Assembly (NCBI GenBank): GCA_965261735.1
Contig: OZ253470.1
Span: 1,553,479 to 1,617,478, forward strand
Direction: 5' to 3'
DNA length: 64,000 nucleotides
Source of the DNA: Alphaproteobacteria bacterium
Lineage (GTDB): Bacteria; Pseudomonadota; Alphaproteobacteria; SHVV01
Shown here one piece after another: positions 1 to 64,000 of the stretch. A model generated the notes under the pieces. It had not been told where the DNA came from and searched no databases. It saw only the letters and a list, made by a program, of their open reading frames with translations. The translations under genes were made by a program, and so were the position numbers. How positions within the stretch are numbered: position 1 is the stretch's first letter; each line of letters begins with the position of its first letter.

Positions 1-104
1 GGCCGGCGACCACCATCATGCGCTTTCGCTTGAGCGTCTCGAGCCGGCCGACGCGGATGTAGTCCCCTTTTGTGCCGCGCGCCGTCTTTCCTCGCGTCGT
101 CATG
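1..104 (-). CDS. 5' end of an unidentified gene running off the window start (N-term MTTRGKTARGTKGDYIRVGRLETLKRK...)
   Basis: ATG at 102-104 on the minus strand, 15 nt downstream of the quinone oxidoreductase stop; reading frame open to the window edge; too short to appear in the ORF track. Confidence 0.3.
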
Positions 105-119
105 ATTTCGCTCTCCGCC

Positions 120-1097
120 TCAACCACCGACGGTCAGTACCACCTTACCCGTCGAGCGCCGCGCGAGCAGGAGATTCATCGCCTCGGCCGCCTGCGCCAG
201 GGGGAGGCGCTGGGAGATGTGCGGCTTGATGGTTCCGGCTTGCGCCCAGTCGAGGAGAACGGCCAGTGCGCGCCGCATCCTGTCGGGGTCGTGGTCGGCA
301 TAATGGCCCCACGGACAACCGATGACCGAGACGTTCTTGACGAGCACGATGTTGGCCGGCGCCTGGGGGATGCGGCCGCTGGCAAATCCGATCACCAGGA
401 GCCGGCCCTCCCAATTGATACAGCGCAGCGCCGCGTCGAACATATCGCCGCCGACGGGATCGTAGATGACGTCGGCGCCGCGCCCGCCGGTCAGCTCCTT
501 GACGCGGGCGCGCAGGTCCTCGCTGCGGTAGTCGATGACGTGGTCGGCGCCGTGCGCCGCAGCGACGCCGAGCTTTTCCGCGCTGCCCGCCGCGGCGATC
601 ACGGTGGCGCCGAGGGCCTTGCCGATCTCGACCGCGGTCAGGCCGACGCCGCCGGCGGCACCGAGGACGAGCAGGGTTTCGCCGGCTTCGAGGCGCGCGC
701 GATGGGTGAGCGCGAGGTAGGACGTGCCGTAAGCGATGGGAAAGCCAGCCGCCGTCTCGTCGTCCATGCCCGGTGGCAGCGGCACGACGAGCGCAGCCGG
801 CGCCAGCGCCTCCTCGGCATAGCCGCCCCAGCGCAGCTGGGCCATCACACGCTGGCCGGCATCGAAGCCCGCGCGCTCGCCGCTAGCCACCACCTCGCCG
901 GCAACCTCGAGGCCGGGGCTGAAGGGGAGCGACGGCTTGACCTGATACTGTCCGGCGATCATCAGCGTGTCGGCGAAGTTCACGCCCGCGGCGCGGACCC
1001 TGATCTTGACCTCGTCCGCGCCCGGCTCGGGCGCCGCCATCTCCTCGACCGTGAGCGCCTCGGGGCCGCCCCATGCCTTGCACACGACGGCCTTCAT
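120..1097 (-). CDS. NADPH:quinone oxidoreductase / zinc-binding alcohol dehydrogenase (MDR) family protein
   Basis: 325-aa ORF; MDR-family features (GAAGGVG nucleotide-binding motif, VNFAD, quinone-oxidoreductase-like C-terminus). Confidence 0.85.
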   Translation of the reverse strand: MKAVVCKAWGGPEALTVEEMAAPEPGADEVKIRVRAAGVNFADTLMIAGQYQVKPSLPFSPGLEVAGEVVASGERAGFDAGQRVMAQLRWGGYAEEALAPAALVVPLPPGMDDETAAGFPIAYGTSYLALTHRARLEAGETLLVLGAAGGVGLTAVEIGKALGATVIAAAGSAEKLGVAAAHGADHVIDYRSEDLRARVKELTGGRGADVIYDPVGGDMFDAALRCINWEGRLLVIGFASGRIPQAPANIVLVKNVSVIGCPWGHYADHDPDRMRRALAVLLDWAQAGTIKPHISQRLPLAQAAEAMNLLLARRSTGKVVLTVGG

Positions 1098-2122
1098 GAC
1101 GCCGCCGCGTCCCGTCCCGGGTCCGCGGCCCTGATTGCGCCCGTGGTGACGCCGCGCCAGTTGCGCACCGGAGTCTCGATGAGCGCGGCAAGACGCGCGG
1201 CTTCGGCCTCATCGAGTGCGCCGATCTCGAGCAGCGTCGCCGACATGGCGATCTCGGCCGCGCGCCGGGCGCCGTCATCGACCTTGAGGACGACGCCGAG
1301 CCCGAGACCGCTCACGATCGCCGCCATCACGCCCTCGGCACCGGTCTTGACCAGCACCCGCCCGCCGGTGGCGGCGATCACCTCGCTGCAGTAGCGCCCG
1401 CTGCCGGCGACGAGATAAGGGTGGGCCGCCATGGCCGCGGTGATTCGGCGCGCGGCGGCGGCGCGGGCCGGCGCCAGGCCGGCGGGATCGGCTAGCTGGG
1501 CCAGCGCCCGCGCGAGGTTGCGCAGCGGCACCGCGATCGTCGGTATGGAGCAGCCATCGGTGGCGCGCGGCGCGCCCTCGAGATCGAGCGCCGCGAGCTC
1601 ACCCACGATGTCGCGCAGGCGGCGCTGCGCCGGGTGCTCGGGCGCGACGTAGTCGGCCACCGGCTCGCCCAGGTGCAGCGCCGTCGTCAGCAGGGCGAGA
1701 TGCTTGCCCGAGCAGTTGTTGTGGAGCGGCCCCGGCGCCACTCCGGCCTGCACGAGCGCGCGCGCCGACGCGCCGTGCATGGGCCGGTGAGCGCCGCATG
1801 CGAGATCGCCCTCGGTGAGGCCGAGGCGGTCGAGCCATGCCTCGCCGAGGCGGACGTGGTCGGGCTCGCCGCTGTGCGAGGCCGAGGCGAGCGCGATCTC
1901 CTCCTCACTCACCGAGAAGGCCGCCGCGGCCCCGGTCTCGATGAGCGCCAGCGCCTGGAGCGGCTTGATCGCCGAGCGCGGGTACACCGGCGCCTCGATA
2001 TCGCCACGGGCGGCACGCATCGCGCCCGCCGCATCGGCCACGGCCACCGCGGCCCTGTGACGGCTCTCGACGAGCGGCCCACGCCAGACCTCGACGGCGA
2101 TGGGGTTGACGGCCTCAGCCAA
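1094..2122 (-). CDS. asparaginase II family protein (L-asparaginase II)
   Basis: 342 aa; HNNCSGKH motif and overall similarity to the Rhizobium-type asparaginase_II family; ATGA overlap with the downstream quinone oxidoreductase gene. Confidence 0.8.
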   Translation of the reverse strand: MAEAVNPIAVEVWRGPLVESRHRAAVAVADAAGAMRAARGDIEAPVYPRSAIKPLQALALIETGAAAAFSVSEEEIALASASHSGEPDHVRLGEAWLDRLGLTEGDLACGAHRPMHGASARALVQAGVAPGPLHNNCSGKHLALLTTALHLGEPVADYVAPEHPAQRRLRDIVGELAALDLEGAPRATDGCSIPTIAVPLRNLARALAQLADPAGLAPARAAAARRITAAMAAHPYLVAGSGRYCSEVIAATGGRVLVKTGAEGVMAAIVSGLGLGVVLKVDDGARRAAEIAMSATLLEIGALDEAEAARLAALIETPVRNWRGVTTGAIRAADPGRDAAAS

Positions 2123-2317
2123 CTCCGCCGTCCGCCGACATCGTTCGAATCATGGAGAGCATGCGAGAACACCCGCAGGCGATAGCCCTGGACACTCGCG
2201 GTTTTACCGCTTCGCCCATGCCGAGTCGATGGAGCTCGCCGGGAGCGCAGACGGCGCGGCCCGCGACCGTCGCCGAGGGGGGTGACAAGTGAGGCCGGCC
2301 GACGCTATGTATGGAGC

Positions 2318-2830
2318 ATGAAGCGCGCGCTCGGGTGGTTCACGGTTTTTGTCCTAGCCGTTTTCGCCCATGCCGGCGCGGCCCAGCAATCACCGAAGCT
2401 GATCGCGTCGTTTCATGACTGGGACACCTTCTCCTACGGGGCCGGCGGCGCCAAGATCTGCTATGCCGTAAGCGCGCCGCTCGACATGGAGCCCAAGAAC
2501 GTACGCCGCGGCGACGTCTACTTCACCCTCACCTACCGCCCCGCCGGCAAGGTCAAGGACGAGGTCGGCATCGTCACCGGCTACACCTACAAGAAGGACA
2601 GCGCCGTGAAGATCGCGCTCGGCGGCCGGTCGTTCGACCTTTTTACCCAGGACGACGGCGCCTGGGTGCGCCAGCCGGCCGACGAAACCTCGCTCGTGCA
2701 GGCGATGGTCCGGGGCTCCGACATGGTCGTGCGCGGCACGTCGAGCCGCGGCACGCTGACCACCGACCGCTACTCGCTCCTCGGCTTCACCGCCGCGCGT
2801 AAGGCCATCGCGTCGGCCTGCGGCGGCTGA
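2318..2830 (+). CDS. invasion-associated locus B (IalB) family periplasmic protein
   Basis: About 170 aa with an N-terminal signal peptide ([22 protein letters not shown]) and an IalB-like core; the ORF-track start at 2282 is probably too early. Confidence 0.7.
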
Positions 2831-2873
2831 GGCCGCCCTATCGCGTCATGGTGAATCGCGCTATGCAGGCGCC

Positions 2874-3986
2874 ATGAGCCTCGCCCTGGAGAGCCCGCCC
2901 GCGCCCGATCCGCGCCCCCATCTCGTCGGCCTCGACCGCGAGGAGCTGGCCGCCGAGGTCGTGCGCGCCGGTGCCCGGCCGGCGATCGCTCGCTTACGCG
3001 CGCGCCAGCTGTGGCATTGGCTCTACCATCGTGGCGTGCGCTCGTTCGCCGACATGACGACCCTGCCCAAGGGTCTGCGCACCCGGCTCTCGGAGTCCTG
3101 CACCCTCGAGCGCGCCACGGTATCGCGCGAGCAGGTCTCGGCCGATGGCACCCGCAAGTGGCTGCTGCGCCTCGCCGACGGCCAGGAGGTCGAGAGCGTC
3201 TACATCCCCGAGACGGACCGCGGCGCCCTGTGCCTGTCGACCCAGGTCGGCTGCACGCTGACTTGCAGCTTCTGCCACACCGGTACCCAGCGCCTGGTGC
3301 GCAACCTGGGCGCCGGCGAGATCGTGGCGCAGATACTGCTCGCCCGCGACGCACTCGAAGAGTGGCCGGCGCCGCAGGGCGGGCGCCTGCTGTCCAACAT
3401 CGTGGTCATGGGCATGGGCGAGCCGCTCTACAACTACAACAATTTGGCCAAGGCCCTGAAGATCGCCATGGACGGCGACGGCCTGGCGATCTCGCGCCGC
3501 CGAATCACGCTATCGACGGCGGGCGTGGTGCCCATGATCGAGCGCGCCGGCGCCGAGCTCGCTGTCAACCTCGCGGTCTCGCTGCACGCGGTCAGCGACG
3601 AGCTGCGCAACCAGCTGGTGCCGATCAACCGAAAATACCCGATCGCGGAGCTCATGGCGGCGTGCCACGCCTACCCGGCGGCCTCGAACGCGCGCCGCAT
3701 CACCTTCGAGTACATCCTCCTCAAGGGGGTCAACGACTCGCCGGCCGAGGCACGGGCGCTGGTGCGCCTCATTCGCGGCATCCCGGCCAAGGTCAACCTG
3801 ATCCCGTTCAACCCGTGGCCCGGCGCGCCCTTCGAGACCTCTGACCCGGCTGTCGCGGGCGCCTTCGCCGAGATCATCAATGCGGCCGGCTATGCCGCGC
3901 CGCTACGTACGCCGCGCGGGCGCGACATCATGGCCGCCTGCGGCCAGCTCAAGTCGGCGAGCGTGCGCGCGGCCGGCGCCGGTTGA
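2874..3986 (+). CDS. rlmN: 23S rRNA (adenine2503-C2)-methyltransferase, radical SAM
   Basis: 370 aa; CxxxCxxC radical-SAM motif ([11 protein letters not shown]); full-length RlmN-like. Confidence 0.9.
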
Positions 3987-4495
3987 AGCGCCCGAGCGCA
4001 ACCGCCGAAGTCCTTCCCGACGTCCTGGCGCCCGGCCTCAAGGTGGTGTTCTGCGGCTCGGCGGTCGGTGCTAAATCGGCTGCCCTCGGCGCCTATTACG
4101 CCGGGCCGGGGAACCGGTTCTGGCTCACTCTGCACCGCATCGGGCTAACGCCGAGCGTCCTTGATGCGCACGATTATCGCAGCGTGCGCGACTATGGCAT
4201 CGGCCTCACCGACATGGCCAAGCACGAGTCGGGGTCCGATGCGATCCTATCGCGGGCGGCCGACGATCCCGCGGCGCTCGCGGCCAAGATCGCGCGCTTC
4301 CGGCCCGCCGCACTGGCTTTCAACGGCAAGCGCGCCGCAGGCGTGTTTCTCGGTCAGCCGCTCCTCTACGGCGTGCAGCCCGAGCCGGTGGGCGCGACCG
4401 CACTGTTCGTGCTCCCCTCCACCTCAGGCGCGGCGCGCCGCTTCTGGGACGAGCGGCCCTGGTTCGAGCTTGCCGAATTCGTGCGCCGCGCCTGA
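3983..4495 (+). CDS. mug: G/U mismatch-specific uracil-DNA glycosylase (Mug/TDG, UDG family 2)
   Basis: 170 aa; [10 protein letters not shown]...GPGNRFW signature of the Mug family; non-ATG start overlaps the rlmN stop. Confidence 0.75.
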
Positions 4496-4568
4496 GGTGC
4501 GCGCCTTGCGGGCGGGCGGCGTTGACCTATACTGCGCCGCGCTTTCGACCAGGGCAGAGCCGCACGCG

Positions 4569-5783
<1,215 letters not shown>

Positions 5784-5794
5784 TCCGGCGAAGC

Positions 5795-5960
5795 TCGCGC
5801 TCCCCCCCCTCCCTACCCTCCCCCACAAGGGGGAGGGGGGTGTGCGCGGTGTCGCGTCTCGCCTAGCTCTTCTCTCGTTGGCGGAAGAAGCCCCGCGAGA
5901 TCAAAGCCGTAGCCCCCCTCCACCTTGATGGGGGAGGGATGGGGAGGGGGTGATCCCCGC
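5795..5960. repeat. REP-like GC-rich palindromic elements / possible argG terminator hairpins
   Basis: Two imperfect palindromes (CCCTCCCCCacaaGGGGGAGGG at about 5812-5838, and CCCCCTCCaccttgatGGGGGAGGG at about 5903-5935) in the intergenic space after argG. Confidence 0.5.
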
Positions 5961-5977
5961 TGCAACGAGGTAAGGCG

Positions 5978-6319
5978 CTAGTCCGACTTGAACCGACGCC
6001 GGAGCGCGAGCAGGAAGAGGGCGACGAAACTCAGCACAAACAGATTGTAGAGGGCGGATACTACTGCGAGCCAAAGCGGAACCTGAGGTCCGCCCGGAAA
6101 GAGTGTCGGCGGTCCCTGCCCAGCGGCTCGCAGAAAGTCGAATGGACGAAACGTTTGCCGAAGCGCGACCCAGAGGCTCTCCTGTACCGTCTCCCAGTGC
6201 GGCACCCAGAGACCCTCGGGTGCGGCGAGACTAATTAGGACAATCACGAAATAGGCGGCGAGCAACCCAACCAACCATACGAGCGGTCGCCCGATGCTCC
6301 GCCCATAGTCGGCGGCATA
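5978..6319 (-). CDS. small integral membrane protein (2-3 TM helices)
   Basis: ATG at 6317-6319 is in the same frame as the upstream pentapeptide gene, 12 nt after its TGA; hydrophobic helices; no recognised family. Confidence 0.4.
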   Translation of the reverse strand, partial: YAADYGRSIGRPLVWLVGLLAAYFVIVLISLAAPEGLWVPHWETVQESLWVALRQTFRPFDFLRAAGQGPPTLFPGGPQVPLWLAVVSALYNLFVLSFVALFLLALRRRFKSD

Positions 6320-6331
6320 TTCGTAGAGCCA

Positions 6332-6967
6332 TCAGGCGAGCATCACAATCCGTGGCGTCCCCGGCTGGCGCCGGCGACTTTTTTGTTCGAGGGCGAAGAA
6401 CATGCCCTGTTCGTCACGGGCGCGAAGTTGCTCCATCGCGAGCTTGAGGGTGCGGTAAGCTGCTACCGCACCCTCACTCCGCGTATCCGGAAACCCTTTG
6501 ATGCCGGGAAACTCGGTGCCGTGATGAAGCTCCGCCCCGTGAAAGTCGGGCGCCTTCTCGAAGATCGCAGGTCGGAAAACTGTTGGATCACCGAATCTTC
6601 TGTTCGTAAAGGATACCTGACCATCAAAATGAGCATGCGAAAAACCAATCACTCCAAAGTCGTCCTTGCCAGGCCTAGTCCACGAGGCTGCGGAAAAATC
6701 GGCGTGATCTCCAAAACTACATTCGTCGAAGCTCACTTCGTCCACGAATACAGCACCTTTGAAGTTAGCTCGACGCCCAAATTTCGTCGAGGAGAACCGA
6801 GCTTCACGATCGAATGTCGCACCCACAAAAAGCGCGTCGTCACCAAAAGCTGCGAACACTGACTTACTCAGGTTCGCTCCATCTCCGAAAACAACGTTGT
6901 CGAATTTTACGTAATTACCGAGCACCAGGAATGCCAGGGTCGCAACAATGTTCACTCGCTGGGTCAT
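6332..6967 (-). CDS. pentapeptide repeat-containing protein with an N-terminal TM segment
   Basis: Tandem A(D/N)(L/F)xx pentapeptide repeats (ANLSKSVFAAFGDDALFVGATFDREARFSSTKF...); lower GC than the surroundings; start chosen at MTQRV (6967), the ORF runs to 7063. Confidence 0.7.
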   Translation of the reverse strand: MTQRVNIVATLAFLVLGNYVKFDNVVFGDGANLSKSVFAAFGDDALFVGATFDREARFSSTKFGRRANFKGAVFVDEVSFDECSFGDHADFSAASWTRPGKDDFGVIGFSHAHFDGQVSFTNRRFGDPTVFRPAIFEKAPDFHGAELHHGTEFPGIKGFPDTRSEGAVAAYRTLKLAMEQLRARDEQGMFFALEQKSRRRQPGTPRIVMLA

Positions 6968-7063
6968 GTCATTCTCCGTTGCATGAATAGTTGTATATGC
7001 ATCGTTATCGGCTTGGAGGGCCCGCGTGGCGGCCTCCGGTAGGGGACCAGTGTTTGTGTTCAC

Positions 7064-7825
7064 CGGCCCTCACTCCTTACCAGCCTTCATCGTTCGCCTT
7101 GCCCTCGCTGCGCACCGGCCTTCGTCGTTCACCTGCCCTGATTGCGCGCCAGCCCTATTCGAAGCGGCTTACGGTCTGTCATCTGAAGCGATGGTTGGGC
7201 TCTCTCGGTTGAAGTCATGATAGTTGTATATACGCTTATTGGTGCGGTGTTCAAGGCCGCGGGCTCTTCTTTTTGTGGAGATCGTCCGTCCTTCTGTGAG
7301 ACGCCTGTCTTTGCGTGAGTTCGCCCTTCTCTTACGCCGATTGCCGGCCTTCGGGCGAGACCGCCCTCCTCTTACGGGATAGCCCGTCCCCCTCGGGGAC
7401 CGCCGGTCGCGCACCGCCCGTCGCGCGTTATCCCGCGCCCGCTCCGTCGCGGGCGGTCGCTCAAACTATCTCGCGGACCCGACGGCACCCCCACGTCGCC
7501 GCCGCGCCCCTCGGGGCCCGTCTCGGGCTGTGCTGAGCGCTCGGAACGGCCGCCGCCACGAGCATGCGCAAAAGGCCGCGTGATCGAGCCTATCGGCGAC
7601 ACCGTGTCTGGCCCGGCAGTCCCTCGCGCAGCTCGCGGACCCGGATGGCACGGCCGCGTCGTCGCCGCGCCATCGGCGCCCGTCTCGGGCTAGTCTGGTC
7701 CGCTCGAGACGGGCGTAGCTCACGCGACACGCAGAGGGCCGCGTGATCGAGTCTATCGGCGATACGGCGTCCGGCGTACGCGTGCGCGGCGCCGGTGCGA
7801 GATTCCACAACGAGGAGAGAGTTCA
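7064..7825. repeat. about 760-bp non-coding, repeat-rich region upstream of the RidA-family gene
   Basis: ATAGTTGTATAT pair (about 6988 and 7222); six degenerate 18-20-nt tandem repeats at about 7275-7400; roughly 165-bp tandem duplication (GCCCGTCTCGGGCT at about 7519/7683 and GGCCGCGTGATCGAG.CTATCGGCGA at about 7573/7738); 11-bp-arm palindrome CGCCCGTCTCG...CGAGACGGGCG at about 7680-7720. Confidence 0.5.
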
Positions 7826-8218
7826 ATGGAGAAGCAAACGTTTCGCGTCGGTAAGCTTTCCGAGGCCATGGAGCGGGCAGGCGTACCCGTCTCGCCGGTC
7901 GTGCGGGCGGGCGATTTCGTCTTCGTCTCCGGCGTCGCGCCGGTCAACCCCGAGACCGGCAAGGTCGAGATCACGGATATCGCGACCCAGACAACCTATG
8001 TGCTCGAGAACGTCAAGGCGTGCCTGGAGGCGGCCGGCTCCTCGCTCGAGAAGGTGGTGAAGGCCAACGTGCTGATCGCCAACTCGGCCTACTACGGGAC
8101 CGTCAACGAGATCTATGCCCGCTACTTCCCCCACGATCCACCGGCGCGCACCGTGGTCTCGGTAGGCTCGTGGCATTCGACGTTCGACATCGAGATCGAC
8201 TGCATCGCGATCGGCTGA
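7826..8218 (+). CDS. RidA/YjgF/TdcF family reactive-intermediate deaminase
   Basis: 130 aa, typical RidA length and motifs. Confidence 0.85.
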   Translation: MEKQTFRVGKLSEAMERAGVPVSPVVRAGDFVFVSGVAPVNPETGKVEITDIATQTTYVLENVKACLEAAGSSLEKVVKANVLIANSAYYGTVNEIYARYFPHDPPARTVVSVGSWHSTFDIEIDCIAIG

Positions 8219-8357
8219 GCGTGCCCGGCGCCGCCCGCTCCGGGCCATGGATCAGGGGAGCCCGCGTCGAAGAACCATGCGCTGGTGTCGCGGCGGGGCC
8301 TTGCCCCCTCGCCGCGAGGCTCGGCCCCGGGCGCGGTGCGGAAGTCACCAGCCCTTG

Positions 8358-9503
8358 CTAGTAGCTGTCCCCGTTCAGGGCTTCCCATACCAGGCGCTGG
8401 AAATGGTGGGTACCATGCTCGCTGCGCCAACTGCGCTCGCGGTCGACCATCAGCCGGCCCTGCACGTAGCCGCGCGCCTTGAGCCCCTTCTGCTGGCTGA
8501 CCATGGCGGTGATGTCCTCGGCCATGATGCGGTCGCGGTAGTTGGCGATGTGGCCCAGGTCGGCCGCGTCCGGCGGGTCGTTGAGGCAGAAATTGTCGAG
8601 CCGCTGGCGGCTGGTCTCCGGGCCGGTCGGCCGGGTCGCTTGAATCTTGAAGTTGCTCGCGCCCTGGTGCGCGATGAAGATCAGATTCGGCCACATGTAC
8701 CAGATGTTGACGTCGGTGATCGCGCGGCTGCCGAAGTCGTAGGGTAGCTCCTCGTCCTCCAGCCCCTGCCGGCCGCGGATGATGTGCTTCGCCCACAGGC
8801 GGTGCTCGTTCGACTCCCAGCTCATGTCGAGATAGGCGCCCTCGCCCTCGCCCATGATCGTATGCAGCACCGGGCAGTGGTAGCACTCGTTCATGTCGGG
8901 AAAGAGCTTCCAGTTGTAGGCGCCGGGCAGCGGGTCGCTGACCGCAAGCTTGAGCCGGTCGAACGCCGGCACGGTGGCCAGGATGTCATCGGCGAGACCG
9001 GGGTACAGATCGGCGATCGGGGTCGGGTCCGGATCGAGGCTGACGAACACCATGTGCAGCAGGGTATCGACCTGAATCTCCGGCAGGCAGAAGTCGCCGG
9101 TATCGAAGCCGGCCACGTTCTCCGAGTTCCCAGCGGCCTTCAGGTTGCCCTCGAGATCGTAGGTCCAGGCATGGAACGGGCAGGTGATCATGCGCGTATT
9201 GCCCTTGCCCTCGAGGAGGATATGGCCACGGTGCATGCACACGTTGTAGAAGGCGCGCAAGGCCCCGTCCCTGGCGCGGGTCACGAACACCTTCTGGTCG
9301 AGGATATCGGCGGTCAGGAAGTCGCCGGGGTTGGCGAGGTCGTGGGCGTAGCCGACGAGCTGCCAGCTCCTGAACCAGATCGCCTCCTTCTCGCGCTCGA
9401 AGATGGCCGGGTCATAGTAGTACGACGCCGGCAGGGTCCCCGACCGCTCCGGATCAGAGGCAAAGCGACTGTGCGGAAGTTGCGCTGCGGGACTCGCGGT
9501 CAT
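8358..9503 (-). CDS. Rieske [2Fe-2S] aromatic ring-hydroxylating oxygenase, alpha subunit
   Basis: 381 aa; Rieske motif CMHRGH...CPFHAW; C-terminal catalytic domain. Confidence 0.85.
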   Translation of the reverse strand: MTASPAAQLPHSRFASDPERSGTLPASYYYDPAIFEREKEAIWFRSWQLVGYAHDLANPGDFLTADILDQKVFVTRARDGALRAFYNVCMHRGHILLEGKGNTRMITCPFHAWTYDLEGNLKAAGNSENVAGFDTGDFCLPEIQVDTLLHMVFVSLDPDPTPIADLYPGLADDILATVPAFDRLKLAVSDPLPGAYNWKLFPDMNECYHCPVLHTIMGEGEGAYLDMSWESNEHRLWAKHIIRGRQGLEDEELPYDFGSRAITDVNIWYMWPNLIFIAHQGASNFKIQATRPTGPETSRQRLDNFCLNDPPDAADLGHIANYRDRIMAEDITAMVSQQKGLKARGYVQGRLMVDRERSWRSEHGTHHFQRLVWEALNGDSY

Positions 9504-9749
9504 GCTGCCCTCAACCTTGTTTCATTGCGCATTCATTGAGCTAACAATAACCCAGCAGGGTGTGATCCCGCCACACAGACAACCGCGGCGGACCTAACGG
9601 CCGTGGGCCCGCCGCGGCCCGTCCTTCGTAAGCCGGTCTTTCCCCTCGCGATAGCGGGATGCTATTCAGGTGCGTGCCGGCGACGGCGGCGCTGTTGGAA
9701 CACCCTATGCTGTCCGGACAGGTCCGGAACAGCGGAGATGAGGAATGGG

Positions 9750-10760
9750 ATGGAATACCGAACGTTAAGCCCGGCTGGCCTCGAGGTGTCGACGATCTGT
9801 CTCGGAACGATGATGTTCGGGGCGCAAACCACGGCGGCAGTGGCGAGCCGAATGTTCGCACGCGCCCGCGACGCCGGGGTGAACTTCATCGACACCGCAG
9901 ACGCCTATGCCGACGGGGCCTCCGAGCGCGTCGTTGGCCGCTGCATCAAGCGCGATCGCCACGATTGGGTGCTGGCGACGAAGTTCGGAGCAGGTTTCAA
10001 ACCTGGGCCGAACCAGCGCGGGGTTACCCGCAAAAGGCTCATGCAGCAGATCGATTCGAGCCTGGCGAGGCTCGGCACCGACTTCATCGATATCTACTAC
10101 ATACACGTCGACGATCAGGCGACGCCCCTTGCCGAAACGATCAGCGCGATGGGCGATGTCATCAGCCAGGGCAAGGCGCGCTACTTCGGGCTCAGCAATT
10201 TCCGCGGCTGGCGGATCGCCGAAGTCGTCCGACTATGCGACGCGCTTGGGGTCGATCGACCGGTCGCGTGCCAGCCGCTCTACAATGCGGTGAGCCGATA
10301 CGCCGAAGACGAAGTACTGCCGGCCTGCGCCAACTACGGCCTCGGCGTGGTCGCCTATAGCCCGCTGGCGCGCGGTGTCCTCACCGCCAAATATTCACGG
10401 GGCAGAACGGCGACCAAAGGGAGCCGCGCTGGGCGAAAAGATAGACGGCTTCTGACCACCGAATACCGCGACGAGTCGCTGGCAATTGCCAAGGTTGTCG
10501 CCAATCATGCCCAATCGAAGGGCTTGACCGCCGCGCAGTTCGCGTTCCTATGGGTGCTCAACAACCGTCTGGTCGCATCGGCCATCGCTGGCCCGCGCAC
10601 TATCGGCCAGTGGGACGAGTACCTGAAGGCGCTTCGGCACACATTCGACGCCGATGACGAAGCGCTCATCGACAGCCTAGTGCCGCGCGGTCATAGCTCC
10701 ACCCCCGGCTACACCGACCCGTCCTACCCGATTATCGGCCGCCAGCCGATTTCCGGCTAG
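9750..10760 (+). CDS. aldo/keto reductase
   Basis: ATG at 9750 (MEYRTL...) gives about 336 aa of the AKR family; the ORF-track start at 9603 is an unsupported N-terminal extension. Confidence 0.85.
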   Translation: MEYRTLSPAGLEVSTICLGTMMFGAQTTAAVASRMFARARDAGVNFIDTADAYADGASERVVGRCIKRDRHDWVLATKFGAGFKPGPNQRGVTRKRLMQQIDSSLARLGTDFIDIYYIHVDDQATPLAETISAMGDVISQGKARYFGLSNFRGWRIAEVVRLCDALGVDRPVACQPLYNAVSRYAEDEVLPACANYGLGVVAYSPLARGVLTAKYSRGRTATKGSRAGRKDRRLLTTEYRDESLAIAKVVANHAQSKGLTAAQFAFLWVLNNRLVASAIAGPRTIGQWDEYLKALRHTFDADDEALIDSLVPRGHSSTPGYTDPSYPIIGRQPISG

Positions 10761-10910
10761 ACGAGCCCCAACCTCGCCGCGCTCCGGCTGGCGGAATCCC
10801 GTCGGCTGATCTATAAGACCGCGGGGTCGGCCCCGCTCAAATGATCCCGCCCCAACGCCATAACCGGGCTATTCCGGTTGCGTCCTCCGAATCTCGGTGC
10901 CTGCGACCCA

Positions 10911-12734
10911 ATGACCGATACACCCCTCGGCCTTCGCAATATCGCCATCATTGCCCATGTCGATCATGGCAAGACGACCCTCGTGGACCAACTCCTCAGC
11001 CAGTCGGGCACGCTCGGCCGGGGCGCCGCATCGGCGGTACGGGTCATGGACTCGAACGACCTGGAACGAGAACGCGGCATCACGATTCTTTCGAAGAATA
11101 CGGCGGTCCGATGGGGTGACATCTACATCAATATCGTCGATACGCCGGGCCACGCCGACTTCGGCGGAGAAGTCGAGCGCATCCTGTCGATGGTCGATTC
11201 GGTGCTGTTGCTGGTCGATGCGGTCGAAGGGCCAATGCCCCAAACGCGCTTTGTAACGAGCAAGGCGCTTGCCCAAGGGCTTCGCCCCATCGTCGTGATC
11301 AACAAGGTCGACCGTCCCGGCGCGCGGCCGGGATGGGCGTTGGACGAGACCTTCGATCTATTCGACCGGCTCGACGCAAGCGCCGCACAGCTTGATTTTC
11401 CCGTGGTTTATGCCTCGGCGCTGGAAGGCTGGGCGTCTCTGGAACCCGATCGCCGGGGACCCGACATGACCGCTCTCTTTCGAACGATCGCCGATCATGT
11501 GCCGCCGCCCAAGGTTGATCGAAACGGGCCGTTTCAGCTTCAGGTCAGCGCCCTCGCTTACTCGAGTTATGTCGGCGTCATTGGAATCGGACGCGTACAG
11601 CGCGGACGCATCGCGAACAACTCGGCCGTCACGGTGATCGGCGCCAGCGGTGCGACTCGAACCGAGCGCATCCTGCAAATCTTTGGATTTTACGGACTTG
11701 AGCGAATCGAGTGGGACGAAGCTTGCGCGGGGCAGATCGTCGCCTTCACCGGGCTCGACGAATTGCACATTTCCGACACCGTCTGCGCCCCCGATAGGGT
11801 CGAACCCCTTCCTGCCCTCGTGGTCGATGAACCGACCATCACGATGACGTTTCAGGTGAACGACTCGCCGTTCGCCGGCCGAGAGGGTCGTTTCGTCACC
11901 AGCCGTAATTTGGGCGAGCGGCTCGCGCAAGAGCTCATCCACAATGTCGCGCTGCGGGTCGAGCCGACCGCCGACCCAGACAAGTTCAAGGTTTCCGGCC
12001 GGGGCGAGCTGCACCTCGGCATTCTCATCGAGACCATGCGCCGCGAGGGGTACGAGCTCGCGATCTCGCGCCCCGAGGTGATTGTGAAAGAAGTCGACGG
12101 AAAAATTCTGGAACCGTGGCAGACCGTGACTCTCGACATTGAAGACGAGCACCAGGGTGCCGTCATGAGAATGCTGGGCGAGCGCCGCAGCAAGTTGCGC
12201 GACATGCGCTCGGACGGCAGGGGCCGCACGCGACTCGAATATTTGAGCCCGACACGCGGCCTGATCGGATTTCGATCCGAGTTTCTGACGACGACGTCCG
12301 GGACGGGCCTCATGTACCACGCCTTCGATCACTACGGTGCCAGGGTGGAGGCCACTCTCGGTCGCCGCACCAGTGGCGTCCTGGTCTCGATGGCGGGCGG
12401 CAAGGCCCTTGCTTTCGCGCTCTTCAATCTACAGGAGCGGGGGCGCCTTTTCATCTCCCCGGGCGCGGAAGTCTATGAGGGTATGGTGGTGGGCCAGCAT
12501 GCGCGGACCAACGATCTGGTCGTGAACCCGACGAAGGCCAAGCAGTTGACCAATATTCGCGCGGCTGGAAGCGACGAGAATATTTTGCTGACGCCGCCGA
12601 TCCAGACGACCCTCGAATACGCGCTTGAATTCATCAATGACGATGAACTGGTTGAAGTGACACCGAAGTCCATGCGAATTCGGAAGAAACTTCTGAAAGA
12701 GCAGGGGCGCAAGAGGGCACGCTGGGCGGCCTGA
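10911..12734 (+). CDS. typA: translational GTPase TypA/BipA
   Basis: ATG at 10911 ([26 protein letters not shown]...); G1-G4 motifs; full-length, about 607 aa. Confidence 0.95.
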
Positions 12735-12794
12735 TTGCCGTAGGAAGCTTGTCTAGCCTTGTGCGGGCGGGTGCGGCGAGCGCCGCAGCACTAC

Positions 12795-13148
12795 TTAACG
12801 CCGTGCCTTGCGCTTCGCGTATCGAATATCGCGGGCCGCTTTTTGCTGCGCTTTCAGTTCGATAGCTTGGGCCGCCTGCTCAGCTTCCGCGGCGGCGGCG
12901 GCGGCAGCTTGCGCGGCGGCCAGCCCAGCGGCTTGGCGGGATTCTTCGGCTTCCCGTGCGGCGTTCTCGACCGCCAATCGGGCGTCCTCGGCCGCGCGCG
13001 CCGCTTTGCGTTCGGCAATGCGGGCCTTCCGGGCGACGCTTGTGGCCAAGCGGGCCGCCCGCTGTTCGACGGCGATCGGATCATCGTGCGACGGGCGGGC
13101 TCGAAACTTCTCCAGCGCCGCCTGCTTGGCTTTCGTGGCCGTGTTCAA
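12795..13148 (-). CDS. hypothetical Ala/Glu/Lys/Arg-rich coiled-coil protein
   Basis: 117-aa ORF with low-complexity helical composition; no recognised domain. Confidence 0.35.
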   Translation of the reverse strand: MNTATKAKQAALEKFRARPSHDDPIAVEQRAARLATSVARKARIAERKAARAAEDARLAVENAAREAEESRQAAGLAAAQAAAAAAAEAEQAAQAIELKAQQKAARDIRYAKRKARR

Positions 13149-13261
13149 ACGCTCTTTCCAGTCACCGCCTTTGAAGGCGCCTCTGGAATCGTCGCGGGTG
13201 GTTCTAGCTATGAGTGAGTCCTTTCGCTGGCGGTCGTGCTAGCCCCAAAGAACGGAAGTTG

Positions 13262-13410
13262 CCGCCAATCTCGATCGTTGGGCGGAACACCAGCCTGACT
13301 TCTCGCGCTCGAAGATGGCCAGATCATAGCCGTACGATGCGGGCAGCGTCCCCGACCCCTCCGCATCGGCGGGGAAGCTGTGGTGCGGGACTCGCGGTCA
13401 TCTCACCCTC
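13262..13410 (-). other. partial duplicate of the 5' end, start codon included, of the Rieske oxygenase gene (original at about 9360-9503)
   Basis: About 110 nt alignable to 9390-9503 at roughly 85% identity, including the GGGACTCGCGGTCAT start region; diverges exactly at the start codon. Confidence 0.6.
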
Positions 13411-13420
13411 TGGGAAGTCT

Positions 13421-13470
13421 GGGGCGGGCGATGGGATTCGAGCCCACGACCCCAACCTTGGCAACCCGGA
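13421..13470 (-). tRNA. tRNA-Gly(GCC) 3' half (anticodon loop to CCA), a likely att-site remnant rather than a functional tRNA
   Basis: Minus-strand TTGCCAAGGTTGGGGTCGTGGGCTCGAATCCCATCGCCCGCCCCA matches the anticodon loop, T-arm and acceptor 3' strand of tRNA-Gly(GCC); no complementary 5' acceptor strand or D-arm lies upstream. Confidence 0.6.
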
Positions 13471-13842
13471 AACTACGCCGTCGCGGGAACGAGCGCTAGT
13501 TCATTGCAGTGCGCCGGAATGCGCCGGAGGACGCAGTCCCTGGCGTGGTCCAAGCAGTAAGGGGATTTGTGACGGCGTTGATTCTGGTGAAATCTCGTGA
13601 ACGGCGGTGGAGGCACGCAGCTGTAACCACCAATGTAACCACCGCCGTTTTTCGGGGGACATGCGCGTTTCGTTTTGAAGGCTGGTCGTACCCCTCAGAG
13701 GGTGAAACGGACATCGCGTGGAACTCGGCGGATGGCCGCTCGCGACCCTATGCTTGACCGGCGACGTCGCAGGTTCAAATCTTTCCCGCAACCAAAACAA
13801 GGCGTGGCGCCTGATCTCGCGCCGCGACGTTGGGCTCCGCGA

Positions 13843-14085
13843 TTAGGCAACCTCTTCCGTGACAACACTCTCCTCGACGTACGCTTTGAACTCCCCCTGA
13901 ACGCCCTCAACGGTCTTTCCAAATTTAGGGCCGAGCATGAGTTTCTCGATCAATGCGCCGACGGGCCAGTATCGGGTCTGCATGTCGATAAAGGTGGTGG
14001 CGCTGGTTCGGTTGGTGCCCAGACTTTCGAGCCGCCATCCTCCACTTGCTTCTTTGACAAAAGCCGGTAGTCCTTCGAGTGACAA
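13843..14085 (-). CDS. hypothetical protein, possibly a fragment, abutting the IS left end
   Basis: 80-aa ORF with protein-like composition; ends 40 bp from the IS1595-family terminus. Confidence 0.25.
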   Translation of the reverse strand: MSLEGLPAFVKEASGGWRLESLGTNRTSATTFIDMQTRYWPVGALIEKLMLGPKFGKTVEGVQGEFKAYVEESVVTEEVA

Positions 14086-14125
14086 TCTGAAGCTTTCGTT
14101 CTCCTTCCACTCGAGAACATTCTCC

Positions 14126-15230
14126 CTTTCCTATCCGGTTTACACCCACACCCACTAGGGCTAGAATGGGCGCAACCCGGATATAGGGGAGCGCGCCATG
14201 GATGTTCTCGACCGCGCCGATCTCCCATTCCCGCATTCGCTACCCGAGTTCCAGCGACTTTTCCCCGATGATGCGGCCTGCGCCGCCTACCTGGAGAAAG
14301 CCCGCTGGGGAGACGGCTTTGCCTGCCCGCACTGCGGCACGGCGGGAGAGCCGTTCCACTTTGAAAACCGCCCTGGCGTCCTGCGCTGCCGCAAGTGCCG
14401 CCAGAACACCGGGCTGACGGTGGGAACAGTGATGGAGCGTAGCCACACTCCGCTGAACGTCTGGTTCTGGGCCGCTTATCTGGTCGCCAGTCAGACGCCC
14501 GGCATGTCCGCCGTGCAGTTTCAGCGGCAACTTGGTCTTTCGCGCTACGAGACGGCCTTTCAAATTCTCCACAAGCTCCGCTCGGGCATGGTGCGGCCCA
14601 ACCAAGACAGGATCGGTGGACAGCCCAAGAACCATGTTGAGGTGGACGAAACCTGGGTTGGCGGGCGAACGCGTGGGGAAGGCCGTGGTGTTCACCACAA
14701 GGTTCCCGTCTCCTGTGCCATCGAGGTGCGTCATCGAAAGCCGGGCACCAAGCTCGACAACCGGAAAGACGGACGCTATGCCGGACGCGTTCGGCTCGCC
14801 GTCGTGCTCGACCGTAGCGCCGAGTCGCTCTGTGGGTTCGTCGAGAGCACCGTCGCGCCGCGATCGCTGATCGTTACTGACGATTGGAGCGGCTATGCTG
14901 GCCTCGGTAAGCGCGGCTATGAGCACTTCGCTGTTGCCGAGTGTGGTGATCCAGAGGTTGCCGAGCAATACCTGCCGATCATCCATCTGGTTTTCGCCAA
15001 CCTGAAGACGTGGCTGATCGATATCCACCACGGCGTTAGCCACCAGCACCTACAAGCCTACCTCAACGAGTTCACCTTCCGCTTCAACAGGCGGTTCTAC
15101 CCGTTCAACGCCTTCCGCTCATTGCTCGGCATCGCGGGCGACACCTCTGCTCCAACCTATGCCGAGCTTTACTCGGGAGAGTGGCGGCACCCTACATGTA
15201 GCGGTCATGGGCGTTAACCGGATAGGCAAG
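14126..15230 (+). mobile_element. IS1595-family insertion sequence, copy 1 (1105 bp)
   Basis: Imperfect 22-bp terminal IRs (CTTtCCTATCCGGTTTACACCC ... GGGCGTTAACCGGATAGGCAAG); identical termini on all copies; no clean TSD at this copy. Confidence 0.85.
14198..15217 (+). CDS. IS1595-family transposase (N-terminal zinc ribbon plus DDE domain)
   Basis: 339 aa; CPHCG...CRKCRQ zinc ribbon followed by a DDE_Tnp_IS1595-like core. Confidence 0.85.
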   Translation: MDVLDRADLPFPHSLPEFQRLFPDDAACAAYLEKARWGDGFACPHCGTAGEPFHFENRPGVLRCRKCRQNTGLTVGTVMERSHTPLNVWFWAAYLVASQTPGMSAVQFQRQLGLSRYETAFQILHKLRSGMVRPNQDRIGGQPKNHVEVDETWVGGRTRGEGRGVHHKVPVSCAIEVRHRKPGTKLDNRKDGRYAGRVRLAVVLDRSAESLCGFVESTVAPRSLIVTDDWSGYAGLGKRGYEHFAVAECGDPEVAEQYLPIIHLVFANLKTWLIDIHHGVSHQHLQAYLNEFTFRFNRRFYPFNAFRSLLGIAGDTSAPTYAELYSGEWRHPTCSGHGR

Positions 15231-15258
15231 CATCGATTTTATCGAGATTCGCGATGTC

Positions 15259-16639
15259 CTAGCAGGGTGCTGAAAAAGTCATCATTGCCGGGCCTTGAAC
15301 TCGGATTCATCGCCGAAATGAAATGAGATTTCGTGTCTTAGGGTGAAACCGTCTTCAATCTCGACCGATCCGATGCCCTGGGCTTCGTCCAGTTCGATGA
15401 TCTGCCACTTTGCGGTCAGCGGCGTGCCGGTATCGCCCGTCATGTTGGCGCCTCCGCCAGCAGTCTGGGTAGTCGGACGAGGTTGTAGGCGGCCAAGGCC
15501 AGGGTGAACGAAGCGTCGACCCGGTGGCGGCCCCGGAATTTGGTCTTGCTCAATCCCGCGCTCGTCTTGACCCAGCCGAAGACCTCCTCGATGCGCTTGC
15601 GGCAACGTTGGCTGACGCCGTAACCGGGATGGCGCGTCGTGCGCCCGTCTATCTTGGTCTTGCGCCGCTTGCCGGTCTTGGTGACGTGGTCCTGGACGGC
15701 GATATGGGGGGTCACCTTGCGGTGCCGCAGTTCCTCGACAAAATCCGCGACGTCAAAACCCTTGTCCCCGCCCACCGTGATCCGACGCCGCCCGCCTCTA
15801 CTCTCCACCGGGCGATGCCTGTCGATCAGATCAAGGGCGGCTTCGCGTTCCGCCGTGCCCGACGCAATGGTCACGCCGCCGCCGACTGCCAGACCATGGC
15901 GGTTCTCCGTCAGCGCATGGCCCATGTAACACAGCTTGCTTTCCCGGCCATTACCCTTGCGATAAAGCCGGGCGTCCGGATCAGTGGTGCTTGCATGGGT
16001 CGCGTTCGAGCGTTTCTCGCCATGAAAATCCCGCGCGGCGTTGCGCCCCGATCCCCCGTCGCCATCGTCCTCACCTTTGGGACGAAAGCTCTTCATCGAC
16101 GCCCAGGCCTCGATCAATGTTCCGTCTACCGAAAAATGATCCCGGCTCAATAGTCCCCCTACCTTGTGGTGCTGGATAACCCCCGCAAGCAGCTGCCCCG
16201 AAACCTCCGCCTCCAGAAGACGGTCCCGGTTGTGGCAGAACGCGCTGGCGTCCCACACGCCATCGTCCAGCCCAAGCCCCACAAACCAGCAAAACAGCAT
16301 GTTGAAGTTTAGCTGCTCCATCAGCTGACGCTCCGAGCGGATCGAATAAAACGCTTGCAACAGTAACGCTCGAAGAAGCTTCTCCGGCGGGATCGATGGG
16401 CGACCCATGTGGGAATAAAGCGTCTCGAACTCCGAAGATAGAGACCCCAATACGTCGTTCACGATCTCACGGATCAGACGCAGCGGATGATCATCCGGAA
16501 CACGCTCTTCCAAGTCTACGTAGCTGAATAAATTGCCACTGCTTTGATCTCGACCCCGCATGCCATCCTCCATCACTCGAAGGAATCACAGAATCATGTC
16601 ACAACTGCAAAGGCGAGGACTTTTTCAGCAGCCTGCTAG
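15259..16639 (-). mobile_element. IS5-family (InsH-like N-terminal domain) insertion sequence, 1381 bp
   Basis: 22-bp IRs CTAGCAGGGTGCTGAAAAAGTC (15259-15280) and their reverse complement GACTTTTTCAGCAGCCTGCTAG (16618-16639), one mismatch. Confidence 0.8.
15440..16576 (-). CDS. IS5-family DDE transposase
   Basis: 378 aa; InsH N-terminal domain (LRALLLQAFYSIRSERQL...) and DDE core; a small 53-aa ORF (15282-15443) lies downstream inside the IS. Confidence 0.8.
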   Translation of the reverse strand: MMEDGMRGRDQSSGNLFSYVDLEERVPDDHPLRLIREIVNDVLGSLSSEFETLYSHMGRPSIPPEKLLRALLLQAFYSIRSERQLMEQLNFNMLFCWFVGLGLDDGVWDASAFCHNRDRLLEAEVSGQLLAGVIQHHKVGGLLSRDHFSVDGTLIEAWASMKSFRPKGEDDGDGGSGRNAARDFHGEKRSNATHASTTDPDARLYRKGNGRESKLCYMGHALTENRHGLAVGGGVTIASGTAEREAALDLIDRHRPVESRGGRRRITVGGDKGFDVADFVEELRHRKVTPHIAVQDHVTKTGKRRKTKIDGRTTRHPGYGVSQRCRKRIEEVFGWVKTSAGLSKTKFRGRHRVDASFTLALAAYNLVRLPRLLAEAPT

Positions 16640-16786
16640 CCCAACCCTAAACCGGAACCGCGATGGCCTCCGCTGTGGATAGCCGGCTTGCCTACGCCAG
16701 ACTCTCGGCGGTCGCTACGGCAAGCCGCCTACCCACAGCTAACAGAGGCTCCAACAACTCCTACACCACGTCCTGGGACACGACCT
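16636..16786 (+). repeat. 151-bp repeat, copy A (copy B at 43768-43918); probable terminal segment of an IS1595-family, IS1016-like element
   Basis: Near-identical 151 bp at both loci; copy A is followed by a degenerate HTH-type transposase N-terminus. Confidence 0.6.
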
Positions 16787-16789
16787 GAC

Positions 16790-16960
16790 TGTCCCAGACA
16801 ACCAAGTTTGGAAGTTATCAGAGAACAGGATCGTTTGATCGCGCATTTTGTTGCCGGCACGACAGCACGAACGGCAGCGCGTCTATGTGGTCTGAACCGC
16901 AAGACGGAGGCTTTCTATTTCCACCGGCTTCGCGAGATCATCGCCCTTGAGCTGGTCGTT
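16790..16960 (+). pseudogene. remnant N-terminus of an IS1016-group (IS1595 family) HTH transposase
   Basis: Motif LIAHFVAGTTARTAARLCGLNRKTEAFYFHRLREII matches the characteristic N-terminal HTH of IS1016-type transposases; no DDE domain follows. Confidence 0.4.
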
Positions 16961-17387
16961 CTTGCCGTGCATGAGTTCTGGTCGGGTCGGTCTTCCGTTC
17001 GGCCGGTTTCGACTGCACGGACGCTTTCATTCGAAGCTCTTGCCCACGAGCCGGGATCGTCGGGTCGCGTCTTCGTTCCCGATGAGAATGCGCTGGCAGA
17101 TCTGCTGCTCAAGATCGAGGAGGCAAACCGCGGCTCGGCAGGATATCGAAGATGGGCCAGCGCGATCTCAAGTGCCTCATGATCACGGGCGCCATGGCTG
17201 TCGTCAACTGGGCCGTCCGGCGCGACGAGACGACGGACCCCTGGCTGGACAGGGAGGCCCGTGGTTGCGCGATCTGGAGATCATGGACAAGGCGACCCAT
17301 CCGCCGCCACGCTGCAAGGAGGGCGCTTTGGTCGAGGCGATGCAACATCGGTGGTGCTCGCCGATCCCCGATGGCATTCTCGCGCGA

Positions 17388-18046
17388 TGAGCGAGCCCAC
17401 TCCGGTGCAAAACGCGGTGCAGGCGCAAAAAGTCGCGGCCATTACCATCGCGGAATATGACCGTATGGCAGCGGCTTACCGTCGCGGCACGGCCGACCAC
17501 GACGTCAGCCAGAACATCGCGGCCCTGCTCGAAGCAATCGAAGGCGCGGCGCCCCACATCATTCTCGATCTAGGCTGCGGGCCCGGCCGGGATCTCCGCC
17601 GGTTCACCGCGCTCGGCCACGAGGCGCTCGGCCTCGACGGATCGGCCGAGCTCGCCGCCATGGCGCGCGCCAAGACGGATTGTGAGGTGCTGCACCAAGA
17701 CTTTCTCGCGCTTGACCTGCCATCCGCCCGCTTCGACGGGATCTTCGCAAATGCCTCGCTGTTCCACGTGCCGAGCAGCCAGCTGGCCCGGGTCCTTGGC
17801 GACCTCGCCGCGACCCTCAAACCCAGCGGTGTCCTGTTCTGCTCGAACCCGCGGGGCGACAACGAGGAAGGCTGGGCCGGTGGGCGCTACGGCTGCTTCC
17901 ATGATCTCGAAACGTGGCGCGCCTACGTCACCGCCGCGGGCTTTCTGGAACTACACCACTATTATCGCCCGCCGGGCCGGCCGCGGGCGCAGCAGCCGTG
18001 GCTCGCCACGGTCTGGCGCAAGAGCTCGGTGAATCATGCCCAATAG
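17388..18046 (+). CDS. class I SAM-dependent methyltransferase
   Basis: ILDLGCGPGRD motif I; about 219 aa starting at MSEPTPV. Confidence 0.7.
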
Positions 18047-18275
18047 CGGCCCGTCACGCCGATGACAACCGACGCGATTCCCACCACCCATGCTGCCGTC
18101 GGGTGTGCCGTCACGCCAAAGTGAACGCTCTGCCTGCGTTCGTGGTGCAAAACGATGAAGACCATGAGAAGCCGGAACGTGGCGGTCGGCAAGACGAAGA
18201 AATCGATCGAAGCAAGAGCCTTCGAATGGTTGTCCGATGTAGGGTCGTCGTCAGGAACGGTCGAAGAAGGGACGG

Positions 18276-19124
18276 GTGATGGACGGCAAGCTGTGCATCG
18301 TCACCGGCGCCACGGACGGAATCGGCCGAGTCACGGCACGGGTACTGGCGGAGAGGGGGGCCGAAGTCGTACTCGTCGGGCGGACCGCGGACAAGGGCGC
18401 GGAGGTCTGCGAGGCGATCCGGCGGCCTTCGCGCAACGGCCGGGTGCGCTTCGAGCAGGCCGATCTCTCTAGCCAAGCCGAGATCCGAGCACTGGTGGAG
18501 CGCCTTACCGCGGGCAGCGCGGCGATCGATGTTCTCGTCAACAACGTGGGCGCCGTTTTCACCGACCGTCGCGAGAGCGTCGACGGGATCGAGATGACTT
18601 TCGCGCTCAACCATCTAGGCTATTTTCTGCTGACCGGGCTGTTGCTAGAGCGTCTGCAGGCGAACGGCGGCGGGCGCATCGTCAATGTCGCCTCCGAGGC
18701 CCATCGCGGCGCGCGGATGGACCTGGAGGACCCGCAAGGGAGGAAGCGCTATAGCGGTTGGCGCACCTACCGGCGGAGTAAGCTCGCCAACATTCTCTTC
18801 ACCTATCGCCTCGCGGCGCTGCTAGTGGATAGGTCGGTCACGGTGAACTGCCTACACCCCGGTTTCGTCGCCAGCAGGTTCGGCCACAACAATGGCTGGC
18901 TCTTCGTCGCGGCGCTAAAAGCTGCGATGCGGTTGTCTGCGATCGACACCGAGGCCGGCGCACGCACCAGTGTCCATCTTGCGACGAGCGCCGATGTAGC
19001 GGGCGTGTCTGGCCGCTATTTCGACGAGTGCCGCGCGACTGCGAGTTCACCCGCCTCTCACGATGAGGAAGTCGGTCGGCGACTGTGGGACATGAGTGAG
19101 AGCCTAACAGGCCACCGCTACTGA
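18276..19124 (+). CDS. short-chain dehydrogenase/reductase (SDR) family oxidoreductase
   Basis: TGATDGIGR glycine motif, YxxxK (YRRSK) catalytic motif; 282 aa. Confidence 0.85.
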   Translation: MMDGKLCIVTGATDGIGRVTARVLAERGAEVVLVGRTADKGAEVCEAIRRPSRNGRVRFEQADLSSQAEIRALVERLTAGSAAIDVLVNNVGAVFTDRRESVDGIEMTFALNHLGYFLLTGLLLERLQANGGGRIVNVASEAHRGARMDLEDPQGRKRYSGWRTYRRSKLANILFTYRLAALLVDRSVTVNCLHPGFVASRFGHNNGWLFVAALKAAMRLSAIDTEAGARTSVHLATSADVAGVSGRYFDECRATASSPASHDEEVGRRLWDMSESLTGHRY

Positions 19125-19205
19125 CCGTGCGTCACTTTATTCAGGGATTTATATCGGATAGTGCCGAGCGGCCATGCCGGTCGTGGTCCGGCCATAGCTT
19201 CTTCG

Positions 19206-19544
19206 TTACGGCCGACACCGCAATGAAAACGGATCGTCGACGGGCCCTGGCAGTGGATCGAACCTCCGGTCGTTGGGAAATGGATCGTACCTGTACTGCC
19301 GCCGCGACAACGGATGACCGCCGGTGCCCCAGGTCACTTCGTCGCGCCAGGGGCCGTCCTGCTTGTAAGAGTAAAACTCGCTTGAGACTGGGTGCTTCCC
19401 GCTCCCGAGCGTGATCTTGAACCCGACACCCTCCCTGTCCGCGCCAAGCCCAACGTGGACGAACGACAGCGACAGCACCACCACCACGGCCAGGAGCGCT
19501 GGCAGCAGGCGCTTCATAACCATGAGCATCTGCTTCTGTGCCAT
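19206..19544 (-). CDS. hypothetical secreted protein (signal peptide)
   Basis: N-terminal MKRLLPALLAVVVVLSLSF signal-like segment; no domain recognised. Confidence 0.35.
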   Translation of the reverse strand: MAQKQMLMVMKRLLPALLAVVVVLSLSFVHVGLGADREGVGFKITLGSGKHPVSSEFYSYKQDGPWRDEVTWGTGGHPLSRRQYRYDPFPNDRRFDPLPGPVDDPFSLRCRP

Positions 19545-19642
19545 ATGATCTCCTCCCTATGGCACGACATGGCGACTCAGCCTGAATCCCCTCAAGGCAC
19601 TATCGTATAAAATTCCCTAACGAATGGGAGCAGGTCAACCAC

Positions 19643-20425
19643 GTGTTCTTTCCCTATCGAGACGACAACCCTCGCCATCACGGTCTACCACTGGCAACGC
19701 TCGCCATCATTGGCATCAGCACGGCGGTTTATGTGCTGGTTCAACTCCCGCTGGGACCGTATGAAGGGCAAGCCTATGCGCTGAGCTTCGGCTTCATTCC
19801 AGCCGTGTTCTTTGGAGAGGCCGAATTAGTCAGCGAACTGTCGCGGGTTCCCTCTACGGCCACGCTGTTCACCAGTATGTTCTCGCATGGTGGGCTGATG
19901 CACCTAGTAGGCAACATGTGGTTCCTCTGGCTTTACGGCGACAACGTCGAGGATGCCATGGGGCGGTTCCGCTACCTGCTCTTCTACTTGATATGCGGCT
20001 GCGTTGGAACGCTCGCCCATGCAGGGTTGAACCCGGCCAGCCAAGTTCCCCTGGTTGGTGCTTCCGGTGCTATTAGCGGCGTGATCGCTGCCTATATCCT
20101 GATCTGGCCCCGCGCCAACATCCGCGTATTTTATTGGTTTTTCATCTTCATCGGCACGATCAGTGTGCCTGCCTTCGTGGTGCTCGGCCTGTGGTTCGTC
20201 GAACAGATTATAGCTCTGCCGGCGGCGATGAAGGCTCAGGGGGGCGTCGCAATCCTTGCCCATCTGGGCGGTTTTGCCGCCGGGCTTGCCCTGACCCCGT
20301 TTCTTAAACGCCGCGGCGTCACGCTGTTTCAATCACCGCACAGCACTGCCTTCGCCTACAGTCGGGCTGGAACCATCCGGCGAAGGAGCGGGTCCGTGCC
20401 CGAGACGCGACGAAAGCGAGACTGA
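19643..20425 (+). CDS. rhomboid family intramembrane serine protease
   Basis: GASGAISGV (catalytic Ser) and AHLGGF (His) motifs in TM helices; GTG start. Confidence 0.8.
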   Translation: MFFPYRDDNPRHHGLPLATLAIIGISTAVYVLVQLPLGPYEGQAYALSFGFIPAVFFGEAELVSELSRVPSTATLFTSMFSHGGLMHLVGNMWFLWLYGDNVEDAMGRFRYLLFYLICGCVGTLAHAGLNPASQVPLVGASGAISGVIAAYILIWPRANIRVFYWFFIFIGTISVPAFVVLGLWFVEQIIALPAAMKAQGGVAILAHLGGFAAGLALTPFLKRRGVTLFQSPHSTAFAYSRAGTIRRRSGSVPETRRKRD

Positions 20426-20658
20426 GCCGGCGACATCAGTATCCCCACAATTGCTCATCTGAACGCTCGAAGCTCGTAGCCGCCGAGCAGCGGCGATATC
20501 GCATGGGGTCATGTCGCCCGAACTCCCGCAGCGTAAAGGTTGGTCCGTGGAGCACGTTGCGAGACATGATGGGCAAAGCGAAGATTCCCTTGCTTGGCCG
20601 GTGCGTTTACTTCTGCCCGCCACCTTCGGCGACTATTGGAACTGGAGCGCCCGGCGTC

Positions 20659-21340
20659 CTATCCGTCCATGGCCTGCTTGAGAGACGATGCGATGCGCTC
20701 CGATGCTTTCTGCAGGGGATCGTCGGCGAGATGGGCGTAGCGCGCGGTGGTCTGGGCCTGGGTGTGGCCGAGGATTCTCCCAACCATCGGCAAGCTCTCG
20801 CCCCCCATCACCGCCTCCGAGGCAAACGTGTGTCGGAGATCGTGGATGCGCACATCGCCGAGCCCGGCCGCCTTGCGCACCCGCCGCCACGGCTTCTGCA
20901 GATCGGTCAGATGCGCGCCTTCGGCGGTCCCGGTGATGACATAGGGATTACCCTCGACCCGCTTGGCAGTAGCCAGCACCTCGAGCGCAGGCCGGTTGAG
21001 GGGGATCGTCTTGGCGCCGGTCTTGGAATCAGGCAGGTGGATGCGGTCTCCCCGGATATGCTCCCACTTCAGGGTCTGAATCTCCATCAGACGCGCCCCG
21101 GTGTAGAGCAGCAGCCGGAACGCCGTCACCGCCGAAGGGGCAAAGGACTCCTCCTCGTCCAAGGCCCCGCCCAGACGCGCCAGCTCTTCCGCCGTCAGGA
21201 ACCGCTCGCGCTTGCGCTCCTTGTACTTGCGGATGTGGTAGCAGGGATTGGAGCGGTCCGGCCGCAGGCCCCAGGCTTCGGCCAGGTTCATCATCTTGGA
21301 CACTACGCCCAGCGTCCGGTTGCGGAGCGACTGCTACGTC
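20659..21340 (-). pseudogene. tyrosine recombinase (phage integrase family), C-terminal catalytic fragment; N-terminus missing
   Basis: R...HDLRHTFAS...Y catalytic boxes; the frame runs into a stop within 40 nt upstream; abuts IS1595 copy 2; closest relative is the fragment at 63712+. Confidence 0.8.
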
Positions 21341-21356
21341 ACTTCGAGGATCAGTC

Positions 21357-22461
21357 CTTGCCTATCCGGTTAACGCCCATGACCGCTACATGTAGGGTGC
21401 CGCCACTCTCCCGAGTAAAGCTCGGCATAGGTTGGAGCAGAGGTGTCGCCCGCGATGCCGAGCAATGAGCGGAAGGCGTTGAACGGGTAGAACCGCCTGT
21501 TGAAGCGGAAGGTGAACTCGTTGAGGTAGGCTTGTAGGTGCTGGTGGCTAACGCCGTGGTGGATACCGATCAGCCACGTCTTCAGGTTGGCGAAAACCAG
21601 ATGGATGATCGGCAGGTATTGCTCGGCAACCTCTGGATCACCACACTCGGCAACAGCGAAGTGCTCATAGCCGCGCTTACCGAGGCCAGCATAGCCGCTC
21701 CAATCGTCAGTAACGATCAGCGATCGCGGCGCGACGGTGCTCTCGACGAACCCACAGAGCGACTCGGCGCTACGGTCGAGCACGACGGCGAGCCGAACGC
21801 GTCCGGCATAGCGTCCGTCTTTCCGGTTGTCGAGCTTGGTGCCCGGCTTTCGATGACGCACCTCGATGGCACAGGAGACGGGAACCTTGTGGTGAACACC
21901 ACGGCCTTCCCCACGCGTTCGCCCGCCAACCCAGGTTTCGTCCACCTCAACATGGTTCTTGGGCTGTCCACCGATCCTGTCTTGGTTGGGCCGCACCATG
22001 CCCGAGCGGAGCTTGTGGAGAATTTGAAAGGCCGTCTCGTAGCGCGAAAGACCAAGTTGCCGCTGAAACTGCACGGCGGACATGCCGGGCGTCTGACTGG
22101 CGACCAGATAAGCGGCCCAGAACCAGACGTTCAGCGGAGTGTGGCTACGCTCCATCACTGTTCCCACCGTCAGCCCGGTGTTCTGGCGGCACTTGCGGCA
22201 GCGCAGGACGCCAGGGCGGTTTTCAAAGTGGAACGGCTCTCCCGCCGTGCCGCAGTGCGGGCAGGCAAAGCCGTCTCCCCAGCGGGCTTTCTCCAGGTAG
22301 GCGGCGCAGGCCGCATCATCGGGGAAAAGTCGCTGGAACTCGGGTAGCGAATGCGGGAATGGGAGATCGGCGCGGTCGAGAACATCCATGGCGCGCTCCC
22401 CTATATCCGGGTTGCGCCCATTCTAGCCCTAGTGGGTGTGGGTGTAAACCGGATAGGCAAG
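21357..22461 (-). mobile_element. IS1595-family IS, copy 2 (1105 bp) with an 8-bp TSD
   Basis: Perfect 8-bp direct repeat GATCAGTC at 21349-21356 and 22462-22469 flanking the identical termini. Confidence 0.9.
21370..22389 (-). CDS. IS1595-family transposase
   Basis: 339 aa, nearly identical to copy 1. Confidence 0.85.
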   Translation of the reverse strand: MDVLDRADLPFPHSLPEFQRLFPDDAACAAYLEKARWGDGFACPHCGTAGEPFHFENRPGVLRCRKCRQNTGLTVGTVMERSHTPLNVWFWAAYLVASQTPGMSAVQFQRQLGLSRYETAFQILHKLRSGMVRPNQDRIGGQPKNHVEVDETWVGGRTRGEGRGVHHKVPVSCAIEVRHRKPGTKLDNRKDGRYAGRVRLAVVLDRSAESLCGFVESTVAPRSLIVTDDWSGYAGLGKRGYEHFAVAECGDPEVAEQYLPIIHLVFANLKTWLIGIHHGVSHQHLQAYLNEFTFRFNRRFYPFNAFRSLLGIAGDTSAPTYAELYSGEWRHPTCSGHGR

Positions 22462-23046
22462 GATCAGTCATTCAAGGCTAAGTTGCTGGGCACGGACCGG
22501 CTGCGGGAGATGGCAAATCCAGGGCAGCTCGGACGCTCGTATGGTGACCACTTCGCCGCTGGATACCCGAAGAGCAGCTTCGAGCACCTGCGCCAGGCGG
22601 GCGGGGAAGGATCGGGCGTCGATACCTTTCTGTTGCTTGAAGACAGACTGGACCTCCGCATCCGCGTTGAAGCGACGCTGAGCCCTCTCTTCGACCGCGA
22701 CGTAGTGCTGGACTGGGATTCCGGTAGCCTCGTGCCGAAGGCGGCGATGCGGAAAAGTGGAGAGTCTTATCGCCTAGATCGTGACGAGTGTCACGGCATT
22801 AAGGAGCTCTTGGTTCTTCTCACGCACTTGTACGATGAGCGGCACGACTACCTGATCGTCGATGAGCCGGAACTCAATTTGCATCCGCAGTATCAAACGT
22901 TCTTCATGCAGGAGGTGCGCAAGGTTACCCAAAAGCAGGATGCGAGCGGAACCGCGAAAATCGTCTTCCTGATCACGCACTCGCCGTTCATACTGGTTTT
23001 GCGGTCGCACGATGACGTCAAGTCCGTGATATCGTTCGATCTCTAA
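22462..23046 (+). pseudogene. C-terminal half of an ABC/AAA_21-type ATPase (OLD / PARIS AriA-like); N-terminus with Walker A missing
   Basis: Walker B LIVDEPELNLHP, Q/H-loop-like FLITHSP; begins exactly at the IS copy 2 TSD. Confidence 0.55.
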
Positions 23047-23085
23047 TATTCCGTCCCCAGGCAGGTTGTCCGTAGGAGCCCCGAC

Positions 23086-23457
23086 GTGGCTTCGGAGTTG
23101 GTCGCGACCGGGCGACTGAACGCGCACCACAAACAGCTCTTCTTCTCGGACGATCCCATATTCGTGGAAGGGCACCACGACGCGCTGATGATCGAGTCTC
23201 TAATGGAGGCACGCGGCGTCTCGGCCGCAGCTGCCGGTAGCTGCATCATCGAATGTGGGGGCGTAGAGGAAGTAACCCACTACCTGAAGCTCTGGCAAGC
23301 GCTAGGGAAGAGGGCTCATTTCGTCTATGACCTTGACAGCCTCTTCAAAGGCCGACTTCGGTCGTGTATTGGCAATGACAACATCGATACCCTGACCGCT
23401 GAAGGCGACGAAAGGCGTAGCAATGCTTGCCCTTCAGGTGGGCTGCTGGGCTGGTGA
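23086..23457 (+). CDS. Toprim-domain protein fragment (OLD C-terminal / DUF4435-like)
   Basis: Toprim signature FVEGHHD ... YDLDSLF (E and DxD) only 123 aa long; 40 bp after the ATPase fragment. Confidence 0.45.
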   Translation: MASELVATGRLNAHHKQLFFSDDPIFVEGHHDALMIESLMEARGVSAAAAGSCIIECGGVEEVTHYLKLWQALGKRAHFVYDLDSLFKGRLRSCIGNDNIDTLTAEGDERRSNACPSGGLLGW

Positions 23458-23672
23458 CCTCCAACTATTGTAACTAGCCTTGACCTAACATTGCCTCCGA
23501 AATCCGGATCAGGTCGTTCTTCAGCTATGCGGCTTGACCGATGGTCATGTCCCGAATCTCACTGTCGGTGTGGTTCAGAGAAACTACCAATCTATGCTGC
23601 AGAAGTTGCATAGCTTTGCGTTGCTGACGCACCGGGATCCCGCGGTGCCAGCCTGTTGATAATGATCGCGTT

Positions 23673-23993
23673 CTATTCGATCGAAACCTGCGTTTTGGCT
23701 TCCTCGAGCAGGCGGGTCATCTCGTGACGCACTTTGTGCTCGTCCGTTGCGATCCCTTTGTCGGTCAGGTCGCCGAGCACCTTCCGCAACACATCGGCAT
23801 CTCCCGGCTCTTCAAAATCGGCGATCACGACCTGCTTGGCGTAGGCTTCGGCATCCGCGCCTGAAATGCCCATTTGCTCCGCTGCCCACAGGCCGAGCAG
23901 CTTGTTGCGCCGCGCGATGGTCTTGAACTGGAACTCCTGATCATGCGCGAACTTGGCTTCGGCGGCTGTTTTGCGGTCATCAAAGGCGGTCAT
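23673..23993 (-). CDS. DUF1476 protein, a homolog of the alphaproteobacterial F1Fo-ATPase inhibitor zeta subunit
   Basis: 106 aa; MTAFDDRKTAAEAKFAHDQEF...ARRNKLLGLWAAEQ is closely similar to the Paracoccus zeta subunit. Confidence 0.75.
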   Translation of the reverse strand: MTAFDDRKTAAEAKFAHDQEFQFKTIARRNKLLGLWAAEQMGISGADAEAYAKQVVIADFEEPGDADVLRKVLGDLTDKGIATDEHKVRHEMTRLLEEAKTQVSIE

Positions 23994-24346
23994 CGATTGG
24001 GCTCCTCAACTTCAGAAGACGGGGTCCACGCTTTATCCGCCTTTTCATTCTTGTATGCGATGAAGCCCGACGCACCCTTGCCTTTGGCGCGGCGTAATGT
24101 GTACCCATGATTGCCGAGTTTGAACTTCGGGTCATTCTCAAAGCCCGCGAGAGCCTCAACGATCTTCATCGCCACGGGATCTGGCTTGCTCTTGGCTTGT
24201 GAGGCAGCCTCCCGCGCCAGCCACCTTGCGAAGACCTCTTCGGCGAGGTCGTCGCCGACAGATTTTCGAAGCGCGTTCAATTTTCTCACCAGACCTTTTG
24301 TGAATCCGGTCTCATCGATAGCCATTTCCTGAACCTCGCATTTCAA
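23990..24346 (-). CDS. hypothetical protein co-transcribed with the DUF1476 gene
   Basis: 118-aa ORF; ATGA overlap with the downstream gene. Confidence 0.45.
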   Translation of the reverse strand: MKCEVQEMAIDETGFTKGLVRKLNALRKSVGDDLAEEVFARWLAREAASQAKSKPDPVAMKIVEALAGFENDPKFKLGNHGYTLRRAKGKGASGFIAYKNEKADKAWTPSSEVEEPNR

Positions 24347-24428
24347 GCCTCTTATACTGTCGCGTGGCCCGGCTGGTGCAACTGATTTCCACTGTTACAC
24401 GCCAGCTTGCCGTTTCCCTTTTCACGTC

Positions 24429-24441
24429 GTTCTACTTGAAC
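24429..24441. promoter_or_regulatory. palindrome GTTCtacttGAAC about 82 bp upstream of umuD-like; candidate LexA/SOS-type operator
   Basis: Perfect GTTC-N5-GAAC dyad in the umuD promoter region; not the canonical alphaproteobacterial GTTC-N7-GTTC box. Confidence 0.3.
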
Positions 24442-24522
24442 CGATGTGCTGGATGTATTCTACCGCCAAACCAAGTTAATCGCCGCCGGCGCCGATAAGG
24501 GAAATTTACAGGCCATTGCCTG

Positions 24523-24807
24523 ATGTTCACCGTAGTCACCCCCACGACGAGTCTTAGCCTCGACGATCATTTCATAAAGCGTCCTGCGGCGACATTCTTT
24601 GTCACGGTCGAGGGCGGCGGCATGGCCGAACACGGGATCCTTGCCGGCGATACCCTGATCGTCGACCGTTCACGTACGCCAGGCACGGGTTCCATCGTCA
24701 TCGCGGTAATCGTGGGCGAGTTGACCACCCGTCCGTTCGCCGCCCTCGATGGCGAGGAGGCCCACGTCTGGGGCGTCGTCGCCGGGGTGGTGCGGAGCCT
24801 GCCATGA
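24523..24807 (+). CDS. umuD: UmuD-like (S24 LexA-fold) protein lacking the N-terminal arm and the Ser/Lys catalytic dyad
   Basis: 94 aa; aligns to the UmuD C-domain but has GGGM in place of GDSM and no Lys at the K97-equivalent position; 4-bp overlap with umuC. Confidence 0.7.
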   Translation: MFTVVTPTTSLSLDDHFIKRPAATFFVTVEGGGMAEHGILAGDTLIVDRSRTPGTGSIVIAVIVGELTTRPFAALDGEEAHVWGVVAGVVRSLP

Positions 24808-26022
24808 GCATCTACGGACTGGCCGATTGCAATAACTTCTTCGTCTCCTGCGAGCGGGTCTTCCGGCCAGCCCTCGAAGGCCGTCCCGCCGTGGTCCTGT
24901 CGTCGAACGACGGCTGCATCGTCGCGCGCAGCGACGAGGCGAAGGCGCTCGGCGTCAAGATGGCGCAGCCGGCGTTCCAGGCGAAAGACCTCATCGAGAG
25001 GCATAGCATTGCCGTCATCAGCGGCAACCTCCAGTTCTATACCGACATGAGCAACCGGGTGATGCAGGTCTTCGGGGAACTGGTCCCGGCGGTCTCGCGG
25101 GAATACCGCAAGAGCTCACGGCATTCTGCCAGGACCTGAAACGCACCGTGCGGCAATGGACCGGGCTGCCGATCAGCATCGGCATCGCCGAGACCAAGAC
25201 CCTTGCCAAGATCGCCAACCGCCTCGCGAAGACCTCCGCCAAAACGGACGGCGTTCTCGATCTCACCGGAACGCGCTGGCGCGACAAGGCGCTGGCGTCA
25301 ACGGAAGTCGGCGATGTCTGGGGCATCGGCAGGCAGTACGCCAAGAAACTCAACCGCAACGGTGTCATGACGGCCCTCGATCTGACGAGCCGTCCCGATG
25401 GCTGGGTGCGCAGGGCGTCGGCGGGCTGAAGACGGTGCGGGAATTGCGCGGCGAAGACTGTATAGGCTTCGACGACATGCCCCAGCCCAAGCAAACGACG
25501 ATGGTTTCGCGATCCTTCGGCACGGAAGTGCGCGACTACGACGAGTTGACCAATGCGATCGCCATGTTCGCGACCGATGCGGCACGATCGATCCGCAGGG
25601 CCAATCTCGTCTCAACCTCGGTGAGCGTGTTCATCGAGACCAACCGTTTCGGCAAGAGCCCGCACCACGCTCCCTCCTGCTCGGAAGCACTGTCGCCCGC
25701 GACCAATAACACGAAGCATGTCGTGCGAGCCGCGCTGGCCGCTCTGAAGCACATCTACCGCGAGGGGCTGGCGTACAAACGCGCCGGGGTGATGCTGCTC
25801 GACCTCGTAGAAGCCGGCCGGGCGCCAATCTCGCTATTCGATACGCAGGATCCAAGGGACGACAAGCTGATCGAAGCGTTCGACGCCATCAACGACCGGC
25901 TGGGGCCGGGAGCGATCCAATTCGGCCCCGCGGCGCAGGCCGCGGCCTGGCGATCGAGCAGCGCGTTCCGCTCGCCCAACTACACAACCCGTTGGGAAGA
26001 CATCCCGAAGGTTAAAACCTGA
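24804..26022 (+). pseudogene. umuC: Y-family DNA polymerase V subunit UmuC, disrupted by about 2 frameshifts/deletion
   Basis: N-terminus MSIYGLADCNNFFVSCERVF in frame 0 to 25139, continues in another frame (25148-25429) and a third (to 26022); about 14 codons (EIYSIDEAFLDL region) deleted near 25095. Confidence 0.8.
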
Positions 26023-26123
26023 GCCTCGGCAGACCCGGGCGTCGATCCGGGCAGCGGTCCACAAGCAGAAAGTTACACTACGGGCGCACTGCCTCCGCCA
26101 GAACCTGGCGCGCCGGCGAGAGA

Positions 26124-26796
26124 ATGAGGCCGGGGCCTTTCGGGCGGCGGGAACGAGGGCGAGAGAACGGCTCTCGCCGCCCCGCCGGGAGCCCTCGATT
26201 GACCCATTCGAAGACGGCGGCGATCGGGACGGCGATCGCGGTAATCGCGGCGCTGTTTCTCGCCGGTTACATGACCGGCGATCATGGGGTGAAGCGGATG
26301 GACGGCGCGCGGGCTCGGCGACATCGCCGGGGGGGGGGGGCCCAGGTCCACAGCCGGAAGCGGCAAGCACGGGATCGCGGCCATGGTAGCTGGAACCATG
26401 GCGGGGCTGTTTCCCGGTAGCGGGATCGGCGCCTCGCTCGACAAGCTGTGTGCGGCCCGCACACGGCAAGCGGCGCTGGAGACCGGTCCAAGCGTGGTGC
26501 CCTTGCGCTGGCGCAATCGCAACACCGATAACGCAGGGGCGATTACACCGACCCGCACCTACAGATCGGCCGCCGGAATCTACTGCAGGGAATACCAACT
26601 CACCGCGACCGCCGGCGGGCGCACCGGGCAAGCCCACGGCAGCGGCTGCCGCCAGCCCGACGGCTCGTGGCGAGTATCGAACCAGCACCGCGCCTGCCCA
26701 TGGCGACCTGCCCGGCGCTGGAACGGCGGCGATCGATTCAACTGTCCTTGCACGGTCCAGCCGTTCCGGCTCCATCCGGTTCCGTTACGCCGGTGA
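26124..26796 (+). CDS. putative membrane / glycine-zipper surface-antigen-like protein split across a G12 tract
   Basis: TM helix (AAIGTAIAVIAALFLAGY) in frame 0; glycine-zipper and YCREY...GSGC...DGSW surface-antigen-like region in frame +1 after the poly-G tract. Confidence 0.35.
26329..26340 (+). repeat. homopolymeric G12 tract
   Basis: 12 consecutive G at the frame junction of the putative surface-antigen-like gene. Confidence 0.9.
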
Positions 26797-26887
26797 GAGC
26801 CAGAGCTTGAGCCGAAGGCGGGCGAGGGCGGATGCCGAAGAGGGTGTCCCCGCCCGGTTCCGCATTCACGCAATCCCGGAGACCGAC

Positions 26888-28334
26888 ATGCACGACCCCG
26901 AACGCGATATCCGCGACATCCCGCTGTCCCAACTCGAACTCTCGCCCGGCAATGTGCGCAAGACGCCGGCCGATGCTTCAGCCTTCACCGAGCTCAAGGC
27001 CTCGATCGCTGCCCACGGGTTGCTCGAGAACCTGATTGCCCGCGCCATGGAACCCGGCACCGATTATGTCGTGCGCTACGCGGTGATCGCCGGCGGACGG
27101 CGGCTTGCCGTGATGCAGGCGCTGGCCGCCGAAGGCGCGCTGGACGAGGACCACCCCGTGCCCTGCCGCATGATCGGAAGCATCGTGGCGGCCGAAGAAG
27201 TTTCGCTGGCCGAGAACAGTGTCCGCGCCGCCATGCACACGGCCGATCAGGTCGAGGCATTCCGCCGCCTGGCCGATGCGGGCAGCACGGCGGGCGCCAT
27301 CGCGGCGCGTTTCGGGGTCTCGGAGCGCACCGTGGAGAAGCGCCTGCGGCTCGGCAACGCCGCACCAGTGCTGCTCGAGGCCTACCGAGCAGGCGAAATC
27401 GATCTGGACACATTGATGGCCTTCGCCGTCACCACGGATCATGCGCGCCAGAACGCGGTCTGGGCGGCGGTGAGCCAACAGGGCTACCGTCCCGGCGCCT
27501 GGCAGATCAAGCGCCTGCTGACCGAGGACCGGGTTCCGGCCACGTCCGCCATCGCGCGTTTCGTCGGCATCGAGGCTTACGAGGCGGCGGGCGGCAGGAT
27601 CGATCGCGATCTGTTCGCCGAGGAGGACGAGCGGGGGATCTGGTTCGACGATCCCGAACTCTTGAACAAGCTCGCCATGGACAGCCTCCAGGTCGCGGCG
27701 AGGGAACTGGAGACGCGCTGGAAATGGGCCGAGGCGCGGCTCGACGTGGACTGGAGCGCCACCGCGAGCTTCGGGCGGGTGCGTCCGCAACCGGCCGAGC
27801 CGACAGACGGGGAGAAGGCCGAGATCGAACGTTTGAGGACCCGCAACGACGAACTCGCCAACATGGACGACGACGGCTGGACCGAAGAATTGGTCGAGGA
27901 AGCCGATGCCAACGAGACGCGCCTGGACGAGATCGAGGCCGCGATCGACGCCCGCGCGGTCTACCGGCGCGAGGACATCGCTATCGCCGGGTGCATCGCC
28001 ACCGTCGGCAACGACGGCGAGCTCAAGCTGATCCAGGGCCTGGTCAGGCCCGAGGACATGCCCGCGCGCGAACCCAACGATGCGAACATGGCCGGACAAG
28101 ACGATACCGGCGACGGGGAGAGCGCCAGTTCCAGCATCGAGGCTCCCACACTTGCGGCTCCCCCCGCTTCGCCCGGCGAAGGACAAGTTCGCCGGTATCG
28201 AGCCGGACGCCTTGCGCCCGTCGGGGCGCTTCGATCCCAACCTCCGCAGGCAGGTCAAGCGCGACGCCGATGCGCTCACGGCGCAATTCGCGGGCTACTT
28301 CGCGCCCGCCGCCGCGGACAGGGAAGCAGCCTGA
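26888..28334 (+). pseudogene. ParB/Srx-like nuclease domain protein (ICE/plasmid type), frameshifted at a C6 tract
   Basis: ParB N-domain (IPLSQLELSPGNVRK, VIAGGRRLAV) plus HTH; the frame changes at CCCCCC (28168-28173); the C-terminus continues in the frame ending at 28334. Confidence 0.7.
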
Positions 28335-29686
28335 TGGCCGCCCATGCCCGCTCGGAATCCGCCCGGCGCGTCAGCGACTGCATGACCACGCTGCTGCGCG
28401 ACCAGCCCTTCTTCGGCAGCCTGGCGTTAAGGCTGCCGATCCGCCCCGACGAAACCCGCGAGACCCTGGCCAGCGATGGCAAGGACATCCGCTACGCGCC
28501 CCAGTGGGTGGCGGACACCGATGCCGATCAGATCAAGACCGCGCTGGCGCGCGTGGTCCTGGCCTGCGCGTTGAAGCATCATACGCGGCGGGGCAGCCGC
28601 GACCCGGAGCGCTGGCAACGGGCCTCGCAGTTGGTCACCCACGGCCTGCTGCGGGACGCAGGTTTTGCACTGCCGCCCGGCGCAGAGGCCTGGGACGCCA
28701 TCAGCGCCGAACAGGCCTACGACCGGCTTCCGGAACCGCCGGACGATGCAGAGAATCCGGGCGATGCGTCTTCATCCAGCGATGTGGATGACAGTGGCAG
28801 CGCTGCCGGCCCTCGATGCGGTGACGGCGACGAAGACCAAAGCGCTCCGCCAAATCCAACCGATGACAACAGTCCGCAAGAGCAGGACGCGCCGGGATCG
28901 GGCAGCAATAGCGCGGGCTCGAAACCATCCGGGCAGACGCCCGCCAGCCACGACCCTTGCGGCACCGGCGAGGTCATGGACGCGGACGAGCGTTGCGACG
29001 CCACCGGCCAGTCCGGCGAATCGCCTCTGGACACACCCGCCGAGGAGCAGGCGTGGGACGAAGCCATGCACCAGGCCGCCAATCTCGCGCGGGCGCAAGG
29101 CAACGCGCCTGGCGCCGTCGAGGAGACGATCCGGCAAGCGCATCGCAGCATCCTCGACTGGCGGTCGCTGTTGCGCCGCTACATGACCGATGCCGCGCGC
29201 CGCGATGATAGCTGGAGCGTCCCCAACCGGCGTTTCATCGACAGCGGCCTCTATCTGCCCTCGATGCACTCGGAGGGCATCGATGCCATCGCCATCATCA
29301 TCGACACCTCCGGATCGCTGCCGGGCGAAACGCTGGCCCTGTTCTGGGCCGAGGTCCGCGAAATCACCGCCGAACTGCAGCCGGACAGCATCTATGTCCT
29401 TCAGGTCGACGCGGTGCTGCAGGACGCAGCCCGGTATCCCGCCGGGGAACTACCGGACAGCATCACGATCAAGGGACGCGGCGGGACCGATTTCCGGCCA
29501 GGCTTCGCATGGCTTCATGAGCATGGGGTGCGCCCAAGCTGCTGCCTCTACCTGACCGACATGGAATGCGACAGCTACCCCGAGGCCGAGCCTGGCTATC
29601 CTGTAATTTATTGCAACTGGGGGCCGCCGCCGGGGACAAGGAACCGCGAGCCCTGGGGCGAGCGCATCGACATCGGACCGGCATGA
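28334..29686 (+). CDS. DUF2201-family protein (putative metallopeptidase-like N-domain plus VWA-like C-domain)
   Basis: 450 aa; the ATG overlaps the ParB-like stop (TGATG); VWA-like IIIDTSGS motif in the C-terminal domain. Confidence 0.65.
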   Translation: MAAHARSESARRVSDCMTTLLRDQPFFGSLALRLPIRPDETRETLASDGKDIRYAPQWVADTDADQIKTALARVVLACALKHHTRRGSRDPERWQRASQLVTHGLLRDAGFALPPGAEAWDAISAEQAYDRLPEPPDDAENPGDASSSSDVDDSGSAAGPRCGDGDEDQSAPPNPTDDNSPQEQDAPGSGSNSAGSKPSGQTPASHDPCGTGEVMDADERCDATGQSGESPLDTPAEEQAWDEAMHQAANLARAQGNAPGAVEETIRQAHRSILDWRSLLRRYMTDAARRDDSWSVPNRRFIDSGLYLPSMHSEGIDAIAIIIDTSGSLPGETLALFWAEVREITAELQPDSIYVLQVDAVLQDAARYPAGELPDSITIKGRGGTDFRPGFAWLHEHGVRPSCCLYLTDMECDSYPEAEPGYPVIYCNWGPPPGTRNREPWGERIDIGPA

Positions 29687-29694
29687 CACCGCGG
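29651..29694 (+). repeat. 44-bp direct repeat, copy 1 (covers the last 9 codons and stop of the DUF2201 gene)
   Basis: 39/44 identical to 30092-30135. Confidence 0.8.
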
Positions 29695-30072
29695 CTAGTT
29701 GCCGCCGGCCGCCGGCCGGGCGGGATGCAGCAGGTAATCCGGTTCACAGCTCTCCAACAGGGAAGAGGTTCGATCTTCCAGCAGCAGTTCAATACACAGG
29801 TTTTCCGCCCTGCGGCCCTCCTGCCATTCATCCCACTCGAACACCCAAACCCTGAACCGCGGAAACTTGCGCGCCGCCTTGAGCCCGGCCGAATGAAGCT
29901 TTTGGAGAAGAGGGTCCGTGTCCACGCCATCCGGCGGCCAGTCTTCGAACGTGAGGATCAATCCCTTGGCCTTGGAACTGCCCTGGCCGAATCCGGAAGG
30001 GATTTCATCGGCGAGAGGACCGATAGAGAAGAACACGGACAATGCAACGAAGATGACGAAAGTTCGGTTCAT
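29695..30072 (-). CDS. small secreted hypothetical protein (signal peptide MNRTFVIFVALSVFFSIG)
   Basis: 125 aa; exactly fills the space between the two 44-bp direct repeats. Confidence 0.45.
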   Translation of the reverse strand: MNRTFVIFVALSVFFSIGPLADEIPSGFGQGSSKAKGLILTFEDWPPDGVDTDPLLQKLHSAGLKAARKFPRFRVWVFEWDEWQEGRRAENLCIELLLEDRTSSLLESCEPDYLLHPARPAAGGN

Positions 30073-30091
30073 CCAGGTTCCTGTCCGCCAA

Positions 30092-30135
30092 CCCCGGGGC
30101 AAGCGCATCGGCATCGGACCGGCCTGATACCGCGG
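30092..30135 (+). repeat. 44-bp direct repeat, copy 2
   Basis: Encodes ...GKRIGIGPA* in frame, mirroring the DUF2201 C-terminus ...GERIDIGPA*. Confidence 0.8.
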
Positions 30136-30318
30136 GCCGCACGCCCGTAATCCTCCATATCCGTGCTCCCGCCCGCAAGGAGGCGGGTTGCGCTGAGGCC
30201 GGGTGAACCGGGGCCGGGAGAGCGAGGACACCGGCTTCCGGCATCACCCGGCCCTTCGACGGAGCCGTAAGGCCCGGGCCACGGTTCCGGCCCGCCCTTT
30301 CCAATTGGGAGATCATTC

Positions 30319-33300
30319 ATGCTCGACGCCCAACCGGCGGCGACCGCGCCCGCGCGTCCGCCTGCCATCCAGCAGCTTCAACCATCCCCAGCGATTGCCG
30401 ATACCACAGGCGTTCGCTCCAAGCCTGCCGCGTTGCTGGCCGCGGCAACCGCTCTGCTTCTTGAGCTGGAGGTGGGCCGGGCGCTCGATCCAAAGACCTT
30501 GCGCGAAGCCATGAGCGCGGCCTTCGGCGCCAATGACACGCAAGGAGCCTGGGTCTGGAAGGACGCCTACGAAGCGGCCGAAGCCGCGATGGTGCTGTTC
30601 ATCCAGCGCTACGGCCGCCTCATGCGCCGCGAGGCGGGCGCCGGACCCGGATCGGCCGCCGCCATGCTCGCCATGCTGGAGACCCTGGCGGCGCTGGAGC
30701 CGTCCCAGACACGGCGGTCGGAGGAACAGCTTGCCCTGCAACAGTTCTCCACTCCCTTGCCGCTCGCCTACGCCGCGCTGCAGGCCGCCGCCATCCGGCC
30801 CGGCGACATCGTGCTGGAACCCTCGGCCGGCACCGGCATGCTCGCCGTCATGGCCGAATGCGCCCTCGGCAAGCGCACCGATGACGCGCGATCGGGGGAT
30901 CCCCTGCACCTGAACGAGATTGCCGCCGTTCGCGCCGGGTTGCTTGCGCGATTGTTCCCAGATTCGCCGGTCACCCGTCATAACGCCGAGTCCATCGCCG
31001 ATTATCTGCCGGACCTGCGTCCCACCGTGGTGTTGATGAACCCGCCCTTTTCGGCGAGCCCCGGGGTCCAGCGCATCCGCCATGACGCGGATTTGCGCCA
31101 TCTTCATTCCGCCTTCTCCATGCTCCCGGCGGGCGGGCGGCTGGTGGCCATCACGTCGGCCGGCTGCATCCCGGGCGATACCGCCTGGAGCCGCGCCTTC
31201 GAGCGCCTCGATCCACCGCCGCGCACCGTCTTTTCCAACGCCATCGACGGGCGCGCCTACGCACGGCGCGGCACGACCTTCGATACCCGGCTGACCGTAA
31301 TCGACCGTGATCCCGCCAATGCCCAGGGCGTTCCGGTCGACGCGCGGGAATCCGTCCCCACCGCTGCCGGGTTGCTTGCAGCTATCGCCGCCAATGTGCC
31401 GCAGCGGCAGGCGGTCGTGCCAATAGCCGCGGCCCTTGTTCCGGCCGGCGATCTGTTCGGCCATGCCGCTGCACGGCCGGCCCCGCGTAAGTGGGCAGCG
31501 GCCACCGCGCCCAACACCAGATCCGCAGACCCGCAAGTCCGCGATTGGGGGCCGGTGGCCGAACTCGACTACGAAATTTCACCCGCCAACCCTGAAGGCA
31601 AGGTAAGCGAACCGGAGGCCACCCATGCCGGCGTCTACGAGCCCTGGTGTCCCCGGACCGCGCGCATTCCCGGCGCCTGCGAACATCCGACGCCGCTGGT
31701 GCAATCCGCCGCCATGGCGGCGGTGCCCCATCCCGTGCCGTCGTACCGCCCGATGCTGCCCGTGCATGTCGTGACGGACGAACTGCTGTCCGACGCCCAG
31801 CTCGAAAGCGTCATCCTCGCCGGTCAGGCGCATGAGCGCCATCTTTCCGCGCACTACCGCATCGGCGAGGGGTGGGAGACCGTCGCGCGTGTCGCCGACA
31901 ATGAAGATGACAACAGCGATGACGGCAAAAACGACGAGACAATTCACTCTGATCCCGAACCCGCCACCGATGCTACCGGCGATGGCGAAGCCCTGTCCGC
32001 GCCGGTGCGTTTCCGGCGCGGCTGGATGCTGGGCGACGGCACCGGCTGCGGCAAGGGCCGCCAGGTCGCCGCCATCATTCTCGACCACTGGCTGCGCGGC
32101 CGCCGCCGGGCGCTGTGGCTGTCCGCCTCCGACAAGCTGCTGGAAGACGCGCTCCGCGACTGGGCCGCGGTCGGCGGCAGCGAGGCCGACCTCATCCCAT
32201 TGGGTAAGTTCCGCCAGGGGGCCGAAATTCCACAAGAGGCCGGTATCCTGTTCGCCACCTATGCAACCTTGCGCTCGCCCGCCCGCCAGGGAAAGCGCTC
32301 GCGCCTCGAACAGATCGTGCGCTGGCTCGCCGATGGCATGGACGAAGACTCCCGCCATGCCTTTGGCGGCGGGACCGCGCGGCGATACCGCCCCCTCGCA
32401 GCAGGGGCGCGCCGGATTGCGTTTGCAGAACGCCTTGCCGGATGCCCGCATCCTCTATGTCTCCGCCACCGGTGCCACCACGGTGCCCGGACTTGCCTAT
32501 GCGCGGCGCCTCGGCCTGTGGAGCGGCGCGGATTCGGGCGGCGAGACGCCCTTCAAGCAACGCACCGATTTCGTCACCGCCATGGAGGCCGGCGGGGTCG
32601 CGGCGATGGAGGTGGTGGCCCGCGATCTGAAGGCCCTCGGGCTCTACCAGGCCCGTGCGCTCAGCTATGACGGGGTCGAGGTCGAGCTGCTCGAACATCC
32701 GCTGACGCCCGAGCAGCGGCGCATCTACGACGCCTATGCCGGGGCCTTCAAGGTGATCCACCGCAATATAGAAGACGCCCTGAAAGCCACCGGCATCATG
32801 GAAGGCGATGCCACCCTGAACAAGAACGCCAAGTCCGCCGCGCTGTCGGCTTTCGAGGGCGCGAAGCAGCGTTTCTTCGGCCATCTCCTGACCGCAATGA
32901 AATGTCCCTCGCTGATCCGGTTCGTGGAGGCCGATCTCGAGGCAGGTCATGCCTGCGTCATCCAGCTGGTCTCCACCGGCGAGGCTTTGCTGGACCGGCG
33001 CATCGCCGATATCCCCGTCTCGGAATGGGACGATATCTCCGTCGACCTGACGCCGAGGGAGGCGTGCCTTGAATATCTGGCGCACGCATTCCCTGTGCAG
33101 TTGCAGGAGCCATTCACCGACGACGAGGGCAATCTCATGAGCCGGCCCGTGACCGACGCCGAGGGCAACCCGGTCTTGTGCCAGGAAGCAGTCGCTGCCC
33201 GCGACTCTCTGATCGAGAAGCTCGCGGCGTTGCCGCCGGTGCAGGCGGCGCTCGACCAGATCCTGCACCGTTTCGGCGGCAAGGCCGTCGCCGAGGTCAC

Positions 33301-34855
33301 CGGCCGCTCGCGCAGGGTCCTGCGCATCGCCGATGCGTCAAGCGAGCGCCTGGCGCTGCGCAACCGTCCTGCGTCGGCCAACCTCGCCGAGACCGCCGCC
33401 TTCATGGCGGGCGACAAACGCATCCTCGTCTTCTCCATGGCCGGCGGCACCGGGCGCAGCTATCACGCCGACCTTGGCTGCGGCAACACTGCGCGGCGTA
33501 TCCATTACCTGCTGGAGCCGGGCTGGCGGGCCGACCAGGCGATCCAGGGACTGGGCCGCACCCATCGAACGCACCAGGCCTCGGCCCCCTTGTTCCGCCC
33601 CGTCACCACGGATGTGAAGGGCGAGCGGCGGTTCATTGCCACCATCGCGCGGCGTCTCGACAGCCTGGGCGCCATCACCCGGGGACAGCGGGACAGCCAG
33701 ACGGCCATGGGCGGCGGCGATGCCACCCTGTTCCGGGCCAGCGACAATCTGGAGAGCCCCTACGCCAAGGTGGCGCTGCGTCAGTTCTACATCGCGCTGT
33801 GGCGCGGCAACATTGCGGGCTGGTCCATGGACCGTTTCGAGGACGCCACCGGGCTGAAGTTGATCTGGGAAGGCTCGCTCAAGGAAGACCTGCCGCCGAT
33901 GCCCCGGTTCCTCAACCGGCTGCTGGCCCTGCCCATCGCCGAGCAGAACGAGTTGTTCGCCGAGCTGGAAACCCGCATCGAGGCCAACATCGAACAGGCC
34001 ATCGAGGCCGGGACCCACGAGCAGGGTGTCGAGACCATCCGGGCCGACTCCCTCACCGTGGCCTCGCGCGAGACGGTTCACGTTCATGAAGCCTCGGGCG
34101 CCGCCACCGAGCTTGTCGAGATCGTCCGCCGCGACCGGCTCGTGCCGCTGGCGGCCGACGATGCGCTCGCCATGCGGGACGGGCGTCCCGTCGTCAACAC
34201 CCGCTCGAAGCGCGCCGCCGTGGTCCTGCCCGCGCCGTCGCGGATGTTCGAGGACGGCGGGGTCGAGGCCCGGGTCCGCCTGGTCCGTCCCGCCGCCCGC
34301 GAGCCCATGGCCGCGGCCGAGCTTGCCGCCTCGAACTGGGAGGATTCCGGCGAAGATCGCTGGCGCGTGTTGTGGGATGCGGAAATCGAGGGGCTGCCCA
34401 GCCACACCGAATCCCGCCTGTGGCTGGTCACCGGCCTGCTGCTGCCCATCTGGGACCGATTGCCGGGCGAGAACATGCGGGTGCGCCGGCTTGCGACCGA
34501 TGCCGGGGAAAGCCTGCTCGGCCGGGTTCTGACGCCCGAGCAGGCGCACGCCTTCCGCGACGCCTTCGGACTGGCCGGCGGACCGGTCATGAGCCCGGCC
34601 GAGATGCACGAGGCGATTCTGATCCGCGGCGCGTCCTTCGATCTCGCCAACGGCTGGCGGCTTGCAAGGCGGCGCCTGATGGGCGCCGGCCGCGTCGAGA
34701 TCGAAGGACCGGCCGATAACGACCTCGCGGCGCTCAAGCGCATGGGGTGCGCCACCGAGATCGTCTCGTGGCGCACCCGTGTGTTCGTGCCCCAATACAT
34801 CGACCTCGGCCGCATCCTCGATCGCTGGCCGCTCGCGGATGCGAACCCGGCGTAA
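30319..34855 (+). pseudogene. large N6-adenine DNA methyltransferase / SNF2 (strawberry-notch-like) helicase fusion, frameshifted in helicase motif II
   Basis: MTase motif I (LEPSAGTGMLAV) and IV (NPPF); helicase Walker A GDGTGCGKGRQVA; frame switch near 32335-32375, where DEAH...APSQQGRAGLRLQ is split between frames; helicase C-domain and conserved C-terminal tail present. Confidence 0.75.
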
Positions 34856-34980
34856 ACCCGCACTCTCCCGCCCGGCATCCGGCACGGGGGCGTGCCAACC
34901 CTTGGCTCCGCCCGCTACGCGCGCTTCCGGGAAATTGCGCCTCTGTGCCGCCCGCGGGCACGAACAGTCCAACCCGCCAT

Positions 34981-35253
34981 ATGGAAGATATCGTCATGAC
35001 ATCTCATACGCTGCCCGACGATCCCGTCTACGCGTTTTGTCCCGCTTATGACTTCGACAACATGCCGCAGCAAATACGAATCGTGTTCGATTCGATGCCG
35101 GGCTACGTCCCCACGGCGCTGGTGGCGCTCAGCCTCGACGATGCCTTGCGAATCTGCGACCGACTCAACGCCCGCATCGGCCTCGACCGCAATGCCTGGT
35201 CCGCCATCGCTGCCCGCGCCATGTCCGCCACTCGCGATGAAGCCACCCATTGA
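34981..35253 (+). CDS. hypothetical protein
   Basis: 90 aa from ATG 34981 (MEDIVMTSHTLPDDPVY...). Confidence 0.35.
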   Translation: MEDIVMTSHTLPDDPVYAFCPAYDFDNMPQQIRIVFDSMPGYVPTALVALSLDDALRICDRLNARIGLDRNAWSAIAARAMSATRDEATH

Positions 35254-35368
35254 ACCCAACAAGATGTAGAGGCCGAGGGCAGCACGGCAGGGGTGATTCA
35301 GGCGGTGTACGGGAGGCAATTTTCCCGGAATCGCCGCCATTCTGTCATGCAATCCACGGAGGAACCCG

Positions 35369-35683
35369 ATGTTCGACACCCTCACACCACGCTCCACGAC
35401 CGGTGAGTTCAAAACCATGTCCTCCGCCCGGCCCGATCCCGGCGGGTTCCTGCCGGAAGCGCGGACCGGCACACGCGAAGCTGCAGCTCACATGAAGGAT
35501 CTGGCGGAACGCTTCGCCGAGCTGCGGAACGCCATCATGCGTCTGCCCGGCAACCCGTCCTGCGACGACCGCGCCGGGCTCCGCCACCGGCTTCTCCATC
35601 TCGAACACACCTTGATGAACGCGAGGGGCAGCCTCGACGACGCCGTCATCGCCATCATGGACGCCAACGACGCGGTCCTTTGA
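35369..35683 (+). CDS. hypothetical protein
   Basis: 104-aa ORF, no domain recognised. Confidence 0.35.
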   Translation: MFDTLTPRSTTGEFKTMSSARPDPGGFLPEARTGTREAAAHMKDLAERFAELRNAIMRLPGNPSCDDRAGLRHRLLHLEHTLMNARGSLDDAVIAIMDANDAVL

Positions 35684-35888
35684 CAACCCGCACGGCGGTT
35701 GCCGGGCAAAATCGTGCCAACGGTTGCCGCCGGTCACGGTCAAGCTCCTGAAGGATCTGTCCCGCACTGCCGAGAAAGAACTCCAGATCGTGGTGCCCTC
35801 CTGCAACCGGGCGTGGCGGCAAGGTCTCTCGACGTTCGCCACGGGCGAGCCGACGATCCACTGATCATCAGCCGTCGGTTGTCGATAA

Positions 35889-38180
35889 CTACCATCGCGC
35901 GCCGCTTGCTGGGTCAGCAGCCGGAAGAGAGAGAGCAACCCCGCTGCCTGCATTGCCGACACTCGGTTCGCCGAGCCACTCGTTGAGCTTCGACCAGCGC
36001 CGCCGTCCCGAGACATTGCGCACGGCAATGGCCACCGCCTTCTTTTGTCCGACCAGCACGACCAGCCGCTTGCCGCGCGTCACGCCGGTGTAGAGCAGGT
36101 TCCGCTGGAGCATCGCGTAGTGCTGCGTCAGGACGGGGATGACGACCGCGGGATACTCCGAGCCCTGGCTCTTGTGAATCGTCGCGGCGTATGCCGGAAC
36201 CAGGGTGTCGAGTTCGCCGAAACCATAGGTGAGCGCGCGCCCGTCGAAACGTGCGGTCAGTTCGCCTTCATCGGGATCGACATCGTCGACATAGCCGATG
36301 TCACCGTTATAGACCTCCTTGTCGTAGTCGTTTTCTATCTGCATCACCTTGTCGCCGGGCGCGAAGGTCCAGCCGAAGCGCTCGACCTTGCGCTCGCCGG
36401 CGGGATTGAGGGCGGCCTGAAGCTCGATGTTGAGCGAGCGGGCGCCGGCGCCGCCGCGGTTCATCGGGCACAACACCTGAATGTCGCGCACCGGGTCGAG
36501 CCCGAAGCGCTTCGGGATGCGCGTCCTTACCAACTCGATGATCATAGGGACCGCGGTTTCCGGATCGTCCGCCTGCACGAAGTAGAAGTCGCTGTCGCCC
36601 TCGGGTTTGGAAAGATTGGGAATGGCGCCCCGGTTGATCCCGTGCGCGCTGGTGACGATCCGGCTTCGCGCCGCCTGACGGAATACCTCGGTCAGCCGCA
36701 CGACGGGGACCGCGCCGGAAGCGATGATGTCGGCCAGCACCTGGCCCGGACCGACCGACGGTAGTTGGTCGATGTCGCCGACGATCAACAGAGCGGCTTC
36801 GTCGGGAACCGCCATCAGCAATGCCCGCATCAGCATGACATCCACCATCGAGGTCTCGTCGACGACCAGAAGCCCGCAGTCGAGCGGATTGTCGGCGTTG
36901 CGCTTGAATCCCCCGCCCCTGGGATCGACCTCAAGCAGCCGATGGATCGTCATGGCCTCGAACCCGGTGGCCTCCGTCATTCGTTTGGCGGCACGGCCGG
37001 TCGGCGCGCAGAGCAGCAAGGTCACGCCCTTGGCGTCCAGGATGCGCAGGATGGCGTTGACGATGGTCGTCTTGCCCACGCCCGGCCCGCCGGTGATGAC
37101 CATGGCCTTGGAGTTCAGGGCCAGGCGAACCGCATCGGCCTGGCTCGCCGCAAGCGACAGGCCGGTCTTTCCCTCGACCCACGGTAGCGCCTTTGCGGCA
37201 TCGATATCCGGCCAGGGGAGCCTGCCGCCCGCGATCTTCATAAACCGTTCGCCGATCGCCCGTTCGGCCCGGTACAGGCCACCAAGGAATATACAGGGCG
37301 TTCCGGCGACCGTGTCCGCGACAACCGTTCCCTCGGCCAGTTCGAAGTCCAGAGCGGTTTGAACCAACTCATTCGGGACTTCCAGCAATTCAACGGAGAG
37401 CGGCGCAAGCTCTTCGGCGGGAAGGCCGCAATGGCCGTCGTCCATCGCCTCGGTCAGCGCATGGGAAATCCCCGCGCGCACCCGGATCATTGCTGTTTTC
37501 TCGATGCCGAGCTTCATGGCGATCGCGTCGGCGGTCTTGAACCCGATGCCGCGAATGTCGCGGGCAAGGCGGTACGGGTTCTCGGTCATGACCTGAACGG
37601 CATCCACGCCGTAGGTCTTGTAGATCCGCACCGCCCGCGCCGTGCCGACGCCATGGCTGTGCAGGAACACCATGATCTCCCGGATGACCTTCTGCTCGGC
37701 CCAGGCGTCGGTGATGCGTTTGGCGCGCACCCGGCCGATGCCGGTTACCTCGCGCAGCCGTTCCGGCTCCGCCTCGATGATGTCGAACACCTTCTCGCCA
37801 AACGCCTTGACCATCTTCCCGGCATAGACCGGCCCGATGCCGCGGATCATGCCGGAGCCGAGGTATTTCTCGATGCCCTCGATCGACGAGGGCTCCGAGG
37901 TGCGCATGAAGCGCGCCTTGAACTGCTGACCATGGGTGCGGTCGTTGATCCATTCCCCCGATGCGGTTATCCACTCCCCGGCCGAGACCATGGCAGCGTG
38001 GCCGACGACCGTGACCAGATCGCGATGGCCCCGGGCCTTTGTTCTCAGAACGCAGAACCCGTTATCGGGATTGTGGAACGTCACACGCTCGACCAGGCCG
38101 GCCAGAACCTCTCGGTTCGGCGATGGCCCGAGCGGGTTCGCCGGCCGATCTTTCACGCCACCGGCAAGATTCGGCGTCAT
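35889..38180 (-). CDS. recD2: RecD2-like SF1B ATP-dependent DNA helicase (RecD/TraA family, TIGR01448-like)
   Basis: 763 aa; N-terminal HhH region, Walker A GGPGVGKTT, Walker B LLVVDETSM, C-terminal SH3-like region. Confidence 0.85.
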   Translation of the reverse strand: MTPNLAGGVKDRPANPLGPSPNREVLAGLVERVTFHNPDNGFCVLRTKARGHRDLVTVVGHAAMVSAGEWITASGEWINDRTHGQQFKARFMRTSEPSSIEGIEKYLGSGMIRGIGPVYAGKMVKAFGEKVFDIIEAEPERLREVTGIGRVRAKRITDAWAEQKVIREIMVFLHSHGVGTARAVRIYKTYGVDAVQVMTENPYRLARDIRGIGFKTADAIAMKLGIEKTAMIRVRAGISHALTEAMDDGHCGLPAEELAPLSVELLEVPNELVQTALDFELAEGTVVADTVAGTPCIFLGGLYRAERAIGERFMKIAGGRLPWPDIDAAKALPWVEGKTGLSLAASQADAVRLALNSKAMVITGGPGVGKTTIVNAILRILDAKGVTLLLCAPTGRAAKRMTEATGFEAMTIHRLLEVDPRGGGFKRNADNPLDCGLLVVDETSMVDVMLMRALLMAVPDEAALLIVGDIDQLPSVGPGQVLADIIASGAVPVVRLTEVFRQAARSRIVTSAHGINRGAIPNLSKPEGDSDFYFVQADDPETAVPMIIELVRTRIPKRFGLDPVRDIQVLCPMNRGGAGARSLNIELQAALNPAGERKVERFGWTFAPGDKVMQIENDYDKEVYNGDIGYVDDVDPDEGELTARFDGRALTYGFGELDTLVPAYAATIHKSQGSEYPAVVIPVLTQHYAMLQRNLLYTGVTRGKRLVVLVGQKKAVAIAVRNVSGRRRWSKLNEWLGEPSVGNAGSGVALSLPAADPASGARW

Positions 38181-40591
38181 CCTGTTCGATCCAACTCGGC
38201 CAATCGTTCGATCAACCGTGTCTTGCGTTCGTGCCGTAGCCGAAGCGCGTTCAGGTGACCGGAGAAGGTCGCCATCGCATCGTCCTCCTCGGCCAATGCC
38301 CGCAAGTCGACAAGCAAGGCTGTCGCACGGTCGTAACCATTGGCGTTACGCTTCTCGATCTCGCTTTCGATCTCGCGCCACACGTCCTTCCCCCGCAGCC
38401 TGAGGACATCAAGACGCGCACGCCGCGCCTCCTCCGTCTCGCGTTCCCGACGCACCCGCTCGGCCTCTCGCCGTTCCACTTCGGCGGCCTCGCGCCCCTC
38501 GCGGATCGCCGCCGCGCGGACACGCAGAGCGGATACCGTCCGAAGGCCCGCCTGCATGCCTCCGGCCGCCGGCGGTACAGCCTCTCGGACACGATTGCGA
38601 ACCTCCGCCGCCACATGAGGGTCGCCCTCGGCGAGGCGATGAAGCAACGCCGCCTTCTCGGCTGCCGGGATGGCCGCAACAGCGGCACGGATAGCTTCGG
38701 ACGAAAGCGCCTGACTTGCGGCATTGGCGGCCGCTTCGGCGGCCGCCTGCACGAGATCGGAGTCGATGCGGAAGAAGCCGGCGAAGGCTTCGAGGCCGCC
38801 GGTCAGAGGGCCGATGCCCGGAATCGGCTCCCGTTCTTCGTCCCGCAGGCTCCCGTTGTCCACTGCCGCGAGCCAGATGAGATAAGGCAGGCGCCAGTCA
38901 CCAGAAATCAGTTCGGCCCGCAGTGGCGCCAGCGCGCCGAGCCAACCGGAGCCGTCGTCCCAGTCATCGTATTCGGGCGGATCGCAGTCGTCGTAAATGT
39001 CGAGGATCAGATACTCACCCAACTCCATGACTTCCGCCAGATCGCCGCCGCGCAGGAAGACGTCGAGCCGGGTGCGGTCGACAAGCCGTTTAGGCAGCCG
39101 GATCATCAGCCGGCGCGTTCCCCAGTTGGCGAGATAGAGATGCAGGTCGAACCAGCGCTCCATGAGTCGCTGCGGATCGCCCTTGAAGTCGCCCCATTCA
39201 TAGTGATTGGTGAAACTCGTGGCCGTAATCCGCGCCCGCGTCGACAACGTCCGCAGCGCTTCCCTGTCCGCCTCGCCGAGCGGGCGGCCGGCGATGAATT
39301 GATGGAGCTTGAAGGCGAATAGCGGCTCGCCGTTTCCATCGGGTACACCGCGCAAGTTCTCCGGCGTGCTGAAGCCGATCAGGGCGTTCCGGAGAGCCAC
39401 CGCGCAGTCTTCTTCGGAAAGCCCGCAATCCGCTGCCAGCGCTGCAGCAGCCCGCTCACGCGAAACGGGGCTCGCCCGCTCGGGCTTGTGATCGACATTC
39501 TTCAAGCCGATCCGTGTCTCGATCCAGATGGCCAGATCGTCCTGCGCCAGATCGACGTTCGTGCGCCCGTGGCCGACATTGCCCTTCAGGGCGGCCTCGA
39601 CCGCCGCCGCGAGCCCGGGCAATTCGCGTTCGCCGCTCCTGGACGCGTCGGTCACACGGCGGAGCGTTTCCGTAACGACCGCGTCCGCCCCGATCCGGGC
39701 ACTGAAGATTTTCGAGGCAACTTGGGCTACCGCGGCGTTCTTCTCTTCCGTGTCGCCCTCGCTTGCCATGGTCGCGGATGTGCCGACGCAGACCGGCGGG
39801 TGCTTCGGATCGCCGATCCGCGCTTTGAGGCGGCGCATCAGCATCGCCACGTCCGCGCCCTGGCGCCCGCGGTAGGTGTGCAACTCATCGAGCACGACGA
39901 ACCGCAGGCCGCGGCAGTTCTCGATGACCTTCCGGTCGAGATCGTTCTGCCGCGTCATCAGCAGTTCGAGCATCATGAAGTTGGTGAGCAGGATGTCCGG
40001 CGGGTTGTTCTTGATGCGCTCGCGTTCGTCGGCGCCTTCCTGGCCGGTGTATCGCGCGAAGGTTGGAGTATGGGGGTGGCCCGCACCGAGATAGCGCCGC
40101 AGCTCTTCCATCTGGCTGTTGGCAAGCGCGTTCATCGGATAAATGACGATGGCGCGGGTTCTGGGAGCGTCACCCGCTTTCCGCGCCTTGATCGCGGCGT
40201 CGATGATGGGAATGAAGAAACACAGCGACTTCCCCGAGCCGGTGCCGGTCGTGACGGCGTAACTCTGATTGCTCAGGGCATAGCCGACCGCCTGTTGTTG
40301 GTGCTTGCGGAGCTTGAGCGTTCGATCCCGGTCGCTGCCGGAGACGGAGAGGTCCCGAAACACTTCAGCGCATTCCGGTTCCAGGTCGCCGGCGTCGATG
40401 AAATCCTGTATCGAGCCGCCGCCGGCGTAGTGCGGATTGAGCTGGATCAGCGGCTCTGGCCAGAATCGCTTGGCCGCGTACAGTTCATCGACCTTCGCGT
40501 TCAACTCCGGCGAGCGGATGTTGGTAAATGAACGCGCGAAAGCCTTGTAGCGATCGATGACGGTTTTATCGAGATCAAATACGTCCATCAC
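38177..40591 (-). CDS. DExH-box helicase-like protein with a single YprA/MrfA-type RecA1 domain and a long, unrecognised alpha-helical C-terminal region
   Basis: 804 aa; motifs TTGTGSGKSL (I), VLDELHTYRG (II), GTSATM (III); no helicase C-domain motifs (IV-VI) detectable; Arg/Glu/Ala-rich coiled-coil tail; ATGA overlap with recD2. Confidence 0.6.
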   Translation of the reverse strand: MMDVFDLDKTVIDRYKAFARSFTNIRSPELNAKVDELYAAKRFWPEPLIQLNPHYAGGGSIQDFIDAGDLEPECAEVFRDLSVSGSDRDRTLKLRKHQQQAVGYALSNQSYAVTTGTGSGKSLCFFIPIIDAAIKARKAGDAPRTRAIVIYPMNALANSQMEELRRYLGAGHPHTPTFARYTGQEGADERERIKNNPPDILLTNFMMLELLMTRQNDLDRKVIENCRGLRFVVLDELHTYRGRQGADVAMLMRRLKARIGDPKHPPVCVGTSATMASEGDTEEKNAAVAQVASKIFSARIGADAVVTETLRRVTDASRSGERELPGLAAAVEAALKGNVGHGRTNVDLAQDDLAIWIETRIGLKNVDHKPERASPVSRERAAAALAADCGLSEEDCAVALRNALIGFSTPENLRGVPDGNGEPLFAFKLHQFIAGRPLGEADREALRTLSTRARITATSFTNHYEWGDFKGDPQRLMERWFDLHLYLANWGTRRLMIRLPKRLVDRTRLDVFLRGGDLAEVMELGEYLILDIYDDCDPPEYDDWDDGSGWLGALAPLRAELISGDWRLPYLIWLAAVDNGSLRDEEREPIPGIGPLTGGLEAFAGFFRIDSDLVQAAAEAAANAASQALSSEAIRAAVAAIPAAEKAALLHRLAEGDPHVAAEVRNRVREAVPPAAGGMQAGLRTVSALRVRAAAIREGREAAEVERREAERVRRERETEEARRARLDVLRLRGKDVWREIESEIEKRNANGYDRATALLVDLRALAEEDDAMATFSGHLNALRLRHERKTRLIERLAELDRTG

Positions 40592-40730
40592 AGGCTCTCG
40601 GCGAAAGCGGTTCGCGCAGGCCGCTTTCGTAGAATTGTCCGTCGGTCTTGCGGCCGGCGTGCCGATGGATCGTCATCAAGGCTGAGGCGTTTCAGCATCC
40701 CCTGGAGCGGTGCTTTGCGGATGACGCCCA

Positions 40731-41912
40731 TCAGGCTTTTTCCTGTCCTTCGAACCGCCCAAGCATCTCGCCCAGAGCAGTCAGCGGAACCACCTCTCCG
40801 TCTCGCCGGGATTGACGATCCGAACCTCCATAGACGACAGCCCTGGCCGCGATTTGCGGAAGCGATTTCGCTACACGGCTGAGCGAATCGAACCAGTCGG
40901 AGGCGACCGTCGCGCCCGACTTGATCTCGATGGCTCCCATGCCGTTGCCATTCTCATAGAGGAGGTCGCACTCCAAACCGTGGATATCGCGGAAAAAGGA
41001 CAGATTGGATCGGCGGCCCCGATTGAAACGGTGCTTGAGGACCTCCACCACGACCGCATTCTCGAACAGCGGCCCGCGAAGCGGATGGGTGCTCAGCTGT
41101 CCGGCATGTTCGATGCCGATGAGGTGGCTCGCCAGCCCGACATCGTAGAAATAGAGCTTGGGCGTCTTGACCAGCCGCTTGCGGATGTTGGCGTGAAACG
41201 GTGGGAGCCGGAAAACGACGTAGCTTGCTTCCAGGACCGTCAGCCAATGGCCTGCCGTGGTGTGGGAGACGCCGGCATCCGCGCCCAGGGAAGAAAAATT
41301 GGCCAGTTGCCCGACGCGCCCGGCGCACAAACGGACAAACCGGCGGAAGTTTGCGAGATTGCGGATCTCCCCGATCCGGCGCACATCGCGCTCAACATAG
41401 GTCTCGAAATAGTCGCCGAGCGCCTGCCGGGGGTCAAGCTTTCGGTCGTGAATCCGGGGATAGAAGCCGGAATACAGGATGTCGTCGATGCTGTCACTCG
41501 CGCCCGTCCGCTGGCGTTCGGCAAGCGAGAACGGCAGCAGGCGGAGCAATGCCGTGCGCCCGGCGAGCGATTGGCTTATGGCATCGGAGAGCCGGAACTG
41601 CTCGCTGCCCGTCAGCACGAAGAGGCTGTTCCGTCCCAATTCGTCGGCCAATACCTGCAGGTAGGACAGGAGTTCGGGGACGCGCTGAATCTCATCCAGG
41701 ATGGCGCCTTCGCCCAAACGTGCAAGAAAGCCCCTTGGATCGGATTCGGCGAATTCCCGCTGGTCGGGCGCTTCCAGATTGACGTATTCGAGATGCGGGA
41801 AGGCCGCGCGGCACAGCGTGGTTTTGCCGGACTGCCTTGGACCGGTCACGGTGACAAATGGATACTGCTCGAACAGCCCGGTCAGGCAGGGGGTAATCTC
41901 GCGCTCAATCAT
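40731..41912 (-). CDS. AAA+ ATPase of the COG1373 / AAA_14 + DUF4143 family
   Basis: Walker A GPRQSGKTTL; DUF4143-like C-terminal region; start at MIEREITPCL (41912). Confidence 0.75.
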   Translation of the reverse strand: MIEREITPCLTGLFEQYPFVTVTGPRQSGKTTLCRAAFPHLEYVNLEAPDQREFAESDPRGFLARLGEGAILDEIQRVPELLSYLQVLADELGRNSLFVLTGSEQFRLSDAISQSLAGRTALLRLLPFSLAERQRTGASDSIDDILYSGFYPRIHDRKLDPRQALGDYFETYVERDVRRIGEIRNLANFRRFVRLCAGRVGQLANFSSLGADAGVSHTTAGHWLTVLEASYVVFRLPPFHANIRKRLVKTPKLYFYDVGLASHLIGIEHAGQLSTHPLRGPLFENAVVVEVLKHRFNRGRRSNLSFFRDIHGLECDLLYENGNGMGAIEIKSGATVASDWFDSLSRVAKSLPQIAARAVVYGGSDRQSRRDGEVVPLTALGEMLGRFEGQEKA

Positions 41913-42479
41913 GGGCGCACCGTAGTGTGGCGATGATGTAATTGCAAACCACACTTGCAATCAATGCGAAAAGCGCTCAGTTATGAGTGGCCTCTCTGCC
42001 ACCGGCGTAATGGCGCTGGGCTCTACAGGGCAGGCCCAGAAATACCCAATCCGGGTTGTGAACAGCCGCTTGCAAATCTTCTTGAGAAGGCCGTTCGATG
42101 GTCAGTCCGTTCGTTACTGCCTTCGCAAAAAGCAGATCGAGCGCGACCCAGATCGTCATCTTGATCTGGCATTCATAACGCACGTTTCCGGTTCGCTCTT
42201 TGGAGGATACAGGAGCATCAAGGTTTGCAGCTGCTCGACCCGGTTTTTCCCTTTCGGTTTCCCTGCGCCTTCGTATTGCCTTTTTCCGTCACGGCCCGTC
42301 GCCTTCAGGATCATGCAGATGAACGCGATTAGGCGTCCAAAGAGATAGTCGACCTGTTCGAGGAATCACAGGCCTTCCTGCGTGGTTTCGGAATGCCGGA
42401 TACGAAAGCCGTTGCTGATCTTTAGAAAGCGCTGGGGACACCTTGAGTTTCAAGCTCTGGTGCGGCGTTGGATGACGGG

Positions 42480-43790
42480 TCATGATCGTGTCCCGCGGAG
42501 TGGTGTAAGAGCGTTGCGCTCTACGCGGCTCCCGGCGTGTAGGGCCGGGACGTTCAGGCTGCCACGGTGGGCAGCGTGATGGGGACACCATCGCTCAGCG
42601 GAGCGATGGATTCCAGCGTCATGTATCTCCTTGAGACGGCCCACTCGTCGTTCTGCTCGAGAAGGATGGCGCCGACGAGCCGTGTGATGGCGGCTTCGTT
42701 GGGAAAGATACCGACGACGTTGGTGCGACGCTTGACCTCGGCATGGAGCCGTTCGATCGGGTTTGTGGAGTGCAATTTCTGGCGGTGCTCCCTGGGGAAG
42801 CTCATGTAGGCGAGGACGTCGTGCTCGGCTTCGTCCATGAGAACTGCCAGCTTGGGCACCTTGGGCCTGAGCTGGTCGGCGACCTGGCGCCACTGGACCT
42901 TCGCGCTGTCGGCGTCCTCCTGGGCGAAGGCGGAGACGACGCGCCGGCCCTGGCGGCCGGCATGGGCCAGCAGGTTGCGGGCGAAGTGCACGCGGCAGCG
43001 CTGCCATGTGGCGCCGAGGATCCGGGTCGCGGCGGCCTTCAGGCCCTTGTGGTCGTCGGAGATCACCAGCTTCACGCCGCGCAGCCCGCGCCGGGCCAGC
43101 GAGCGCAGGAACTCGGTCCAGAAGGTCTCGGCCTCCGACGCGCCGATCGCCACGCCCAGGACCTCGCGGCGGCCTTGGTCGTTGACGGCCACAGCCACGG
43201 TCACCGCGACCGAGACGATGCGTCCGATCTGGCGCACCTTCACGTAGGTGGCGTCGAGCCACAGATAGGGCCAGTCGCCCTCCAGCGGTCGATCGAGGAA
43301 GCCGGTGACCTTATCGTCGATCTCGCCGCACAGCCTGGAGACCTGGCTCTTGGAGGCGCCCGACATCCCCATCGCCTGAACCAGATCGTCGACCGAGCGG
43401 GTCGACACCCCCTGGATGTAGGCCTCCTGGATCACCGCAGCCAGCGCCTTCTCGGCCATCCGCCGCGGCTCCAGGAAGCCCGGGAAGTAGCTTCCCTTCC
43501 TCAACTTCGGGATCTTCAGCTCGACCGTGCCGGCCCGCGTCTCCCAGGACCGGTCGCGGTAGCCGTTGCGATGGGTGATACGATCCGCCGAGCGCTCGCC
43601 GTGCCCGGCGCCGGTCAGGCCCTCAACCTCCAGTGCCATCAGCCGCTCGGCCGTGAAGCCGATCATCTCGCAAAGCAGATCGGCATCGGAGCTCTTCTCC
43701 AAAAGCGCGCGCAGGGTCATCATGTCCTGGGTCATCGTGGTTCTCCTTCGGGTCAGGTTGGTTTGCACTAGCCCAACCCTAAACCGGAAC
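42480..43790 (-). mobile_element. IS256-family insertion sequence (boundaries approximate)
   Basis: Mutator-type transposase gene with short flanks; terminal IRs not confidently delimited. Confidence 0.5.
42554..43735 (-). CDS. IS256-family (Mutator-like) transposase
   Basis: About 393 aa from MTQDMMTL; conserved IS256 DDE core. Confidence 0.85.
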
Positions 43791-43918
43791 CGCGATGGCC
43801 TCCGCTGTGGATAGCCGGCTTGCCTACGCCAGACTCTCGGCGGTCGCTACGGCAAGCCGCCTACCCACAGCTAACAGAGGCTCCAACAACTCCTACACCA
43901 CGTCCTGGGACACGACCC
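43768..43918 (+). repeat. 151-bp repeat, copy B (see 16636-16786)
   Basis: Near-identical to copy A; sits at the transposase-start side of the IS256-family element. Confidence 0.6.
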
Positions 43919-44454
43919 GGGTCATTATAATGAAGAACTTGAAGACCTCTGCCTTGTTACGCGACGTTGGTGAAATCATCTGGATTTGAAAATGCCGCTC
44001 AATGACGGCTGTTCTAGTTGCCCGGGTTGGGCCATTGCCCATGAAACCGGCGTGAGAGGGTGTAAATTTCTCCACACGCGCGGCGGCTCTGCAGCTGGAG
44101 CTTTTGTTGTTCAGCCGCCCGCTTGATTCGATGCACATATGCATCGTAGCCGCGCGCCGATTGCGGCGCGCCTGGGGATGGAGATTCTCGAATGCGTCGA
44201 GATCCTCGCGCCCGATGCCGCTGTGTTCGGGGAGCAGAGAGGCGAAGTCGCCCGGCCTGGTGCGGAAAGTATCGGCCTGTTTCAACAGCACAGTGTGGTC
44301 CTGAACGACGGCTATCGCGATTTCGTCGCCAGCACGATCAGGCCGGACTAGCTAGATACGCATGCTCCAATGCCGGCCCTTGCTCTGCTGCTGCCTTTCA
44401 GCCTTGTGCTCGGCGCGCTGTTGCCGCAACTCCCGGAGCTACGGAATTTCGCTA

Positions 44455-45068
44455 TCAACCACCGTCGCGGCGGTTTCGGCGGCAGGCACGGTCTTGCCGT
44501 TTATCGCCGGCGCGCCGTTGCCGTTCGGCTTGTCCAAGAATTGGACCCGGCCGCCGGGGACCAGAAGGATCTCGGTCGAGAACCGGTCGCTGTCCTCGCC
44601 GTCCTTGCGCCACTTGCGGGTCCTTGCGCGGTGGGATGACGGCCGTGGTTCCGCGTTCTGCCAGCCAGTCGCGCAGGGCTTTGCTGTCATAGCCCTTGTC
44701 GGCGACGAGTTCGGCGGCGGGCGGCATGGCTTCGATACAGCGTTGGGCGACCTTGGAATCATGGACGTTTCCTGGTGTCAAGAGCAGGACGAGGGGCCTG
44801 CCTTTCGCATCGCAGACAGCGTGGAGCTTGGTGTTGCGGCCCCCCTTGGTGCGGCCGATGCCATGGGCCAAGGCCCCCCTTTTCCGCCGCCGGCGCAGCG
44901 ATGAACCTTGATGCAGGTTGAATCGATGAACAGCCGGTCGGGGGCGTCTTCGCCGCCCGCCAGCGCGCTGAATATCCGTTCCCAGATGCCGCGCGTATCC
45001 GTCGGCAAAAGCGGCCCAATCCGAGCCCATTGCGCATCCGAAAACCAAAAGAAATCCGACATTTCCAT
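44455..45068 (-). pseudogene. IS5-family (IS427 group) transposase orfA/orfB remnant, 3'-truncated
   Basis: orfA MSDFFWFSDAQWARIGPLLP... (44778-45068); orfB in the -1 frame (DKGYDSKALRDWL...); the C-terminal third of the DDE domain is missing. Confidence 0.65.
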
Positions 45069-45515
45069 CGCCTCCGGGAGCCAAGGTTCTCACGCCGCGA
45101 GTCGACGCCCTGAGCAGTTCAGCCGTTCACCACCTCAATTCGTCCGGGCCAGCACGGGTTGTCGGAGTTGTCGGAACGGTTGTAAAGGTTCGGTCGGGCC
45201 GGTATAGGGCGCGAAGGCGTCGTGGAATCGGATCCAGCGGGCGATCGGGATCTCCTGGAGGAGTGTCTCCGTTTAACGGATATTCCGATTTTGACACCGG
45301 TGTCAATTGCGACTGAAAATTTCCCACTTTTGTCGATCGAAAATTTCTCACTTTGAGCGTTCGGTCGTACCCCCAGACGCGGTGTTTGGGGTGTCGGACT
45401 TGGTCGAGCTGTAGGTAACCGGGTTGGCGCAGCGACCGCCAAGAGTCTGGCGGCGACAACCCGGTTATCCACAGCGGGCGGGTGTCACCGCTCCTGTCTC
45501 CGTTTGAGCCGGCGA

Positions 45516-46313
45516 TCACGCGGCGGCTCTTTTCCTGCGTCGATCCGAGCCGGACTGCAGCAGGTTCTGATGCTCCTTCATCCGGTAGCTGTTGCCCCGG
45601 ATGTTGACGATGTGGCAGTGGTGCACAAGGCGGTCGATGAGAGCCGCCGCCATGACCTCGTCGCCGAGCACGCCACCCCAGTCCTCGAAACCCTTGTTCG
45701 ACGTCAGCACAGTCGACGCCCTCTCGTGCCGGGCGTTGATGAGCTGGAAGAAGAGCACGGCGCCGTCCTGGTTGACCGGCAGGTAGCCGATCTCGTCGAC
45801 CACCAGCAGGGCCGGATGGGTGAGCACGCGCAGCCGCCGGGTCAGATTGCCGGCGGCCTTGGCCTCGGTGAGGGACTCGATCAGCGCCGCGAGCGTGCCG
45901 TAGTAGACGCGCCGGCCGGCCTCGGCCGCCGCGATCGCGAGGCTGATCGCCAAGTGCGTTTTCCCGACGCCTGGTGGGCCGAGCAGGATCACGTTCTCGC
46001 CGCGGTCCAGGAAGCCGAGCTCGTGCAAGCTCTCGATCTGCTCGCGCTTGATGCTGGGCTGGAAGGCGAAGTCGAACTGATCGAGCGTCTTCACAGCCGG
46101 CAGCCGCGAAGAGCGCATGGCGGTCTGGAGACGGCGGTTGTTGCGCAGCACGATCTGGGCGTTCAGCAACTGCTCGATGGCCTCGGCCGCCGAGATCGTG
46201 CCGCCGTCGGCGTCCGAGAGGATGCCGTCGACGGCCTCCAGCGCGCCCGGCATCTTGAGGTCCGCCAGCATTGCCCGCAGCCGGTCGCGCCGGGCCGGCG
46301 CCGGAGCGTTCAT
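45516..46313 (-). CDS. istB: IS21-family helper ATPase IstB
   Basis: 265 aa; Walker A GPPGVGKTHLA, Walker B LLVVDEIGY. Confidence 0.9.
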   Translation of the reverse strand: MNAPAPARRDRLRAMLADLKMPGALEAVDGILSDADGGTISAAEAIEQLLNAQIVLRNNRRLQTAMRSSRLPAVKTLDQFDFAFQPSIKREQIESLHELGFLDRGENVILLGPPGVGKTHLAISLAIAAAEAGRRVYYGTLAALIESLTEAKAAGNLTRRLRVLTHPALLVVDEIGYLPVNQDGAVLFFQLINARHERASTVLTSNKGFEDWGGVLGDEVMAAALIDRLVHHCHIVNIRGNSYRMKEHQNLLQSGSDRRRKRAAA

Positions 46314-47332
46314 TGCAGCGCCTCCGCATAGACACTAAGCGGTCGCTGCTCGACCTTCACGGTTGCCGGCAGTCGCCGCGGCGCGGGCTCCGGAGCATGC
46401 CGGACGCCGAGACGTCGATAGGGATGGTTCGCCAAGGGGAGAAGCACCGCTCGCTCGTCGCGCTCGAAGCGGTCGACAGGACGCTCCCCGGTCGTGGCAT
46501 GCCGGCGGACGTTGGCTGTGCCCTCCAGCCAGCGCACGGCCTGCTCGTTGAGATCGTTGTCATTCGCAAACGAGCGGCCGTAGAAGAAGCTCTCGCGGAT
46601 GTAGCGGATCGGGCGCTCCACTTTGCCCTTGGTCTGGGCCCGATAGGGTCGGCACGAGCGCGGCATGAACCCCCAGTGCGCGGCGAACCGCAGAAACTCC
46701 TCGTTCAGCACCAGGCCGCCGCCGGCCCCGCGGTCGTCGGACAGCACCACGGCGCGCATCTGGTCGAACAGCAGCTCCTCCGGAACCCCGCCGAACCGGT
46801 CGAAGGCGCTCTCCAGACCTTCCATCAGGACCGGCATGGTCTGCCGAGTATAGAAGTGCAGCCACAGCAGCCGGGTGAAGCCGAGGACGATCACCAGGGC
46901 ATGGCGCCGGCCCCAGGGCAGCGTGAACGTACCGAAGTCCACCTGGCCCTGACGCCCCGCCGGCGTCTCGAACCGGACCAGCGATTCAACCGGTTCGCGC
47001 GGTCGCGTCGCCCGCACGTAGTCGTTCACGCGAGAGTAGCAGCCCGGGTAGTCCGCAGCGCGGACCTCATCGAAAAGCCGCTTCGCCGACAGCTTCGGGA
47101 ACGCCTCAAGACGGGCGTCGATGATCGCCTTGTAGGGGTCCAGCTTGTGGGCCACCGGCGGACGGGGCGAATACCCTCGCGCACCGGCCGCCAGATCCCG
47201 GTCCAGTTGGCCGGTATCGACCCAATTGTGGATCGTCCGACGGTTCACCCCGAACCGCCTCGACAGCTCCGCCTTCGAGACACCCCGGTCCAGATAGTGC
47301 TTCAACAACATCCTGGTCTCCCATTTGTACAT
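46310..47332 (-). CDS. istA: IS21-family transposase IstA
   Basis: 340 aa; N-terminal HTH and DDE core; ATGA overlap with istB. Confidence 0.85.
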   Translation of the reverse strand: MYKWETRMLLKHYLDRGVSKAELSRRFGVNRRTIHNWVDTGQLDRDLAAGARGYSPRPPVAHKLDPYKAIIDARLEAFPKLSAKRLFDEVRAADYPGCYSRVNDYVRATRPREPVESLVRFETPAGRQGQVDFGTFTLPWGRRHALVIVLGFTRLLWLHFYTRQTMPVLMEGLESAFDRFGGVPEELLFDQMRAVVLSDDRGAGGGLVLNEEFLRFAAHWGFMPRSCRPYRAQTKGKVERPIRYIRESFFYGRSFANDNDLNEQAVRWLEGTANVRRHATTGERPVDRFERDERAVLLPLANHPYRRLGVRHAPEPAPRRLPATVKVEQRPLSVYAEALQ

Positions 47333-47775
47333 CCGCGCACCGATCCCGCTCTGTTGGCAAAGCCAACAGAGCGGCCCGGGACGCCTTCAGCGACAAGCCC
47401 AAAGTGAGAAATTTTGGGTCGTTACAAATGGGAAATTTACGGTCGCTACCAACACAGGCGGGTTTTTTGGATCTTCGGACCGGCGGATAAAGGCCATTCC
47501 GATCTGAGGGTCTCGGATGCTGCGCTATTCCGCTGCGTCGAGGTCTCGGTCGATGCTGTCTCCGATGCGCGCGGCGGAAGCCTTGACGGTGTCGCGGGCA
47601 AGATGGGCGTAACGGGCGGCCGTCTAGACCTGCGTGTGTCCCAGCAATTTGCCAATCATGGGTGTTGACCGGCGTCGAATGTTGACCCCTCATAGTCACG
47701 TAATATCAAAACATTAGCGCGCCGATCGGCGTCGAATGGGCGCGCCGATCAACAGCCGGGAGGAGGCGGTTCCCC

Positions 47776-48801
47776 ATGTTCGAGAAACTGGGGTTCGAGG
47801 AACTGACACCGATCACAGCCTCGGTCGTGCTGGGTCTGGTGCTTGGCTGCGCCTATGGCGCCTTGGCGCAGCGCAGCGCTCTCTGCCTGCGCCGCGGCCT
47901 GGTCGGACGGTGGAGCGATTGTCTGCCGGCGCTGGGCGCCTGGGCGATGGCACTGGCGTGTGCGATTGCCGGAACCCGGCTGGCCGTTGCCACCGACCTG
48001 ATCTCCTTCGAGGCGCACCGATTTCTCGCGTCCGACGTGCCGGTCGCTTCCGCGCTGTTGGGCGGCGCGCTATTCGGCGCCGGAATGGTGCTGACGGGAG
48101 GCTGCGTTTCGCGCCTTACGGTGCTGCTCGGCACAGGTAATTTGCGCGCCCTGTTCGTCCTGCTCGTCTTCGCCGTCACCGCCCATGCGGTGATGAAAGG
48201 TGCGTTGGCGCCAGTGCGTGAGGCGCTCGGCGCCGCAACCATTCATGGTGGAGAGGCAACAGCGCTCACGGTACTGCCCGGCGGCGAGGTCTGGCCGCTC
48301 GTCCTTGCGGCCGCAGCAGCAACTCTTGCCTTCTTCTCCGGCGCTCGAATCTCCCATCTGGCAATGACGGGCGCGATCGGGTTGCTGGTACCGCTTGGCT
48401 GGATCGGCACGGGGTTTCTGCTGCTGGACGATTTCGACCCGATTCCCGTGCAGTCGATGGGCTTCACGGGACCGATGGCCGACACGCTGTTCTGGACCGT
48501 GGCGGCGACGTCGATTCCGGCCGGCTTCGGCACAGGCCTTGCTGCGGGCGTCTTAGTCGGCAGCTTGGTCGCGGCTCTGGCGGCCGGCGAGTTCCGCTGG
48601 CAGAGCCTGGAAGGGCCGCGGCAGACCGGGCGCTACCTTGCCGGCGCCGTGATGATGGGCGTGGGCGGCGTGCTGGCGGGCGGCTGCACTGTCGGCGCCG
48701 GACTTTCCGGCGTTTCGACGGCAAGTTTCGCCGCCTTGCTCGCGCTCGCCGCAATGGCGGCTTCGGCGAGAGCCGTCGGGGTGCTCCTCGCCGCTCGGTA
48801 G
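47776..48801 (+). CDS. YeeE/YedE family membrane protein (putative thiosulfate/sulfur-compound transporter)
   Basis: 341 aa; two GGC-containing repeats (LTGGCVS, LAGGCTVG) typical of YeeE/YedE. Confidence 0.8.
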   Translation: MFEKLGFEELTPITASVVLGLVLGCAYGALAQRSALCLRRGLVGRWSDCLPALGAWAMALACAIAGTRLAVATDLISFEAHRFLASDVPVASALLGGALFGAGMVLTGGCVSRLTVLLGTGNLRALFVLLVFAVTAHAVMKGALAPVREALGAATIHGGEATALTVLPGGEVWPLVLAAAAATLAFFSGARISHLAMTGAIGLLVPLGWIGTGFLLLDDFDPIPVQSMGFTGPMADTLFWTVAATSIPAGFGTGLAAGVLVGSLVAALAAGEFRWQSLEGPRQTGRYLAGAVMMGVGGVLAGGCTVGAGLSGVSTASFAALLALAAMAASARAVGVLLAAR

Positions 48802-48855
48802 CGCGGTGCAGCCGCTACAGCGCTTTCGACCGGAGCGGAAACCTTGTCCCCGGGA

Positions 48856-50163
48856 TCAGCTAAACATGTCCCCGGTAATGGCGGCGTACCAGCCGAGCGA
48901 CTCCTCATAGGTCGCCTTGCGCAGCTCCGCGCTTTCCCCGGTCTGGGAAATGAAGCCGTCGGTCTTGGCGATCTTCTCGTCGGTCGCTTCGTAGGAGGCA
49001 CCGACCTTGACGCCGTCATCGGTGCCGATGAGCGACCAGCACGTGTTGGAGTAGCGCGGTGGGAACACCGTGGATCCGGTGAGCGCCCCGCGCACCGCCA
49101 TGGCGCAGACCTTCGCCTGACTGTTGGCCGAGAAGCCCGACTTCGGCATATCGCCCTGCAGCGCCGCGTCGCCCAGCACATAGATATTGGCGTCCGCCCG
49201 GCTCTGCATGGTGTGCGGCACGATCGGCGCCCAGCCGGAGTCGTCGGTGATGTCCGCAAGGGCTGCGATGCGTCCCGCCCGCTGCGCGGGGATGACGTTG
49301 CAGACATCCACCTTCATCGCCTCGCCGTCCACCACGACTTCCATGGTGTCGGGCCGCACCTCGACCTTATCGCCGCCGAAGTCCGGCCCGATGCGCTCGA
49401 CCATGCCGGGGTAGTGGCGCTGCCAGCCGTCCTCGAACAACCCTTGCTTGGAGAACTTCTCCTTGGGGTCGACGATCAGGATCTTCGCCGTCGGATTGGC
49501 CTGTTTCAGAACATGGGCCACCATCGAGATGCGCTCATAGGGCCCCGGCGGGCAGCGGAAGGGGTTCGGCGGCGCCACCATGCAATAAGTGCCGCCTTGC
49601 GGCAGGGCCTCGATCTGCGCCTTGAGAAGCTGGGTTTGCGAGCCGGCCTTGTAAGCGTGCGGCATGCGGTTCTGCTGCGACAGGTCCCATCCGGGAACGG
49701 ACCCCGGCCGGAAGTCGATGCCCGGCGACAGGACGAGGCGGTCGTAAGCGAGGCTGGCCCCGCCCGCGAGCCCCACGCTCCGCTTGTCGCGGTCGATGGA
49801 GACCGCCCAGTCGTGCACGACGTTGATCCCATGCCGTGCGGCGAGGGCGCCGTAACTGTGACCGATTGAAGCGAATTCGCGGAAGCCGCCCAGATAGAGG
49901 TTCGAGAAGAAGCAGGTGTAGTAGGCTCGGCTCGGCTCCACGAGCGTTACATCCACAGCGCCCTTCGAATCCTTGGCGATATAGCGTGCCGCCGTCGTAC
50001 CACCCGCGCCGCCGCCCACGACCACGACGCGCGGGCGCCCCTGTGCGAGCACCGTCGGCGCCCAGAGCGCCGTCGTCGCCACGGCCGCTGACGCAAGGAA
50101 ATGCCGTCGGCTCAGGCCGCCTTTTCTGTTTCGCTGGTTCATGACGTGTTTCCCTTGGTTCAC
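48856..50163 (-). CDS. fccB: flavocytochrome c sulfide dehydrogenase, flavoprotein subunit (FccB/SoxF-like)
   Basis: 435 aa; Tat-like signal (SRRHFL), FAD-binding VVVVGGGAGG, FCSD-family similarity. Confidence 0.85.
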   Translation of the reverse strand: MNQGKHVMNQRNRKGGLSRRHFLASAAVATTALWAPTVLAQGRPRVVVVGGGAGGTTAARYIAKDSKGAVDVTLVEPSRAYYTCFFSNLYLGGFREFASIGHSYGALAARHGINVVHDWAVSIDRDKRSVGLAGGASLAYDRLVLSPGIDFRPGSVPGWDLSQQNRMPHAYKAGSQTQLLKAQIEALPQGGTYCMVAPPNPFRCPPGPYERISMVAHVLKQANPTAKILIVDPKEKFSKQGLFEDGWQRHYPGMVERIGPDFGGDKVEVRPDTMEVVVDGEAMKVDVCNVIPAQRAGRIAALADITDDSGWAPIVPHTMQSRADANIYVLGDAALQGDMPKSGFSANSQAKVCAMAVRGALTGSTVFPPRYSNTCWSLIGTDDGVKVGASYEATDEKIAKTDGFISQTGESAELRKATYEESLGWYAAITGDMFS

Positions 50164-50954
50164 GGGTCGTCTTCCGCCCTCTGGAAGTGCGCGGCGAGAG
50201 CGGCGATCTCCTCGTCCGACAAGCGCCCGGCTACAAGCTGCATGATGGGATGGACCCTCTTTCCGCGCTTGTAGGCGTGCAATGCTATCACGAAGTCATC
50301 AGGTGGCCATCCCACGATTGAGGGGATTCCCTCGTCCGCCGCGTCGCTCTGGTGGCAGATGGTGCATTCGCCCGCGAGATAGGCGCCGTACTCGGGGTCA
50401 CCCCGGATGGTGAGGAGCTGAGGGTCGAGGCCGTATTCCTCGGGCGTGGCGGTCGGCTCCGCCGGCGAAAGATCAGGGCGGGTGCCGGAGAAGCCGCGCA
50501 GCCATGCCAGCAGGTCCGTTCTGTCGTTCGTTCCCGGCATGCCGTCGAAACTCATGCGCGAGCGAGGCACGAGAGCGGGCGGGTCGGAGAGAAATGCGTC
50601 GAGGGTCGTCGCGGTCCAGACGAGGCCGCCGGACCCGGCAGCCTTCATCGCTGCGGAATAGCGAAAATCCGCGAGCGAGCCGGCCGCGCGACCGAAGACA
50701 TCGTTGAGCTGCGGCCCGATCCGATGCTCCGCGCCGCCGCCCACCTGATGGCAGCGTTTGCATTGGCCGAAGAGCGCCTTGCCGAGCTCGTCATCGGCGC
50801 TCCATGCGCTGTTGGCCGGGAGAATCAGCAGCAGTGCCGCGGCGAGCAGCCCGAAGGCGAGACATGCCGCAAGGCCGGCCGGCCGGGATCGGTGTCGCCC
50901 GAAGGCTCTAGTCGACCTCAATCCGTTTGCTGAGGTTGTACACGGAGCCGTCAT
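50160..50954 (-). CDS. fccA: diheme cytochrome c subunit (FccA/SoxE-like)
   Basis: Two CxxCH haem-binding motifs (CKRCH, CTICH); signal peptide; the annotated start overlaps soxZ by 47 nt, so the true start is probably an internal alternative codon. Confidence 0.75.
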   Translation of the reverse strand: MTAPCTTSANGLRSTRAFGRHRSRPAGLAACLAFGLLAAALLLILPANSAWSADDELGKALFGQCKRCHQVGGGAEHRIGPQLNDVFGRAAGSLADFRYSAAMKAAGSGGLVWTATTLDAFLSDPPALVPRSRMSFDGMPGTNDRTDLLAWLRGFSGTRPDLSPAEPTATPEEYGLDPQLLTIRGDPEYGAYLAGECTICHQSDAADEGIPSIVGWPPDDFVIALHAYKRGKRVHPIMQLVAGRLSDEEIAALAAHFQRAEDDP

Positions 50955-51234
50955 CGTCGATCCATTGGAACTCCAGAAGGCCCGACTTCGGGACGGCCAT
51001 CTCGAACTGGATGTAGGGATCGGCCGAGACCGCCGGTTCCAGATCGACAGAAATCGCCACCTCGCCGTTATAGCTTACCACGAAGCGGTTGATGATCTGG
51101 CGGGGCACGAGCTCGCCCTCGCTGTCGTGGCGCTGCCCCGTATGCATCGGATGGGTGATCCGGGTCTTGACCGTGAAGGGAACGCCCGCCGCCACCGACT
51201 TCGGCAGCTTCACGCGCGGCTTGGGTTCCGCCAT
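50908..51234 (-). CDS. soxZ: thiosulfate-oxidation carrier protein SoxZ
   Basis: 108 aa; SoxZ-family similarity. Confidence 0.8.
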   Translation of the reverse strand: MAEPKPRVKLPKSVAAGVPFTVKTRITHPMHTGQRHDSEGELVPRQIINRFVVSYNGEVAISVDLEPAVSADPYIQFEMAVPKSGLLEFQWIDDDGSVYNLSKRIEVD

Positions 51235-51244
51235 CGCCCGCTCC

Positions 51245-51664
51245 TCAGCCGCAGCCGCCGACCGTCACCGCAATCTTCTGGGAGGCCTGGCGGAACGTGC
51301 CGTCCGCCATCTCCGCCACCGCATACACGTTCTGGCTCCCGGCAAGCCGGATGCGGATCGTGGCTTCTGGTGGCACCAGCCTCCCGAACTTGAAAACGGC
51401 GACGCCCGGATTCGGGTTTCCGTCGTTGAAGAGCGCGATGCGCCTGGCGCCCTCGGCAACGACCCGGATCGGCACAGCGCCGCCGTTGTCGAAGATCTCC
51501 GGCGCATCGAGAAGCACACCGCCTTCCAGGCGCAATGCGCCCCCTGTGAATTCATCGATGGCCTGCCAAACGCCGTTCGAGGCCTCGGCCGTACCGGCAG
51601 GAAGCAGCGCGGCCGCGGTGGCGGAGGCACCGAGCAGCAATACATCCCTGCGTGTTGGAGCCAT
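51245..51664 (-). CDS. soxY: thiosulfate-oxidation carrier protein SoxY
   Basis: Tat signal (RRDVLL) and invariant C-terminal VTVGGCG* swinging-arm motif; start at MAPTRRD. Confidence 0.85.
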   Translation of the reverse strand: MAPTRRDVLLLGASATAAALLPAGTAEASNGVWQAIDEFTGGALRLEGGVLLDAPEIFDNGGAVPIRVVAEGARRIALFNDGNPNPGVAVFKFGRLVPPEATIRIRLAGSQNVYAVAEMADGTFRQASQKIAVTVGGCG

Positions 51665-51866
51665 GACACGGCCTCCTCCCGCTCGCCAGGCAACTAGCGA
51701 TATTGCTCCCCGTGGCGGGCCCGTCAAGCCCCCCGTTGCGCGCGTATCGGTAACACAAGATATGTCCGGTCCATGTACCAGATGTTGATCGGCGTGGAAC
51801 ATTGACCCCCTATCGGGGGTGATCGGCGTCCAATATTGGGTCTGACTCACTTTCGATGACGTTTCG

Positions 51867-52048
51867 TCATGCAGCGGCGACGAGGCGTGCTCGCAGCAGG
51901 TCGAGGTTGGCGCGTCCATACATCTGGCGCTTGAGGGCCTTCAGCATGTTGATCTGGCCTTCTGTTTGCCCGTTGGACCACGGCTCGCGAAGGGCAGCTA
52001 GAACGGCATGCTTGTCGGCGTTCAGACCACGGGCGAGGGATGCGAGAA
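51867..52048 (-). pseudogene. ISL3-family transposase C-terminal fragment
   Basis: ...REPWSNGQTEGQINMLKALKRQMYGRANLDLLRARL* matches the conserved ISL3 C-terminus; truncated by the IS903-group element. Confidence 0.5.
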
Positions 52049-53137
52049 GGCTTTGGTGCATGGACCTGAGGATTAGTATATCTGGCTCCGCTTCCGTCTT
52101 TGAGAGTTTGTCATGCCTTTCAAGTTCCACGCATCGCGTCGCCACCATATCCCCAGAGCCAAGTACCGGGTCATGAACTGGCCGGATTATGACCGTGGTT
52201 TGGTTCGGCGCGGCGACATTCGTTTCTGGATTGATGAGAGCGCTCTGGAGCAATGGGACGCAGCCAAGCGGCGAACTCCTGGTGGCCAGCGGCGGTTTTC
52301 AGAGTTGGCGATTTCCACGACACTGATGCTGGGGGTGGTCTTCAGACTGCCGCTGCGCGAGACGGAAGGCTTTGTGCGTTCCCTCGTGGACTTGATGGGG
52401 TGCGATCTGCCGGTGCCGGATCACACCACGCTGTCGCGGCGGCGGCGAACGGTGGATGTCGTTGTGGAAACCAGCACGAACAAGCGGTCTACGGATATCG
52501 TGCTGGATTCCACGGGCCTGAAATTCTTTAGCGCTGGCGAGTGGGCTCGCGCCAAGCACGGTGAAACGCGGCGCTCGTGGCGCAAGCTGCATATCTCGGT
52601 TGACCCGGCCAGCAGCGAGATCCGGACGCATGAACTGACCGGTGACGACACGGCCGATGCGACGATGGCGGGACCGCTGGTCGCCGGTTCCGGTGGGATG
52701 ATCCGGCGCGTGTTTGCCGACGGCGCCTATGACGGGGAGCCCGTGACAAAAGCGATCCGAGAAGCTCGGCCACCGAATTCACCACCTGAAATCATCATCC
52801 CGCCACGCGCCACATCCATTCCTCCCCCGGACACGCCTCATGGCGGATCGGAACGGGAGCACCATGCGGCGGAGATCGCGTCGAAGGGAAGGATGAACTG
52901 GCAGAAACGACAGGGCTACGGATTGAGAGCGCTTGGCGAAACAGCCATGGCTCGCGTCAAGAGGCTCAACGGCGGCAAGCTCAACGCTCGCACATTCCAA
53001 TACCAACAAACCGAAATCGCCATGCAGATCGACGTACTCAATCGCTCTATCCGTGCGGCGAAACCAAACACAATCAGGATCCGCTAACCAACCGGGGAAT
53101 GGGCGATCACACCATTGCGGCTCCATGCACCAAAGCC
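52049..53137 (+). mobile_element. IS903-group (IS5 family) insertion sequence, 1089 bp
   Basis: 18-bp IRs GGCTTTGGTGCATGGACC (52049-52066) and the reverse complement of GGCTCCATGCACCAAAGCC (53119-53137); no 9-bp TSD. Confidence 0.8.
52113..53087 (+). CDS. IS903-group transposase
   Basis: 324 aa; MPFKFHASRRHHIPRAKYRV...RGDIRFWI is characteristic of IS903-like transposases. Confidence 0.85.
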   Translation: MPFKFHASRRHHIPRAKYRVMNWPDYDRGLVRRGDIRFWIDESALEQWDAAKRRTPGGQRRFSELAISTTLMLGVVFRLPLRETEGFVRSLVDLMGCDLPVPDHTTLSRRRRTVDVVVETSTNKRSTDIVLDSTGLKFFSAGEWARAKHGETRRSWRKLHISVDPASSEIRTHELTGDDTADATMAGPLVAGSGGMIRRVFADGAYDGEPVTKAIREARPPNSPPEIIIPPRATSIPPPDTPHGGSEREHHAAEIASKGRMNWQKRQGYGLRALGETAMARVKRLNGGKLNARTFQYQQTEIAMQIDVLNRSIRAAKPNTIRIR

Positions 53138-53640
53138 TCTCCTACGCCTTCGGCGAAGATGTCCTTGTTGGCGTATTTGAACCTTTCGCCCGCTTGAACC
53201 TTAATTGATTTCGTCCCTGGCTCCGTGCCCGCAATGACCTTGGCATACCGATTCCAATCCTCTTCCCTATATCCCCCGTAATTGCTGAAATCCGGCTTTT
53301 TCTTCTTTGCACCAGAGTCCCAGAAATGCAACACCATAAAATGGTCTATGAGTGCATTGAAGCCGTCGAGGTGATCCATATCAGGGTGAGAGAGGATGAA
53401 ACGCCAAATCTCTTGGTGCCCCAATTTGACCAGATAGTCGAGAGGGTTGGTCGGATGATCGCACATCCGAAAATTCCCCTTTGCAAGAGCAATTTCGTGT
53501 TTGGCGAGGGCTTCCATTAGCGTCCCTTGAGTCCTTGCGGTGTTTCCAGCCGATATGTCGAACACAGTTACTCGCCCAGAAAGGTGTTCGAGAATGATGC
53601 AATCGCCTTGATTGACGTTTAGAAGGTGAACTTTCGGCAT
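53138..53640 (-). pseudogene. MBL-fold metallo-hydrolase, C-terminally truncated by the IS903-group element
   Basis: MPKVHLLNVNQGDCIILE... and HPDMDHLDG (HxHxDH motif); the ORF runs into the IS inverted repeat; low GC. Confidence 0.5.
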
Positions 53641-53663
53641 TTCCTATCTCGCTCTACTTCTTC

Positions 53664-54768
53664 CTTACCTATCCGGTTTACACCCACACCCACTAGGGCT
53701 AGGATGGGCGCAACCCGGATATAGGGGAGCGCGCCATGGATGTTCTCGACCGCGCCGGTCTCCCATTCCCGCATTCGCTACCCGAGTTCCAGCGACTTTT
53801 CCCCGATGATGCGGCCTGCGCCGCCTACCTGGAGAAAGCCCGCTGGGGAGACGGCTTTGCCTGCCCGCACTGCGGCACGGCGGGAGAGCCGTTCCACTTT
53901 GAAAACCGCCCTGGCGTCCTGCGCTGCCGCAAGTGCCGCCAGAACACCGGGCTGACGGTGGGAACAGTGATGGAGCGTAGCCACACTCCGCTGAACGTCT
54001 GGTTCTGGGCCGCTTATCTGGTCGCCAGTCAGACGCCCGGCATGTCCGCCGTGCAGTTTCAGCGGCAACTTGGTCTTTCGCGCTACGAGACGGCCTTTCA
54101 AATTCTCCACAAGCTCCGCTCGGGCATGGTGCGGCCCAACCAAGACAGGATCGGTGGACAGCCCAAGAACCATGTTGAGGTGGACGAAACCTGGGTTGGC
54201 GGGCGAACGCGTGGGGAAGGCCGTGGTGTTCACCACAAGGTTCCCGTCTCCTGTGCCATCGAGGTGCGTCATCGAAAGCCGGGCACCAAGCTCGACAACC
54301 GGAAAGACGGACGCTATGCCGGACGCGTTCGGCTCGCCGTCGTGCTCGACCGTAGCGCCGAGTCGCTCTGTGGGTTCGTCGAGAGCACCGTCGCGCCGCG
54401 ATCGCTGATCGTTACTGACGATTGGAGCGGCTATGCTGGCCTCGGGAAGCGCGGCTATGAGCACTTCGCTGTTGCCGAGTGTGGTGATCCAGAGGTTGCC
54501 GAGCAATACCTGCCGATCATCCATCTGGTTTTCGCCAACCTGAAGACGTGGCTGATCGGTATCCACCACGGCGTTAGCCACCAGCACCTACAAGCCTACC
54601 TCAACGAGTTCACCTTCCGCTTCAACAGGCGGTTCTACCCGTTCAACGCCTTCCGCTCATTGCTCGGCATCGCGGGCGACACCTCTGCTCCAACCTATGC
54701 CGAGCTTTACTCGGGAGAGTGGCGGCACCCTACATGTAGCGGTCATGGGCGTTAACCGGATAGGCAAG
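53664..54768 (+). mobile_element. IS1595-family IS, copy 3 (1105 bp)
   Basis: Same termini as the other copies; flanks ACTTCTTC / GTTTCTTC (6/8), consistent with a degraded 8-bp TSD. Confidence 0.85.
53736..54755 (+). CDS. IS1595-family transposase
   Basis: 339 aa, nearly identical to copies 1 and 2. Confidence 0.85.
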   Translation: MDVLDRAGLPFPHSLPEFQRLFPDDAACAAYLEKARWGDGFACPHCGTAGEPFHFENRPGVLRCRKCRQNTGLTVGTVMERSHTPLNVWFWAAYLVASQTPGMSAVQFQRQLGLSRYETAFQILHKLRSGMVRPNQDRIGGQPKNHVEVDETWVGGRTRGEGRGVHHKVPVSCAIEVRHRKPGTKLDNRKDGRYAGRVRLAVVLDRSAESLCGFVESTVAPRSLIVTDDWSGYAGLGKRGYEHFAVAECGDPEVAEQYLPIIHLVFANLKTWLIGIHHGVSHQHLQAYLNEFTFRFNRRFYPFNAFRSLLGIAGDTSAPTYAELYSGEWRHPTCSGHGR

Positions 54769-54854
54769 GTTTCTTCATGTACTGCGGGACTTATTTCCAC
54801 ATCCGATGCTACGACCAAAACAGTGCGCAAAAAAACGTACGCAGTAGTGCGGGG

Positions 54855-56250
54855 GCTGAAGTCGGTTGTGTCTCGAAAGTGGTGGAAATTGGTTTTGGCG
54901 CCTCTCCGAGCGGGTTGAGTTTTGCGGCGGTCAGGCTGCGCGGTCAAGGGTTTCGTCGGCGATTAGCTGATCGAGGGTTTCCCATCCATCGACTTTGCGC
55001 ATCTGGATTTGGCCGGAAGCGAGGAGTGCCCAGAGGAGCATCGGCACTGTTTCGGGACACGGCAGCACGGTCTGTGTTTTGATCCGGCGCTTGAACTCCT
55101 CGTTGAGACGCTCAATGGCGTTGGTCGTTCGGGCTGATTTCCATTGGCTCTTGGACAGGCGCGTGAAGGTAAAGAGCTTGTCGCCCGCTTCTGCGAGGCT
55201 GTCCGCGACGGCCCTGCATTTCAGCCGCCACTTGCGGACAAACGCCTTGCGGCGGGTTTCCACCTCGGAGGCAGTGTCGGCATAGATCATATCGCGGTAA
55301 TCTTCGCTCAGCTCGTCATGCATGTGTTTGGGAGCATGACCCAGAAGGTTGCGGTGCTTGTGCACGGTGCAGCGTTGAACGGGAAGGTCATCGCCCCAAA
55401 GCGCCGACAGAGCCGCCTCCAGTCCCGGCGCGCCATCGACGATGACAAACCCGGGCCGTTTCAGTCCACGCGCATCAAGGTCGTCGAGGAACTGGCGCCA
55501 CGCCGCCTGGCTTTCTCCGCCCATATTCCCGATCGAAAGCAAGACCTTCTGGCCATCCCGGCGCACCCCTATAGCCGCGAGAACCGAGATGTTGGTGGCC
55601 TTGCGGTCCAGTCGGGTCTTGATCACAGTGCCGTCAAGGATCAGCCGAACGATATCCTCATCCGCGAGGCCACGGCTGCACCAGGCGTCCCAATCGACCT
55701 TCACCTTGCGCCACGCCCGGCTCACAACGTCCTTGCTCACAGCACCCCGGAAGAGCCCGAACAGCGCGCGTTTCACCCGCCGCGTGTTGGTTCCGGACAG
55801 ATACACCGAAGCGATCAGCGCCTCGGCCTTTCTGGTCAGCCGCTGGTAGCGCGGCAGCGCCCGCGAACGCCATTCCGACGCCCGACCGTCTTCCTCAACG
55901 ATCCGCGCACGCGGCACGCTCACCCTCTCGGTCCCGAATGTCCCCGTCAGTTGCCGCTCCCGGTGCCCGTTCCGATACCCTTGCCGAAGCGCGTCCTCTC
56001 GACCGTATCGGCAGCGCCCGAGAAACTGCGCAAGTTCCTCCTCAAAAACGGCCTCGATCGTGGATCTGATGTTCTCCCGCAGCCGGTCCTCGAGCGGATC
56101 ATAGCCGGCGTCATTGGCCAGTAGCGAAAGCGCGGAAGTCTCGGTAGTGTTCTTCATGGCGTGATCTCCTTGGCGGTGCTAGCCGCCGATTGGGTGGTTG
56201 TCTTGTCACCCGGAGATTACGCCATCCTCAAATTTCCACCACTTTCGAGA
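54855..56250 (-). mobile_element. second, distinct IS256-family insertion sequence (about 1.4 kb)
   Basis: Terminal IRs with the GTGTCTCGAAAGTGGTGGAAATT core at about 54856-54893 and inverted at about 56215-56250. Confidence 0.7.
54931..56157 (-). CDS. IS256-family transposase
   Basis: 408 aa, Mutator-type DDE; different lineage from the one at 42554. Confidence 0.85.
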   Translation of the reverse strand: MKNTTETSALSLLANDAGYDPLEDRLRENIRSTIEAVFEEELAQFLGRCRYGREDALRQGYRNGHRERQLTGTFGTERVSVPRARIVEEDGRASEWRSRALPRYQRLTRKAEALIASVYLSGTNTRRVKRALFGLFRGAVSKDVVSRAWRKVKVDWDAWCSRGLADEDIVRLILDGTVIKTRLDRKATNISVLAAIGVRRDGQKVLLSIGNMGGESQAAWRQFLDDLDARGLKRPGFVIVDGAPGLEAALSALWGDDLPVQRCTVHKHRNLLGHAPKHMHDELSEDYRDMIYADTASEVETRRKAFVRKWRLKCRAVADSLAEAGDKLFTFTRLSKSQWKSARTTNAIERLNEEFKRRIKTQTVLPCPETVPMLLWALLASGQIQMRKVDGWETLDQLIADETLDRAA

Positions 56251-56292
56251 CACAGCCCTGAAGTCATCAATAGCGGTCTCAATTCAGCGAGC

Positions 56293-56673
56293 TCACAAGC
56301 TGGAATAGTTGCGGAGCCTAGCGCGGATTTCTACCTGGGGCAGCCGGCAGCGAGGATGTTCGGCGATTCGCCGGAGGCCCTCGGTCAAGGCGTCCTGGTC
56401 AAGCATCCGATTCCCATGCAGGTGATCGACCAGCCATAGGACGCCGTGGCATTCGACGTTTTCTTCGAGTGCCAGGGCGCGCAGCGAGCCGTCTCCGGAA
56501 AGCAGCGTCCACGAACGTGTCTTGGAGAGGGCGAGCGCGAAGCTGTCGGGAAGCGAAAGACTGCGCCGCGCGCGGCGGTACGCCAGCGCGAGGGTGACTC
56601 CTGCGCCATCCAGTTCTTCCAAGCGGAGCCCCAGGTCGATTAGTGTGGGCCCACCGTGATCCCTGAGTTCGCG
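56293..56673 (-). pseudogene. PIN-domain (VapC-like) gene fragment, N-terminally truncated by the IS1595 fragment
   Basis: ...ALALSKTRSWTLLSGDGSLRALALEENVECHGVLWLVDHL resembles PIN-domain C-terminal strands; the upstream part is replaced by the IS end. Confidence 0.35.
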
Positions 56674-56892
56674 CTTGCCTATCCGGTTAACGCCCATGAC
56701 CGCTACATGTAGGGTGCCGCCACTCTCCCGAGTAAAGCTCGGCATAGGTTGGAGCAGAGGTGTCGCCCGCGATGCCGAGCAATGAGCGGAAGGCGTTGAA
56801 CGGGTAGAACCGCCTGTTGAAGCGGAAGGTGAACTCGTTGAGGTAGGCTTGTAGGTGCTGGTGGCTAACGTCGTGGTGGATACCGATCAGCC
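56674..56892 (-). mobile_element. IS1595-family IS fragment (right-end 219 bp only)
   Basis: Identical to the right end of the full copies, encoding the last 68 aa of the transposase; identity breaks at about 56892. Confidence 0.85.
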
Positions 56893-57558
56893 GATCGGCG
56901 CGCCGCCCATCTCCTGGCGCCAGTAGACCCAGGCGCCCAGGGGATCGCGGTCGCGCACGAAGGCGAGATAACCGGCGTCGGGACGGATGGTCTCGGCAAT
57001 CGCCATCTGTTCGATGTAGCCGTTCCAGGCCCGGGCGGCGACAGCGCCGCCACCCTCGCGCCGGCACCGGGGACAGCCCCAGGGGTTGCGGTAGCGGACC
57101 GCCCCGTTGCCGCGCAGACGTGCGGCCAGATTTTCCGGGGCAACGCGTCCCTCGGCGTTCCGCTCGAGCGCGCAGTCCGGGCACAGGAGCGGCAGCAGGG
57201 TCTGCTTCATCAGCAGCGCGACATTGCCGGGCTTGGTCACCTCGGCCACGCCGACGCCCATGTCGATCAGCCGGAACAGGATGGCATTGGCCGAATGGAC
57301 GTGGATCGTGGTCCACACCTGGTGGCCGGTATCGATGAACTGCATCACCTGGCGGGCGGCGTCGGCGTCGCGGATCTCGGAGACCATGCCGCTGGCCGGG
57401 TGGACCCGGCAGAAATGCATCAGCGCTTCCTTGAAATGCCCGGCCCGCTCATCGCCCAGGGCCGACGTCGGCACGGCGATCTGCACCGCGCCAGGGATGC
57501 GGTATTCGACCGGGTCCTCGATGGTCACGAGATTGAGCTGGCCGTCGAACTCCGCCAT
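56887..57558 (-). pseudogene. GspE/PilB/VirB11-family secretion ATPase, C-terminal fragment
   Basis: TIEDPVEY and WTTIHVHSA motifs plus a C-terminal tetracysteine CPDC...CPRC; no Walker A upstream. Confidence 0.55.
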
Positions 57559-57629
57559 CTGCAGGGCGAGATTGGCCGCCAGTGTGGTTGACTTGCCGTC
57601 GCCCGCGGTGCCGCCGATGAAGACGCCGC

Positions 57630-58354
57630 CATGGGGCGCCCAGATAGGCTTCCTGGAAGAGCTCGAAGAACTGCGCCGGCTTGCCGTTCAGCGACGGAAT
57701 GTCGGCCGACAGCACCCGCGAGACCGCGCCCGCGCTGTTCAATGCCCGCACCGTCGCTGACAGTGCAGGAACATGTTCATCCGCGCCAGCGCCCAAGTAG
57801 CGACGTCCATTTCCTGGCCGTAGACTGTGATGCCGCGCGGCGCTTGGTCGGCAGCCTTGAGGAGTAGCGAGCCGGAACCGCAGGTGGGATCGTAGATGGT
57901 CTGGTCTTGGCGTGTGTCGGAGCCGATGCCGACCACCTGCGCCATGATGCGCGAGACCTCCGCCGGAGGTGTAGAATTGTCCCTTGCTCTTGCCGCTCTC
58001 GGTCGCGAAATGGCGCATCAGATATTCGTAGGCATCGCCCAGGAGGTCGTCGCCTTCGGCACTGTTGGCGCTGAAGTCGAGGCCGTCGAAGATGGCGACC
58101 AGTTTCGAGAGCCGATCCTGCATCTCCTTGCCCGTACCGAGCTTGCTCTCGTCATTGAAGTCGGCTTGGTCGATGACGCCCTTGAGATCGTTGGCCTCGG
58201 CGAGGAGGCCGATGATCTTATTGATCCTGTCGCCGATCTCCTTGTCGCCCTTGGACTTCACCATGTCCGCAAAGCCGCCGCCGGCGGGTACTTCGATCAA
58301 CGCTCCGGGCTTGCCGGCGTACTTGTCTGATACGTATTTCGTGAACAAGATCAT
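57630..58354 (-). pseudogene. hsdM: type I restriction-modification methyltransferase HsdM fragment (frameshifted, truncated at both ends)
   Basis: GDAYEYLMRHFATESGKSKGQFYT (N-domain) in one frame and IYDPTCGSGSLLL (motif I) in another (57739-57945); lacks the first 30 aa and the C-terminal half. Confidence 0.65.
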
Positions 58355-58766
58355 TCACACGCTTCACCACGCCCTGCGCAACCCGCAGCAACGCGGCGAC
58401 GAGTTGTTCGTCTACGTCCATCGCGCCTTCGTACTCGGCAAGATTGCGCTTGCGGTGGGCCTGGTCCAGCACTCGCCACTGTTCCTGAGGCAGGCCGATG
58501 GTGTGCTGCAGGCATTGAAAGACCAGATAGCGCGAATCGGAGCGATAGCCTTGCGCCCGCAAGGCCGCGAGCGCCAGCGCATGGGCCGCGTTGTAGCCGA
58601 GGTCGAAGCGGCTCTCCAGGCTCAACTCCTTGCGCTCGGCATCTTCCAGACGGCGCTCGCCCGAGCGCAACAGGCCCTCGATCTCCCCCTCCGCGGCCGG
58701 CTCCGTCTTGAGTTGGCCGATGCGCACCAGGTTATCGAGCTGCGGATGCGTCATCTTCTCTTCCAA
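58218..58766 (-). CDS. HEPN-domain protein (candidate toxin of a HEPN/MNT pair)
   Basis: 182-aa ORF directly downstream of, and overlapping, the MNT gene; alpha-helical HEPN-like composition, weak family assignment. Confidence 0.4.
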   Translation of the reverse strand: MEEKMTHPQLDNLVRIGQLKTEPAAEGEIEGLLRSGERRLEDAERKELSLESRFDLGYNAAHALALAALRAQGYRSDSRYLVFQCLQHTIGLPQEQWRVLDQAHRKRNLAEYEGAMDVDEQLVAALLRVAQGVVKRVNDLVHEIRIRQVRRQARSVDRSTRRRRLCGHGEVQGRQGDRRQDQ

Positions 58767-59397
58767 TGAGGACCAGATGTTCGCCAGCGAGCACGCGGCT
58801 CAGGAATGTGTTTCCGGCCGATCGACGCGCGTTGAACTCCTGCACCGTGTAAAGCGTGGGGCTGATCTTGCGGTCCAGGTTCGTCTCCACCGGCGCGAGC
58901 GCTGTGTAGAGTTCTTCCAGCATCACGCCGTCGGCGGTGACGAGCAGATCGATGTCGCTGGCTGCCGTATCCGTACCATGCACGACAGAACCGTAGATCA
59001 TGGCCAGCTCGATGCGGTCGGCGAGCGGGTCCAGCGCCTGCCGGATCGGCTCAACCATGGCGACTGTCTTGCGTACGATGCCGATTAGTTCGTGATACAC
59101 GGGACAATCGGGATTGGCCTGGTAATGCTTCTGCGTTCCGATATAGGTAACGCTCACCAGACCGCTCGACGCGAAGCGCTGGAGTTCGCGCTGCACGGCC
59201 CCGGAACCGGATCCGGTCAGCCCGATCAACTCGCTGGCAAAAAAGCTTCGGTTGGGCTGGCCGAACAGTAGGGCTAGAACCCGCTGCTGGGTTGTGGTGA
59301 AAAGCGCATCGGCGAGACCGGTGGGTGTGCCGACATGCTTGGCCGCCGCCTTGCGGCGGGCCGGTCGAGACAGGCGTGTTGGAGTTTGTGTACTCAT
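58732..59397 (-). CDS. minimal nucleotidyltransferase (MNT) domain protein with an N-terminal HTH
   Basis: GSVVHGTDTAASDIDLLV (GS...DxD) nucleotidyltransferase motif; start at MSTQTPTRL. Confidence 0.6.
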   Translation of the reverse strand: MSTQTPTRLSRPARRKAAAKHVGTPTGLADALFTTTQQRVLALLFGQPNRSFFASELIGLTGSGSGAVQRELQRFASSGLVSVTYIGTQKHYQANPDCPVYHELIGIVRKTVAMVEPIRQALDPLADRIELAMIYGSVVHGTDTAASDIDLLVTADGVMLEELYTALAPVETNLDRKISPTLYTVQEFNARRSAGNTFLSRVLAGEHLVLIGREDDASAAR

Positions 59398-59498
59398 AAC
59401 AGGCATTTTAATGCTCGATTTGGGTAATGTGCAATGATGATTCCGGTTTTGCCTGTGCTCCGGGACCCCGCGACCATTGGTGACGATCGCCGCCGCCT

Positions 59499-59897
59499 TC
59501 ACATCCGCCTCAAGGTCCAGAGGACCTTTCCGACGATGTGGGCGTCCTGGGCGAGGCATGTGTAGGGCTCGTACGCGGGGTTGGCGGAGATTAGCCTGAG
59601 CCTGGGCGGCTCGGTGTTGGGCAGAACTTCGACCCGCTTGACCACGAGGCCGGTGCCGTCCCACAGCACCGCCGTCTCGCCGGTGCCGGGGGCGCGGCGG
59701 GTAACGTCGACCAGCAGCCGGTCGCCGTCGGAGACCAGAGGCTCCATGGAGTCGCCGCGCGCGCGCAGGACACGGAGATTGCCGGGTTCGGCGTCGCCCT
59801 CGTGACGGATCATGCCCTCGGGCAGGTACCAGCGCGCTTTCTCGGTGGCGAATTCCTCGCCTGCCGCCCCCGCCCCGGCGGCGGCCTCGACCGCCAT
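59499..59897 (-). CDS. S24 (LexA/UmuD-like) peptidase-domain protein with an intact Ser/Lys dyad
   Basis: RARGDSMEP...VVKRVEV; about 133 aa from MAVEAAAG; no HTH upstream. Confidence 0.55.
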   Translation of the reverse strand: MAVEAAAGAGAAGEEFATEKARWYLPEGMIRHEGDAEPGNLRVLRARGDSMEPLVSDGDRLLVDVTRRAPGTGETAVLWDGTGLVVKRVEVLPNTEPPRLRLISANPAYEPYTCLAQDAHIVGKVLWTLRRM

Positions 59898-60396
59898 CTC
59901 GGGGATAGCGGCGAGTGGAGCGCCGGGAAGAGCGGCCGGCGGGGTGCGCCGCCCACAGTCATCATCCGGGAGTTTGCCGGCGCGGCAAACTCCTCCTTGT
60001 CCCCGATCATAGTCAACCCGTCGAAGCGATGGCAAATTTGACGCAGTCGCCGACCGGGGATGAGGAATGGGCTGTCCAGAGAGCCGGTTACATGACACTC
60101 GAATCCATTGCTCCGGTGAGCGACATTGACTCCATAGAGCTGCCCGCAGTGGGAGACTGAGCGTCCGAGCCCAGACCGCCGGAAACCTTGTAGAGTGCAA
60201 CGCTCCCACACCACTCCCGGGGACACGATCCCGTCGTATGGCGAGACAAAGTCAGCGGACACTAGAAATCTACAGCCAGCATAGGGAACTTCGAAGAATA
60301 TTGCCGGTGACCTGTCCTCTTCATCGCCCTCTCGCCCAAGAATCCAATCAATCCAGGCAACCACACTCGGCGTACCCATAAGGGCGAAGTTGGAAC

Positions 60397-61426
60397 CTTG
60401 CCTATCCGGTTTACACCCACACCCACTAGGGCTAGAATGGGCGCAACCCGGATATAGGGGAGCGCGCCATGGATGTTCTCGACCGCGCCGATCTCCCATT
60501 CCCGCATTCGCTACCCGAGTTCCAGCGACTTTTCCCCGATGATGCGGCCTGCGCCGCCTACCTGGAGAAAGCCCGCTGGGGAGACGGCTTTGCCTGCCCG
60601 CACTGCGGCACGGCGGGAGAGCCGTTCCACTTTGAAAACCGCCCTGGCGTCCTGCGCTGCCGCAAGTGCCGCCAGAACACCGGGCTGACGGTGGGAACAG
60701 TGATGGAGCGTAGCCACACTCCGCTGAACGTCTGGTTCTGGGCCGCTTATCTGGTCGCCAGTCAGACGCCCGGCATGTCCGCCGTGCAGTTTCAGCGGCA
60801 ACTTGGTCTTTCGCGCTACGAGACGGCCTTTCAAATTCTCCACAAGCTCCGCTCGGGCATGGTGCGGCCCAACCAAGACAGGATCGGTGGACAGCCCAAG
60901 AACCATGTTGAGGTGGACGAAACCTGGGTTGGCGGGCGAACGCGTGGGGAAGGCCGTGGTGTTCACCACAAGGTTCCCGTCTCCTGTGCCATCGACGTCG
61001 TGCTCGACCGTAGCGCCGAGTCGCTCTGTGGGTTCGTCGAGAGCACCGTCGCGCCAGGATCGCTGATCGTTACTGACGATTGGAGCGGCTATGCTGGCCT
61101 CGGTAAGCGCGGCTATGAGCACTTCGCTGTTGCCGAGTGTGGTGATCCAGAGGTTGCCGAGCAATACCTGCCGATCATCCATCTGGTTTTCGCCAACCTG
61201 AAGACGTGGCTGATCGGTATCCACCACGGCGTTAGCCACCAGCACCTACAAGCCTACCTCAACGAGTTCACCTTCCGCTTCAACAGGCGGTTCTACCCGT
61301 TCAACGCCTTCCGCTCATTGCTCGGCATCGCGGGCGACACCTCTGCTCCAACCTATGCCGAGCTTTACTCGGGAGAGTGGCGGCACCCTACATGTAGCGG
61401 TCATGGGCGTTAACCGGATAGGCAAG
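60397..61426 (+). mobile_element. IS1595-family IS, copy 4 (1030 bp, 75-bp internal deletion) with an 8-bp TSD
   Basis: Perfect direct repeat GTTGGAAC at 60389-60396 and 61427-61434. Confidence 0.9.
60469..61413 (+). CDS. IS1595-family transposase with an in-frame 25-aa deletion
   Basis: 314 aa; lacks EVRHRKPGTKLDNRKDGRYAGRVRLAV relative to the other copies. Confidence 0.8.
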   Translation: MDVLDRADLPFPHSLPEFQRLFPDDAACAAYLEKARWGDGFACPHCGTAGEPFHFENRPGVLRCRKCRQNTGLTVGTVMERSHTPLNVWFWAAYLVASQTPGMSAVQFQRQLGLSRYETAFQILHKLRSGMVRPNQDRIGGQPKNHVEVDETWVGGRTRGEGRGVHHKVPVSCAIDVVLDRSAESLCGFVESTVAPGSLIVTDDWSGYAGLGKRGYEHFAVAECGDPEVAEQYLPIIHLVFANLKTWLIGIHHGVSHQHLQAYLNEFTFRFNRRFYPFNAFRSLLGIAGDTSAPTYAELYSGEWRHPTCSGHGR

Positions 61427-61480
61427 GTTGGAACGATGACTTGCCAACGCGAGTGAAGTTGGCGTTGCCTCCGGGTTGTA

Positions 61481-62431
61481 TTGTCGGTCCCGATCCAGAA
61501 GTACCTTTTTTCGTTCCGCTCGGCTTTGCGCGAAAAGCTCGTCAAGATCGGCGCGAAGATCGTCCGCCACTGGCAACTGCGTCCCCTTGACAGCATCACC
61601 CGGCGGGACGTGGAGGATCGTTTCAGCCGCCTCACGGAAGATCACGGCTGGGCCTGCGCCAACCGGGGAATATCGCTCCTGGGTTCGATATACCGTCGGC
61701 CATGCGTCGATTTCGAGGGCCTGCGCAACCCGGTCGAGCTGTGGCGCGCCGGAGGCGGCAAGTATCATCGCCCGAAACGGCGCAAGATCTCCGCACCCGC
61801 CGAGGTGCTGCCGCGCTGGCGGGCGGGCATCGAAGCGGTGGTGGCGACGCCGAAGGTCCGGGATGCATTCTGGTTCGGGCTCTATACGGGAATGCGCCTC
61901 AACGAGGTGCTGTCCCTGCAGTGGGAACGAGTGGACATGGCGGGGCTTGTCTTCCGGGTCGAGGAGACCAAAACCGGTGAGCCCCTGGAACTGCCCATCA
62001 CCCGGCAACTGGCGGCCATCCTCGAACGCCGCAACCGGGAGAGCGAAACGCTACCGGGCGATCTTCGCGGCTGGGTGTTCCCGTCCTCAGCCAGAGCAGG
62101 CCACATCTCTGACCTCAGTCAATTCTATGCGCGAATCGGAACGGCGGGCGGTGCGAAGTTCTGGTACCACGCACTGCGGAATTGTTTCATTACCGTCGCC
62201 GAGCGCGACCTGCTGCTGCCGCTGTCCTTGACCAAACGGCTTGTCAACCACGCCCGGCCCAACGACGTCACCGAGGGCTACGCCGCCGACTGGATAATCG
62301 GGCAACTGCGGGAACCGGCGCAGCGCATCGCGGATCGGATCGAGGCACTGATGAACGATTGCCCGGCCAAATCGGCCACGGCAAGCTCCATCGGCAGGCC
62401 CCGCGTGCCGCACTGGATCAGTCCGGAATGA
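61481..62431 (+). pseudogene. P4-type tyrosine integrase, N-terminally truncated (arm-binding domain lost at the IS copy 4 insertion)
   Basis: Catalytic R...HALRNCF...Y present; about 80% identical to the downstream full-length integrase over the shared region. Confidence 0.75.
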
Positions 62432-63711
62432 CGAAACCCTCCGGAAAACGTATCGCGCTGAACAAGCTGTCCTTGACCAAACGCACTGTCGAGGCGCTGA
62501 AGCCCGCCGCCAAGTCCTGGATCGCCTGGGATGACACCTTGACCGGGTTCGGGGTCCGGGTGCAGCCCACAGGCCTCAAATCCTACATCGTCAACTACCG
62601 CGCAGGCGACGGTGGACGAAAGGCGCCCAACAAGCGCGTCGTTCTTGGCCGCCACGGCGGGATAACGGCAGCGCAAGCCCGGCATATGGCGCAGCGGGTG
62701 TTGCGTGAAGCCGCCACCGGCGACGGTCCGGCGGGCGGGCGCGCCGAGGCGGGCGGCATGCCACTGCTCGAGCAAGCCTTCGATGACTATATGGCGGTCA
62801 ATCCCAAACGAACCACGCGCACCAATAAGCACTATCGCAACATATTCGGCTATCTCGCCGACTGGCGCATGCGTCCGCTCGACGCCATCGGCCGCCGGGA
62901 TGTAGAGGACCGTTTCAACAGCCTCACCCGGAATAACGGTTGGGCGCCGGCCAACATGTCGATATCGCTCCTGGGTTCAATCTATCGCCGGCCCTGCGTC
63001 GATCTCGAGGGCCTGCGCAACCCGGTCGAGCTGTGGCGCGCCGGCGGCGGCAAGTATCATCCCCCGAAGCGGCGCAAGATCTCCGCTCCGGCGGAGGTGC
63101 TGCCGCGCTGGAAGAAAGGCATCGAGGCGGAGGCCATCGCGCCGGTTGCCCGGGACGCGTTCCGGTTCGGGCTGTATACCGGCATGCGCCTGAACGAGGT
63201 GTTGCCGCTTAGGTGGGAGCGCGTGGACATGACGGAGCTTGTCTTCCGCGTTGACGAGACCAAGACCGGGGCGCCCCTGGAACTGCCTATTACCCGGCAA
63301 CTGGCCGCCATCCTCGAACGCCGCCGGGCAGAGATCGGGACCCTGCCGGGCGGGCTTCGGGACTGGGTGTTCCCGTCCTCCGCAAGCGCCTCGGGCCATG
63401 TCGTCGACCTGGCTCATTTCTACGGGCTGATCGGCGAGACGGGCGGCACGAAGTTCTGGTACCACGCTTTGCGGAATTGTTTCATCACGGTGGCAGAGCG
63501 CGACCTGCTGCTGCCGCGCACTTTGACCAAGCGGCTGGTCAACCACGTCCGGCCCAACGACATCACCGAGGGATACGCGGCCGACTGGACCATCGGGCAA
63601 CTGCGCGAACCCGCGCAGGGCATCGCCGACCAGATCGATGCCTTGATGAACGCACCCGTAGCGGCTGCTCCGGCAAACTCGCTAAAGGTGGGAACAAATC
63701 ATCAAATGTAG
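62428..63711 (+). CDS. tyrosine-type integrase (P4-like, with an N-terminal DUF4102-type DNA-binding domain)
   Basis: 427 aa from MTKPSGKRIALNKLSLTKR; catalytic boxes R, HxLR (WYHALRNCF), Y (EGYAAD). Confidence 0.85.
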   Translation: MTKPSGKRIALNKLSLTKRTVEALKPAAKSWIAWDDTLTGFGVRVQPTGLKSYIVNYRAGDGGRKAPNKRVVLGRHGGITAAQARHMAQRVLREAATGDGPAGGRAEAGGMPLLEQAFDDYMAVNPKRTTRTNKHYRNIFGYLADWRMRPLDAIGRRDVEDRFNSLTRNNGWAPANMSISLLGSIYRRPCVDLEGLRNPVELWRAGGGKYHPPKRRKISAPAEVLPRWKKGIEAEAIAPVARDAFRFGLYTGMRLNEVLPLRWERVDMTELVFRVDETKTGAPLELPITRQLAAILERRRAEIGTLPGGLRDWVFPSSASASGHVVDLAHFYGLIGETGGTKFWYHALRNCFITVAERDLLLPRTLTKRLVNHVRPNDITEGYAADWTIGQLREPAQGIADQIDALMNAPVAAAPANSLKVGTNHQM

Positions 63712-64000
63712 CGCGAGTTCCACTTCGGCGAGGCCCTGGCTCGGGGCGCCGAGACGGTGCCGGTCACGGGGCTGGAAGTTCTGGCCTCGGCCAAGCGCGT
63801 CGAGGGCAATCCACATGTCATAGTTGGGACCGCCGAGGGGGGCGCATCTTACAGACCTTAAAGAGCCCTGGCGGCGCGTGCGGAAGGCGGCGGAGCTCGA
63901 CGATGTGCGGATCCACGATTTAAGGCATTCGTTTGCCTCGGAGGCGGTGATGGGGGGCGAGAGCCTGCCGATGGTGGGTCGAATCCTCTGCCACACCCAG
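63712..64000 (+). pseudogene. phage-integrase-family tyrosine recombinase fragment of a different lineage; N-terminus absent, runs off the window
   Basis: ...LEVLASAKRVEGNPHVIVGTAEG...VRIHDLRHSFASEAVMGGESLPMVGRI is about 90% identical to the fragment at 20659-21340. Confidence 0.6.

Follow-up and report, generated by a model that had tools for sequence, protein, structure and literature searches.

We found that the 3′ part of a tRNA-Gly(GCC) gene, without its 5′ half, lies about 13.4 kb into the window, the 64-kb stretch of DNA that was analysed in this study. We consider it probable that this fragment is an orphan attR-type scar, with no intact partner tRNA-Gly in the window, at the edge of a graveyard of several mobile elements that has been scrambled by insertion sequences (IS). 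The tRNA-Gly scar itself is a new instance of a familiar kind of feature. What lies beyond it points to the graveyard of several elements; one island exceeding 50 kb cannot be demonstrated.

The tRNA-Gly(GCC) fragment and its breakpoint

The scar and the sequences that immediately adjoin it are as follows:

13413–13419, minus strand: trailer of 7 nt after the CCA, GACTTCC, the counterpart of GTTTTCC in the 52-nt direct repeat of plasmid pMC4
13420–13464, minus strand: 3′ part of tRNA-Gly(GCC), positions 32–76, from the anticodon loop TTGCCAA to CCA, with no 5′ half
13465–13479, minus strand: element-side (P) arm stub, GGCGTAG-TTT-CCGGG, abutting the 5′ side of the anticodon loop

Read on the minus strand from 13464 to 13420, the fragment is TTGCCAAGGTTGGGGTCGTGGGCTCGAATCCCATCGCCCGCCCCA, 45 nt that extend from the loop with anticodon GCC through CCA and comprise, in order, the anticodon loop, the 3′ strand of the anticodon stem, the variable loop, the T arm, the 3′ strand of the acceptor stem, the discriminator and CCA. 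BLAST of a 53-nt query around the fragment against 7.3 Gb of plasmid and chromid sequence found 84 matching records, with identities of up to 92% (91–92% over 46–48 nt, E = 2e-9 to 2e-10). Among the matches was an Azospirillum tRNA-Gly(GCC), validated with ARAGORN, that is 91% identical to the 45 nt in the window and differs from it at four positions. The difference in the T stem is a compensatory pair (GAGGG/CCCTT versus GTGGG/CCCAT). The fragment also carries a T-to-C change at position 54 and another at the discriminator, position 73, neither of which was seen in any of the eight comparator tRNA-Gly sequences, and the copy of the fragment in a related metagenome contig (L003, described below) has one extra change, in CCA. 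The scar is non-functional and drifting, as seen from C54, C73 and these strain-specific changes.

ARAGORN found no tRNA gene within the 64-kb window and no functional cloverleaf of acceptor, D, anticodon and T arms at the fragment. An Rfam scan of the 2-kb stretch around the fragment returned no tRNA match, and the same scan on the stretch cut at the break returned a weak 5′-truncated tRNA with only 12.6 bits and E = 3. Rfam is therefore indecisive alone, and the identity of the fragment rests on BLAST and on alignment to validated genes; by both, the original prediction of a tRNA-Gly(GCC) 3′ portion of about 50 nt with no 5′ half was accurate. The CCGGG directly 5′ of the loop is unable to pair with GGTTG, the 3′ strand of the anticodon stem, the 3′ strand of the acceptor stem has no partner, and the 83-nt stretch folded no better than its shuffles (z = +1.07). 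The unpairable CCGGG and the fold indicate a 5′-truncated tRNA piece. They also rule out a complete tRNA with an odd 5′ half, an alternative that had been raised together with the original prediction.

The best plasmid match in this unbiased BLAST search was another fragment, not a tRNA gene. On pMC4 of Sphingopyxis indica (NZ_CP076395.1), a fragment at 133503–133550 also starts at TTGCCAA and is preceded by CCGG. The neighbouring P4-like integrase, 260 nt off, is encoded on the opposite strand. ARAGORN placed an intact tRNA-Gly(GCC) at 227868–227942 of the plasmid, on the same strand as the fragment, and the two share an identical block of 52 nt that is made up of 45 nt of tRNA and GTTTTCC. 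Together they bracket a 94-kb conjugative element (about 133.5–227.9 kb), in which the fragment is followed in order by the integrase, chlorocatechol and anthranilate catabolic genes, Trb type IV secretion genes, TraG, a VirD2 relaxase, ParA, RepA, a toprim protein, strawberry notch and ParB. This layout defines a polarity: the element extends from the fragment on its non-tRNA side, with the integrase at the end next to the fragment and the intact tRNA at the opposite end. By analogy, the element of the window would lie above 13464, with its partner tRNA on the minus strand tens of kilobases away.

We fetched metagenome comparators with the pattern CCGG(N)TTGCCAAGGTTGGGGTCG, which gave six loci (L099–L104), none of which contained an intact tRNA. 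Because the search pattern required CCGG, the breakpoint shared by these six loci is so partly by construction; the motif GGCG(A/T)A(A/G) and the association with an integrase were not required by the pattern and are therefore independent evidence. The motif was found a few bases upstream in seven of the eight sites, window included. An integrase lies 190–260 nt from the junction, on the opposite strand, in six of seven comparators, namely pMC4 and five of the six metagenome loci. In those five loci the integrases are 50–84% identical to that of pMC4, start 190–255 nt off and read away from the junction. A scan of viral contigs for the junction gave 0 matches.

The window contains the att block of 52 nt, the CCGG(G) and the upstream GGCG(A/T)A(A/G), in which the spacer of the family motif, GGCG(A/T)A(A/G)-N9-10-CCGG(G), is 6–7 nt shorter than in the comparators. 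Past about 20 nt, we found no similarity between the element-side sequence of the window and the comparator P arms, so that with the short spacer the assignment of a P arm rests on a short motif. The conserved arm-type repeats of the family, GCTTCCCC and GGGGAAGCA, were absent from the 250 nt beside the window junction; L101 and L102 also do without them, and the repeats therefore define only a subgroup. No cognate P4-like integrase was present 190–260 nt from the window junction (13300–15300 contained no remnant and gave noise only), and no pMC4-type integrase or close homologue was found anywhere in the 64-kb window.

The tRNA identity starts at TTGCCAA, which places the crossover in the anticodon loop, a recognised sublocation. 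The fragment is a displaced piece of tDNA, the B′ part of an attR-type site, that is decaying through C54 and C73. It had been read from the outset as an integrase-type attR scar with the element at higher coordinates, and the breakpoint, which is that of pMC4 and of the six metagenome loci, bears this reading out against a random truncation.

The Rieske stub and the conserved chromosome

The other side of the scar abuts a copy of the start of a nearby gene:

8358–9503, minus strand: resident gene at full length, encoding a Rieske / Ring_hydroxyl_A oxygenase of 381 aa, to which the scrap corresponds
13299–13412, minus strand: pseudogene stub, comprising the ribosome-binding site and codons 1–35 of a Rieske oxygenase alpha subunit

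Ungapped, 13299–13396 matched 9387–9484 at 80%, and 13373–13410 matched 9475–9512 at 82%. With a 14-nt deletion allowed, the scrap (13299–13401) agreed with the resident gene at 89 of 103 aligned bases, or 86%, with a BLAST E of about 1e-19. The likeness includes the start codon and reaches back to the GAGGG ribosome-binding site. The ATG is at 13401–13399, 18 nt past the CCA, a stop codon follows in frame after the 14-nt deletion, and the scrap ends abruptly after codon 35 (...GAGCGCGAGAAG). The original prediction had described a copy of 110 nt, about 85% identical and with its start codon, and a full gene 4 kb off; both descriptions hold, the start-to-start distance being 3898–3912 nt. The adjoining 13262–13298, which had been included in the same junction, is part of neither the tRNA fragment nor the Rieske scrap.

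The N-terminus encoded by the scrap, MTASPAPQLP, resembles MTASPAAQLP of the resident gene, whereas the other 119 of 120 homologues are unlike it, even at 70–76% identity. Because this N-terminus is common only to the resident gene, the stub must come from the lineage's own gene or from that of a very close relative. The scrap and the resident gene have diverged by 14%, as against at most 1.5% between the strains examined here. Two novel joints bound the stub, one 11 nt from the att block and the other after codon 35, and the GACTTCC trailer leaves only 11 nt, ribosome-binding site included, before the stub ATG. A gene start 18 nt past the 3′ end of a tRNA is unusual in native flanking DNA, so the chromosomal side of the scar has itself been rearranged. 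The stub represents the inactive 5′ end of a lineage-specific copy of the oxygenase gene nearby. As to its route of origin, we infer that it could be what is left of an old paralogue, largely deleted, that once followed the tRNA-Gly gene, a local copy that has since decayed, or a donor allele imported with the element. A metagenome scan for the chromosomal flank CAGACTTCCCAGAGGGTGAGATGACC gave 0 matches, and there was no tRNA at the Rieske orthologue loci L088 and L089.

Two further ideas about the Rieske copies were weakened or rejected. Relatives group Rieske, isochorismatase and aldo-keto reductase genes, and the scrap might thus have been at its ancestral position. This idea was weakened; the aldo-keto reductases align at 34% over 83 aa and do not qualify as orthologues, and the isochorismatase that adjoins the locus in L003 shares only 44% identity with its L088 counterpart. 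The leader of the resident Rieske gene has TAGCTCA...CAAGGTTG, whose order and rough spacing follow the 5′ part of tRNA-Gly, a weak and post hoc likeness. Its local alignment score was reached by 10% of shuffles and by 11% of window segments, and two-block chains like it occurred about five times per shuffled window. With statistics like those of shuffles, the idea that a tRNA-Gly 5′ part hides in this leader was rejected as unproven.

To the left of the scar are genes for alcohol dehydrogenase, asparaginase II, RlmN, UDG, ArgG, an L-PSP protein, the Rieske oxygenase, an aldo-keto reductase, TypA/BipA and a DUF6481 protein. The two sides of the scar cannot be told apart by base composition, and 13464/13465 is the landmark for the edge of the hypervariable region. 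We found no island-free relative in the species-level genome collection, where the nearest TypA was 87% identical and had neither common neighbours nor a downstream tRNA-Gly. Four metagenome contigs (L001–L004, from ERZ25766206, ERZ28669063 and ERZ25068966) encode the Rieske protein unchanged and match the window at about 99.5% identity, and all four carry the stub and the tRNA piece. The stretch 12735–14125 is 98.5% identical in L002 and L003, compared with 99.4–99.6% over their longer alignments, a further sign of decay.

Right of the scar, the window and these four contigs present five structures. L003 departs from the window at 13778, where it is joined to a 5′-truncated isochorismatase gene. 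L002 departs at 14125, has no IS there and continues with an intact SRPBCC gene and then a TetR gene. L001 departs at 15230, the end of an IS copy, and L004 departs at 16639, the edge of a 150-nt repeat; both departures coincide with repeats and could be assembly artefacts, whereas the L003 and L002 junctions (13778 and 14125) are not at repeats. The presence of the scar in all four contigs, with differing right-hand DNA, indicates that the scar is old and fixed in the lineage and that the right side is in flux. The locus marks a boundary between conserved chromosome (ArgG through TypA and DUF6481) and a hypervariable, IS-driven region.

Mobile elements to the right of the scar

The features of the right-hand region that bear on the origin of the scar are listed here:

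13766–13794, plus strand: second relic, tRNA-fMet(CAT) from the T arm to the 3′ end, GTCGCAGGTTCAAATCTTTCCCGCAACCA, back-to-back with the tRNA-Gly relic
13924–14124, minus strand: 3′ part of an SRPBCC (Polyketide_cyc2) gene, cut by IS1595
14125–15237, plus strand: IS1595-family insertion sequence, copy A
20659–21322, minus strand: P4-like integrase, C-terminal 220 codons of 380 aa
26450–34855, plus strand: remnants of a conjugative-element backbone, a ParB-DUF2201 fusion and a frameshifted strawberry-notch helicase
61478–64000, plus strand: integrase cluster of int1, int2 and an internal fragment of the 380-aa type

Everything to the right of about 13.5 kb is mobile-element debris. The window has four full or nearly full copies of IS1595 and one partial copy, and other IS right of the scar comprise an IS5-like element, two IS256, one IS21 and another IS5. 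The region also contains UmuD/UmuC fragments, RecD2-like and DEAD helicases, a sox gene block, and VirB11 and HsdM fragments. The stretch 13469–14124 showed no similarity to plasmids. IS1595 copy A has no target-site duplication (CATTCTCC versus CATCGATT), whereas copies B and D keep theirs; the mismatch of its flanks marks a recombination or deletion joint. The missing half of the SRPBCC gene and the TetR gene were not found in the window. Thus, with copy A lacking its duplication and these sequences missing, contiguity is broken 660 bp from the scar.

The second relic is about 300 nt from the tRNA-Gly scar, on the opposite strand, and the L003 breakpoint (13778) falls inside its T loop. It matches, with two substitutions and a 2-nt deletion, a family fragment found some 160 nt upstream of the 380-aa P4-like integrases that L090 and L093–L095 carry. 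The truncated integrase at 20659–21322 has full-length relatives (96% identical) that adjoin a tRNA-Met/fMet 3′ fragment, not tRNA-Gly. The tRNA-fMet relic could be the decayed tRNA end (attL) of an island at 13.8–22 kb, or it could be another displaced fragment (attR). In either case, at least two families of tRNA-targeting elements have left scars less than 400 bp apart, back to back.

The backbone remnants resemble genes of pMC4, at 39% identity for the ParB-like protein and 55% for strawberry notch. They are ordered ParB then strawberry notch on the plus strand, the reverse of the layout expected for an element in a minus-strand tRNA-Gly, in which the integrase comes first and strawberry notch, ParB and the tRNA last. 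The IS copy beside them keeps its 8-bp target duplication, so a simple IS–IS inversion through it does not explain their orientation. The only secretion-system remains in the window are the VirB11-like fragment, and no relaxase was found among the open reading frames scanned.

At the far end of the window, int1 (61478–62431) lacks about 143 N-terminal codons, int2 (62428–63711) is full length and shares an ATGA overlap with int1, and the internal fragment of a 380-aa-type integrase is at 63772–64000. The integrases at 61.5–63.7 kb are only 24–28% identical to those of the pMC4 type. The tandem pair, with its overlapping stop and start codons, recurs at 92–96% nucleotide identity in three contigs (L096–L098), and the 11–21 kb fetched around it there contained no tRNA gene. 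In all, four integrase genes or fragments are on the correct side of the scar, none of them from the family tied to the tRNA-Gly att site. The original prediction had noted the three at 61.5–64 kb, which are present, and the one at 20659–21322 is a fourth. That the 61.5–64 kb integrases are the cognate recombinases, as a full model along its lines would have it, is not supported for this plus-strand tandem pair, given its distance from the pMC4 type and the lack of a tRNA gene in the sequence fetched around its relatives. The prediction had also taken everything from 13.4 kb onward as one or more integrated elements of more than 50 kb; mobile debris is indeed found throughout, but a single continuous island is unsupported.

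It is unlikely that one or more islands of more than 50 kb are still contiguous here, extending from 13.47 kb to an intact minus-strand tRNA-Gly(GCC) past 64 kb with the integrases at 61.5–64 kb as their own. Conjugative or integrative elements of 50–100 kb are of normal size, conjugative and integrase genes lie on the expected side, and the polarity agrees with that of pMC4, whose element is on the non-tRNA side with a same-strand tRNA 94 kb away. However, the integrase of this att family adjoins the fragment and not the intact tRNA, and the far-end integrases diverge from the pMC4 type and form, on the plus strand, a tandem module that has no tRNA gene in the sequence fetched around it in L096–L098. 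The expected layout would have ParB and strawberry notch the other way round, and near the scar there is the IS copy without a target duplication, together with the missing SRPBCC/TetR continuation. A tRNA-fMet relic and an integrase of the tRNA-fMet type would, moreover, lie inside the supposed island.

The history that we propose for the orphan scar is therefore one of several elements. A conjugative or integrative element with a P4-like tyrosine integrase would have recombined with tRNA-Gly(GCC) at the 5′ edge of the anticodon loop and given the tRNA a new 3′ half. The original 3′ half, 45 nt with the 7-nt trailer, would have ended up at the element's distal end and would now be the minus-strand sequence at 13413–13464, with about 15 nt of the element arm still attached (13465–13479). 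The integrase end of this tRNA-Gly element is missing, having been deleted or overwritten. To the right of the scar come the tRNA-fMet scar on the other strand and then a mosaic of IS1595, IS5, IS256 and IS21 copies, the remains of at least one conjugative element, an island with a truncated tRNA-fMet-type integrase and the tandem integrase pair. The Rieske stub is cut after codon 35 by a deletion or rearrangement.

Other origins of the scar and known islands

A different origin, which we regard as very unlikely, is that a tRNA-Gly pseudogene upstream of a Rieske paralogue was truncated in situ, its 5′ half lost by an IS-mediated or illegitimate deletion with no integrase involved. The region is IS-rich, at least one of its joints is clearly recombinational and the cognate integrase is absent. 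Furthermore, GGCGTAG resembles the start of the acceptor and D arm of tRNA-Gly (GCGGGCGTAGCTCA) and is readable as the product of an internal deletion. Yet the breakpoint is that of pMC4 to the base, where the fragment is demonstrably one of a pair of direct repeats that flank a conjugative element, and CCGG(G) and GGCG(A/T)A(A/G) recur in fragments beside integrases. This recurrence of the junction and the motif beside integrases makes them features of an element arm, not of a tRNA.

We also considered a bolder history, which we hold to be very doubtful. The scar and the stub may have travelled together as host DNA captured from an earlier, related host by the aberrant excision of a conjugative element, a fossil of a conjugative counterpart to specialised transduction, or one deletion may have removed two elements along with both intact tRNAs and left facing stubs; the element-side stubs of the two back-to-back tRNA relics do face each other. 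If either were true, the locus would record element-driven transfer or loss of flanking DNA and not a simple island edge. Most improbable of all is a hitch-hiked flank, in which the fragment and the Rieske stub were imported from a related donor by aberrant excision, as in specialised transduction, with the scrap as a foreign allele: the scrap is within 11 nt of the att block and is 14% diverged, against at most 1.5% between strains, while its N-terminus is like that of this lineage's gene only, but no donor arrangement of tRNA-Gly followed by Rieske was found (0 matches in the metagenome flank scan, and no tRNA in L088 or L089), and the contrast in divergence between the tRNA (2 of 45 bases) and the scrap (14 of 103 bases) appears too slight to count as evidence.

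Returning to the orphan scar in a graveyard of elements, this locus illustrates that an att scar can persist after its element has gone and can neighbour the scars of other elements. It is also a caution for island-finding programs that pair any tRNA fragment with the nearest integrase. Beyond annotation its significance is small; it provides a precise edge landmark in an uncultured alphaproteobacterium.

Among the known signatures of islands, none is commoner than a displaced 3′ fragment whose crossover is centred on the anticodon (PMC4383910). In the Islander collection, 3760 of 3919 islands have a 3′ tDNA fragment and 2083 islands have an anticodon-centred attP, the 'A' sublocation of Williams 2002 as cited in PMC4383910. 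Like such fragments, the one in the window is a 3′ tRNA piece from the anticodon loop to CCA with mobile-element genes on its non-tRNA 5′ side. It differs from them in that no partner tDNA lies in the window and that there is no cognate integrase as far as the window shows. It is also mutated at two positions that are invariant in the eight comparators, and Islander would list it as damaged or reject it. The tRNA-Met/fMet islands (L090–L095) share with the window an integrase, a cargo of rhomboid, 116-aa ORF and methyltransferase genes, and an fMet 3′ fragment; they concern the neighbouring relic, not the tRNA-Gly fragment.

The closest known system is the element of pMC4. Its family has an integrase 190–260 nt from the junction and arm repeats, both of which are absent in the window, and, in contrast to pMC4, the window has no Trb genes or VirD2 relaxase among the open reading frames scanned and its backbone remnants are inverted. 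The two nevertheless share the same att block (TTGCCAAGG...CCA and the trailer), the CCGG(G) junction and GGCG(A/T)A(A/G), and the same class of backbone, as judged from strawberry notch (55% identical) and the ParB-like protein (39%). As a by-product, this comparison defines the att site and the architecture of a family of tRNA-Gly(GCC)-specific conjugative elements, exemplified by the 94-kb element of pMC4.

A tRNA-fMet relic near the scar, and insertion sequences in the window

Back-to-back with the tRNA-Gly scar, the displaced 3' part of tRNA-Gly(GCC), lies the decayed 3' end of a tRNA-fMet, which extends from the T arm to CCA (13766-13794, + strand). This relic matched the att fragment located approximately 160 nt upstream of the 380-aa P4-like integrases in contigs L090 and L093-L095, and the breakpoint of L003, a metagenome contig closely related to the window, fell inside its T loop. 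A second related contig, L004, parts from the window exactly at one copy (16636-16785) of a perfect 150-nt direct repeat. Because an IS256 transposase gene begins right beside the other copy (43768-43917), the copy at 16636-16785 is probably a solo IS256 end.

An IS1595-family element of 1113 bp, whose terminal repeats begin CTTGCCTATCCGG, is also present in the window five times; one copy has an internal deletion and another is a 219-bp end fragment. Target duplications of 8 bp were retained at the copies designated B and D (GACTGATC and GTTGGAAC), the flanks of copy C agreed at six of eight positions, and copy A had no target duplication.

Genes and fragments to the right of the scar

Selected features to the right of the scar (strand where assigned)
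14125-15237, 21350-22462, 53662-54769, 60393-61427 and 56674-56892: IS1595 copies
23673-24005: ATPase-inhibitor zeta-subunit gene, adjoining the two fragments below (whole group 23673-26022)
24499-24807: truncated UmuD-like fragment
25156-26022: UmuC C-terminal fragment
30319-34855, +: strawberry-notch helicase gene
47776-51919: sulfur-oxidation genes flanked by IS21 and IS5 elements
61478-63711, +: two tandem Arm-DNA-bind_3 tyrosine integrase genes

The coding sequence for the strawberry-notch helicase falls into two reading frames that overlap each other (30319-32670 and 31832-34855); the gene is either a frameshifted pseudogene or the result of a sequencing error. The sulfur-oxidation block, which encodes a sulfur transporter, flavocytochrome c sulfide dehydrogenase, cytochrome c, SoxZ and SoxY, may be mobile cargo.

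The tandem integrase genes are paralogous (approximately 80% nucleotide identity), and their stop and start codons overlap as ATGA. The same pair was found in L096 (8817-11104), L097 (842-3429) and L098 (174-2761), and is thereby kept as one unit across several contigs. No tRNA gene was found within the sequence fetched around the pair in those contigs. L096 additionally carries a second, divergent integrase pair.

Variation within the conserved left part

A second variable spot (about 5830-7245) lies within the left part, which is conserved apart from this spot. Its inserts differ among the four related contigs, and their genes encode a pentapeptide-repeat protein, a metallo-beta-lactamase-fold protein and a UPF0236 transposase-like product. 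The leader of the resident, full-length Rieske oxygenase gene (9515-9543, - strand) reads TAGCTCA...CAAGGTTG, two blocks that follow the order, and approximately the spacing, seen at tRNA-Gly positions 8-43. The resemblance was not significant: 10% of shuffles reached the same alignment score, and similar two-block chains occurred about five times per shuffled window.

A conjugative element at tRNA-Gly(GCC) in pMC4

The Sphingopyxis indica plasmid pMC4 (NZ_CP076395.1) carries a conjugative element of roughly 94 kb (133503-227942; loci L086, L105 and L106), with chlorocatechol and anthranilate catabolic genes as cargo. The pMC4 gene table that we used contains no att-site or tRNA feature, but it omits RNA genes. 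The element is inserted at a plasmid-borne tRNA-Gly(GCC), and a 52-nt direct repeat marks its boundaries.

Follow-up and report, generated by a model that had tools for sequence, protein, structure and literature searches.

We describe a family of 94-residue proteins that are best explained, with a probability of roughly 0.7, as minimal, protease-dead accessory subunits of the UmuD' type for Pol V-like polymerases; on the same reading, the member studied here is most likely an orphaned relic. The explanation draws on sequence comparison, a predicted structure and analogy with E. coli Pol V. The gene lies in a 64,000-nucleotide stretch of an alphaproteobacterial contig (OZ253470.1), the whole of which we call the window:

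24523..24807, plus strand: short umuD'-like gene (ATG start, 94 codons, 94 aa; from the ORF list, Pfam S24 and the UmuD alignment)

Results

A UmuD-like protein with a degenerate active site

The product consists of a 10-residue N-terminal arm (MFTVVTPTTS), a helix (LSLDDHFIK), a degenerate active site made up of GGGM (G33, the equivalent of Ser60) and TTR (R70, the equivalent of Lys97), and a C-terminal strand (VWGVVAGVVRSLP). The initial annotation, made from the sequence alone, had called it UmuD-like, and database searches agree. The protein matches PF00717 (Peptidase_S24) at 42.4 bits (cutoff 23.3, E=6.5e-11, profile positions 20-85 of 116) and the PHROG 'UmuD-like protein' at E=3e-21, and a search of the PDB with the family profile placed E. 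coli UmuD/UmuD' at the top (E=2.4e-17), with LexA well behind (about 1e-8). By these scores its homology to UmuD is far above chance. Against the NCBIfam model of the autoproteolytic Pol V subunit (NF007621) it scores 71.1 bits, under the cutoff of 110.

MAFFT and HMMER alignments agree on the numbering, residue n of the family corresponding to residue n+27 of UmuD. M1 falls on UmuD S28, so that the protein begins 3 residues inside the N-terminus of UmuD' (G25); the arm residues 1-27 and the Cys/Ala-Gly cleavage site are missing. The replacement of the nucleophilic serine, already recognised in the initial annotation, is confirmed by the alignment, which places G33 at Ser60 (GGGM in the family, GDSM in UmuD). 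The equivalent of Lys97 had been reported absent; instead, the position of this general base is taken by R70 (GELTTR in the family, GEFTVK in UmuD). Both residues of the Ser-Lys dyad are thus replaced, and Gly33 and Arg70 are each conserved in at least 90% of the family. Judged from the alignment, autocleavage is impossible, with the cleavage site gone, glycine at the nucleophile position and arginine at that of the general base. We also observed an internal deletion that had been overlooked: the 17 residues 99-115 of UmuD (LQLRPTVQLIPMNSAYS), right after the Lys97 position, have no counterpart in the short protein.

The umuC of the window is a pseudogene

The short gene is followed by a broken umuC:

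24804..26022, plus strand: umuC pseudogene in three frame pieces (UmuC 1-99, 109-215 and 209-419; tblastn with the intact 419-aa UmuC of locus L004)
25092..25093, plus strand: junction of a 34-bp deletion in umuC, removing VEKYSIDECFLD (DNA alignment with L004 and L001-L003)
25412..25413, plus strand: junction of a 7-bp deletion (AGGAGAT) in umuC, common to the window and L003 only

Pfam IMS, IMS_C and DUF4113 were all found on the fragments. The reference for the deletions was L004, in which the short gene is 95% identical and umuC is intact; L001-L003, which encode the identical 94-aa protein, are three independent metagenome contigs and share the 34-bp deletion with the window. The initial annotation had described umuC as frameshifted. 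It is indeed broken, but by real deletions of 34 and 7 bp rather than by simple frameshifts, and since these are not homopolymer errors, the window umuC is a genuine pseudogene in this lineage. The lost VEKYSIDECFLD includes the SIDE motif, which carries the catalytic Asp-Glu of Y-family polymerases, and the short gene of the window is therefore orphaned.

It is thus necessary to separate the family from this copy. That the family is functional while the window copy is a dead relic, intact only because the loss of umuC was recent, is compatible with the best explanation, is specific to the window and strikes us as probable. The 34-bp deletion took the catalytic SIDE and a second deletion of 7 bp followed; neighbouring genes are broken too and IS1595 copies are abundant. 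The short gene differs from its counterpart in L004, the nearest intact operon, at 5 non-synonymous and 2 synonymous positions, counts too few to test but compatible with relaxed constraint. Position 64 (UmuD D91), otherwise acidic (D/E) in the family, is Val in the window, but this Val also occurs in the distant member P0089. Further points against a dead copy are the identical protein in four independent contigs and the fact that an orphan UmuD' can serve a chromosomal UmuC, as P1 HumD does. On balance, the window copy has most likely been orphaned and survives intact as a relic on a mobile element in decay. The product had been proposed to be a constitutive, non-cleavable UmuD'-like subunit: its UmuD' size and its predicted inability to be cleaved stand, but with the operon dead nothing constitutive is likely to operate in the window.

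A degraded mobile-element neighbourhood

The surrounding genes include ParB_N, DUF2201, a Strawberry-notch-type helicase, RecD2 and an OLD-like ATPase, and the neighbourhood is ICE- or plasmid-like and heavily degraded. Its main features are:

14120-15230, plus strand: IS1595-family element
21357-22462, minus strand: IS1595-family element
53658-54768, plus strand: IS1595-family element
60396-61426, plus strand: IS1595-family element
56673-56892, minus strand: fragment of the IS1595-family element
26450-29686, plus strand: single 1078-aa ORF with ParB_N, DUF2201 metallopeptidase and VWA-like domains
30319-32670 and 31832-34855, plus strand: Strawberry-notch-type helicase (AAA_34 and Helicase_C_4) in two overlapping ORFs

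The split helicase is probably a frameshift pseudogene. The IS1595-family element is about 1.1 kb long, encodes a 339-aa transposase and occurs at least four times, in copies more than 99% identical, in addition to the fragment. The copy at 21357-22462 has taken away about 22 codons from the start of an OLD-like AAA_21/TOPRIM gene (22408-23454); the related contig L001 has this gene intact, at 381 aa. Relatives of the 1078-aa ORF are ParB_N proteins of 797-817 aa that start near the equivalent of 26888, and a run of 12 G (26329-26340) lies just upstream of this ORF, within the remains of what is in relatives a 191-aa minus-strand gene.

In relatives the short gene is coupled to an intact umuC

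The initial annotation had suggested asking whether intact operons in relatives also carry a dyad-less UmuD. They do: among 40 loci from species-representative genomes, all of them MAGs, the short gene stands beside an uninterrupted, full-length umuC (about 419 aa) in 20, spanning 62-98% identity. The two genes are joined by a characteristic overlap, kept in 16/16 diverse loci:

24804..24807, plus strand: ATGA overlap of the short umuD stop and the umuC start (translational coupling)

The operon arrangement of a UmuD'-type Pol V subunit is therefore found in the relatives, the window's own umuC being the pseudogene described above. Intact umuC genes encode IMS, IMS_C and DUF4113 domains and score 407 bits against the NCBIfam UmuC model. 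Their products retain DCNNFF, SIDE, an ISLF clamp-like motif, a RecA-NT-like segment (DKLIEAFDAINDRLGPGTIQFG) and the C-terminal extension DUF4113, and they end in a conserved tail, YTT(R/E)WxxIPxVK(T/A).

In about half of the genome copies umuC is damaged, that is truncated, frameshifted or interrupted (L008, L018, L020-L025, L027, L030-L033, L038 and L041), which may reflect either decaying multi-copy elements or errors of long-read assembly. The contexts of the module also differ. Close alphaproteobacterial copies share zeta-like, orf118, orf191 and ParB genes, divergent copies adjoin Tn3, GmrSD or housekeeping genes, and ICE genes lie beside others. Since the flanks vary between loci, the conserved unit is a two-gene module of short umuD and umuC.

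Predicted structure and a putative mode of action

An AlphaFold2 model based on an 81-sequence alignment has a mean pLDDT of 76 and a pTM of 0.67, with confident core strands and low confidence for residues 1-20 (pLDDT 47-57). Foldseek against the PDB assigned the model to the S24 beta-fold, returning UmuD' (1AY9), UmuD on the RecA filament (8GMT) and 1UMU first and LexA C-terminal domains next.

What such a protein might do is suggested by an AlphaFold model of E. coli Pol V. There, the last four residues of UmuC form a strand on one UmuD', and the C-terminal carboxylate of UmuC bonds S36, T71 and K73 of UmuD', with a salt bridge to E69; the arm of the other UmuD' enters UmuC close to its active site, between palm and little finger (PMC11791011). 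UmuD' lacking its arm forms dimers yet is inactive (PMC11791011). In UmuD numbering the four clamp residues S36, T71, K73 and E69 are S60, T95, K97 and E93, i.e. the former active-site cleft. The family retains E66, T/S68, a guanidinium at position 70 and a strongly conserved free N-terminus, MFTVV. These retained residues fit a protein that would keep the structural jobs of UmuD' (dimer, tail clamp and arm) and drop the protease job.

By analogy with the E. coli Pol V models, the short protein would be translated directly at the 'activated' size, with no cleavage needed, and would dimerise via its retained helix and C-terminal strand. One protomer would clamp the UmuC C-terminal tail (...YTTRWxDIPxVKT) in the former active-site cleft, with Arg70, Thr68 and Glu66 replacing the contacts of Lys97, Thr95 and Glu93. 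The other would insert its N-terminal pentapeptide MFTVV into UmuC, an equivalent role being assumed here for a sequence unrelated to GFPSPA. The ClpXP-tethering and Lon signals of E. coli UmuD lie at residues 9-12, 15-18 and 26-29, all of which are missing from the short protein. The polymerase would thus be free of control by UmuD cleavage and by arm-borne Lon/ClpXP degrons, and its control would lie in transcription and translational coupling only, probably together with RecA binding to UmuC.

The RecA contacts merit separate consideration. In the cryo-EM structure of UmuD on RecA*, F203 of the RecA L2 loop enters a pocket formed by Y52, L54, F94 and F18 of the partner arm, and D91 and E93 face a basic patch (PMC9926225). 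In the family the corresponding positions hold F25, V27, L67, D/E64 (Val in the window) and E66, and F18 is gone. The UmuC of the relatives carries DUF4113 and a segment resembling the RecA-NT motif of UmuC (described in PMC6511836). Since these UmuC features and most RecA*-contact residues are kept, RecA-dependent assembly of the mutasome is probably retained. The initial annotation had suggested an escape from RecA*-dependent control, which would hold for the cleavage step but probably not for this assembly.

The same contacts allow another reading, in which the short protein is a decoy for the RecA* groove that damps LexA/UmuD cleavage and SOS on behalf of the mobile element, in the manner of PsiB or DinI. 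Most of the residues that touch the RecA L2 loop and the basic groove have been retained, and the ICE- and plasmid-type neighbourhoods are ones in which anti-SOS genes are common. However, a decoy would hardly account for a gene that is strictly operon-linked and ATGA-coupled to umuC wherever the locus is intact, nor for the co-conserved UmuC tail; moreover, F18, part of the RecA pocket, is missing, and orphan copies are seen only as decayed ones. We consider a decoy unlikely.

The short form is conserved at low dN/dS ratios

Turning back to the family as accessory subunits of UmuC, a search of 5.8 billion protein sequences gave 296 matches, and the best 120 of the 296 have identities of 62-98% and, with few exceptions, a length of exactly 94 aa. 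Their sources name them only as 'DNA polymerase V' (JGI) or 'hypothetical protein' (NCBI). Members occur in uncultured Alphaproteobacteria (often 3-5 copies per genome), Micropepsaceae, Rhodospirillaceae, Terriglobia, Kiritimatiellia and others. Of 1.84 billion cluster representatives searched by profile, only 9 clusters fell below 1e-30, which makes the family itself a narrow one. Among plasmids, megablast of the region gave no match, and tblastn against annotated plasmids and phages gave only homologues of less than 60% identity, which were canonical UmuD or HumD-like.

In the 81-sequence alignment M1, V5, L11, D14, F26, G31, S50, G65, W83, G88 and R91 are invariant, and F2, T3, G33, M34, E66, L67 and R70 are at least 90% conserved. 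The presence of G33 and R70 in this list means that the replacement residues are themselves conserved. Nei-Gojobori analysis of 27 distinct genes gave pairwise median dN/dS values of 0.15-0.22 in each dS bin from 0.05 to 3. Given the constant length of 94 aa, a dN/dS of about 0.15 and the coupling to an intact umuC in relatives, the short dyad-less form is, to judge from these comparisons, selected and not accidental.

These data also bear on the idea that the whole family is a functionless, degenerating umuD remnant carried along with umuC. The active site is destroyed, two segments are gone and many copies, that of the window included, lie in IS-rich decaying elements with a broken umuC. Nevertheless, a remnant would not be expected to show a fixed length and an invariant N-terminus, a dN/dS of about 0.15 out to saturated dS, ATGA coupling kept across Alphaproteobacteria, Terriglobia and Kiritimatiellia, or conserved Gly33 and Arg70. 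We regard this idea as very improbable and, on the sequence data, as largely refuted by the signal of selection. In two loci, L015 and L039, the short gene itself is damaged.

The start codon and the upstream region

Upstream of the short gene the window contains the following:

24496..24498, plus strand: in-frame TAA stop, 9 codons upstream of the ATG
24347..24522, no strand: divergent intergenic region, with the palindrome GTTCTACTTGAAC at 24429-24441
23990..24346, minus strand: divergent gene orf118 (111-118 aa), overlapping the zeta-type gene by 4 nt
23673-23993, minus strand: zeta-type gene (PF07345, ATPase inhibitor subunit zeta)

The TAA rules out an N-terminal extension in the window, and together with the start at UmuD S28 it upholds the original description of a missing cleavable arm. 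An in-frame extension restoring that arm, which the initial annotation had named as the finding that would overturn it, is absent, and no UmuD-like sequence was found in the other two frames at the locus. The notion that the real product is longer, with upstream starts (the 103-119 aa forms of some gene callers) restoring the arm, can cite database entries of 117-119 aa for near-identical genes but deserves practically no weight: the stop codon refutes it in the window, the in-frame peptide upstream of the ATG varies or is stop-closed among relatives and a 1-bp indel shifts its frame, MFTVV is kept from the ATG onwards at 62% overall identity, and Ser60, Lys97 and the internal segment are beyond rescue by any extension.

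The palindrome (GTTC-N5-GAAC) shows no enrichment in the window, and its conservation is limited to close relatives. The LexA box GTTC-N7-GTTC, an alphaproteobacterial motif that may not be the host's, is absent near the short gene, and a scan of 24200-24700 found no sigma-70-like promoter or terminator. The divergent orf118 is found beside the short umuD in every close alphaproteobacterial copy, at identities as low as 77%, and has no match in Pfam, NCBIfam, PHROGs or the PDB. We considered orf118 or the zeta-like gene as a conserved third gene of the module and rejected both, as they are syntenic in the close alphaproteobacterial copies only and not at divergent loci.

Discussion

Comparison with known systems

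The best match in both sequence and fold is E. coli UmuD' (1AY9, 1UMU, 1I4V). The two proteins share the S24 fold, are about equal in size, are encoded immediately upstream of umuC, and have similar helices (IDLN..LIQ in UmuD', LSLD..FIK in the short protein) and C-terminal strands (VFGVV..V and VWGVV..V). They differ in that UmuD' arises by cleavage whereas the short protein is made directly, and in the changes Ser60 to Gly and Lys97 to Arg and the deletion of UmuD 99-115. In addition, the arm of the short protein is 3 residues shorter and unrelated in sequence (MFTVV, not GFPSPA).

A pre-activated UmuD' is already known from phage P1, whose HumD is a naturally pre-truncated UmuD' homologue that complements UmuD' (PMC7092418). 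Like the short protein, HumD (and also N15 gp26 and phiKO2 gp23) is pre-truncated and does not need RecA*-mediated processing. However, HumD begins with the canonical arm (MGFPSPAADY in the P1 record), keeps the Ser, the Lys and the internal segment, is 129 aa long, and has a LexA site upstream and no adjacent umuC. Indeed, the short protein scores only 39.9 bits against the NCBIfam HumD model (NF051876; cutoff 120). The Ser has also been lost in phiKO2 gp23, a HumD-like orphan (L045:1459-1842) that has ANTC where UmuD has GDSM, keeps the Lys, and adjoins dinI and an annotated LexA site. Pre-activation is thus not new in principle, given the HumD precedent; the present family is a new and more radical variant.

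MucA, RumA, ImpA and SamA resemble the short protein as accessory subunits of Pol V-like enzymes on mobile elements, near ParB-type and anti-defence genes; unlike it, they are full-length, cleavable and dyad-bearing. The YolD/YqjX small subunits of Gram-positive UmuC-like polymerases are likewise small and non-proteolytic, have an SH3-like beta core and an N-terminal arm, and are encoded upstream of a Y-family polymerase, but according to PMC6511836 and PMC12926913 they form an evolutionarily distinct family. By contrast, the short protein is, by sequence, clearly derived from S24/UmuD.

Other short UmuD-like proteins

Many further short S24 proteins (88-130 aa) also came up in the profile search; they align end to end across the deletion. 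We surveyed the dyad and the internal segment in 128 non-family representatives of at least 85 aa. An intact Ser/Lys pair was absent in 21/27 of those without the segment and in 21/101 of those with it (Fisher exact test, odds ratio 13, p=7e-8), in a set that is biased by the query profile and was aligned automatically. Where Lys is replaced, Arg is the commonest substitute. Since the segment and catalysis tend to be lost together, these sequences suggest that UmuD 99-115 serves self-cleavage, and that non-proteolytic UmuD-like proteins are a wider, undescribed phenomenon. Our literature search found no paper describing dyad-less short UmuD-like proteins; a 2012 review of TLS contains nothing on dyad-less or truncated UmuD, and the available parts of the 2019 and 2026 Y-family surveys make no mention of such UmuD variants.

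Among individual sequences outside the window (P0139-P0265), most of those without UmuD 99-115 have also lost Ser60 and/or Lys97, and several start a few residues before GFPSPA. A longer relative from an Ignavibacteriales MAG (L043:3980-4372) has GFASPA, keeps the Ser (GDSL) and a long internal segment, and carries Arg-Arg in place of Lys97-Lys98; it could represent an intermediate state.

Implications

We tentatively propose, as a reading less likely than not, that the family and the wider segment-less, dyad-less UmuD-like proteins form a distinct 'post-proteolytic' class of Pol V accessory subunit. In such a class the cleft of the former active site would now serve solely to clamp the C-terminal carboxylate of UmuC, with Lys changed to Arg and Ser to Gly, and UmuD 99-115, whose only use would be in self-cleavage, would have been lost. 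If this is correct, Pol V would be uncoupled both from the RecA*-timed cleavage checkpoint and from arm-dependent Lon/ClpXP turnover, and the class would be a natural experiment in which the structural part played by UmuD stands apart from its functions as protease and timer.

For the window itself the implications are more modest, as its operon is dead and its short gene most likely a relic. In E. coli, mutagenesis by Pol V is restrained because UmuD is cleaved late, with a timing set by RecA*, and because its arm carries proteolysis signals. An operon dispensing with cleavage and arm degrons would have simpler control, through transcription and probably RecA binding to UmuC only, and such control would govern the mutagenic polymerases that mobile elements carry in marine and soil bacteria. 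The family is also a natural test case for the recent computational Pol V model, in which the UmuC tail lies in the UmuD' cleft and the arm at the polymerase active site, and its conservation points to Arg70, Glu66, Thr/Ser68, Gly33 and MFTVV as targets for mutagenesis.

Follow-up and report, generated by a model that had tools for sequence, protein, structure and literature searches.

Intragenic G or C tracts are known from the contingency loci of Campylobacter jejuni, Neisseria and Haemophilus, in which a run near the 5′ end of a surface-protein gene is polymorphic in length among close relatives, a change of ±1 toggles the frame and the remainder of the ORF is kept by selection (PMC3401435, PMC4965091, PMC11868660). 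In C. jejuni the modal length of polyG tracts is 9 (PMC3401435), and 29 loci of a single strain bear tracts of at least 7 (PMC4965091). Runs longer than 10 occur at more than one per 100 kb in only 1% of 1,598 bacterial genera (PMC9262707). A second described situation is the long poly(A) run that shifts the frame of genes in decaying genomes, such as those of Buchnera and Blochmannia (PMC3017870, PMC5009743). Transcriptional slippage, provoked by runs of 9 or more (review PMC5009743), has been discussed for the homopolymer-disrupted Blochmannia genes (PMC3017870). The third relevant system is the RT0821/Lpp0805 family of lipoproteins (PF16998, usually with PF05433), whose members are relatives of the Rickettsia 17-kDa lipoprotein antigen and have an uninterrupted ORF of about 150–170 aa with a lipobox cysteine.

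An earlier reading made from the letters alone (the sequence-only reading) had reported a run of 12 G in the window, that is, the whole 64-kb stretch of DNA analysed here, and had proposed that it is a phase-variation switch in a gene for a surface protein. The run was present at exactly that length and position (26329–26340), in the context CATCGCC-G12-CCCAGG. It was an outlier. The next-longest G run in the window was 6, and the only other run of at least 8 was a C8 at 5802–5809. About 0.04 G runs of 12 or more were expected in the window under an order-0 model, and order-2 Markov simulation, repeated 100 times for the window, gave a longest G or C run of 6–10 and never one of 12. Across 179 kb of related loci, G or C runs of at least 8 were confined to the site homologous to G12, the sole other homopolymer of that length being one T8. 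The C8 of the window is situated within a C-rich/G-rich inverted repeat, CCCTCCCCC-ACAA-GGGGGAGGG (5795–5842), just past the stop of the ORF at 4161–5783; the repeat looks like an intergenic hairpin.

Two ORFs cover the tract region. The first (26124–26420, frame 0) has a product that includes THSKTAAIGTAIAVIAALFLAGY, and the second (26383–26796) is in frame +1 relative to it and encodes 137 aa. The open stretch of the +1 frame starts as early as 26293 and crosses G12 as four glycine codons (ARGLGDIAGGGGPRSTAGSGK). The frames were said to meet at the tract; the split is real, but since the +1 frame is open from 26293 and reads through, they overlap across the tract rather than meet there. Loss of one G or gain of two, as proposed, yields one continuous ORF of 223/224 aa. 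The features of the locus are as follows.

26187–26191, + strand: Shine-Dalgarno-like GGGAG, 7 nt 5′ of the probable original start; a putative element read from the sequence
26199–26270, + strand: signal-peptide coding part, from alignment with homologues carrying LFLAGC or LFRAGC
26293–26796, + strand: downstream (+1) frame, which corresponds to the ancestral frame by translation, Pfam and BLASTP
26307–26313, + strand: second slippery site, from the DNA alignment of 15 copies
26329–26340, + strand: G12 homopolymer, hypervariable, from the Gly-Gly-Val codons (GGA GGC GTG) of a glycine-zipper segment
26383–26385, + strand: ATG opening the 137-aa ORF, a lineage-specific ACG-to-ATG change (Thr to Met) in the old zipper and not a conserved start

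The start codon at 26199 is TTG in the window and ATG in homologues (MTHSK/MTYSK). The ATG at 26124 is a mechanical ORF start only, a 5′ extension of the signal-peptide part. The hydrophobic segment that the sequence-only reading had called a transmembrane helix was found, and we identify it as a lipoprotein-type signal peptide instead, because the best-preserved homologues have such a signal peptide with an L-A-G-C lipobox. In the window the lipobox reads L-A-G-Y (LFLAGY), with TAC (Tyr) at 26268–26270 where most copies have TGC (Cys). At the site of the second ATG (26383), 11 of 13 other copies have GCCACGGT, L015 has GCTACGGT and L013 has GCCTCGGT; GCCATGGT occurred only in the window and in L024. 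The downstream frame holds a zipper remnant, GLGDIAGGGGPRSTAGSGKHGIAAMVAGTMAGLFPGSGIGASLD, and a 42-aa tail after WRVSN. Both conserved cysteines of the domain are kept without an intervening stop (YCREY at 26581–26595; GCRQ at 26644–26655, with GCRQPDGSW starting at 26644).

A 313-aa ORF on the opposite strand (25834–26775, −) spans the locus and was considered as an antisense gene. It was rejected, having no Pfam match, and is probably an artefact of GC-rich sequence; indels among copies that are not multiples of three speak against coding on either strand. A scan of 25900–27000 gave no sigma-70-like promoter and just two weak terminator-like hairpins. No Rfam match at gathering scores was obtained at the locus, and no tRNA was found in the window, so that an RNA element, an att site or a regulatory site here found no support.

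The likeness of the downstream product to the 17-kDa surface antigen was confirmed by a match to PF16998 (17kDa_Anti_2; 31.1–31.8 bits against a gathering score of 26.6, E about 1e-7, and 1.4e-7 at 31.8 bits), covering residues 34–100 of the 137-aa ORF (26482–26682) and model positions 49–112 of 116. By BLASTP, the downstream frame was 47% identical over 116 aa (E = 6e-34) to P0043, a typical member of the family. The glycine zipper ascribed to the same frame was recovered by position only: the segment is homologous to the zipper of P0043, which itself matches PF05433 at 4.9e-8, and neither the fused, the reconstructed nor the clade-consensus protein matched PF05433, PF13441 or PF13488 at E ≤ 0.1. 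The fused protein had no NCBIfam match. With the fused sequence as query, 209 matches were obtained from the protein collection. Distant matches were typical proteins of 155–170 aa with PF13441 or PF05433 followed by PF16998, and the sources of the close ones (65–90% identity) were metagenome assemblies in ENA and MAGs with the title ‘Alphaproteobacteria bacterium’. The best-preserved close homologues begin MT(H/Y)SKTAAIRTAIAVIAALFLAGC, a lipoprotein signal peptide with the canonical L-A-G-C lipobox, and continue with a glycine-rich zipper, GDHGVKRMAGAGLGG(I/V)AGGV(H/L)GSTAGSGK..., ahead of the 17-kDa domain. A search of plasmid DNA returned only distant matches of 58–91 nt to Azospirillum RT0821/Lpp0805 genes, which served to name the family. 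A pattern scan of JGI metagenomes with the tract flanks gave 0 matches, and exact look-ups of the 137-aa and 98-aa window ORF products in the contig index gave none.

By domain homology, then, the gene can be assigned to the PF16998 / RT0821-Lpp0805 family. It sits between umuDC and parB, and its ancestral product would have had a glycine zipper between a lipoprotein signal peptide and the PF16998 domain. Judged from its sequence, the window copy appears to fail three features of a functional member, namely the intact ORF (here split between frame 0 and frame +1), the lipobox cysteine, absent in the alignment with homologues, and a recognisable zipper.

Where the frame was broken became apparent from a DNA alignment of 15 distinct copies, with frame states taken from the translations and the alignment. 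Two copies, L027 and L028, keep the ancestral in-frame zipper GAG(V/L)GG(V/I)AGGV. They read GCGGGGCTC at the site corresponding to 26307–26313, where the window reads GCGCGGGCTC, and have a 9-nt tract, GGGGG(T/C)GTG. Distant copies have GGAGGCGTG at the tract position, which encodes Gly-Gly-Val. All other copies, including the window, have an additional base at about 26310 (GCG[C/G/A]GGGCTC; GCGGGGGCTC) or, in L016 and L026, two (GCGCAGAGGGCTC), except L008, in which an 8-nt deletion spans the site. Because the 12 nt of the window equal the ancestral 9 plus 3, the downstream frame crosses the tract unbroken. The true frame break relative to the ancestral gene is the +1 near 26310, the tract being a place of possible compensation. 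The break site coincides with a second short G run (G4/G5 in GCGGGGCTC) 20 nt 5′ of the tract, which varies by +1 or +2 among copies. Because this run varies, the segment between the two sites is read in all three frames in database homologues (EGSATSPGG is one form).

The alignment also shows what removal of one G would produce. The product lacks a restored zipper and is a ‘compensated’ form of the kind seen in P0001/L001, L009, P0008, P0009 and P0014: because of the +1 indel near 26310, half of the zipper is replaced by an Arg-rich out-of-frame stretch. The sequence-only reading had counted a lack of fused homologues, in combination with a uniform tract length in deep reads, as evidence against itself. 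Fused homologues exist, so this objection falls away; P0001/L001 and L009 read ...GARARRHR(R/Q)G(G)VPRSTAGSGK... through.

Tract length was compared at homologous loci, as the sequence-only reading had suggested. Alleles were scored between CATCGCC and CC(C)AGGTCC and come from different copies and assemblies, not from one population. Among copies with 90–99% identical flanks, G5, G6, G7, G8, G11, G12 and G14 were observed, a range that marks the tract as a slippage hot-spot. The alleles were distributed as follows.

L012, L013 and L018: GGAGGCGTG
L015 and L028: GGGGGCGTG
L027: GGGGGTGTG
L009 and L016: G6TG
L023: G7TG
L001–L007: AG8TG, identical in seven contigs from six samples
L024: G11TG, in a copy 98–99% identical to the window over 4 kb
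Window: G12
L025: AG14
L026: G14TG

Each of the long alleles (G11, G12 and G14) was represented by one contig. The tract was born from glycine codons, and the series suggests that synonymous changes led up to G7, with slippage thereafter; slippage is presumably the mutational process. Among the eight alleles with a tract of at least G6, 4/8 were in frame, no significant departure from a chance level of 1/3 (p = 0.26). In four alleles (L009, L001, L025 and L026) the tract length exactly compensates the upstream indel. These four lengths might be a trace of earlier selection to keep the frame open, or of frequent switching between ON and OFF.

The gene body was then compared across 17 distinct copies by searching an idealised intact protein against every locus with tblastn. 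Only L009 was fully open from start to stop (1/17). The other 16 carried disabling lesions, among them stops, frameshifts, IS insertions and deletions, many of which lie away from the tract. The lesions recorded, including those of two database proteins, are listed below.

L001–L007: signal peptide lost at a junction flanked by IS genes (rve_3, Mutator-family transposase)
L008: two in-frame stops, and LAGY
L010: one stop
L011, L016 and L026: a common TAG after Y(C/R)RE
L012, L013 and L018: several stops and shifts
L014: without the N-terminal half
L015: +1 at the site near 26310 only
L023: cut by an IS66 fragment
L024 (P0026): deletion that brings 26577 next to 29307
L025: second Cys codon replaced by TGA
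L027: TAG after CREY
L028: frameshifts within the domain
P0025: fused to an IS110 transposase

In L024 (positions 3887–4567; ENA ERZ25071132, ctg813403_13x_l) the deletion measures 2.7 kb against the window (26577/29307). Through this deletion the lipoprotein relic, past ...YRSAAG, continues in frame with the C-terminal part of the DUF2201/VWA gene, and the chimeric protein is P0026.

Ratios of dN/dS were calculated by the Nei-Gojobori method for the window against ten copies and rest on small counts (15–36 substitutions per pairwise comparison).

17-kDa domain: 0.38–1.10, and 0.8–1.1 against the closest copies
Signal-peptide part: 0.6–1.3, with a low outlier of 0.21 (L008, 5 substitutions)
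parB: 0.21–0.32
umuC C-terminus: 0.08–0.24

Fisher tests on the nonsynonymous and synonymous counts gave p = 0.0005–0.02 against umuC and p = 0.03–0.08 against parB. A dN/dS near 1 could also be caused by diversifying selection on a surface antigen. Taken together, the lesions, the dN/dS and the in-frame fraction lead us to conclude that the gene is evolving without detectable constraint in the clade. Such a pattern is what a pseudogene family leaves, whereas a contingency gene would have a preserved body.

The neighbourhood showed similar damage. The window is chromosomal, with TypA/BipA at 10878–12734. The gene lies on an island ordered OLD-like ATPase, umuD, umuC, lipoprotein gene, parB-like gene, DUF2201, Strawberry-notch-like helicase, RecD2-like helicase and DEAD helicase. 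MAG genomes hold 3–4 copies of the island each, and its host clade is uncultured Alphaproteobacteria. A Mutator-family transposase is present in the window, as is an IS1595-family element (339-aa transposase) in four complete copies and a partial one, at 99–100% identity. The coordinates of these copies and of the genes next to the tract are given here.

14125–15230: IS1595-family copy
21357–22462: IS1595-family copy, inverted
53658–54768: IS1595-family copy
60396–61426: IS1595-family copy
56673–56892: IS1595-family partial copy
24804–26022, + strand: umuC (Y-family polymerase) pseudogene, with ORFs in three frames
26888–29686, + strand: ParB-like gene, 932 aa, running in frame into the DUF2201_N metallopeptidase-like and VWA-like (DUF2201) gene
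30319–34855: Strawberry-notch-like helicase (AAA_34 and Helicase_C_4), split into two overlapping ORFs

Compared with L024, L026 and L009, umuC lacks 34 bp at about 25092 and 7 bp at about 25412, and neither deletion is at a homopolymer. The frame break of the Strawberry-notch-like helicase (about 32344–32378) has no homopolymer either. Assembly noise as the cause of all frameshifts in the window was ruled out by the two umuC deletions and this break. As DNA, parB of the window is homologous to that of other copies up to 28179, a position that may well mark the edge of a deletion or rearrangement. Because the neighbours are broken without homopolymers, the lipoprotein gene is but one of the genes damaged as this island copy decays.

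Further observations were made in the related contigs. Similarity between the window and L024 begins exactly at the end of the second IS1595-family copy (22460). In L026, umuC is intact (419 aa) with umuD 5′ of it. L024 5197–6759, corresponding to the window from about 30300 onward, encodes a SAVED-domain protein (520 aa) with an OLD-like ATPase nearby, which hints that the island carries anti-phage defence cargo.

From these results we consider it probable that G12 is a hypermutable mononucleotide tract in a lipoprotein-gene relic on a multi-copy, IS-rich, ICE-like island, with indels that are neutral and no maintained switch. Synonymous changes in the zipper glycine codons (GGA GGC GTG to GGG GGC GTG to GGG GGG GTG) would first have made a G7. 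Once past the slippage threshold, the run would lengthen and shorten by replication slippage, giving G6 to G14 across copies, and the nearby G4/G5 run at about 26310 would slip as well. Selective constraint would already have been lost in the clade, so that indels, stops, IS insertions and deletions could pile up neutrally; we infer that the variation is neutral rather than selected. The window copy is predicted to be inactive: the extra base at about 26310 (+1) and the three in the tract (+3) leave it with a net shift of +1, and Tyr has taken the place of the cysteine needed for lipidation.

A functional contingency locus, in which slipped-strand mispairing of the G tract toggles the island-borne lipoprotein ON (G11 or G14) and OFF (G12 or G13) and the window shows the OFF state, appears unlikely to us. 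Several traits are those expected of such a locus: G12 is a simple-sequence repeat above the slippage threshold inside the relic ORF, its length is within the range of proven polyG switches, it lies directly past the signal peptide of a surface-protein gene, close copies differ in its length, some homologues are fused in frame (P0001, P0002 and L009), and the 17-kDa domain of the window is uninterrupted. What such a locus should also have, a gene body that is intact and constrained, was not found (lesions in 16/17 copies, dN/dS 0.4–1.1, lipobox cysteine lost in the window). The sequence-only claim of a maintained switch for a functional surface protein was therefore not supported by the comparison. 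It is weakened because the ancestral frame crosses the tract and the break is the +1 near 26310, and again because the lipobox cysteine is Tyr, a single copy of the 17 is open, dN/dS is relaxed where the flanking genes are constrained, and neighbouring genes are broken too. The ON product would carry half of its zipper as an Arg-rich out-of-frame stretch, the in-frame fraction is that expected by chance, and the closest relative, L024 (G11TG), is out of frame as well and has its C-terminal half deleted. Neutral slippage is the likelier explanation because the gene is decaying and is carried by a mobile island present in several copies. If the contingency reading were true, no such locus would have been described before on an ICE-like element of Alphaproteobacteria.

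It is just as doubtful that the frameshift is a consensus error, with a true tract of G11 (or G14) that would make the window copy a continuous ORF of the compensated P0001/L009 type. The names of the related contigs end in a coverage tag and ‘l’ (for example ctg814200_10x_l; tags 2x–14x), a style which we take to be that of long-read metagenome assemblers. A single-base change would restore the frame, and G11, G12 and G14 each come from one contig only. Homopolymers of 10 or more are still problematic in long-read consensus (PMC9262707). However, the G8 allele was exactly reproduced in seven contigs from six samples, and tract differences of 2–8 nt between copies are too large for consensus noise. 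Other lesions of the window (the 34-bp and 7-bp umuC deletions, the split Strawberry-notch-like helicase, Cys to Tyr) are not of the homopolymer type, and even with G11 the lipobox loss and the clade-wide decay would remain.

Rescue at the level of RNA or translation is very improbable. RNA-polymerase slippage or ribosomal frameshifting on G12 would give some in-frame product, as proposed for poly(A) in insect endosymbionts, and the host genome does appear rich in IS elements and pseudogenes. Nevertheless, no particular tract length or frame is conserved across copies, the gene is not constrained, and the locus showed no stimulatory signals (no Rfam match, only the weak terminator-like hairpins). 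We give hardly any credence to a frame-switch cassette on the mobile island, in which the two slippery G runs (about 26310 and 26329–26340) would shift the 20–30 nt between them into any of three frames and so swap linkers between the signal peptide and the 17-kDa domain, all three linkers being present in in-frame database homologues; if true, it would be a combined ON/OFF and sequence-variation device in a horizontally transferred surface protein of uncultured, perhaps host-associated, Alphaproteobacteria.

As a biological switch the tract is probably unimportant, because the gene looks dead here and in nearly all related copies. Read as neutral slippage, the locus is a clean natural case of a mononucleotide microsatellite born from adjacent glycine codons that ran away from G5 to G14 once constraint was lifted, and it illustrates that slippage of a tract can by chance offset a nearby frameshift. 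Two cautions follow for similar loci. A long homopolymer in a surface-protein gene is insufficient proof of phase variation, and the gene body should be checked across copies. Exact tract lengths are uncertain in long-read metagenome assemblies, and calling phase variation from a single assembly is risky.

Compared with the described systems, the locus resembles the polyG/polyC contingency loci of Campylobacter, Neisseria and Haemophilus in having an intragenic G run of similar length near the 5′ end of a surface-protein gene, polymorphic among close relatives and toggling the frame by ±1. Unlike those loci, whose ORF remainder is under selection, it is littered with lesions and appears to evolve neutrally, and its length variation is that between copies and assemblies; its host is a GC-rich alphaproteobacterium, and the tract is the only long one in 64 kb plus 179 kb of related DNA. 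With the homopolymer-disrupted genes of Buchnera and Blochmannia it shares a long-homopolymer frameshift amid pseudogenes and IS elements, although here the tract is of G and the genome is GC-rich and large (contigs of 2–4 Mb). To the RT0821/Lpp0805 family it is tied by the PF16998 domain, by the CREY...CRQPDGSW motif and by the layout of signal peptide, Gly-rich segment and domain, which is that of the clade's ancestral form. In contrast to described members of that family, the window gene has an interrupted ORF, Tyr in place of the lipobox cysteine, a 42-aa C-terminal tail, no match to a Pfam zipper model (even for the clade consensus) or to NCBIfam, and a position between umuDC and parB on a mobile island with 3–4 copies per genome.

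Follow-up and report, generated by a model that had tools for sequence, protein, structure and literature searches.

The window analysed here is a 64-kb stretch of DNA, and the locus under study occupies its 24.4-35.7 kb portion. The locus and its nearby insertion sequences comprise the following features.

24523-24807, plus strand: umuD-like gene, 94 aa, Peptidase_S24; apparently intact, the copy in relative L003 being equally long
24804-26022, plus strand: umuC pseudogene with a 34-nt deletion after 25092 and a 7-nt deletion after 25412; intact in relatives (419 aa)
26124-26796, plus strand: small gene, weakly similar to 17-kDa surface antigens, whose reading frame is interrupted at a G12 run (26329-26340)
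26888-28179, plus strand: N-terminal 430 codons (ParB_N and HTH) of a ParB-like gene, ~806 aa in relatives
28179/28180: deletion junction, 6.1-6.3 kb lost, with 2-5 nt of microhomology (GGYGA)
28179-28334, plus strand: last 51 codons and stop of p310, in another frame than the ParB part; its TGA overlaps the DUF2201 ATG
26888-29686, plus strand: chimeric ORF of 932 aa born of the deletion (ParB 1-430, ~52 out-of-frame codons, DUF2201)
28334-29686, plus strand: DUF2201_N and DUF2201 (VWA) gene, 450 aa, unbroken, MIDAS DTSGS present
29695-30231, minus strand: hypothetical ORF, 178 aa (125 aa as called in L081), present in four close relatives and largely missing in three
30319-32370, plus strand: 5' part of sno, 684 native codons, with methyltransferase motifs (EPSAGTG, NPPF), helicase N-lobe and Walker A (GDGTGCGKGR), stopping just before motif II
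32370/32371: deletion junction in sno, exactly 50 nt lost, frame shifted
32372-34855, plus strand: 3' part of sno (rest of AAA_34, Helicase_C_4), 95-97% identical to relatives and otherwise undisrupted
35369-35683, plus strand: conserved hypothetical gene orf104, 104 aa, the last gene common to relatives
21350-22462, minus strand: IS1595-family element, one of four near-identical copies
14125-15237, 53662-54771 and 60393-61427: further IS1595 copies, the last with an internal deletion

Homology to relatives ends at 35732, and the block sits in an IS-rich chromosomal region. Besides the IS1595 copies the window holds one IS5, two IS256 and one IS21 element, together with scraps of mobile elements (integrase, AAA_21, HsdM and VirB11-like fragments). 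Conjugation genes flanking the module, a possibility raised by the original prediction, are represented in the window solely by the VirB11-like fragment (223 aa, 56887-57558), 21 kb away; no relaxase or T4SS genes were found in the 64 kb. A search of the window with Rfam at gathering scores and a tRNA scan gave no matches, hence no tRNA-type attachment site was found in it.

Pfam domains and methyltransferase motifs bear out the predicted identities of three co-directional genes: ParB-like, DUF2201/VWA and methyltransferase-strawberry-notch helicase. Both DUF2201 domains (PF13203 and PF09967) score above cut-off, with 145.3 and 74.6 bits. The ParB_N and HTH match spans 26888-28165; ParB_N reaches 24.9 bits against a Pfam cut-off of 26.3 (28.5 in the full-length relative L003) and contains the arginine-rich box motif GGRR. 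AAA_34 (191 and 137 bits) and the strawberry-notch type Helicase_C_4 (299 bits) are spread over two ORFs, 30319-32366 and 32369-34855. In alignment A3 the N-terminal class I methyltransferase shows invariant motifs I (EPSAGTG) and IV (NPPF), and a profile of this region matches the PDB methyltransferase 3tma (E=2.8e-5), with no Pfam methyltransferase family at E<=0.01. NCBIfam has no family for DUF2201, Sno, MoxR, p310, GHKL, DUF2958, orf104 or the 178-aa ORF, and gives sub-threshold matches only for ParB; the 178-aa ORF had no family match at all. PDB sequence searches yielded nothing useful for full-length Sno, DUF2201, the p310 profile or the GHKL-like protein, the last queried both as one sequence and as a profile. 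What supports the GHKL assignment is thus a weak HATPase_c match (E=0.0017) together with invariant ETLQN...DDGAGI motifs.

The N-terminal domain of the DUF2201 protein lacks HExxH. The site reads ARVVLA in the window and in all sampled MAG relatives, and AHEVLH or AHEVWH in the beta-proteobacterial plasmid homologues. The peptidase-like domain is predicted from this replacement to be inactive across the whole alphaproteobacterial/MAG clade.

Comparison with 80 related loci showed which genes belong together. MoxR was counted in 73 of them, where this AAA+ ATPase precedes DUF2201, p310 (the ~310-aa gene directly 5' of DUF2201) in 78, ParB in 67 and GHKL in 64, and MoxR-p310-DUF2201 and ParB-GHKL are the conserved neighbours. 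Genes for integrase, RadC, SSB, SRAP and PAPS reductase are also frequent nearby. The accessory genes are co-directional; the window has umuDC, ParB and the methyltransferase, to which relatives add SSB, RadC, SRAP, toprim and YAcAr. From the close relatives, the ancestral order would be umuDC, the small surface-antigen-like gene, long ParB, GHKL-like ATPase and DUF2958, continuing with MoxR AAA+ ATPase, p310, DUF2201 (peptidase-like and VWA), methyltransferase/strawberry-notch helicase, orf104, SSB, YAcAr/toprim and integrase. The relatives' loci reach leftward only to umuD, which limits how far the island could be mapped on that side. A recurring three-gene ParB-DUF2201-Sno architecture, as originally proposed, is not what the relatives have, since MoxR and p310 precede DUF2201 in 73-78 of the 80 loci. 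The adjacency in the window exists only because of a deletion and is not ancestral; the apparent three-gene module is an artefact of that same 6.2-kb loss.

Deletion junctions were placed by alignment to five to seven relatives with 88-92% nucleotide identity. At 28179|28180 the window DNA skips from ~3684 to ~9847 of relative L001, and ~6.1-6.3 kb are missing relative to five relatives. According to Pfam, the gap in close relatives holds the C-terminal half of ParB, the GHKL-like ATPase, the DUF2958 gene, the MoxR (AAA_5) ATPase and ~260 codons of p310. The window ParB thus has 430 native codons, ending at the junction, instead of the ~806 aa of the clade. The original prediction was right that the ParB gene is broken and wrong about slippage at a C6 tract (28160-28165): relatives have CCCCTC there, a T-to-C substitution with no indel, and the frame changes at the junction of the multi-gene deletion. 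Phase variation at C6 was ruled out by the same alignment. Public assemblies annotate the 932-aa chimera as one gene, and an exact database look-up of the 450-aa DUF2201 protein returned no record because gene callers use the fused ORF.

The methylase-helicase gene is broken inside helicase motif II, as anticipated from the sequence, through a 50-nt deletion and not a homopolymer indel. The missing nucleotides (GTCATCGTGTTCGACGAGGCGCACGCCATGGCCAACGCCGCAGGGTCCAA in L001) encode VIVFDEAHAMANAAGSK, that is, motif II; the DEAH box (Walker B) is absent and positions 177-193 of the Pfam AAA_34 profile are missing. The gene is consequently split at 32370|32371, whereas L001, L004 and L005 have intact proteins of 1534-1538 aa, against an expected size of about 1440-1540 aa. 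Upstream, the 34-nt deletion in umuC takes out VEKYSIDECFLD, including the SIDE motif. Catalytic motifs have been excised from both umuC and sno in the window, with the VWA gene surviving.

The 932-aa ORF and the exact ParB junction are identical in two other metagenome assemblies, ERZ25071132 (11x) and ERZ25068966, in each of which these 50 nt of sno are missing as well. L081 and L082 both have the exact ParB junction. The exact sno junction is repeated in L081 (99.74% identity to the window over 13.5 kb), and L082 (99.65-99.86% identity), which has an extra, fifth IS1595 copy at ~29770, aligns straight over the site without the 50 nt. The reality of the lesions was judged by this agreement of three assemblies, possibly from related samples. 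With multiple deletions and lesions repeated in other assemblies, decay of the module, one of two options originally offered, is supported. We also calculated dN/dS for substitutions private to the window; values of 0.07-0.41 span a range also seen in four close relatives whose Sno is intact. The test detected no lineage-specific relaxation and therefore does not discriminate between recent decay and retained function; some of the surviving pieces, given their low ratios, may still be functional.

The second option was homopolymer error at ParB and sno. On this reading the organism would have whole genes, and every break would be a homopolymer or consensus error; it is barely credible and already largely refuted. 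Both main lesions lie outside homopolymers, the losses measure ~6.2 kb, 50 nt, 34 nt and 7 nt, and the ParB junction and the 50-nt sno loss recur in the two ERZ assemblies, which differ by SNPs and one by an IS. Housekeeping genes of the window look full length, the domain matches of rlmN, argG and typA (at 1-13 kb) being complete, which speaks against a generally error-ridden assembly. An artefact could account for the poly-G tract at 26329-26340, whose length varies between assemblies (G12 in the window, G10 in L081, G9 in L082, G19 in L011); the frameshift of the small gene could therefore be technical. In L003 this gene is in a single frame and has no long G run. For the two large genes, the comparison points to true deletions, not sequencing errors. 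Programmed or phase-variable frameshifting that restores full-length proteins at C6 or at the sno break has next to no chance and is refuted by the alignments: all that suggests it is the C6 run, which lies 14 nt before the frame change, the frame downstream is that of p310 and not of ParB, the coding sequence of motif II is physically missing, and relatives do not keep the C-run.

It is also improbable that the host has domesticated useful pieces, namely the ParB_N-DUF2201 chimera or stand-alone DUF2201, and the 684-aa methyltransferase-only Sno fragment as an orphan adenine methylase. Such retention is consistent with an unbroken DUF2201 with intact MIDAS, intact methyltransferase motifs, low dN/dS of window-private changes in all pieces, the same state in three assemblies and the existence in the protein database of other DUF2201-Sno fusion ORFs (P0008, P0111 and P0112). 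However, the 3' part of sno, no longer translatable as part of the gene, has equally low dN/dS, indicating that the low ratio reflects how recent the lesions are and not selection. Furthermore, the chimera is joined by a linker of meaningless out-of-frame codons, MoxR and p310, found ahead of DUF2201 in 73-78 of the 80 loci, are gone, and neighbouring genes are broken too.

Together these data make it very probable that the block is an inactivated remnant of the accessory genes of an alphaproteobacterial integrative mobile element. The lesions look recent, and the locus would be a plasmid/ICE accessory module of a known, poorly characterised kind that has lately succumbed to ordinary genome decay. 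The window copy has suffered four deletions, 34 nt and 7 nt in umuC, ~6.2 kb from ParB codon 430 through to the last 51 codons of p310, and 50 nt in sno; a length change in the poly-G tract appears to have broken the small gene, and all ancestral genes past orf104 are gone. The copy would then lack a full ParB and a MoxR partner for the VWA protein, leaving DUF2201 either on its own or at the C-terminal end of an accidental chimera. With no functional helicase there would therefore be no ATP-driven translocating methylase.

We infer that the block belongs to the 'establishment' or anti-restriction gene sets carried by conjugative plasmids and integrative elements. Judging from the literature and gene context, the intact module would act early after DNA entry, and the methyltransferase-SNF2 dyad would protect incoming DNA from restriction by methylating it. 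The proposed tie to such elements is supported by plasmid homologues beside relaxase, T4CP and T4SS genes. On roseobacter plasmids Sno, long ParB, SSB, RadC, toprim and DUF2493 genes adjoin relaxase and T4CP, and on conjugative plasmids of Burkholderia and Simplicispira a triad of ATPase, hypothetical and VWA (DUF2201) genes lies beside T4SS, PRTRC and methylase genes. When the module was compared with plasmids by megablast, the matches were all partial, at ~70-80% identity and inside sno. In chromosomal relatives, the 10 kb around the module include integrases, SSB and toprim, whereas a relaxase, an oriT or a T4SS did not turn up over that distance; their element may be conjugative or merely integrative or mobilisable. 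Conjugation genes were seen beside the plasmid homologues.

The closest known system for sno is a DarB-like pairing of DNA adenine methylase and SWI2/SNF2 helicase (strawberry-notch subtype) that occurs in phages, plasmids and conjugative elements; the window shares its order of methyltransferase (NPPF), AAA_34 and Helicase_C_4. Modification of incoming DNA has been proposed as the role of this dyad (PMC5512222). Dyad proteins of roseobacter plasmids are 44-45% identical to the window Sno over the N-terminal 700 aa. The dyad is named 'bifunctional class I SAM-dependent methyltransferase/DEAD/DEAH box helicase' by PGAP. The likeness is one of sequence; the window gene, in contrast, is split, has lost its DEAH box and is not part of a polyvalent protein. 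The MoxR-p310-DUF2201 genes of the relatives can be likened, by gene types, to the MoxR/VWA block (pCAR1 ORF100-103) in the backbones of conjugative elements, common to pCAR1, R478, Rts1, SXT and R391 (PMC2642839). They also resemble the MoxR and metallopeptidase-vWA pair of jumbo phages (PMC7824862), and are 31-35% identical to the Burkholderia/Simplicispira triad. Unlike these blocks, the window has neither MoxR nor most of p310, and its clade has RVVLA in place of HExxH.

Long ParB/Srx plasmid proteins, including the PRTRC ParB, share the N-terminal ParB_N (just short of its cut-off in the window) and HTH, the co-directional ssb, radC and methylase genes and the lack of a ParA partner nearby. 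The window copy differs in being cut at residue 430, and the relatives' ParB pairs with the GHKL-like ATPase and not with PRTRC genes; PRTRC_parB (TIGR03734) scores 67.5 bits, far below its cut-off of 278.6, and no PRTRC families were found among the Pfam-scanned conserved neighbour families. Anti-defence islands of plasmid leading regions are bordered by umuDC (PMC11541004), and the window likewise has umuDC directly upstream, co-directional genes and a methyltransferase, with SSB downstream in relatives. In contrast to those islands, the window copy is chromosomal and pseudogenised, with no oriT or relaxase located.

The window copy itself appears to be non-functional debris and adds nothing new on mechanism. 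It does carry a caution: a multi-gene deletion yielded a clean 932-aa ORF recorded as 'ParB_N + DUF2201', a false domain architecture that could mislead guilt-by-association inference. The comparison outlines a widespread, unstudied accessory block (MoxR-p310-DUF2201, ParB-GHKL and methyltransferase-Sno helicase) that occurs both on integrative elements and on plasmids of alpha- and beta-proteobacteria; in one clade of this block the peptidase motif has been lost. More speculatively, and on balance unlikely, the PAPS-reductase-like gene, MoxR, p310, the HExxH-less DUF2201/VWA pseudo-peptidase, long ParB, GHKL-like ATPase and methyltransferase-strawberry-notch helicase of intact relatives may form one DNA-entry or anti-defence machine, whose helicase-methylase, costly to the host, would be knocked out repeatedly after integration; the window copy would then record host-driven disarmament instead of neutral decay. 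Some metagenome-assembled genomes carry the gene set in several copies.

ORF listing and Pfam scans of the window showed three coding regions, all co-directional on the + strand. The first two lie within a single open frame and the third is in two parts:

26888 (start), + strand, ParB_N and HTH region (Pfam)
28334-29686, + strand, DUF2201_N and DUF2201 (VWA) gene, 450 aa (Pfam)
26888-29686, + strand, 932-aa chimeric ORF, ParB frame open into DUF2201
30319-32366, + strand, sno 5' part, AAA_34 profile positions 1-176 (Pfam)
32369-34855, + strand, sno 3' part, AAA_34 positions 194-306 and Helicase_C_4 (Pfam)

The Pfam scan gave no methyltransferase match in the N-terminal ~450 aa of Sno, the methyltransferase and strawberry-notch helicase protein. 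An alignment of 12 homologues showed that this part carries EPSAGTG and NPPF, both invariant, and a profile of the alignment matched the class I methyltransferase 3tma (E=2.8e-5). Together, the Pfam domains, the two motifs and the 3tma match demonstrate that the genes had been correctly identified in the original prediction.

Scanning the DUF2201 protein against species-representative genomes yielded 80 related loci (L001-L080), seven of which (L001-L006 and L011) encode DUF2201 with 86-91% protein identity to that of the window. In these relatives, tblastn placed the N-terminal part of ParB ~6.2 kb away from the 52 residues found upstream of DUF2201. By blastn, the window DNA tracks the relatives to 28179 and picks up at 28175-28180 6.1-6.3 kb further on, the 28179 junction being identical against five relatives, and microhomology of 2-5 nt is visible where the two sides are aligned. 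The ParB-like gene had been thought to break at a C6 tract; this run (28160-28165) reads CCCCTC in the relatives, a substitution without an indel, and the lesion is instead a multi-gene deletion of 6.1-6.3 kb at 28179. Pfam analysis of the relatives' genes named what was lost:

ParB C-terminal ~376 residues (of a ~806-aa protein)
590-650-aa protein, weak HATPase_c match, GHKL-like motifs invariant
DUF2958 gene
MoxR-type AAA_5 ATPase
p310 (~310-aa protein) except its last 51 codons

The ParB frame meets no stop in the p310 tail, which is out of frame, and continues into DUF2201, resulting in the 932-aa chimeric ORF, which is recorded on three contigs; this ParB_N-DUF2201 "fusion protein" is worth keeping in mind as an artefact now in sequence databases. 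The proposed ParB-DUF2201-Sno module is thus a secondary adjacency, as the relatives hold the intervening genes in the ~6.2 kb.

The helicase break was placed correctly in the original prediction, but it arose by deletion rather than by slippage in a homopolymer. Alignment with six relatives showed that exactly 50 nt are missing from the window between 32370 and 32371. The missing nucleotides are the coding sequence for VIVFDEAHAMANAAGSK, the DEAH box, and without them the frame is shifted. The stretch missing from the AAA_34 profile match agrees with this deletion.

We considered whether the lesions are decay or homopolymer errors of the assembly, the two alternatives offered originally. Two other metagenome assemblies carry near-identical copies of the region. 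L081 (ERZ25071132, 11x coverage) matches the window at 99.74% identity across 13.5 kb, with exact copies of the ParB and sno junction sequences. L082 (ERZ25068966) contains the exact ParB junction and a 7-nt umuC deletion; it also lacks the 50 nt of sno and aligns continuously across the site, the sno junction probe having no exact match owing to a 3-nt indel ~20 nt downstream. In addition, the window housekeeping genes match at full length. Since the lesions recur in both copies and the housekeeping genes are full length, an assembly error cannot account for the two main lesions: for both large genes the homopolymer-error alternative is excluded, the breaks are real and the decay alternative is right. 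Such an error is possible for the length of a poly-G tract upstream. The dN/dS of substitutions private to the window lineage was 0.22 for ParB_N, 0.27 for DUF2201, 0.41 for Sno_N and 0.07 for Sno_C, a range equalled in four close relatives with intact Sno. Retained function cannot be read from this test. The 3' part of sno, now untranslatable, is free of further indels. From this absence and the equal dN/dS range it follows that the lesions are young compared with the ~10% by which the window and the relatives have diverged.

Damage extends upstream of ParB. The umuC gene (24804-26022), intact in the relatives (419 aa), is split in the window, where 34 nt encoding VEKYSIDECFLD and another 7 nt are gone. 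We noticed that SIDE of the Y-family polymerase UmuC (25092|25093) and DEAH of the Sno helicase (32370|32371) are catalytic acidic motifs, each removed by a short deletion; this twin loss may reflect coincidence or selection against active enzymes. Between umuC and ParB, a small gene (26124-26796) weakly matching the 17-kDa surface antigen family (E=0.005) is a single frame in the relative L003 and out of frame in the window. The length of its poly-G tract (26329-26340) varies from copy to copy: G12 (window), G10 (L081), G9 (L082) and G19 (L011). A long G run is missing from this site in L003, and the gene is out of frame in all copies bearing the tract, which could be a phase-variable (contingency) locus, a mutational hotspot or a HiFi homopolymer error. 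Between DUF2201 and sno, an opposite-strand hypothetical ORF shows a ~25-nt indel against L081 at window position 30129, and the interval 29694-30085 is missing from L003, L005 and L011. Shared homology stops at 35732, past a 104-aa gene, beyond which the relatives encode SSB, a YAcAr/SLOG protein, toprim/DUF7146 and P4-type integrases.

To describe the intact block, neighbours were counted in the 80 loci at a query coverage of at least 50%. MoxR was found in 73 loci, p310 in 78, ParB in 67 and the GHKL-like gene in 64, and Sno in every locus whose 10-kb flank extends far enough. The gene order is ParB-GHKL-DUF2958-MoxR-p310-DUF2201-Sno in the close relatives and (integrase/HU)-PAPS-reductase-like-MoxR-p310-DUF2201-ParB-GHKL-RadC-...-Sno in most other loci. 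In some genomes there are as many as five of the loci. The contig labels comprise Alphaproteobacteria, Binatia, Thermodesulfobacteriota, Acidobacteria and Gammaproteobacteria, a spread consistent with a horizontally mobile element. The conserved MoxR-p310-DUF2201 / ParB-GHKL / Sno neighbourhood is worth keeping. We also observed that in 64-67 of the 80 loci (for example L003 2473-6772 and L017 13227-17381) the gene immediately after the long ParB-like one (~800 aa) encodes 590-650 aa and carries the GHKL-like motifs ETLQN... and DDGAGI; a literature search not directed at this pair found no report of it.

Decay is frequent among copies of the block. Sno carries multiple frameshifts in L011, is truncated in L006 and lies in two pieces (555 and 959 aa) in a further locus, L086, the 959-aa fragment representing a protein cluster with 156 member sequences. 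L085 and L087 carry insertions of IS and recombinase genes, and DUF2201-Sno fusion ORFs are present in the protein database. Among public metagenome copies, many have Sno or neighbouring genes in split or truncated form, joined to DUF2201, or disrupted by IS or recombinase insertions (P0001, P0008, P0111, P0112; L006, L011, L085-L087).

The DUF2201 homologues of Burkholderia and Simplicispira plasmids retain HExxH as AHEVLH/AHEVWH. All sampled members of the window-containing clade (the window itself and MAG relatives among L002-L076) have ARVVLA at this site, in highly conserved surrounding sequence, suggesting that their DUF2201_N is a pseudo-peptidase, its "metallopeptidase-like" domain predicted to be catalytically dead. 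The VWA MIDAS motif DTSGS is intact in the window protein. This loss of HExxH in one DUF2201 clade is likewise worth keeping.

Similar gene sets are found on plasmids. Roseobacter plasmids carry a 727-aa ParB, SSB, RadC, MTase/Sno, toprim and DUF2493 upstream of relaxase and T4CP, and Burkholderia and Simplicispira conjugative plasmids carry an ATPase-hypothetical-VWA (DUF2201) triad adjoining T4SS, PRTRC genes and DNA methylases, its middle protein being 31-35% identical to p310. The GHKL-like gene has homologues in 88 plasmid records; in the one sphingomonad conjugative plasmid inspected in detail it lies amid PRTRC, DUF736, SSB and DUF2493 genes. Three pieces are already in the literature. 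The MTase-SNF2 dyad is described as likely to protect the DNA of incoming elements in cis (PMC5512222), umuDC is reported to border anti-defence islands in leading regions (PMC11541004), and a MoxR/VWA block is common to pCAR1, R478, Rts1, SXT and R391 (PMC2642839). Jumbo phages also encode a MoxR and peptidase-vWA pair (PMC7824862). What the window contains is a plasmid/ICE accessory block of a known kind, in a copy that has eroded recently, and is in itself an ordinary finding; the intact form is widespread, its function being putative.

Within the window, no relaxase or T4SS was found alongside the module, and tRNA and Rfam scans of its whole length gave zero matches. Ordinary chromosomal genes occupy 1-13 kb and the remainder is a mosaic:

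14125-15237, 21350-22462, 53662-54771 and 60393-61427, four near-identical copies of a 1.1-kb IS1595-family element (99-100% identity, one internally deleted)
one IS5, two IS256 and one IS21
truncated integrase, AAA_21 fragment, HsdM fragment and VirB11-like fragment
two more integrases and a sox gene cluster

L082, an assembly of the same lineage, has an additional IS1595 copy (4418-5530, ~29770 in window coordinates), indicating that the element was recently active. Directly past the end of homology to the relatives, the - strand of 35889-41960 encodes a RecD2-like helicase of 763 aa, which is intact, together with a DEAD/ResIII helicase of 804 aa and a DUF4143 ATPase. These genes may form an island of their own or a defence locus; RecD2 homologues also occur in three of the 80 loci. 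In a second debris stretch (56887-63711), a VirB11-like gene is present as a fragment, HsdM is truncated and an IS1595 copy is damaged; alongside them are a nucleotidyltransferase, an S24 repressor and two tyrosine integrases (one P4-type), the integrase genes containing a 300-nt direct repeat, 79% identical (61569-61868 and 62861-63160).

Follow-up and report, generated by a model that had tools for sequence, protein, structure and literature searches.

The window, a stretch of 64,000 nucleotides of an alphaproteobacterial contig, carries on its plus strand a DUF2201 gene (28334–29686) whose product combines a putative metallopeptidase domain with a VWA-like domain (Pfam matches PF13203, E 3.5e-42, and PF09967, E 9.7e-21). 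Downstream of the site lies a strawberry-notch-like methylase/helicase gene (30319–34855, plus strand; Pfam AAA_34), which in the window is split by a frameshift near 32354–32370, where a tblastn alignment with the intact L091 protein passes from frame 1 to frame 2. The space between the two genes contains a small CDS on the minus strand (29695–30072) encoding an exported protein of 125 aa, and the original intergenic region 5′ of the strawberry-notch gene (30136–30318, plus strand). The latter is conserved in related loci both with and without the small gene and includes a conserved imperfect palindrome at 30166–30187. The ParB-DUF2201-strawberry-notch block in which the site sits is of a kind typically seen in alphaproteobacterial integrative conjugative elements. 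Promoter and terminator scans of 29500–30400 found neither signal, an Rfam search of 29400–30500 gave no match and a tRNA scan found none. A blastn search of a plasmid database with positions 28900–30900 returned distant strawberry-notch matches only, none of them at the site, and a literature search pairing DUF2201 with “conjugative” returned no paper.

The small gene is bracketed by two direct repeats. Copy 1 (DR1, 29651–29694, CCCTGGGGCGAGCGCATCGACATCGGACCGGCATGACACCGCGG) and copy 2 (DR2, 30092–30135, CCCCGGGGCAAGCGCATCGGCATCGGACCGGCCTGATACCGCGG) are identical at 39 of 44 positions when the sequence is read directly, in agreement with the first-pass annotation of this DNA. A repeat search widens the similarity to 51 nt (29644–29694 and 30085–30135, 86% identity, spacing 441), of which positions 30085–30091 derive from the donor gene described below and not from the duplication. 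The 21-nt core of the repeat, with up to three mismatches allowed, occurs at two places only in the 64-kb window (chance expectation 0.03), and the window has no third copy of the repeat. DR1 represents the target sequence retained at the 3′ end of DUF2201 and holds the last 11 codons and the stop codon of that ORF (...PWGERIDIGPA-stop). The duplicated target, DR2, no longer has a coding role and lies 5′ of the small gene. It is read in frame as ...PRGKRIGIGPA-stop by an ORF at 29918–30127; the ORF translations thus bear out what had been proposed for both copies. The small gene had also been described as exactly filling the gap between the repeats. It does abut DR1 directly, but it stops 19 nt short of DR2 and occupies 378 of the 397 bp.

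The encoded protein displays a hydrophobic N-terminus (MNRTFVIFVALSVFFSIGPLA) and invariant C93 and C109. A Shine-Dalgarno-like AGGAA on the minus strand (30078–30082) is positioned 6–10 nt upstream of the ATG. An exact-match look-up of the 125-aa protein returned no record, a PDB sequence search gave no match, and a Pfam search gave no match at E ≤ 0.01 and only noise at E ≤ 10. Homologues form 53 clusters at 90% identity and dN/dS ranges from 0.12 to 0.60 among the element-borne copies, which argues that the small gene is real and under moderate purifying selection, though often broken. The AF2 model presents a ferredoxin-like β-α-β-β-α-β core with a pLDDT of 83.7 (46 when only 18 close homologues are supplied), and a Foldseek search with this predicted model places subtilase prodomains among the top matches. 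In 8 of 20 long relatives retrieved by a profile search, a Peptidase_S8 domain above the gathering score is located C-terminal of the homologous domain. The protein resembles subtilase prodomains and I9-type inhibitors (subtilisin propeptide 1scj_B and POIA1 1v5i_B) in being exported and in its predicted β-α-β-β-α-β domain of ~90 residues. Its C-terminal ...CEPDYLLHP motif recalls the ...VEpD... end of subtilase prodomains. Probably the cargo is an exported protein that amounts to a stand-alone, subtilase-prodomain-like domain, and by analogy it may act as a protease inhibitor or chaperone.

Comparison with related loci reveals an insertion polymorphism at the 3′ end of DUF2201. Among 80 related DUF2201 loci considered, L009, L011 and L017 each display one 44-mer and no insert, with 86–94% identity in both flanks, and their gap between DUF2201 and strawberry-notch measures 153–192 bp against 633–640 bp in the filled loci. 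DR1 matches the lone 44-mer of these empty sites, and the insert with its duplication distinguishes them from the filled loci of the window, L007, L008, L010 and L012. These insert-free loci support the earlier suggestion of an insertion at the DUF2201 3′ end accompanied by a long target duplication. The small gene is absent from all 71 more distant DUF2201 loci; a tblastn search of the distant loci with the strawberry-notch N-terminus gave no matches, and the comparison of the site itself is confined to the close family. An ancestral order in which the small gene always stood between DUF2201 and strawberry-notch, the repeats being due to chance or convergence, agrees with the arrangement being common to several loci and has no other support. 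That order had been named in advance as the observation that would speak against an insertion; it is refuted by the empty sites of close relatives, by the missing gene in the 71 distant loci, by the native chromosomal locus described below and by a repeat that is highly non-random, and its probability is practically nil.

Identical junctions are present in the nine fetched filled copies (the window, L001, L007, L008, L010, L012, L089, L092 and L091), of which L089 carries a 155-bp internal deletion and L091 is informative for the right junction only. In addition, the read-through tails of 44 element-type protein clusters translate antisense DR1 and DR2. Since both junctions are shared by all element-borne copies, these trace to a single event and not to a recurrently moving unit. 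The flank identity matrices are mosaic, which points to an allele that was spread or erased by recombination. After insertion it would have spread and been reshuffled among related elements through homologous recombination. Some of the empty sites may be DR1 × DR2 revertants and not never-inserted alleles, because with the exception of one A/G site they have the structure of a DR1 × DR2 recombination product.

The inserted DNA corresponds to part of a chromosomal gene, cut short at both ends. The donor-derived fragment (29702–30097, minus strand) comprises ~122 codons of this gene and the final 25 nt of its leader; in its native place the gene is flanked by an OpuAC-type ABC transporter on one side and by a DDAH/M20-peptidase/arginase/APS-kinase cluster on the other. 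This native locus is syntenic in six genomes of ~51% GC (L002, L087, L088, L090, L093 and L094). The fragment is 88–91% identical in nucleotide sequence to the native alleles of L087, L090, L093 and L094 over 366 nt, and its leader equals the L087 leader and departs from the L094 leader by one base. The AGGAA bases are also found in the L087 and L094 leaders, so the ribosome-binding motif would have arrived with the donor leader. One end point of the insert lies inside the donor leader and the other inside the donor CDS. Native proteins are 136–150 aa long and have a tail, SVNTKVKV..., that is missing from the C-terminally truncated element copy. Similarly, the native leader element extends over at least 109 bp in L087 and L094 and for proteins P0059, P0064 and P0065, whereas the element copy has only its last 25 nt, with the break at CCAGGG. 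The repeat is not present at the native loci of the small gene. GC content is 0.59 in the insert, 0.52 in the native CDS and 0.68 in the element flanks, and the 15 fixed native-versus-element differences include 11 AT→GC and 2 GC→AT changes.

Taken together, these comparisons identify the donor locus and indicate a direction of transfer from host chromosome to element. The converse possibility, that the L087 leader derives from the element, was dropped because several full-length native alleles have the long leader and the element only 25 nt of it; the AT→GC substitution bias also speaks against it. The element copy differs from the natives by a dS of ~0.17–0.27, more than the natives differ among themselves (~0.07); therefore, either the closest donor allele is unsampled or the element copy evolved faster. 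A precise RBS-plus-CDS cassette was discarded as a description of the insert, since the C-terminal tail of the native protein is missing from the copy. Likewise, the “discrete cassette” of the first-pass annotation gives way to a truncated chromosomal gene traced to its syntenic native locus, and the “recombination scar” that it offered as a second option is the better of the two.

The leader-side junction falls within a 6-bp microhomology, CCCTGG, which extends to 11 of 13 matching positions over a wider stretch. The hexamer is located at 29651–29656 in DR1 and at 30092–30097 in DR2, where the ancestral CCCTGG reads CCCCGG in the window. In the junction alignment the donor reads ...CCGCCAACCCTGG up to the break and AAAGC beyond it, the target ...CCGCGAGCCCTGG and then GGCGAGC, and the product CCGCCAACCC followed by T or C and then GGGGC. 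The left junction, within the 3′ part of the donor gene, has no clean microhomology and contains a 7-nt filler, CTAGTTG (29695–29701), which was delimited by comparing the filled loci with the empty and the native ones. The filler supplies the minus-strand stop codon TAG, replaced by CAG in several sister copies, and many homologues of the small protein have read-through tails. Donor and target have a TGAYACYGCKGGCCGC patch in common; a simple crossover there was considered for this junction and does not reproduce the observed sequence. With no clean microhomology and an unexplained filler on this side, the junctions carry only half of their diagnostic weight.

Filled and empty alleles, a unique donor locus, and microhomology together with filler are the features expected of microhomology-mediated illegitimate recombination, and all of them are found here. 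The locus probably arose through a single recombinase-independent, microhomology-guided illegitimate recombination that captured a host-gene fragment and duplicated its target. A conjugative-element-like region would have copied in part of a host chromosomal gene, namely the 25 nt of leader nearest the CDS, RBS included, together with ~122 codons from its start, so that 397 bp would have been inserted in antisense orientation directly 3′ of the DUF2201 stop codon with duplication of 38–44 bp of target. The leader-side junction would have formed in the shared hexamer CCCTGG, and the 7-nt filler of the other junction would by chance have provided a stop codon. As to the enzymology, replication template switching of the MMBIR/FoSTeS type is favoured from the junctions, although we give it slightly less than an even chance. 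The nascent strand would depart from the element at ...CCGCGG, copy the donor gene backwards up to its leader and re-anneal at CCCTGG, 38 nt back from where it had left. DR1 has two specific substitutions, GCC→GCA and TGATAC→TGACAC, with a slight likeness to donor TTGACAC, and these may point to an event more complex than this simple two-switch model. For 38–44 bp to be duplicated, the template switch would have to run backwards in this way, or else the nicks would have to lie ~40 nt apart. The DUF2201 3′ end in DR1 and the strawberry-notch upstream sequence in DR2 are both intact because the target was duplicated, and the sparing of the two flanking genes is probably the reason this accident survived.

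Staggered nicks are central to a competing account of the same anatomy, which we hold to be rather unlikely. Two opposite-strand nicks ~40 nt apart would generate a double-strand break with long overhangs, into which a stray piece of host-gene DNA would be end-joined, through Ku/LigD or microhomology-mediated joining, with fill-in of the overhangs producing the duplication. Break repair of this kind would equally be a one-off acquisition of a foreign fragment at a 6-bp microhomology with no recombinase present, and the 7 nt of untemplated-looking filler are typical of end joining. In contrast, a nick pair staggered by 38–44 nt is unexplained, as no sequence marks such sites. RNA could also have served as template, the 5′ part of the host mRNA being reverse-transcribed by target priming at staggered nicks with a microhomology-guided template jump back to DNA. 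On this reading a conjugative element would have captured the gene by way of RNA, with the 44-bp repeat as a genuine target-site duplication. The insert does begin in the leader, follows a transcribed region colinearly in sense orientation, is truncated at the 3′ end and lies between the two copies of the target, and the described ability of bacterial group II-intron-like reverse transcriptases to work in microhomology-mediated break repair (bioRxiv 10.1101/2022.03.14.484287) counts in favour of such a retrocopy. Nevertheless the leader breakpoint matches no promoter-predicted start, the nearest consensus promoter in the native leader being expected to start transcription ~75 nt upstream, and it is already explained by microhomology without RNA. 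The ORFs scanned, ~24 out of 65 that reach 250 aa or more, include no reverse transcriptase, and we regard an RNA intermediate as highly improbable.

Two further explanations invoke a dedicated recombinase. Site-specific integration of a circular mini-element of ~441 bp, carrying an attP-like DUF2201 3′ end, into an attB site would leave hybrid attL and attR. The repeats do look hybrid at first sight, since the left part of DR1 agrees with the empty site and its right part does not, with DR2 showing the reverse, and the duplication restores the 3′ end of the target gene as att sites do. However, the seemingly foreign bases with which DR2 begins on the left belong to the donor gene's native leader and not to a second DUF2201 end, and the hybrid reading was dropped once this match was recognized; the DR1-specific bases amount to two point differences. 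Furthermore, the insert encodes the 125-aa CDS only, with no integrase within or adjacent to it, the 64 kb contain only two copies of the core, the native locus is devoid of the repeat and all copies come from one event. The ORFs scanned in the window include no recombinase near the site and a single tyrosine integrase, at 62182–63711; the cognate recombinase that the first-pass annotation proposed to look for was not found, and the 6-bp microhomology and 7-nt filler make one unnecessary. Such integration is very unlikely, and the same can be said with slightly more force of an unrecognised non-autonomous transposable element with an unusually long target-site duplication. The flanking direct repeats and the wealth of IS elements in the window (IS1595-, IS5- and IS256-like) would fit the latter. 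In contrast, the insert has no terminal inverted repeats and matches a truncated host gene colinearly, one insertion site is known and the nine fetched copies share one junction pair. IS target duplications measure about 2–14 bp, and the 38–44 bp observed here lie far above that range. Thus, the earlier statement that the insert is neither IS-like nor attC-like holds, as no inverted repeats at its ends, no attC-like repeat and no nearby recombinase were found.

The event is ordinary illegitimate recombination and no new mobile cassette, and it leaves the current understanding of recombination unchanged. It provides a clean example of a conjugative-element gene block gaining host cargo without transposon, integron or integrase, for which donor, empty target and product sequences are all available; the insertion was probably tolerated because the target duplication left both flanking genes intact. 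The event also serves as a unique, datable marker that ties elements of ~68% GC to a past stay in a host of ~51% GC. These elements are now found in several alphaproteobacterial MAG lineages, and the captured copy has drifted toward high GC. In addition, the subtilase-prodomain-like exported domain offers the first functional lead for a protein family without annotation.

Among known systems, the closest likeness is with insertions of the MMBIR/FoSTeS type, which are similarly one-off, use a distant locus as template, show microhomology at one junction and filler at the other, duplicate the sequence at the re-entry point and involve no dedicated recombinase. Microhomology template-switch insertions and duplications are described at E. 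coli amplification junctions and in complex human insertions (e.g. PMC5120786). The present case differs in that a functional-looking gene fragment of 397 bp has been fixed as cargo of a conjugative element, and in that the mechanism is deduced from the junctions. The attL and attR sites of tRNA-targeting islands and cis-mobilisable elements likewise form direct repeats of tens of bp whose upstream copy completes the target gene. In contrast, no integrase, independent att site or recurrence is found here, and the deviations of DR2 come from the donor leader and not from an attP. With the target duplications of IS elements, transposons and MITEs the locus shares a duplicated target that directly abuts the inserted DNA; it is distinguished from them by a duplication of 38–44 bp, by ends without inverted repeats, by the lack of a transposase and by the truncated host gene inside. 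Finally, integron cassettes resemble the insert as small, promoter-poor single ORFs with their own RBS carried as cargo in a mobile element. In contrast to them, the insert has no attC-like imperfect palindrome (no such inverted repeat was found between 28500 and 31500), no IntI (no integron integrase among the ORFs scanned) and no attI, and it lies antisense to the surrounding operon at one site.

The two copies of the repeat, DR1 (29651–29694) and DR2 (30092–30135), are identical at 39 of 44 positions, as the first-pass annotation had claimed. The 21-nt core, searched with up to 3 mismatches, occurs at only these two sites in the window (chance expectation 0.03), with no third repeat copy there. 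A repeat search extends the ungapped similarity to 51 nt (29644–29694 and 30085–30135; 86%, spacing 441). DR1 contains the last codons and stop of a plus-strand gene assigned by domain search to DUF2201_N plus DUF2201 (28334–29686), while DR2 indeed reads in frame as ...PRGKRIGIGPA*. The minus-strand ORF of 125 aa between the repeats (29695–30072) has a hydrophobic N-terminus and is preceded by a Shine-Dalgarno-like AGGAA (30078–30082, minus strand). Downstream, a strawberry-notch-like methylase/helicase gene begins at 30319 on the plus strand (AAA_34 match). The GC content of the insert is 0.58–0.63 versus ~0.68–0.72 in the flanks.

The intergenic stretch ahead of the strawberry-notch gene contains an imperfect palindrome, CCCGCCCGCAAGGAGGCGGG (30166–30187); it has no Rfam match and is kept in all relatives with and without the insert, including the 76%-identical locus L091. 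The strawberry-notch-like gene is broken into overlapping ORFs (30319–32670 and 31832–34855), with the reading frame changing from 1 to 2 at 32354–32370 (tblastn, intact 1523-aa L091 protein as query); it is a pseudogene, or else the assembly is wrong here. A ParB-like N-terminal region (weak ParB_N; HTH) is fused stop-free with the DUF2201 frame in one 1078-aa ORF (26450–29686). Upstream of ~28175 the window has 47% identity and is unrelated to the other family members, themselves 92–97% alike there; by sequence comparison the breakpoint near 28175 is a mosaic junction specific to the window.

A DUF2201 protein scan with one genome per species returned 80 loci. Four of them (L007, L008, L010 and L012) carry the small gene and both repeats, whereas three equally close loci (L009, L011 and L017; flanks 86–94% identical) have a single repeat copy without insert. 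In these empty loci 153–192 bp separate the DUF2201 stop from the start of the strawberry-notch gene, versus 633–640 bp in the filled ones, and none of 71 more distant DUF2201 loci (0/71) has the small gene. The comparison with insert-free homologous loci proposed earlier thus reveals an insertion polymorphism, and the small gene region is an insertion because related loci differ in having it. Identity matrices over six flank segments are mosaic and do not place the empty loci as an outgroup; empty L017 and filled L089 are 98% identical on one side. These mosaic flanks indicate that the insert allele spread or was erased via homologous recombination among elements. The opportunity is provided by the two to three copies of the element family, with and without insert, per MAG contig: filled L007 and empty L009 share CBDHDJ010000004.1, and L011 (empty), L012 (filled) and L024 share CBDCMV010000003.1. 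A single base, CCA versus CCG, sets the empty sites apart from both repeats in most filled loci. This is weak evidence that the empty sites never carried the insert; they might still be DR1 × DR2 revertants.

The origin of the insert is found in the chromosomal homologues. At 67–84% identity these native alleles occupy a conserved setting, flanked by an OpuAC ABC transporter and, at the opposite end, by DDAH, M20 peptidase, arginase and APS kinase, an arrangement observed in six loci in ~51% GC DNA (L002, L087, L088, L090, L093 and L094); homologues further off have other chromosomal contexts. Native proteins are 136–150 aa long and end in a tail, ...AQPAADSVNTKVKVTRSAEVKV..., missing from the captured copy in the element, which nevertheless retains the entire conserved core because this ends at CEPDYLLHP. 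Upstream of the gene, the element copy and the native leader of L087 and L094 have exactly 25 nt in common. This leader is part of a longer segment (≥109 bp) that several native alleles of full length carry, as seen in the read-through proteins P0059, P0064 and P0065 (...FQGWRTGTW-MNRI...). In L087 (4857–5007) a 135-bp segment sits at the start codon between 8-bp duplications, GATGAACC, and displaces the usual AT-rich leader; ~109 bp of it recur in L094 (~185–295), P0059, P0064 and P0065 with a different upstream junction, and the 25-nt leader and RBS of the element copy derive from the end of an L087-type segment. Element copy and natives are 88–91% identical over 366 nt, natives among themselves 96–98% and element copies 94–96%. 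The 15 fixed native-versus-element differences include 11 AT→GC and 2 GC→AT changes, a bias that fits a gene of ~52% GC origin drifting within a ~68% GC element. The gene thus moved from chromosome to element.

The junctions define how the fragment was joined. On the leader side (plus strand, slash at the join) the donor reads ...CCTGTCCGCCAACCCTGG/AAAGCTGC, the empty target ...GAACCGCGAGCCCTGG/GGCGAGCGC and the product ...CCTGTCCGCCAACCC[T/C]GGGGC[A/G]AGCGC. The join falls within CCCTGG, common to donor and target (11/13 on extension), so that the seven bases with which DR2 begins in its 51-nt form (30085–30091) are donor leader and not target duplicate. The true duplication is 44 bp (29651–29694 = 30092–30135), or 38 bp minus the microhomology. 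At the opposite junction the target stops at ...ACCGCGG (29694) and is followed by the filler CTAGTTG (29695–29701), which matches neither donor nor target and supplies the TAG stop of the captured gene; donor homology resumes at CCGCCGG (donor CTGCTGG). Two base changes specific to DR1 resemble the donor's TTGACAC, perhaps by chance.

The same junction sequences are present in all filled loci, including L001, L089, L091 and L092, which were added via the genomic contexts of protein-search homologues. L001 and L092 hold degraded fragments with both repeats retained (the L092 flanks are truncated among IS elements), L089 has lost 155 bp within the small gene, and L091 keeps the small gene, DR2 and strawberry-notch side, its DR1/DUF2201 side being replaced by an SRAP-gene side. 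Among the 44 element-type protein clusters (90% identity), many bear extensions translating antisense DR1 (NQPRCHAGPMSMRSPQG...) or DR2 (MPMRLPRGWRxGTW-MNRT), which places identical junctions in many metagenomes. All element copies go back to one insertion event. The stop of the captured gene (29695–29697, minus strand) is polymorphic, TAG versus CAG; with CAG, in L001, L007, L010 and many metagenomic copies, the ORF continues in antisense for another 30–40 codons, across DR1 and into the 3′ end of DUF2201. The C-terminal sequence of P0027, P0029 and P0033–P0035 switches abruptly past ...EDRT, possibly through IS insertions; up to that motif, P0029 and the window protein are 99% identical. These switches, the L089 deletion, the replaced side of L091 and the truncated L092 flanks are forms of secondary decay of the captured gene.

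The first-pass annotation had called the insert neither IS-like nor attC-like, which agrees with the lack of an attC-like palindrome at the site and of inverted repeats bounding the insert. No Rfam match or tRNA was found at the site either, and the search for a cognate recombinase found no recombinase-like gene adjoining it: the window contains chromosomal genes (RlmN, ArgG, BipA) along with several IS elements, and its one tyrosine integrase, of the P4 type, lies 32 kb away. The repeats look like hybrid attL/attR sites, a pattern for which the donor leader would account: the bases specific to DR2 are those of the leader, and those specific to DR1 amount to two point differences. What is shown is that a gene fragment was captured once, free of any recombinase, with a 38–44-bp target duplication, microhomology at one junction and filler at the other. 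The insertion with target duplication and the recombination scar suggested earlier therefore both hold, and the discrete mobile cassette does not. As the route of capture, replication template switching is favoured. The nascent strand would depart the element past ...CCGCGG, copy the donor gene antisense from ~codon 122 back into the leader, and re-anneal via CCCTGG 38 nt behind the departure point, by which the interval would be duplicated. The same product would result if a break whose ends were staggered by ~40 nt had captured a fragment during repair, a route indistinguishable here from template switching. The duplication keeps the DUF2201 gene and the strawberry-notch upstream region intact, which plausibly explains why an insertion of this kind survived.

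IS elements crowd the element region. An IS1595-family element with a 339-aa transposase (DDE_Tnp_IS1595 plus zinc ribbon) is present in at least four 99%-identical copies of ~1.1 kb (14120–15230, plus; 21356–22465, minus; 53658–54771, plus; 60393–61429, with a small deletion) and a 219-bp fragment (56674–56892), together with IS5-like (15440–16576; 52113–53087) and IS256/Mutator-like transposases (42554–43768; 54931–56157). A direct repeat of ~800 bp, 81% identical (61565–62357 and 62856–63652), overlaps the tyrosine-integrase ORF (62182–63711) and ORFs just upstream and may represent tandem paralogous integrase segments.

Intact element copies display dN/dS values of 0.12–0.60 (median near 0.2), and the core is broken in 17 of the 44 element-type clusters, part of which may be long-read assembly errors. 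Pfam and PDB sequence searches with the cargo protein gave no match. A profile search retrieved 184 relatives, the domain often lying near the N-terminus of proteins of 300–1000 aa, with Peptidase_S8 downstream in 8 of 20 such long proteins. With a deeper alignment, AF2 predicts a β-α-β-β-α-β fold (pLDDT 83.7), and C93 and C109 are invariant. The cargo is thus probably a stand-alone exported subtilase-prodomain-like protein, for which an inhibitor or chaperone role would be suggested by analogy. The value of the case lies in a well-documented cargo capture that offers a lineage marker; the capture itself is a fresh instance of an already known type of event and holds no surprise for the specialist.
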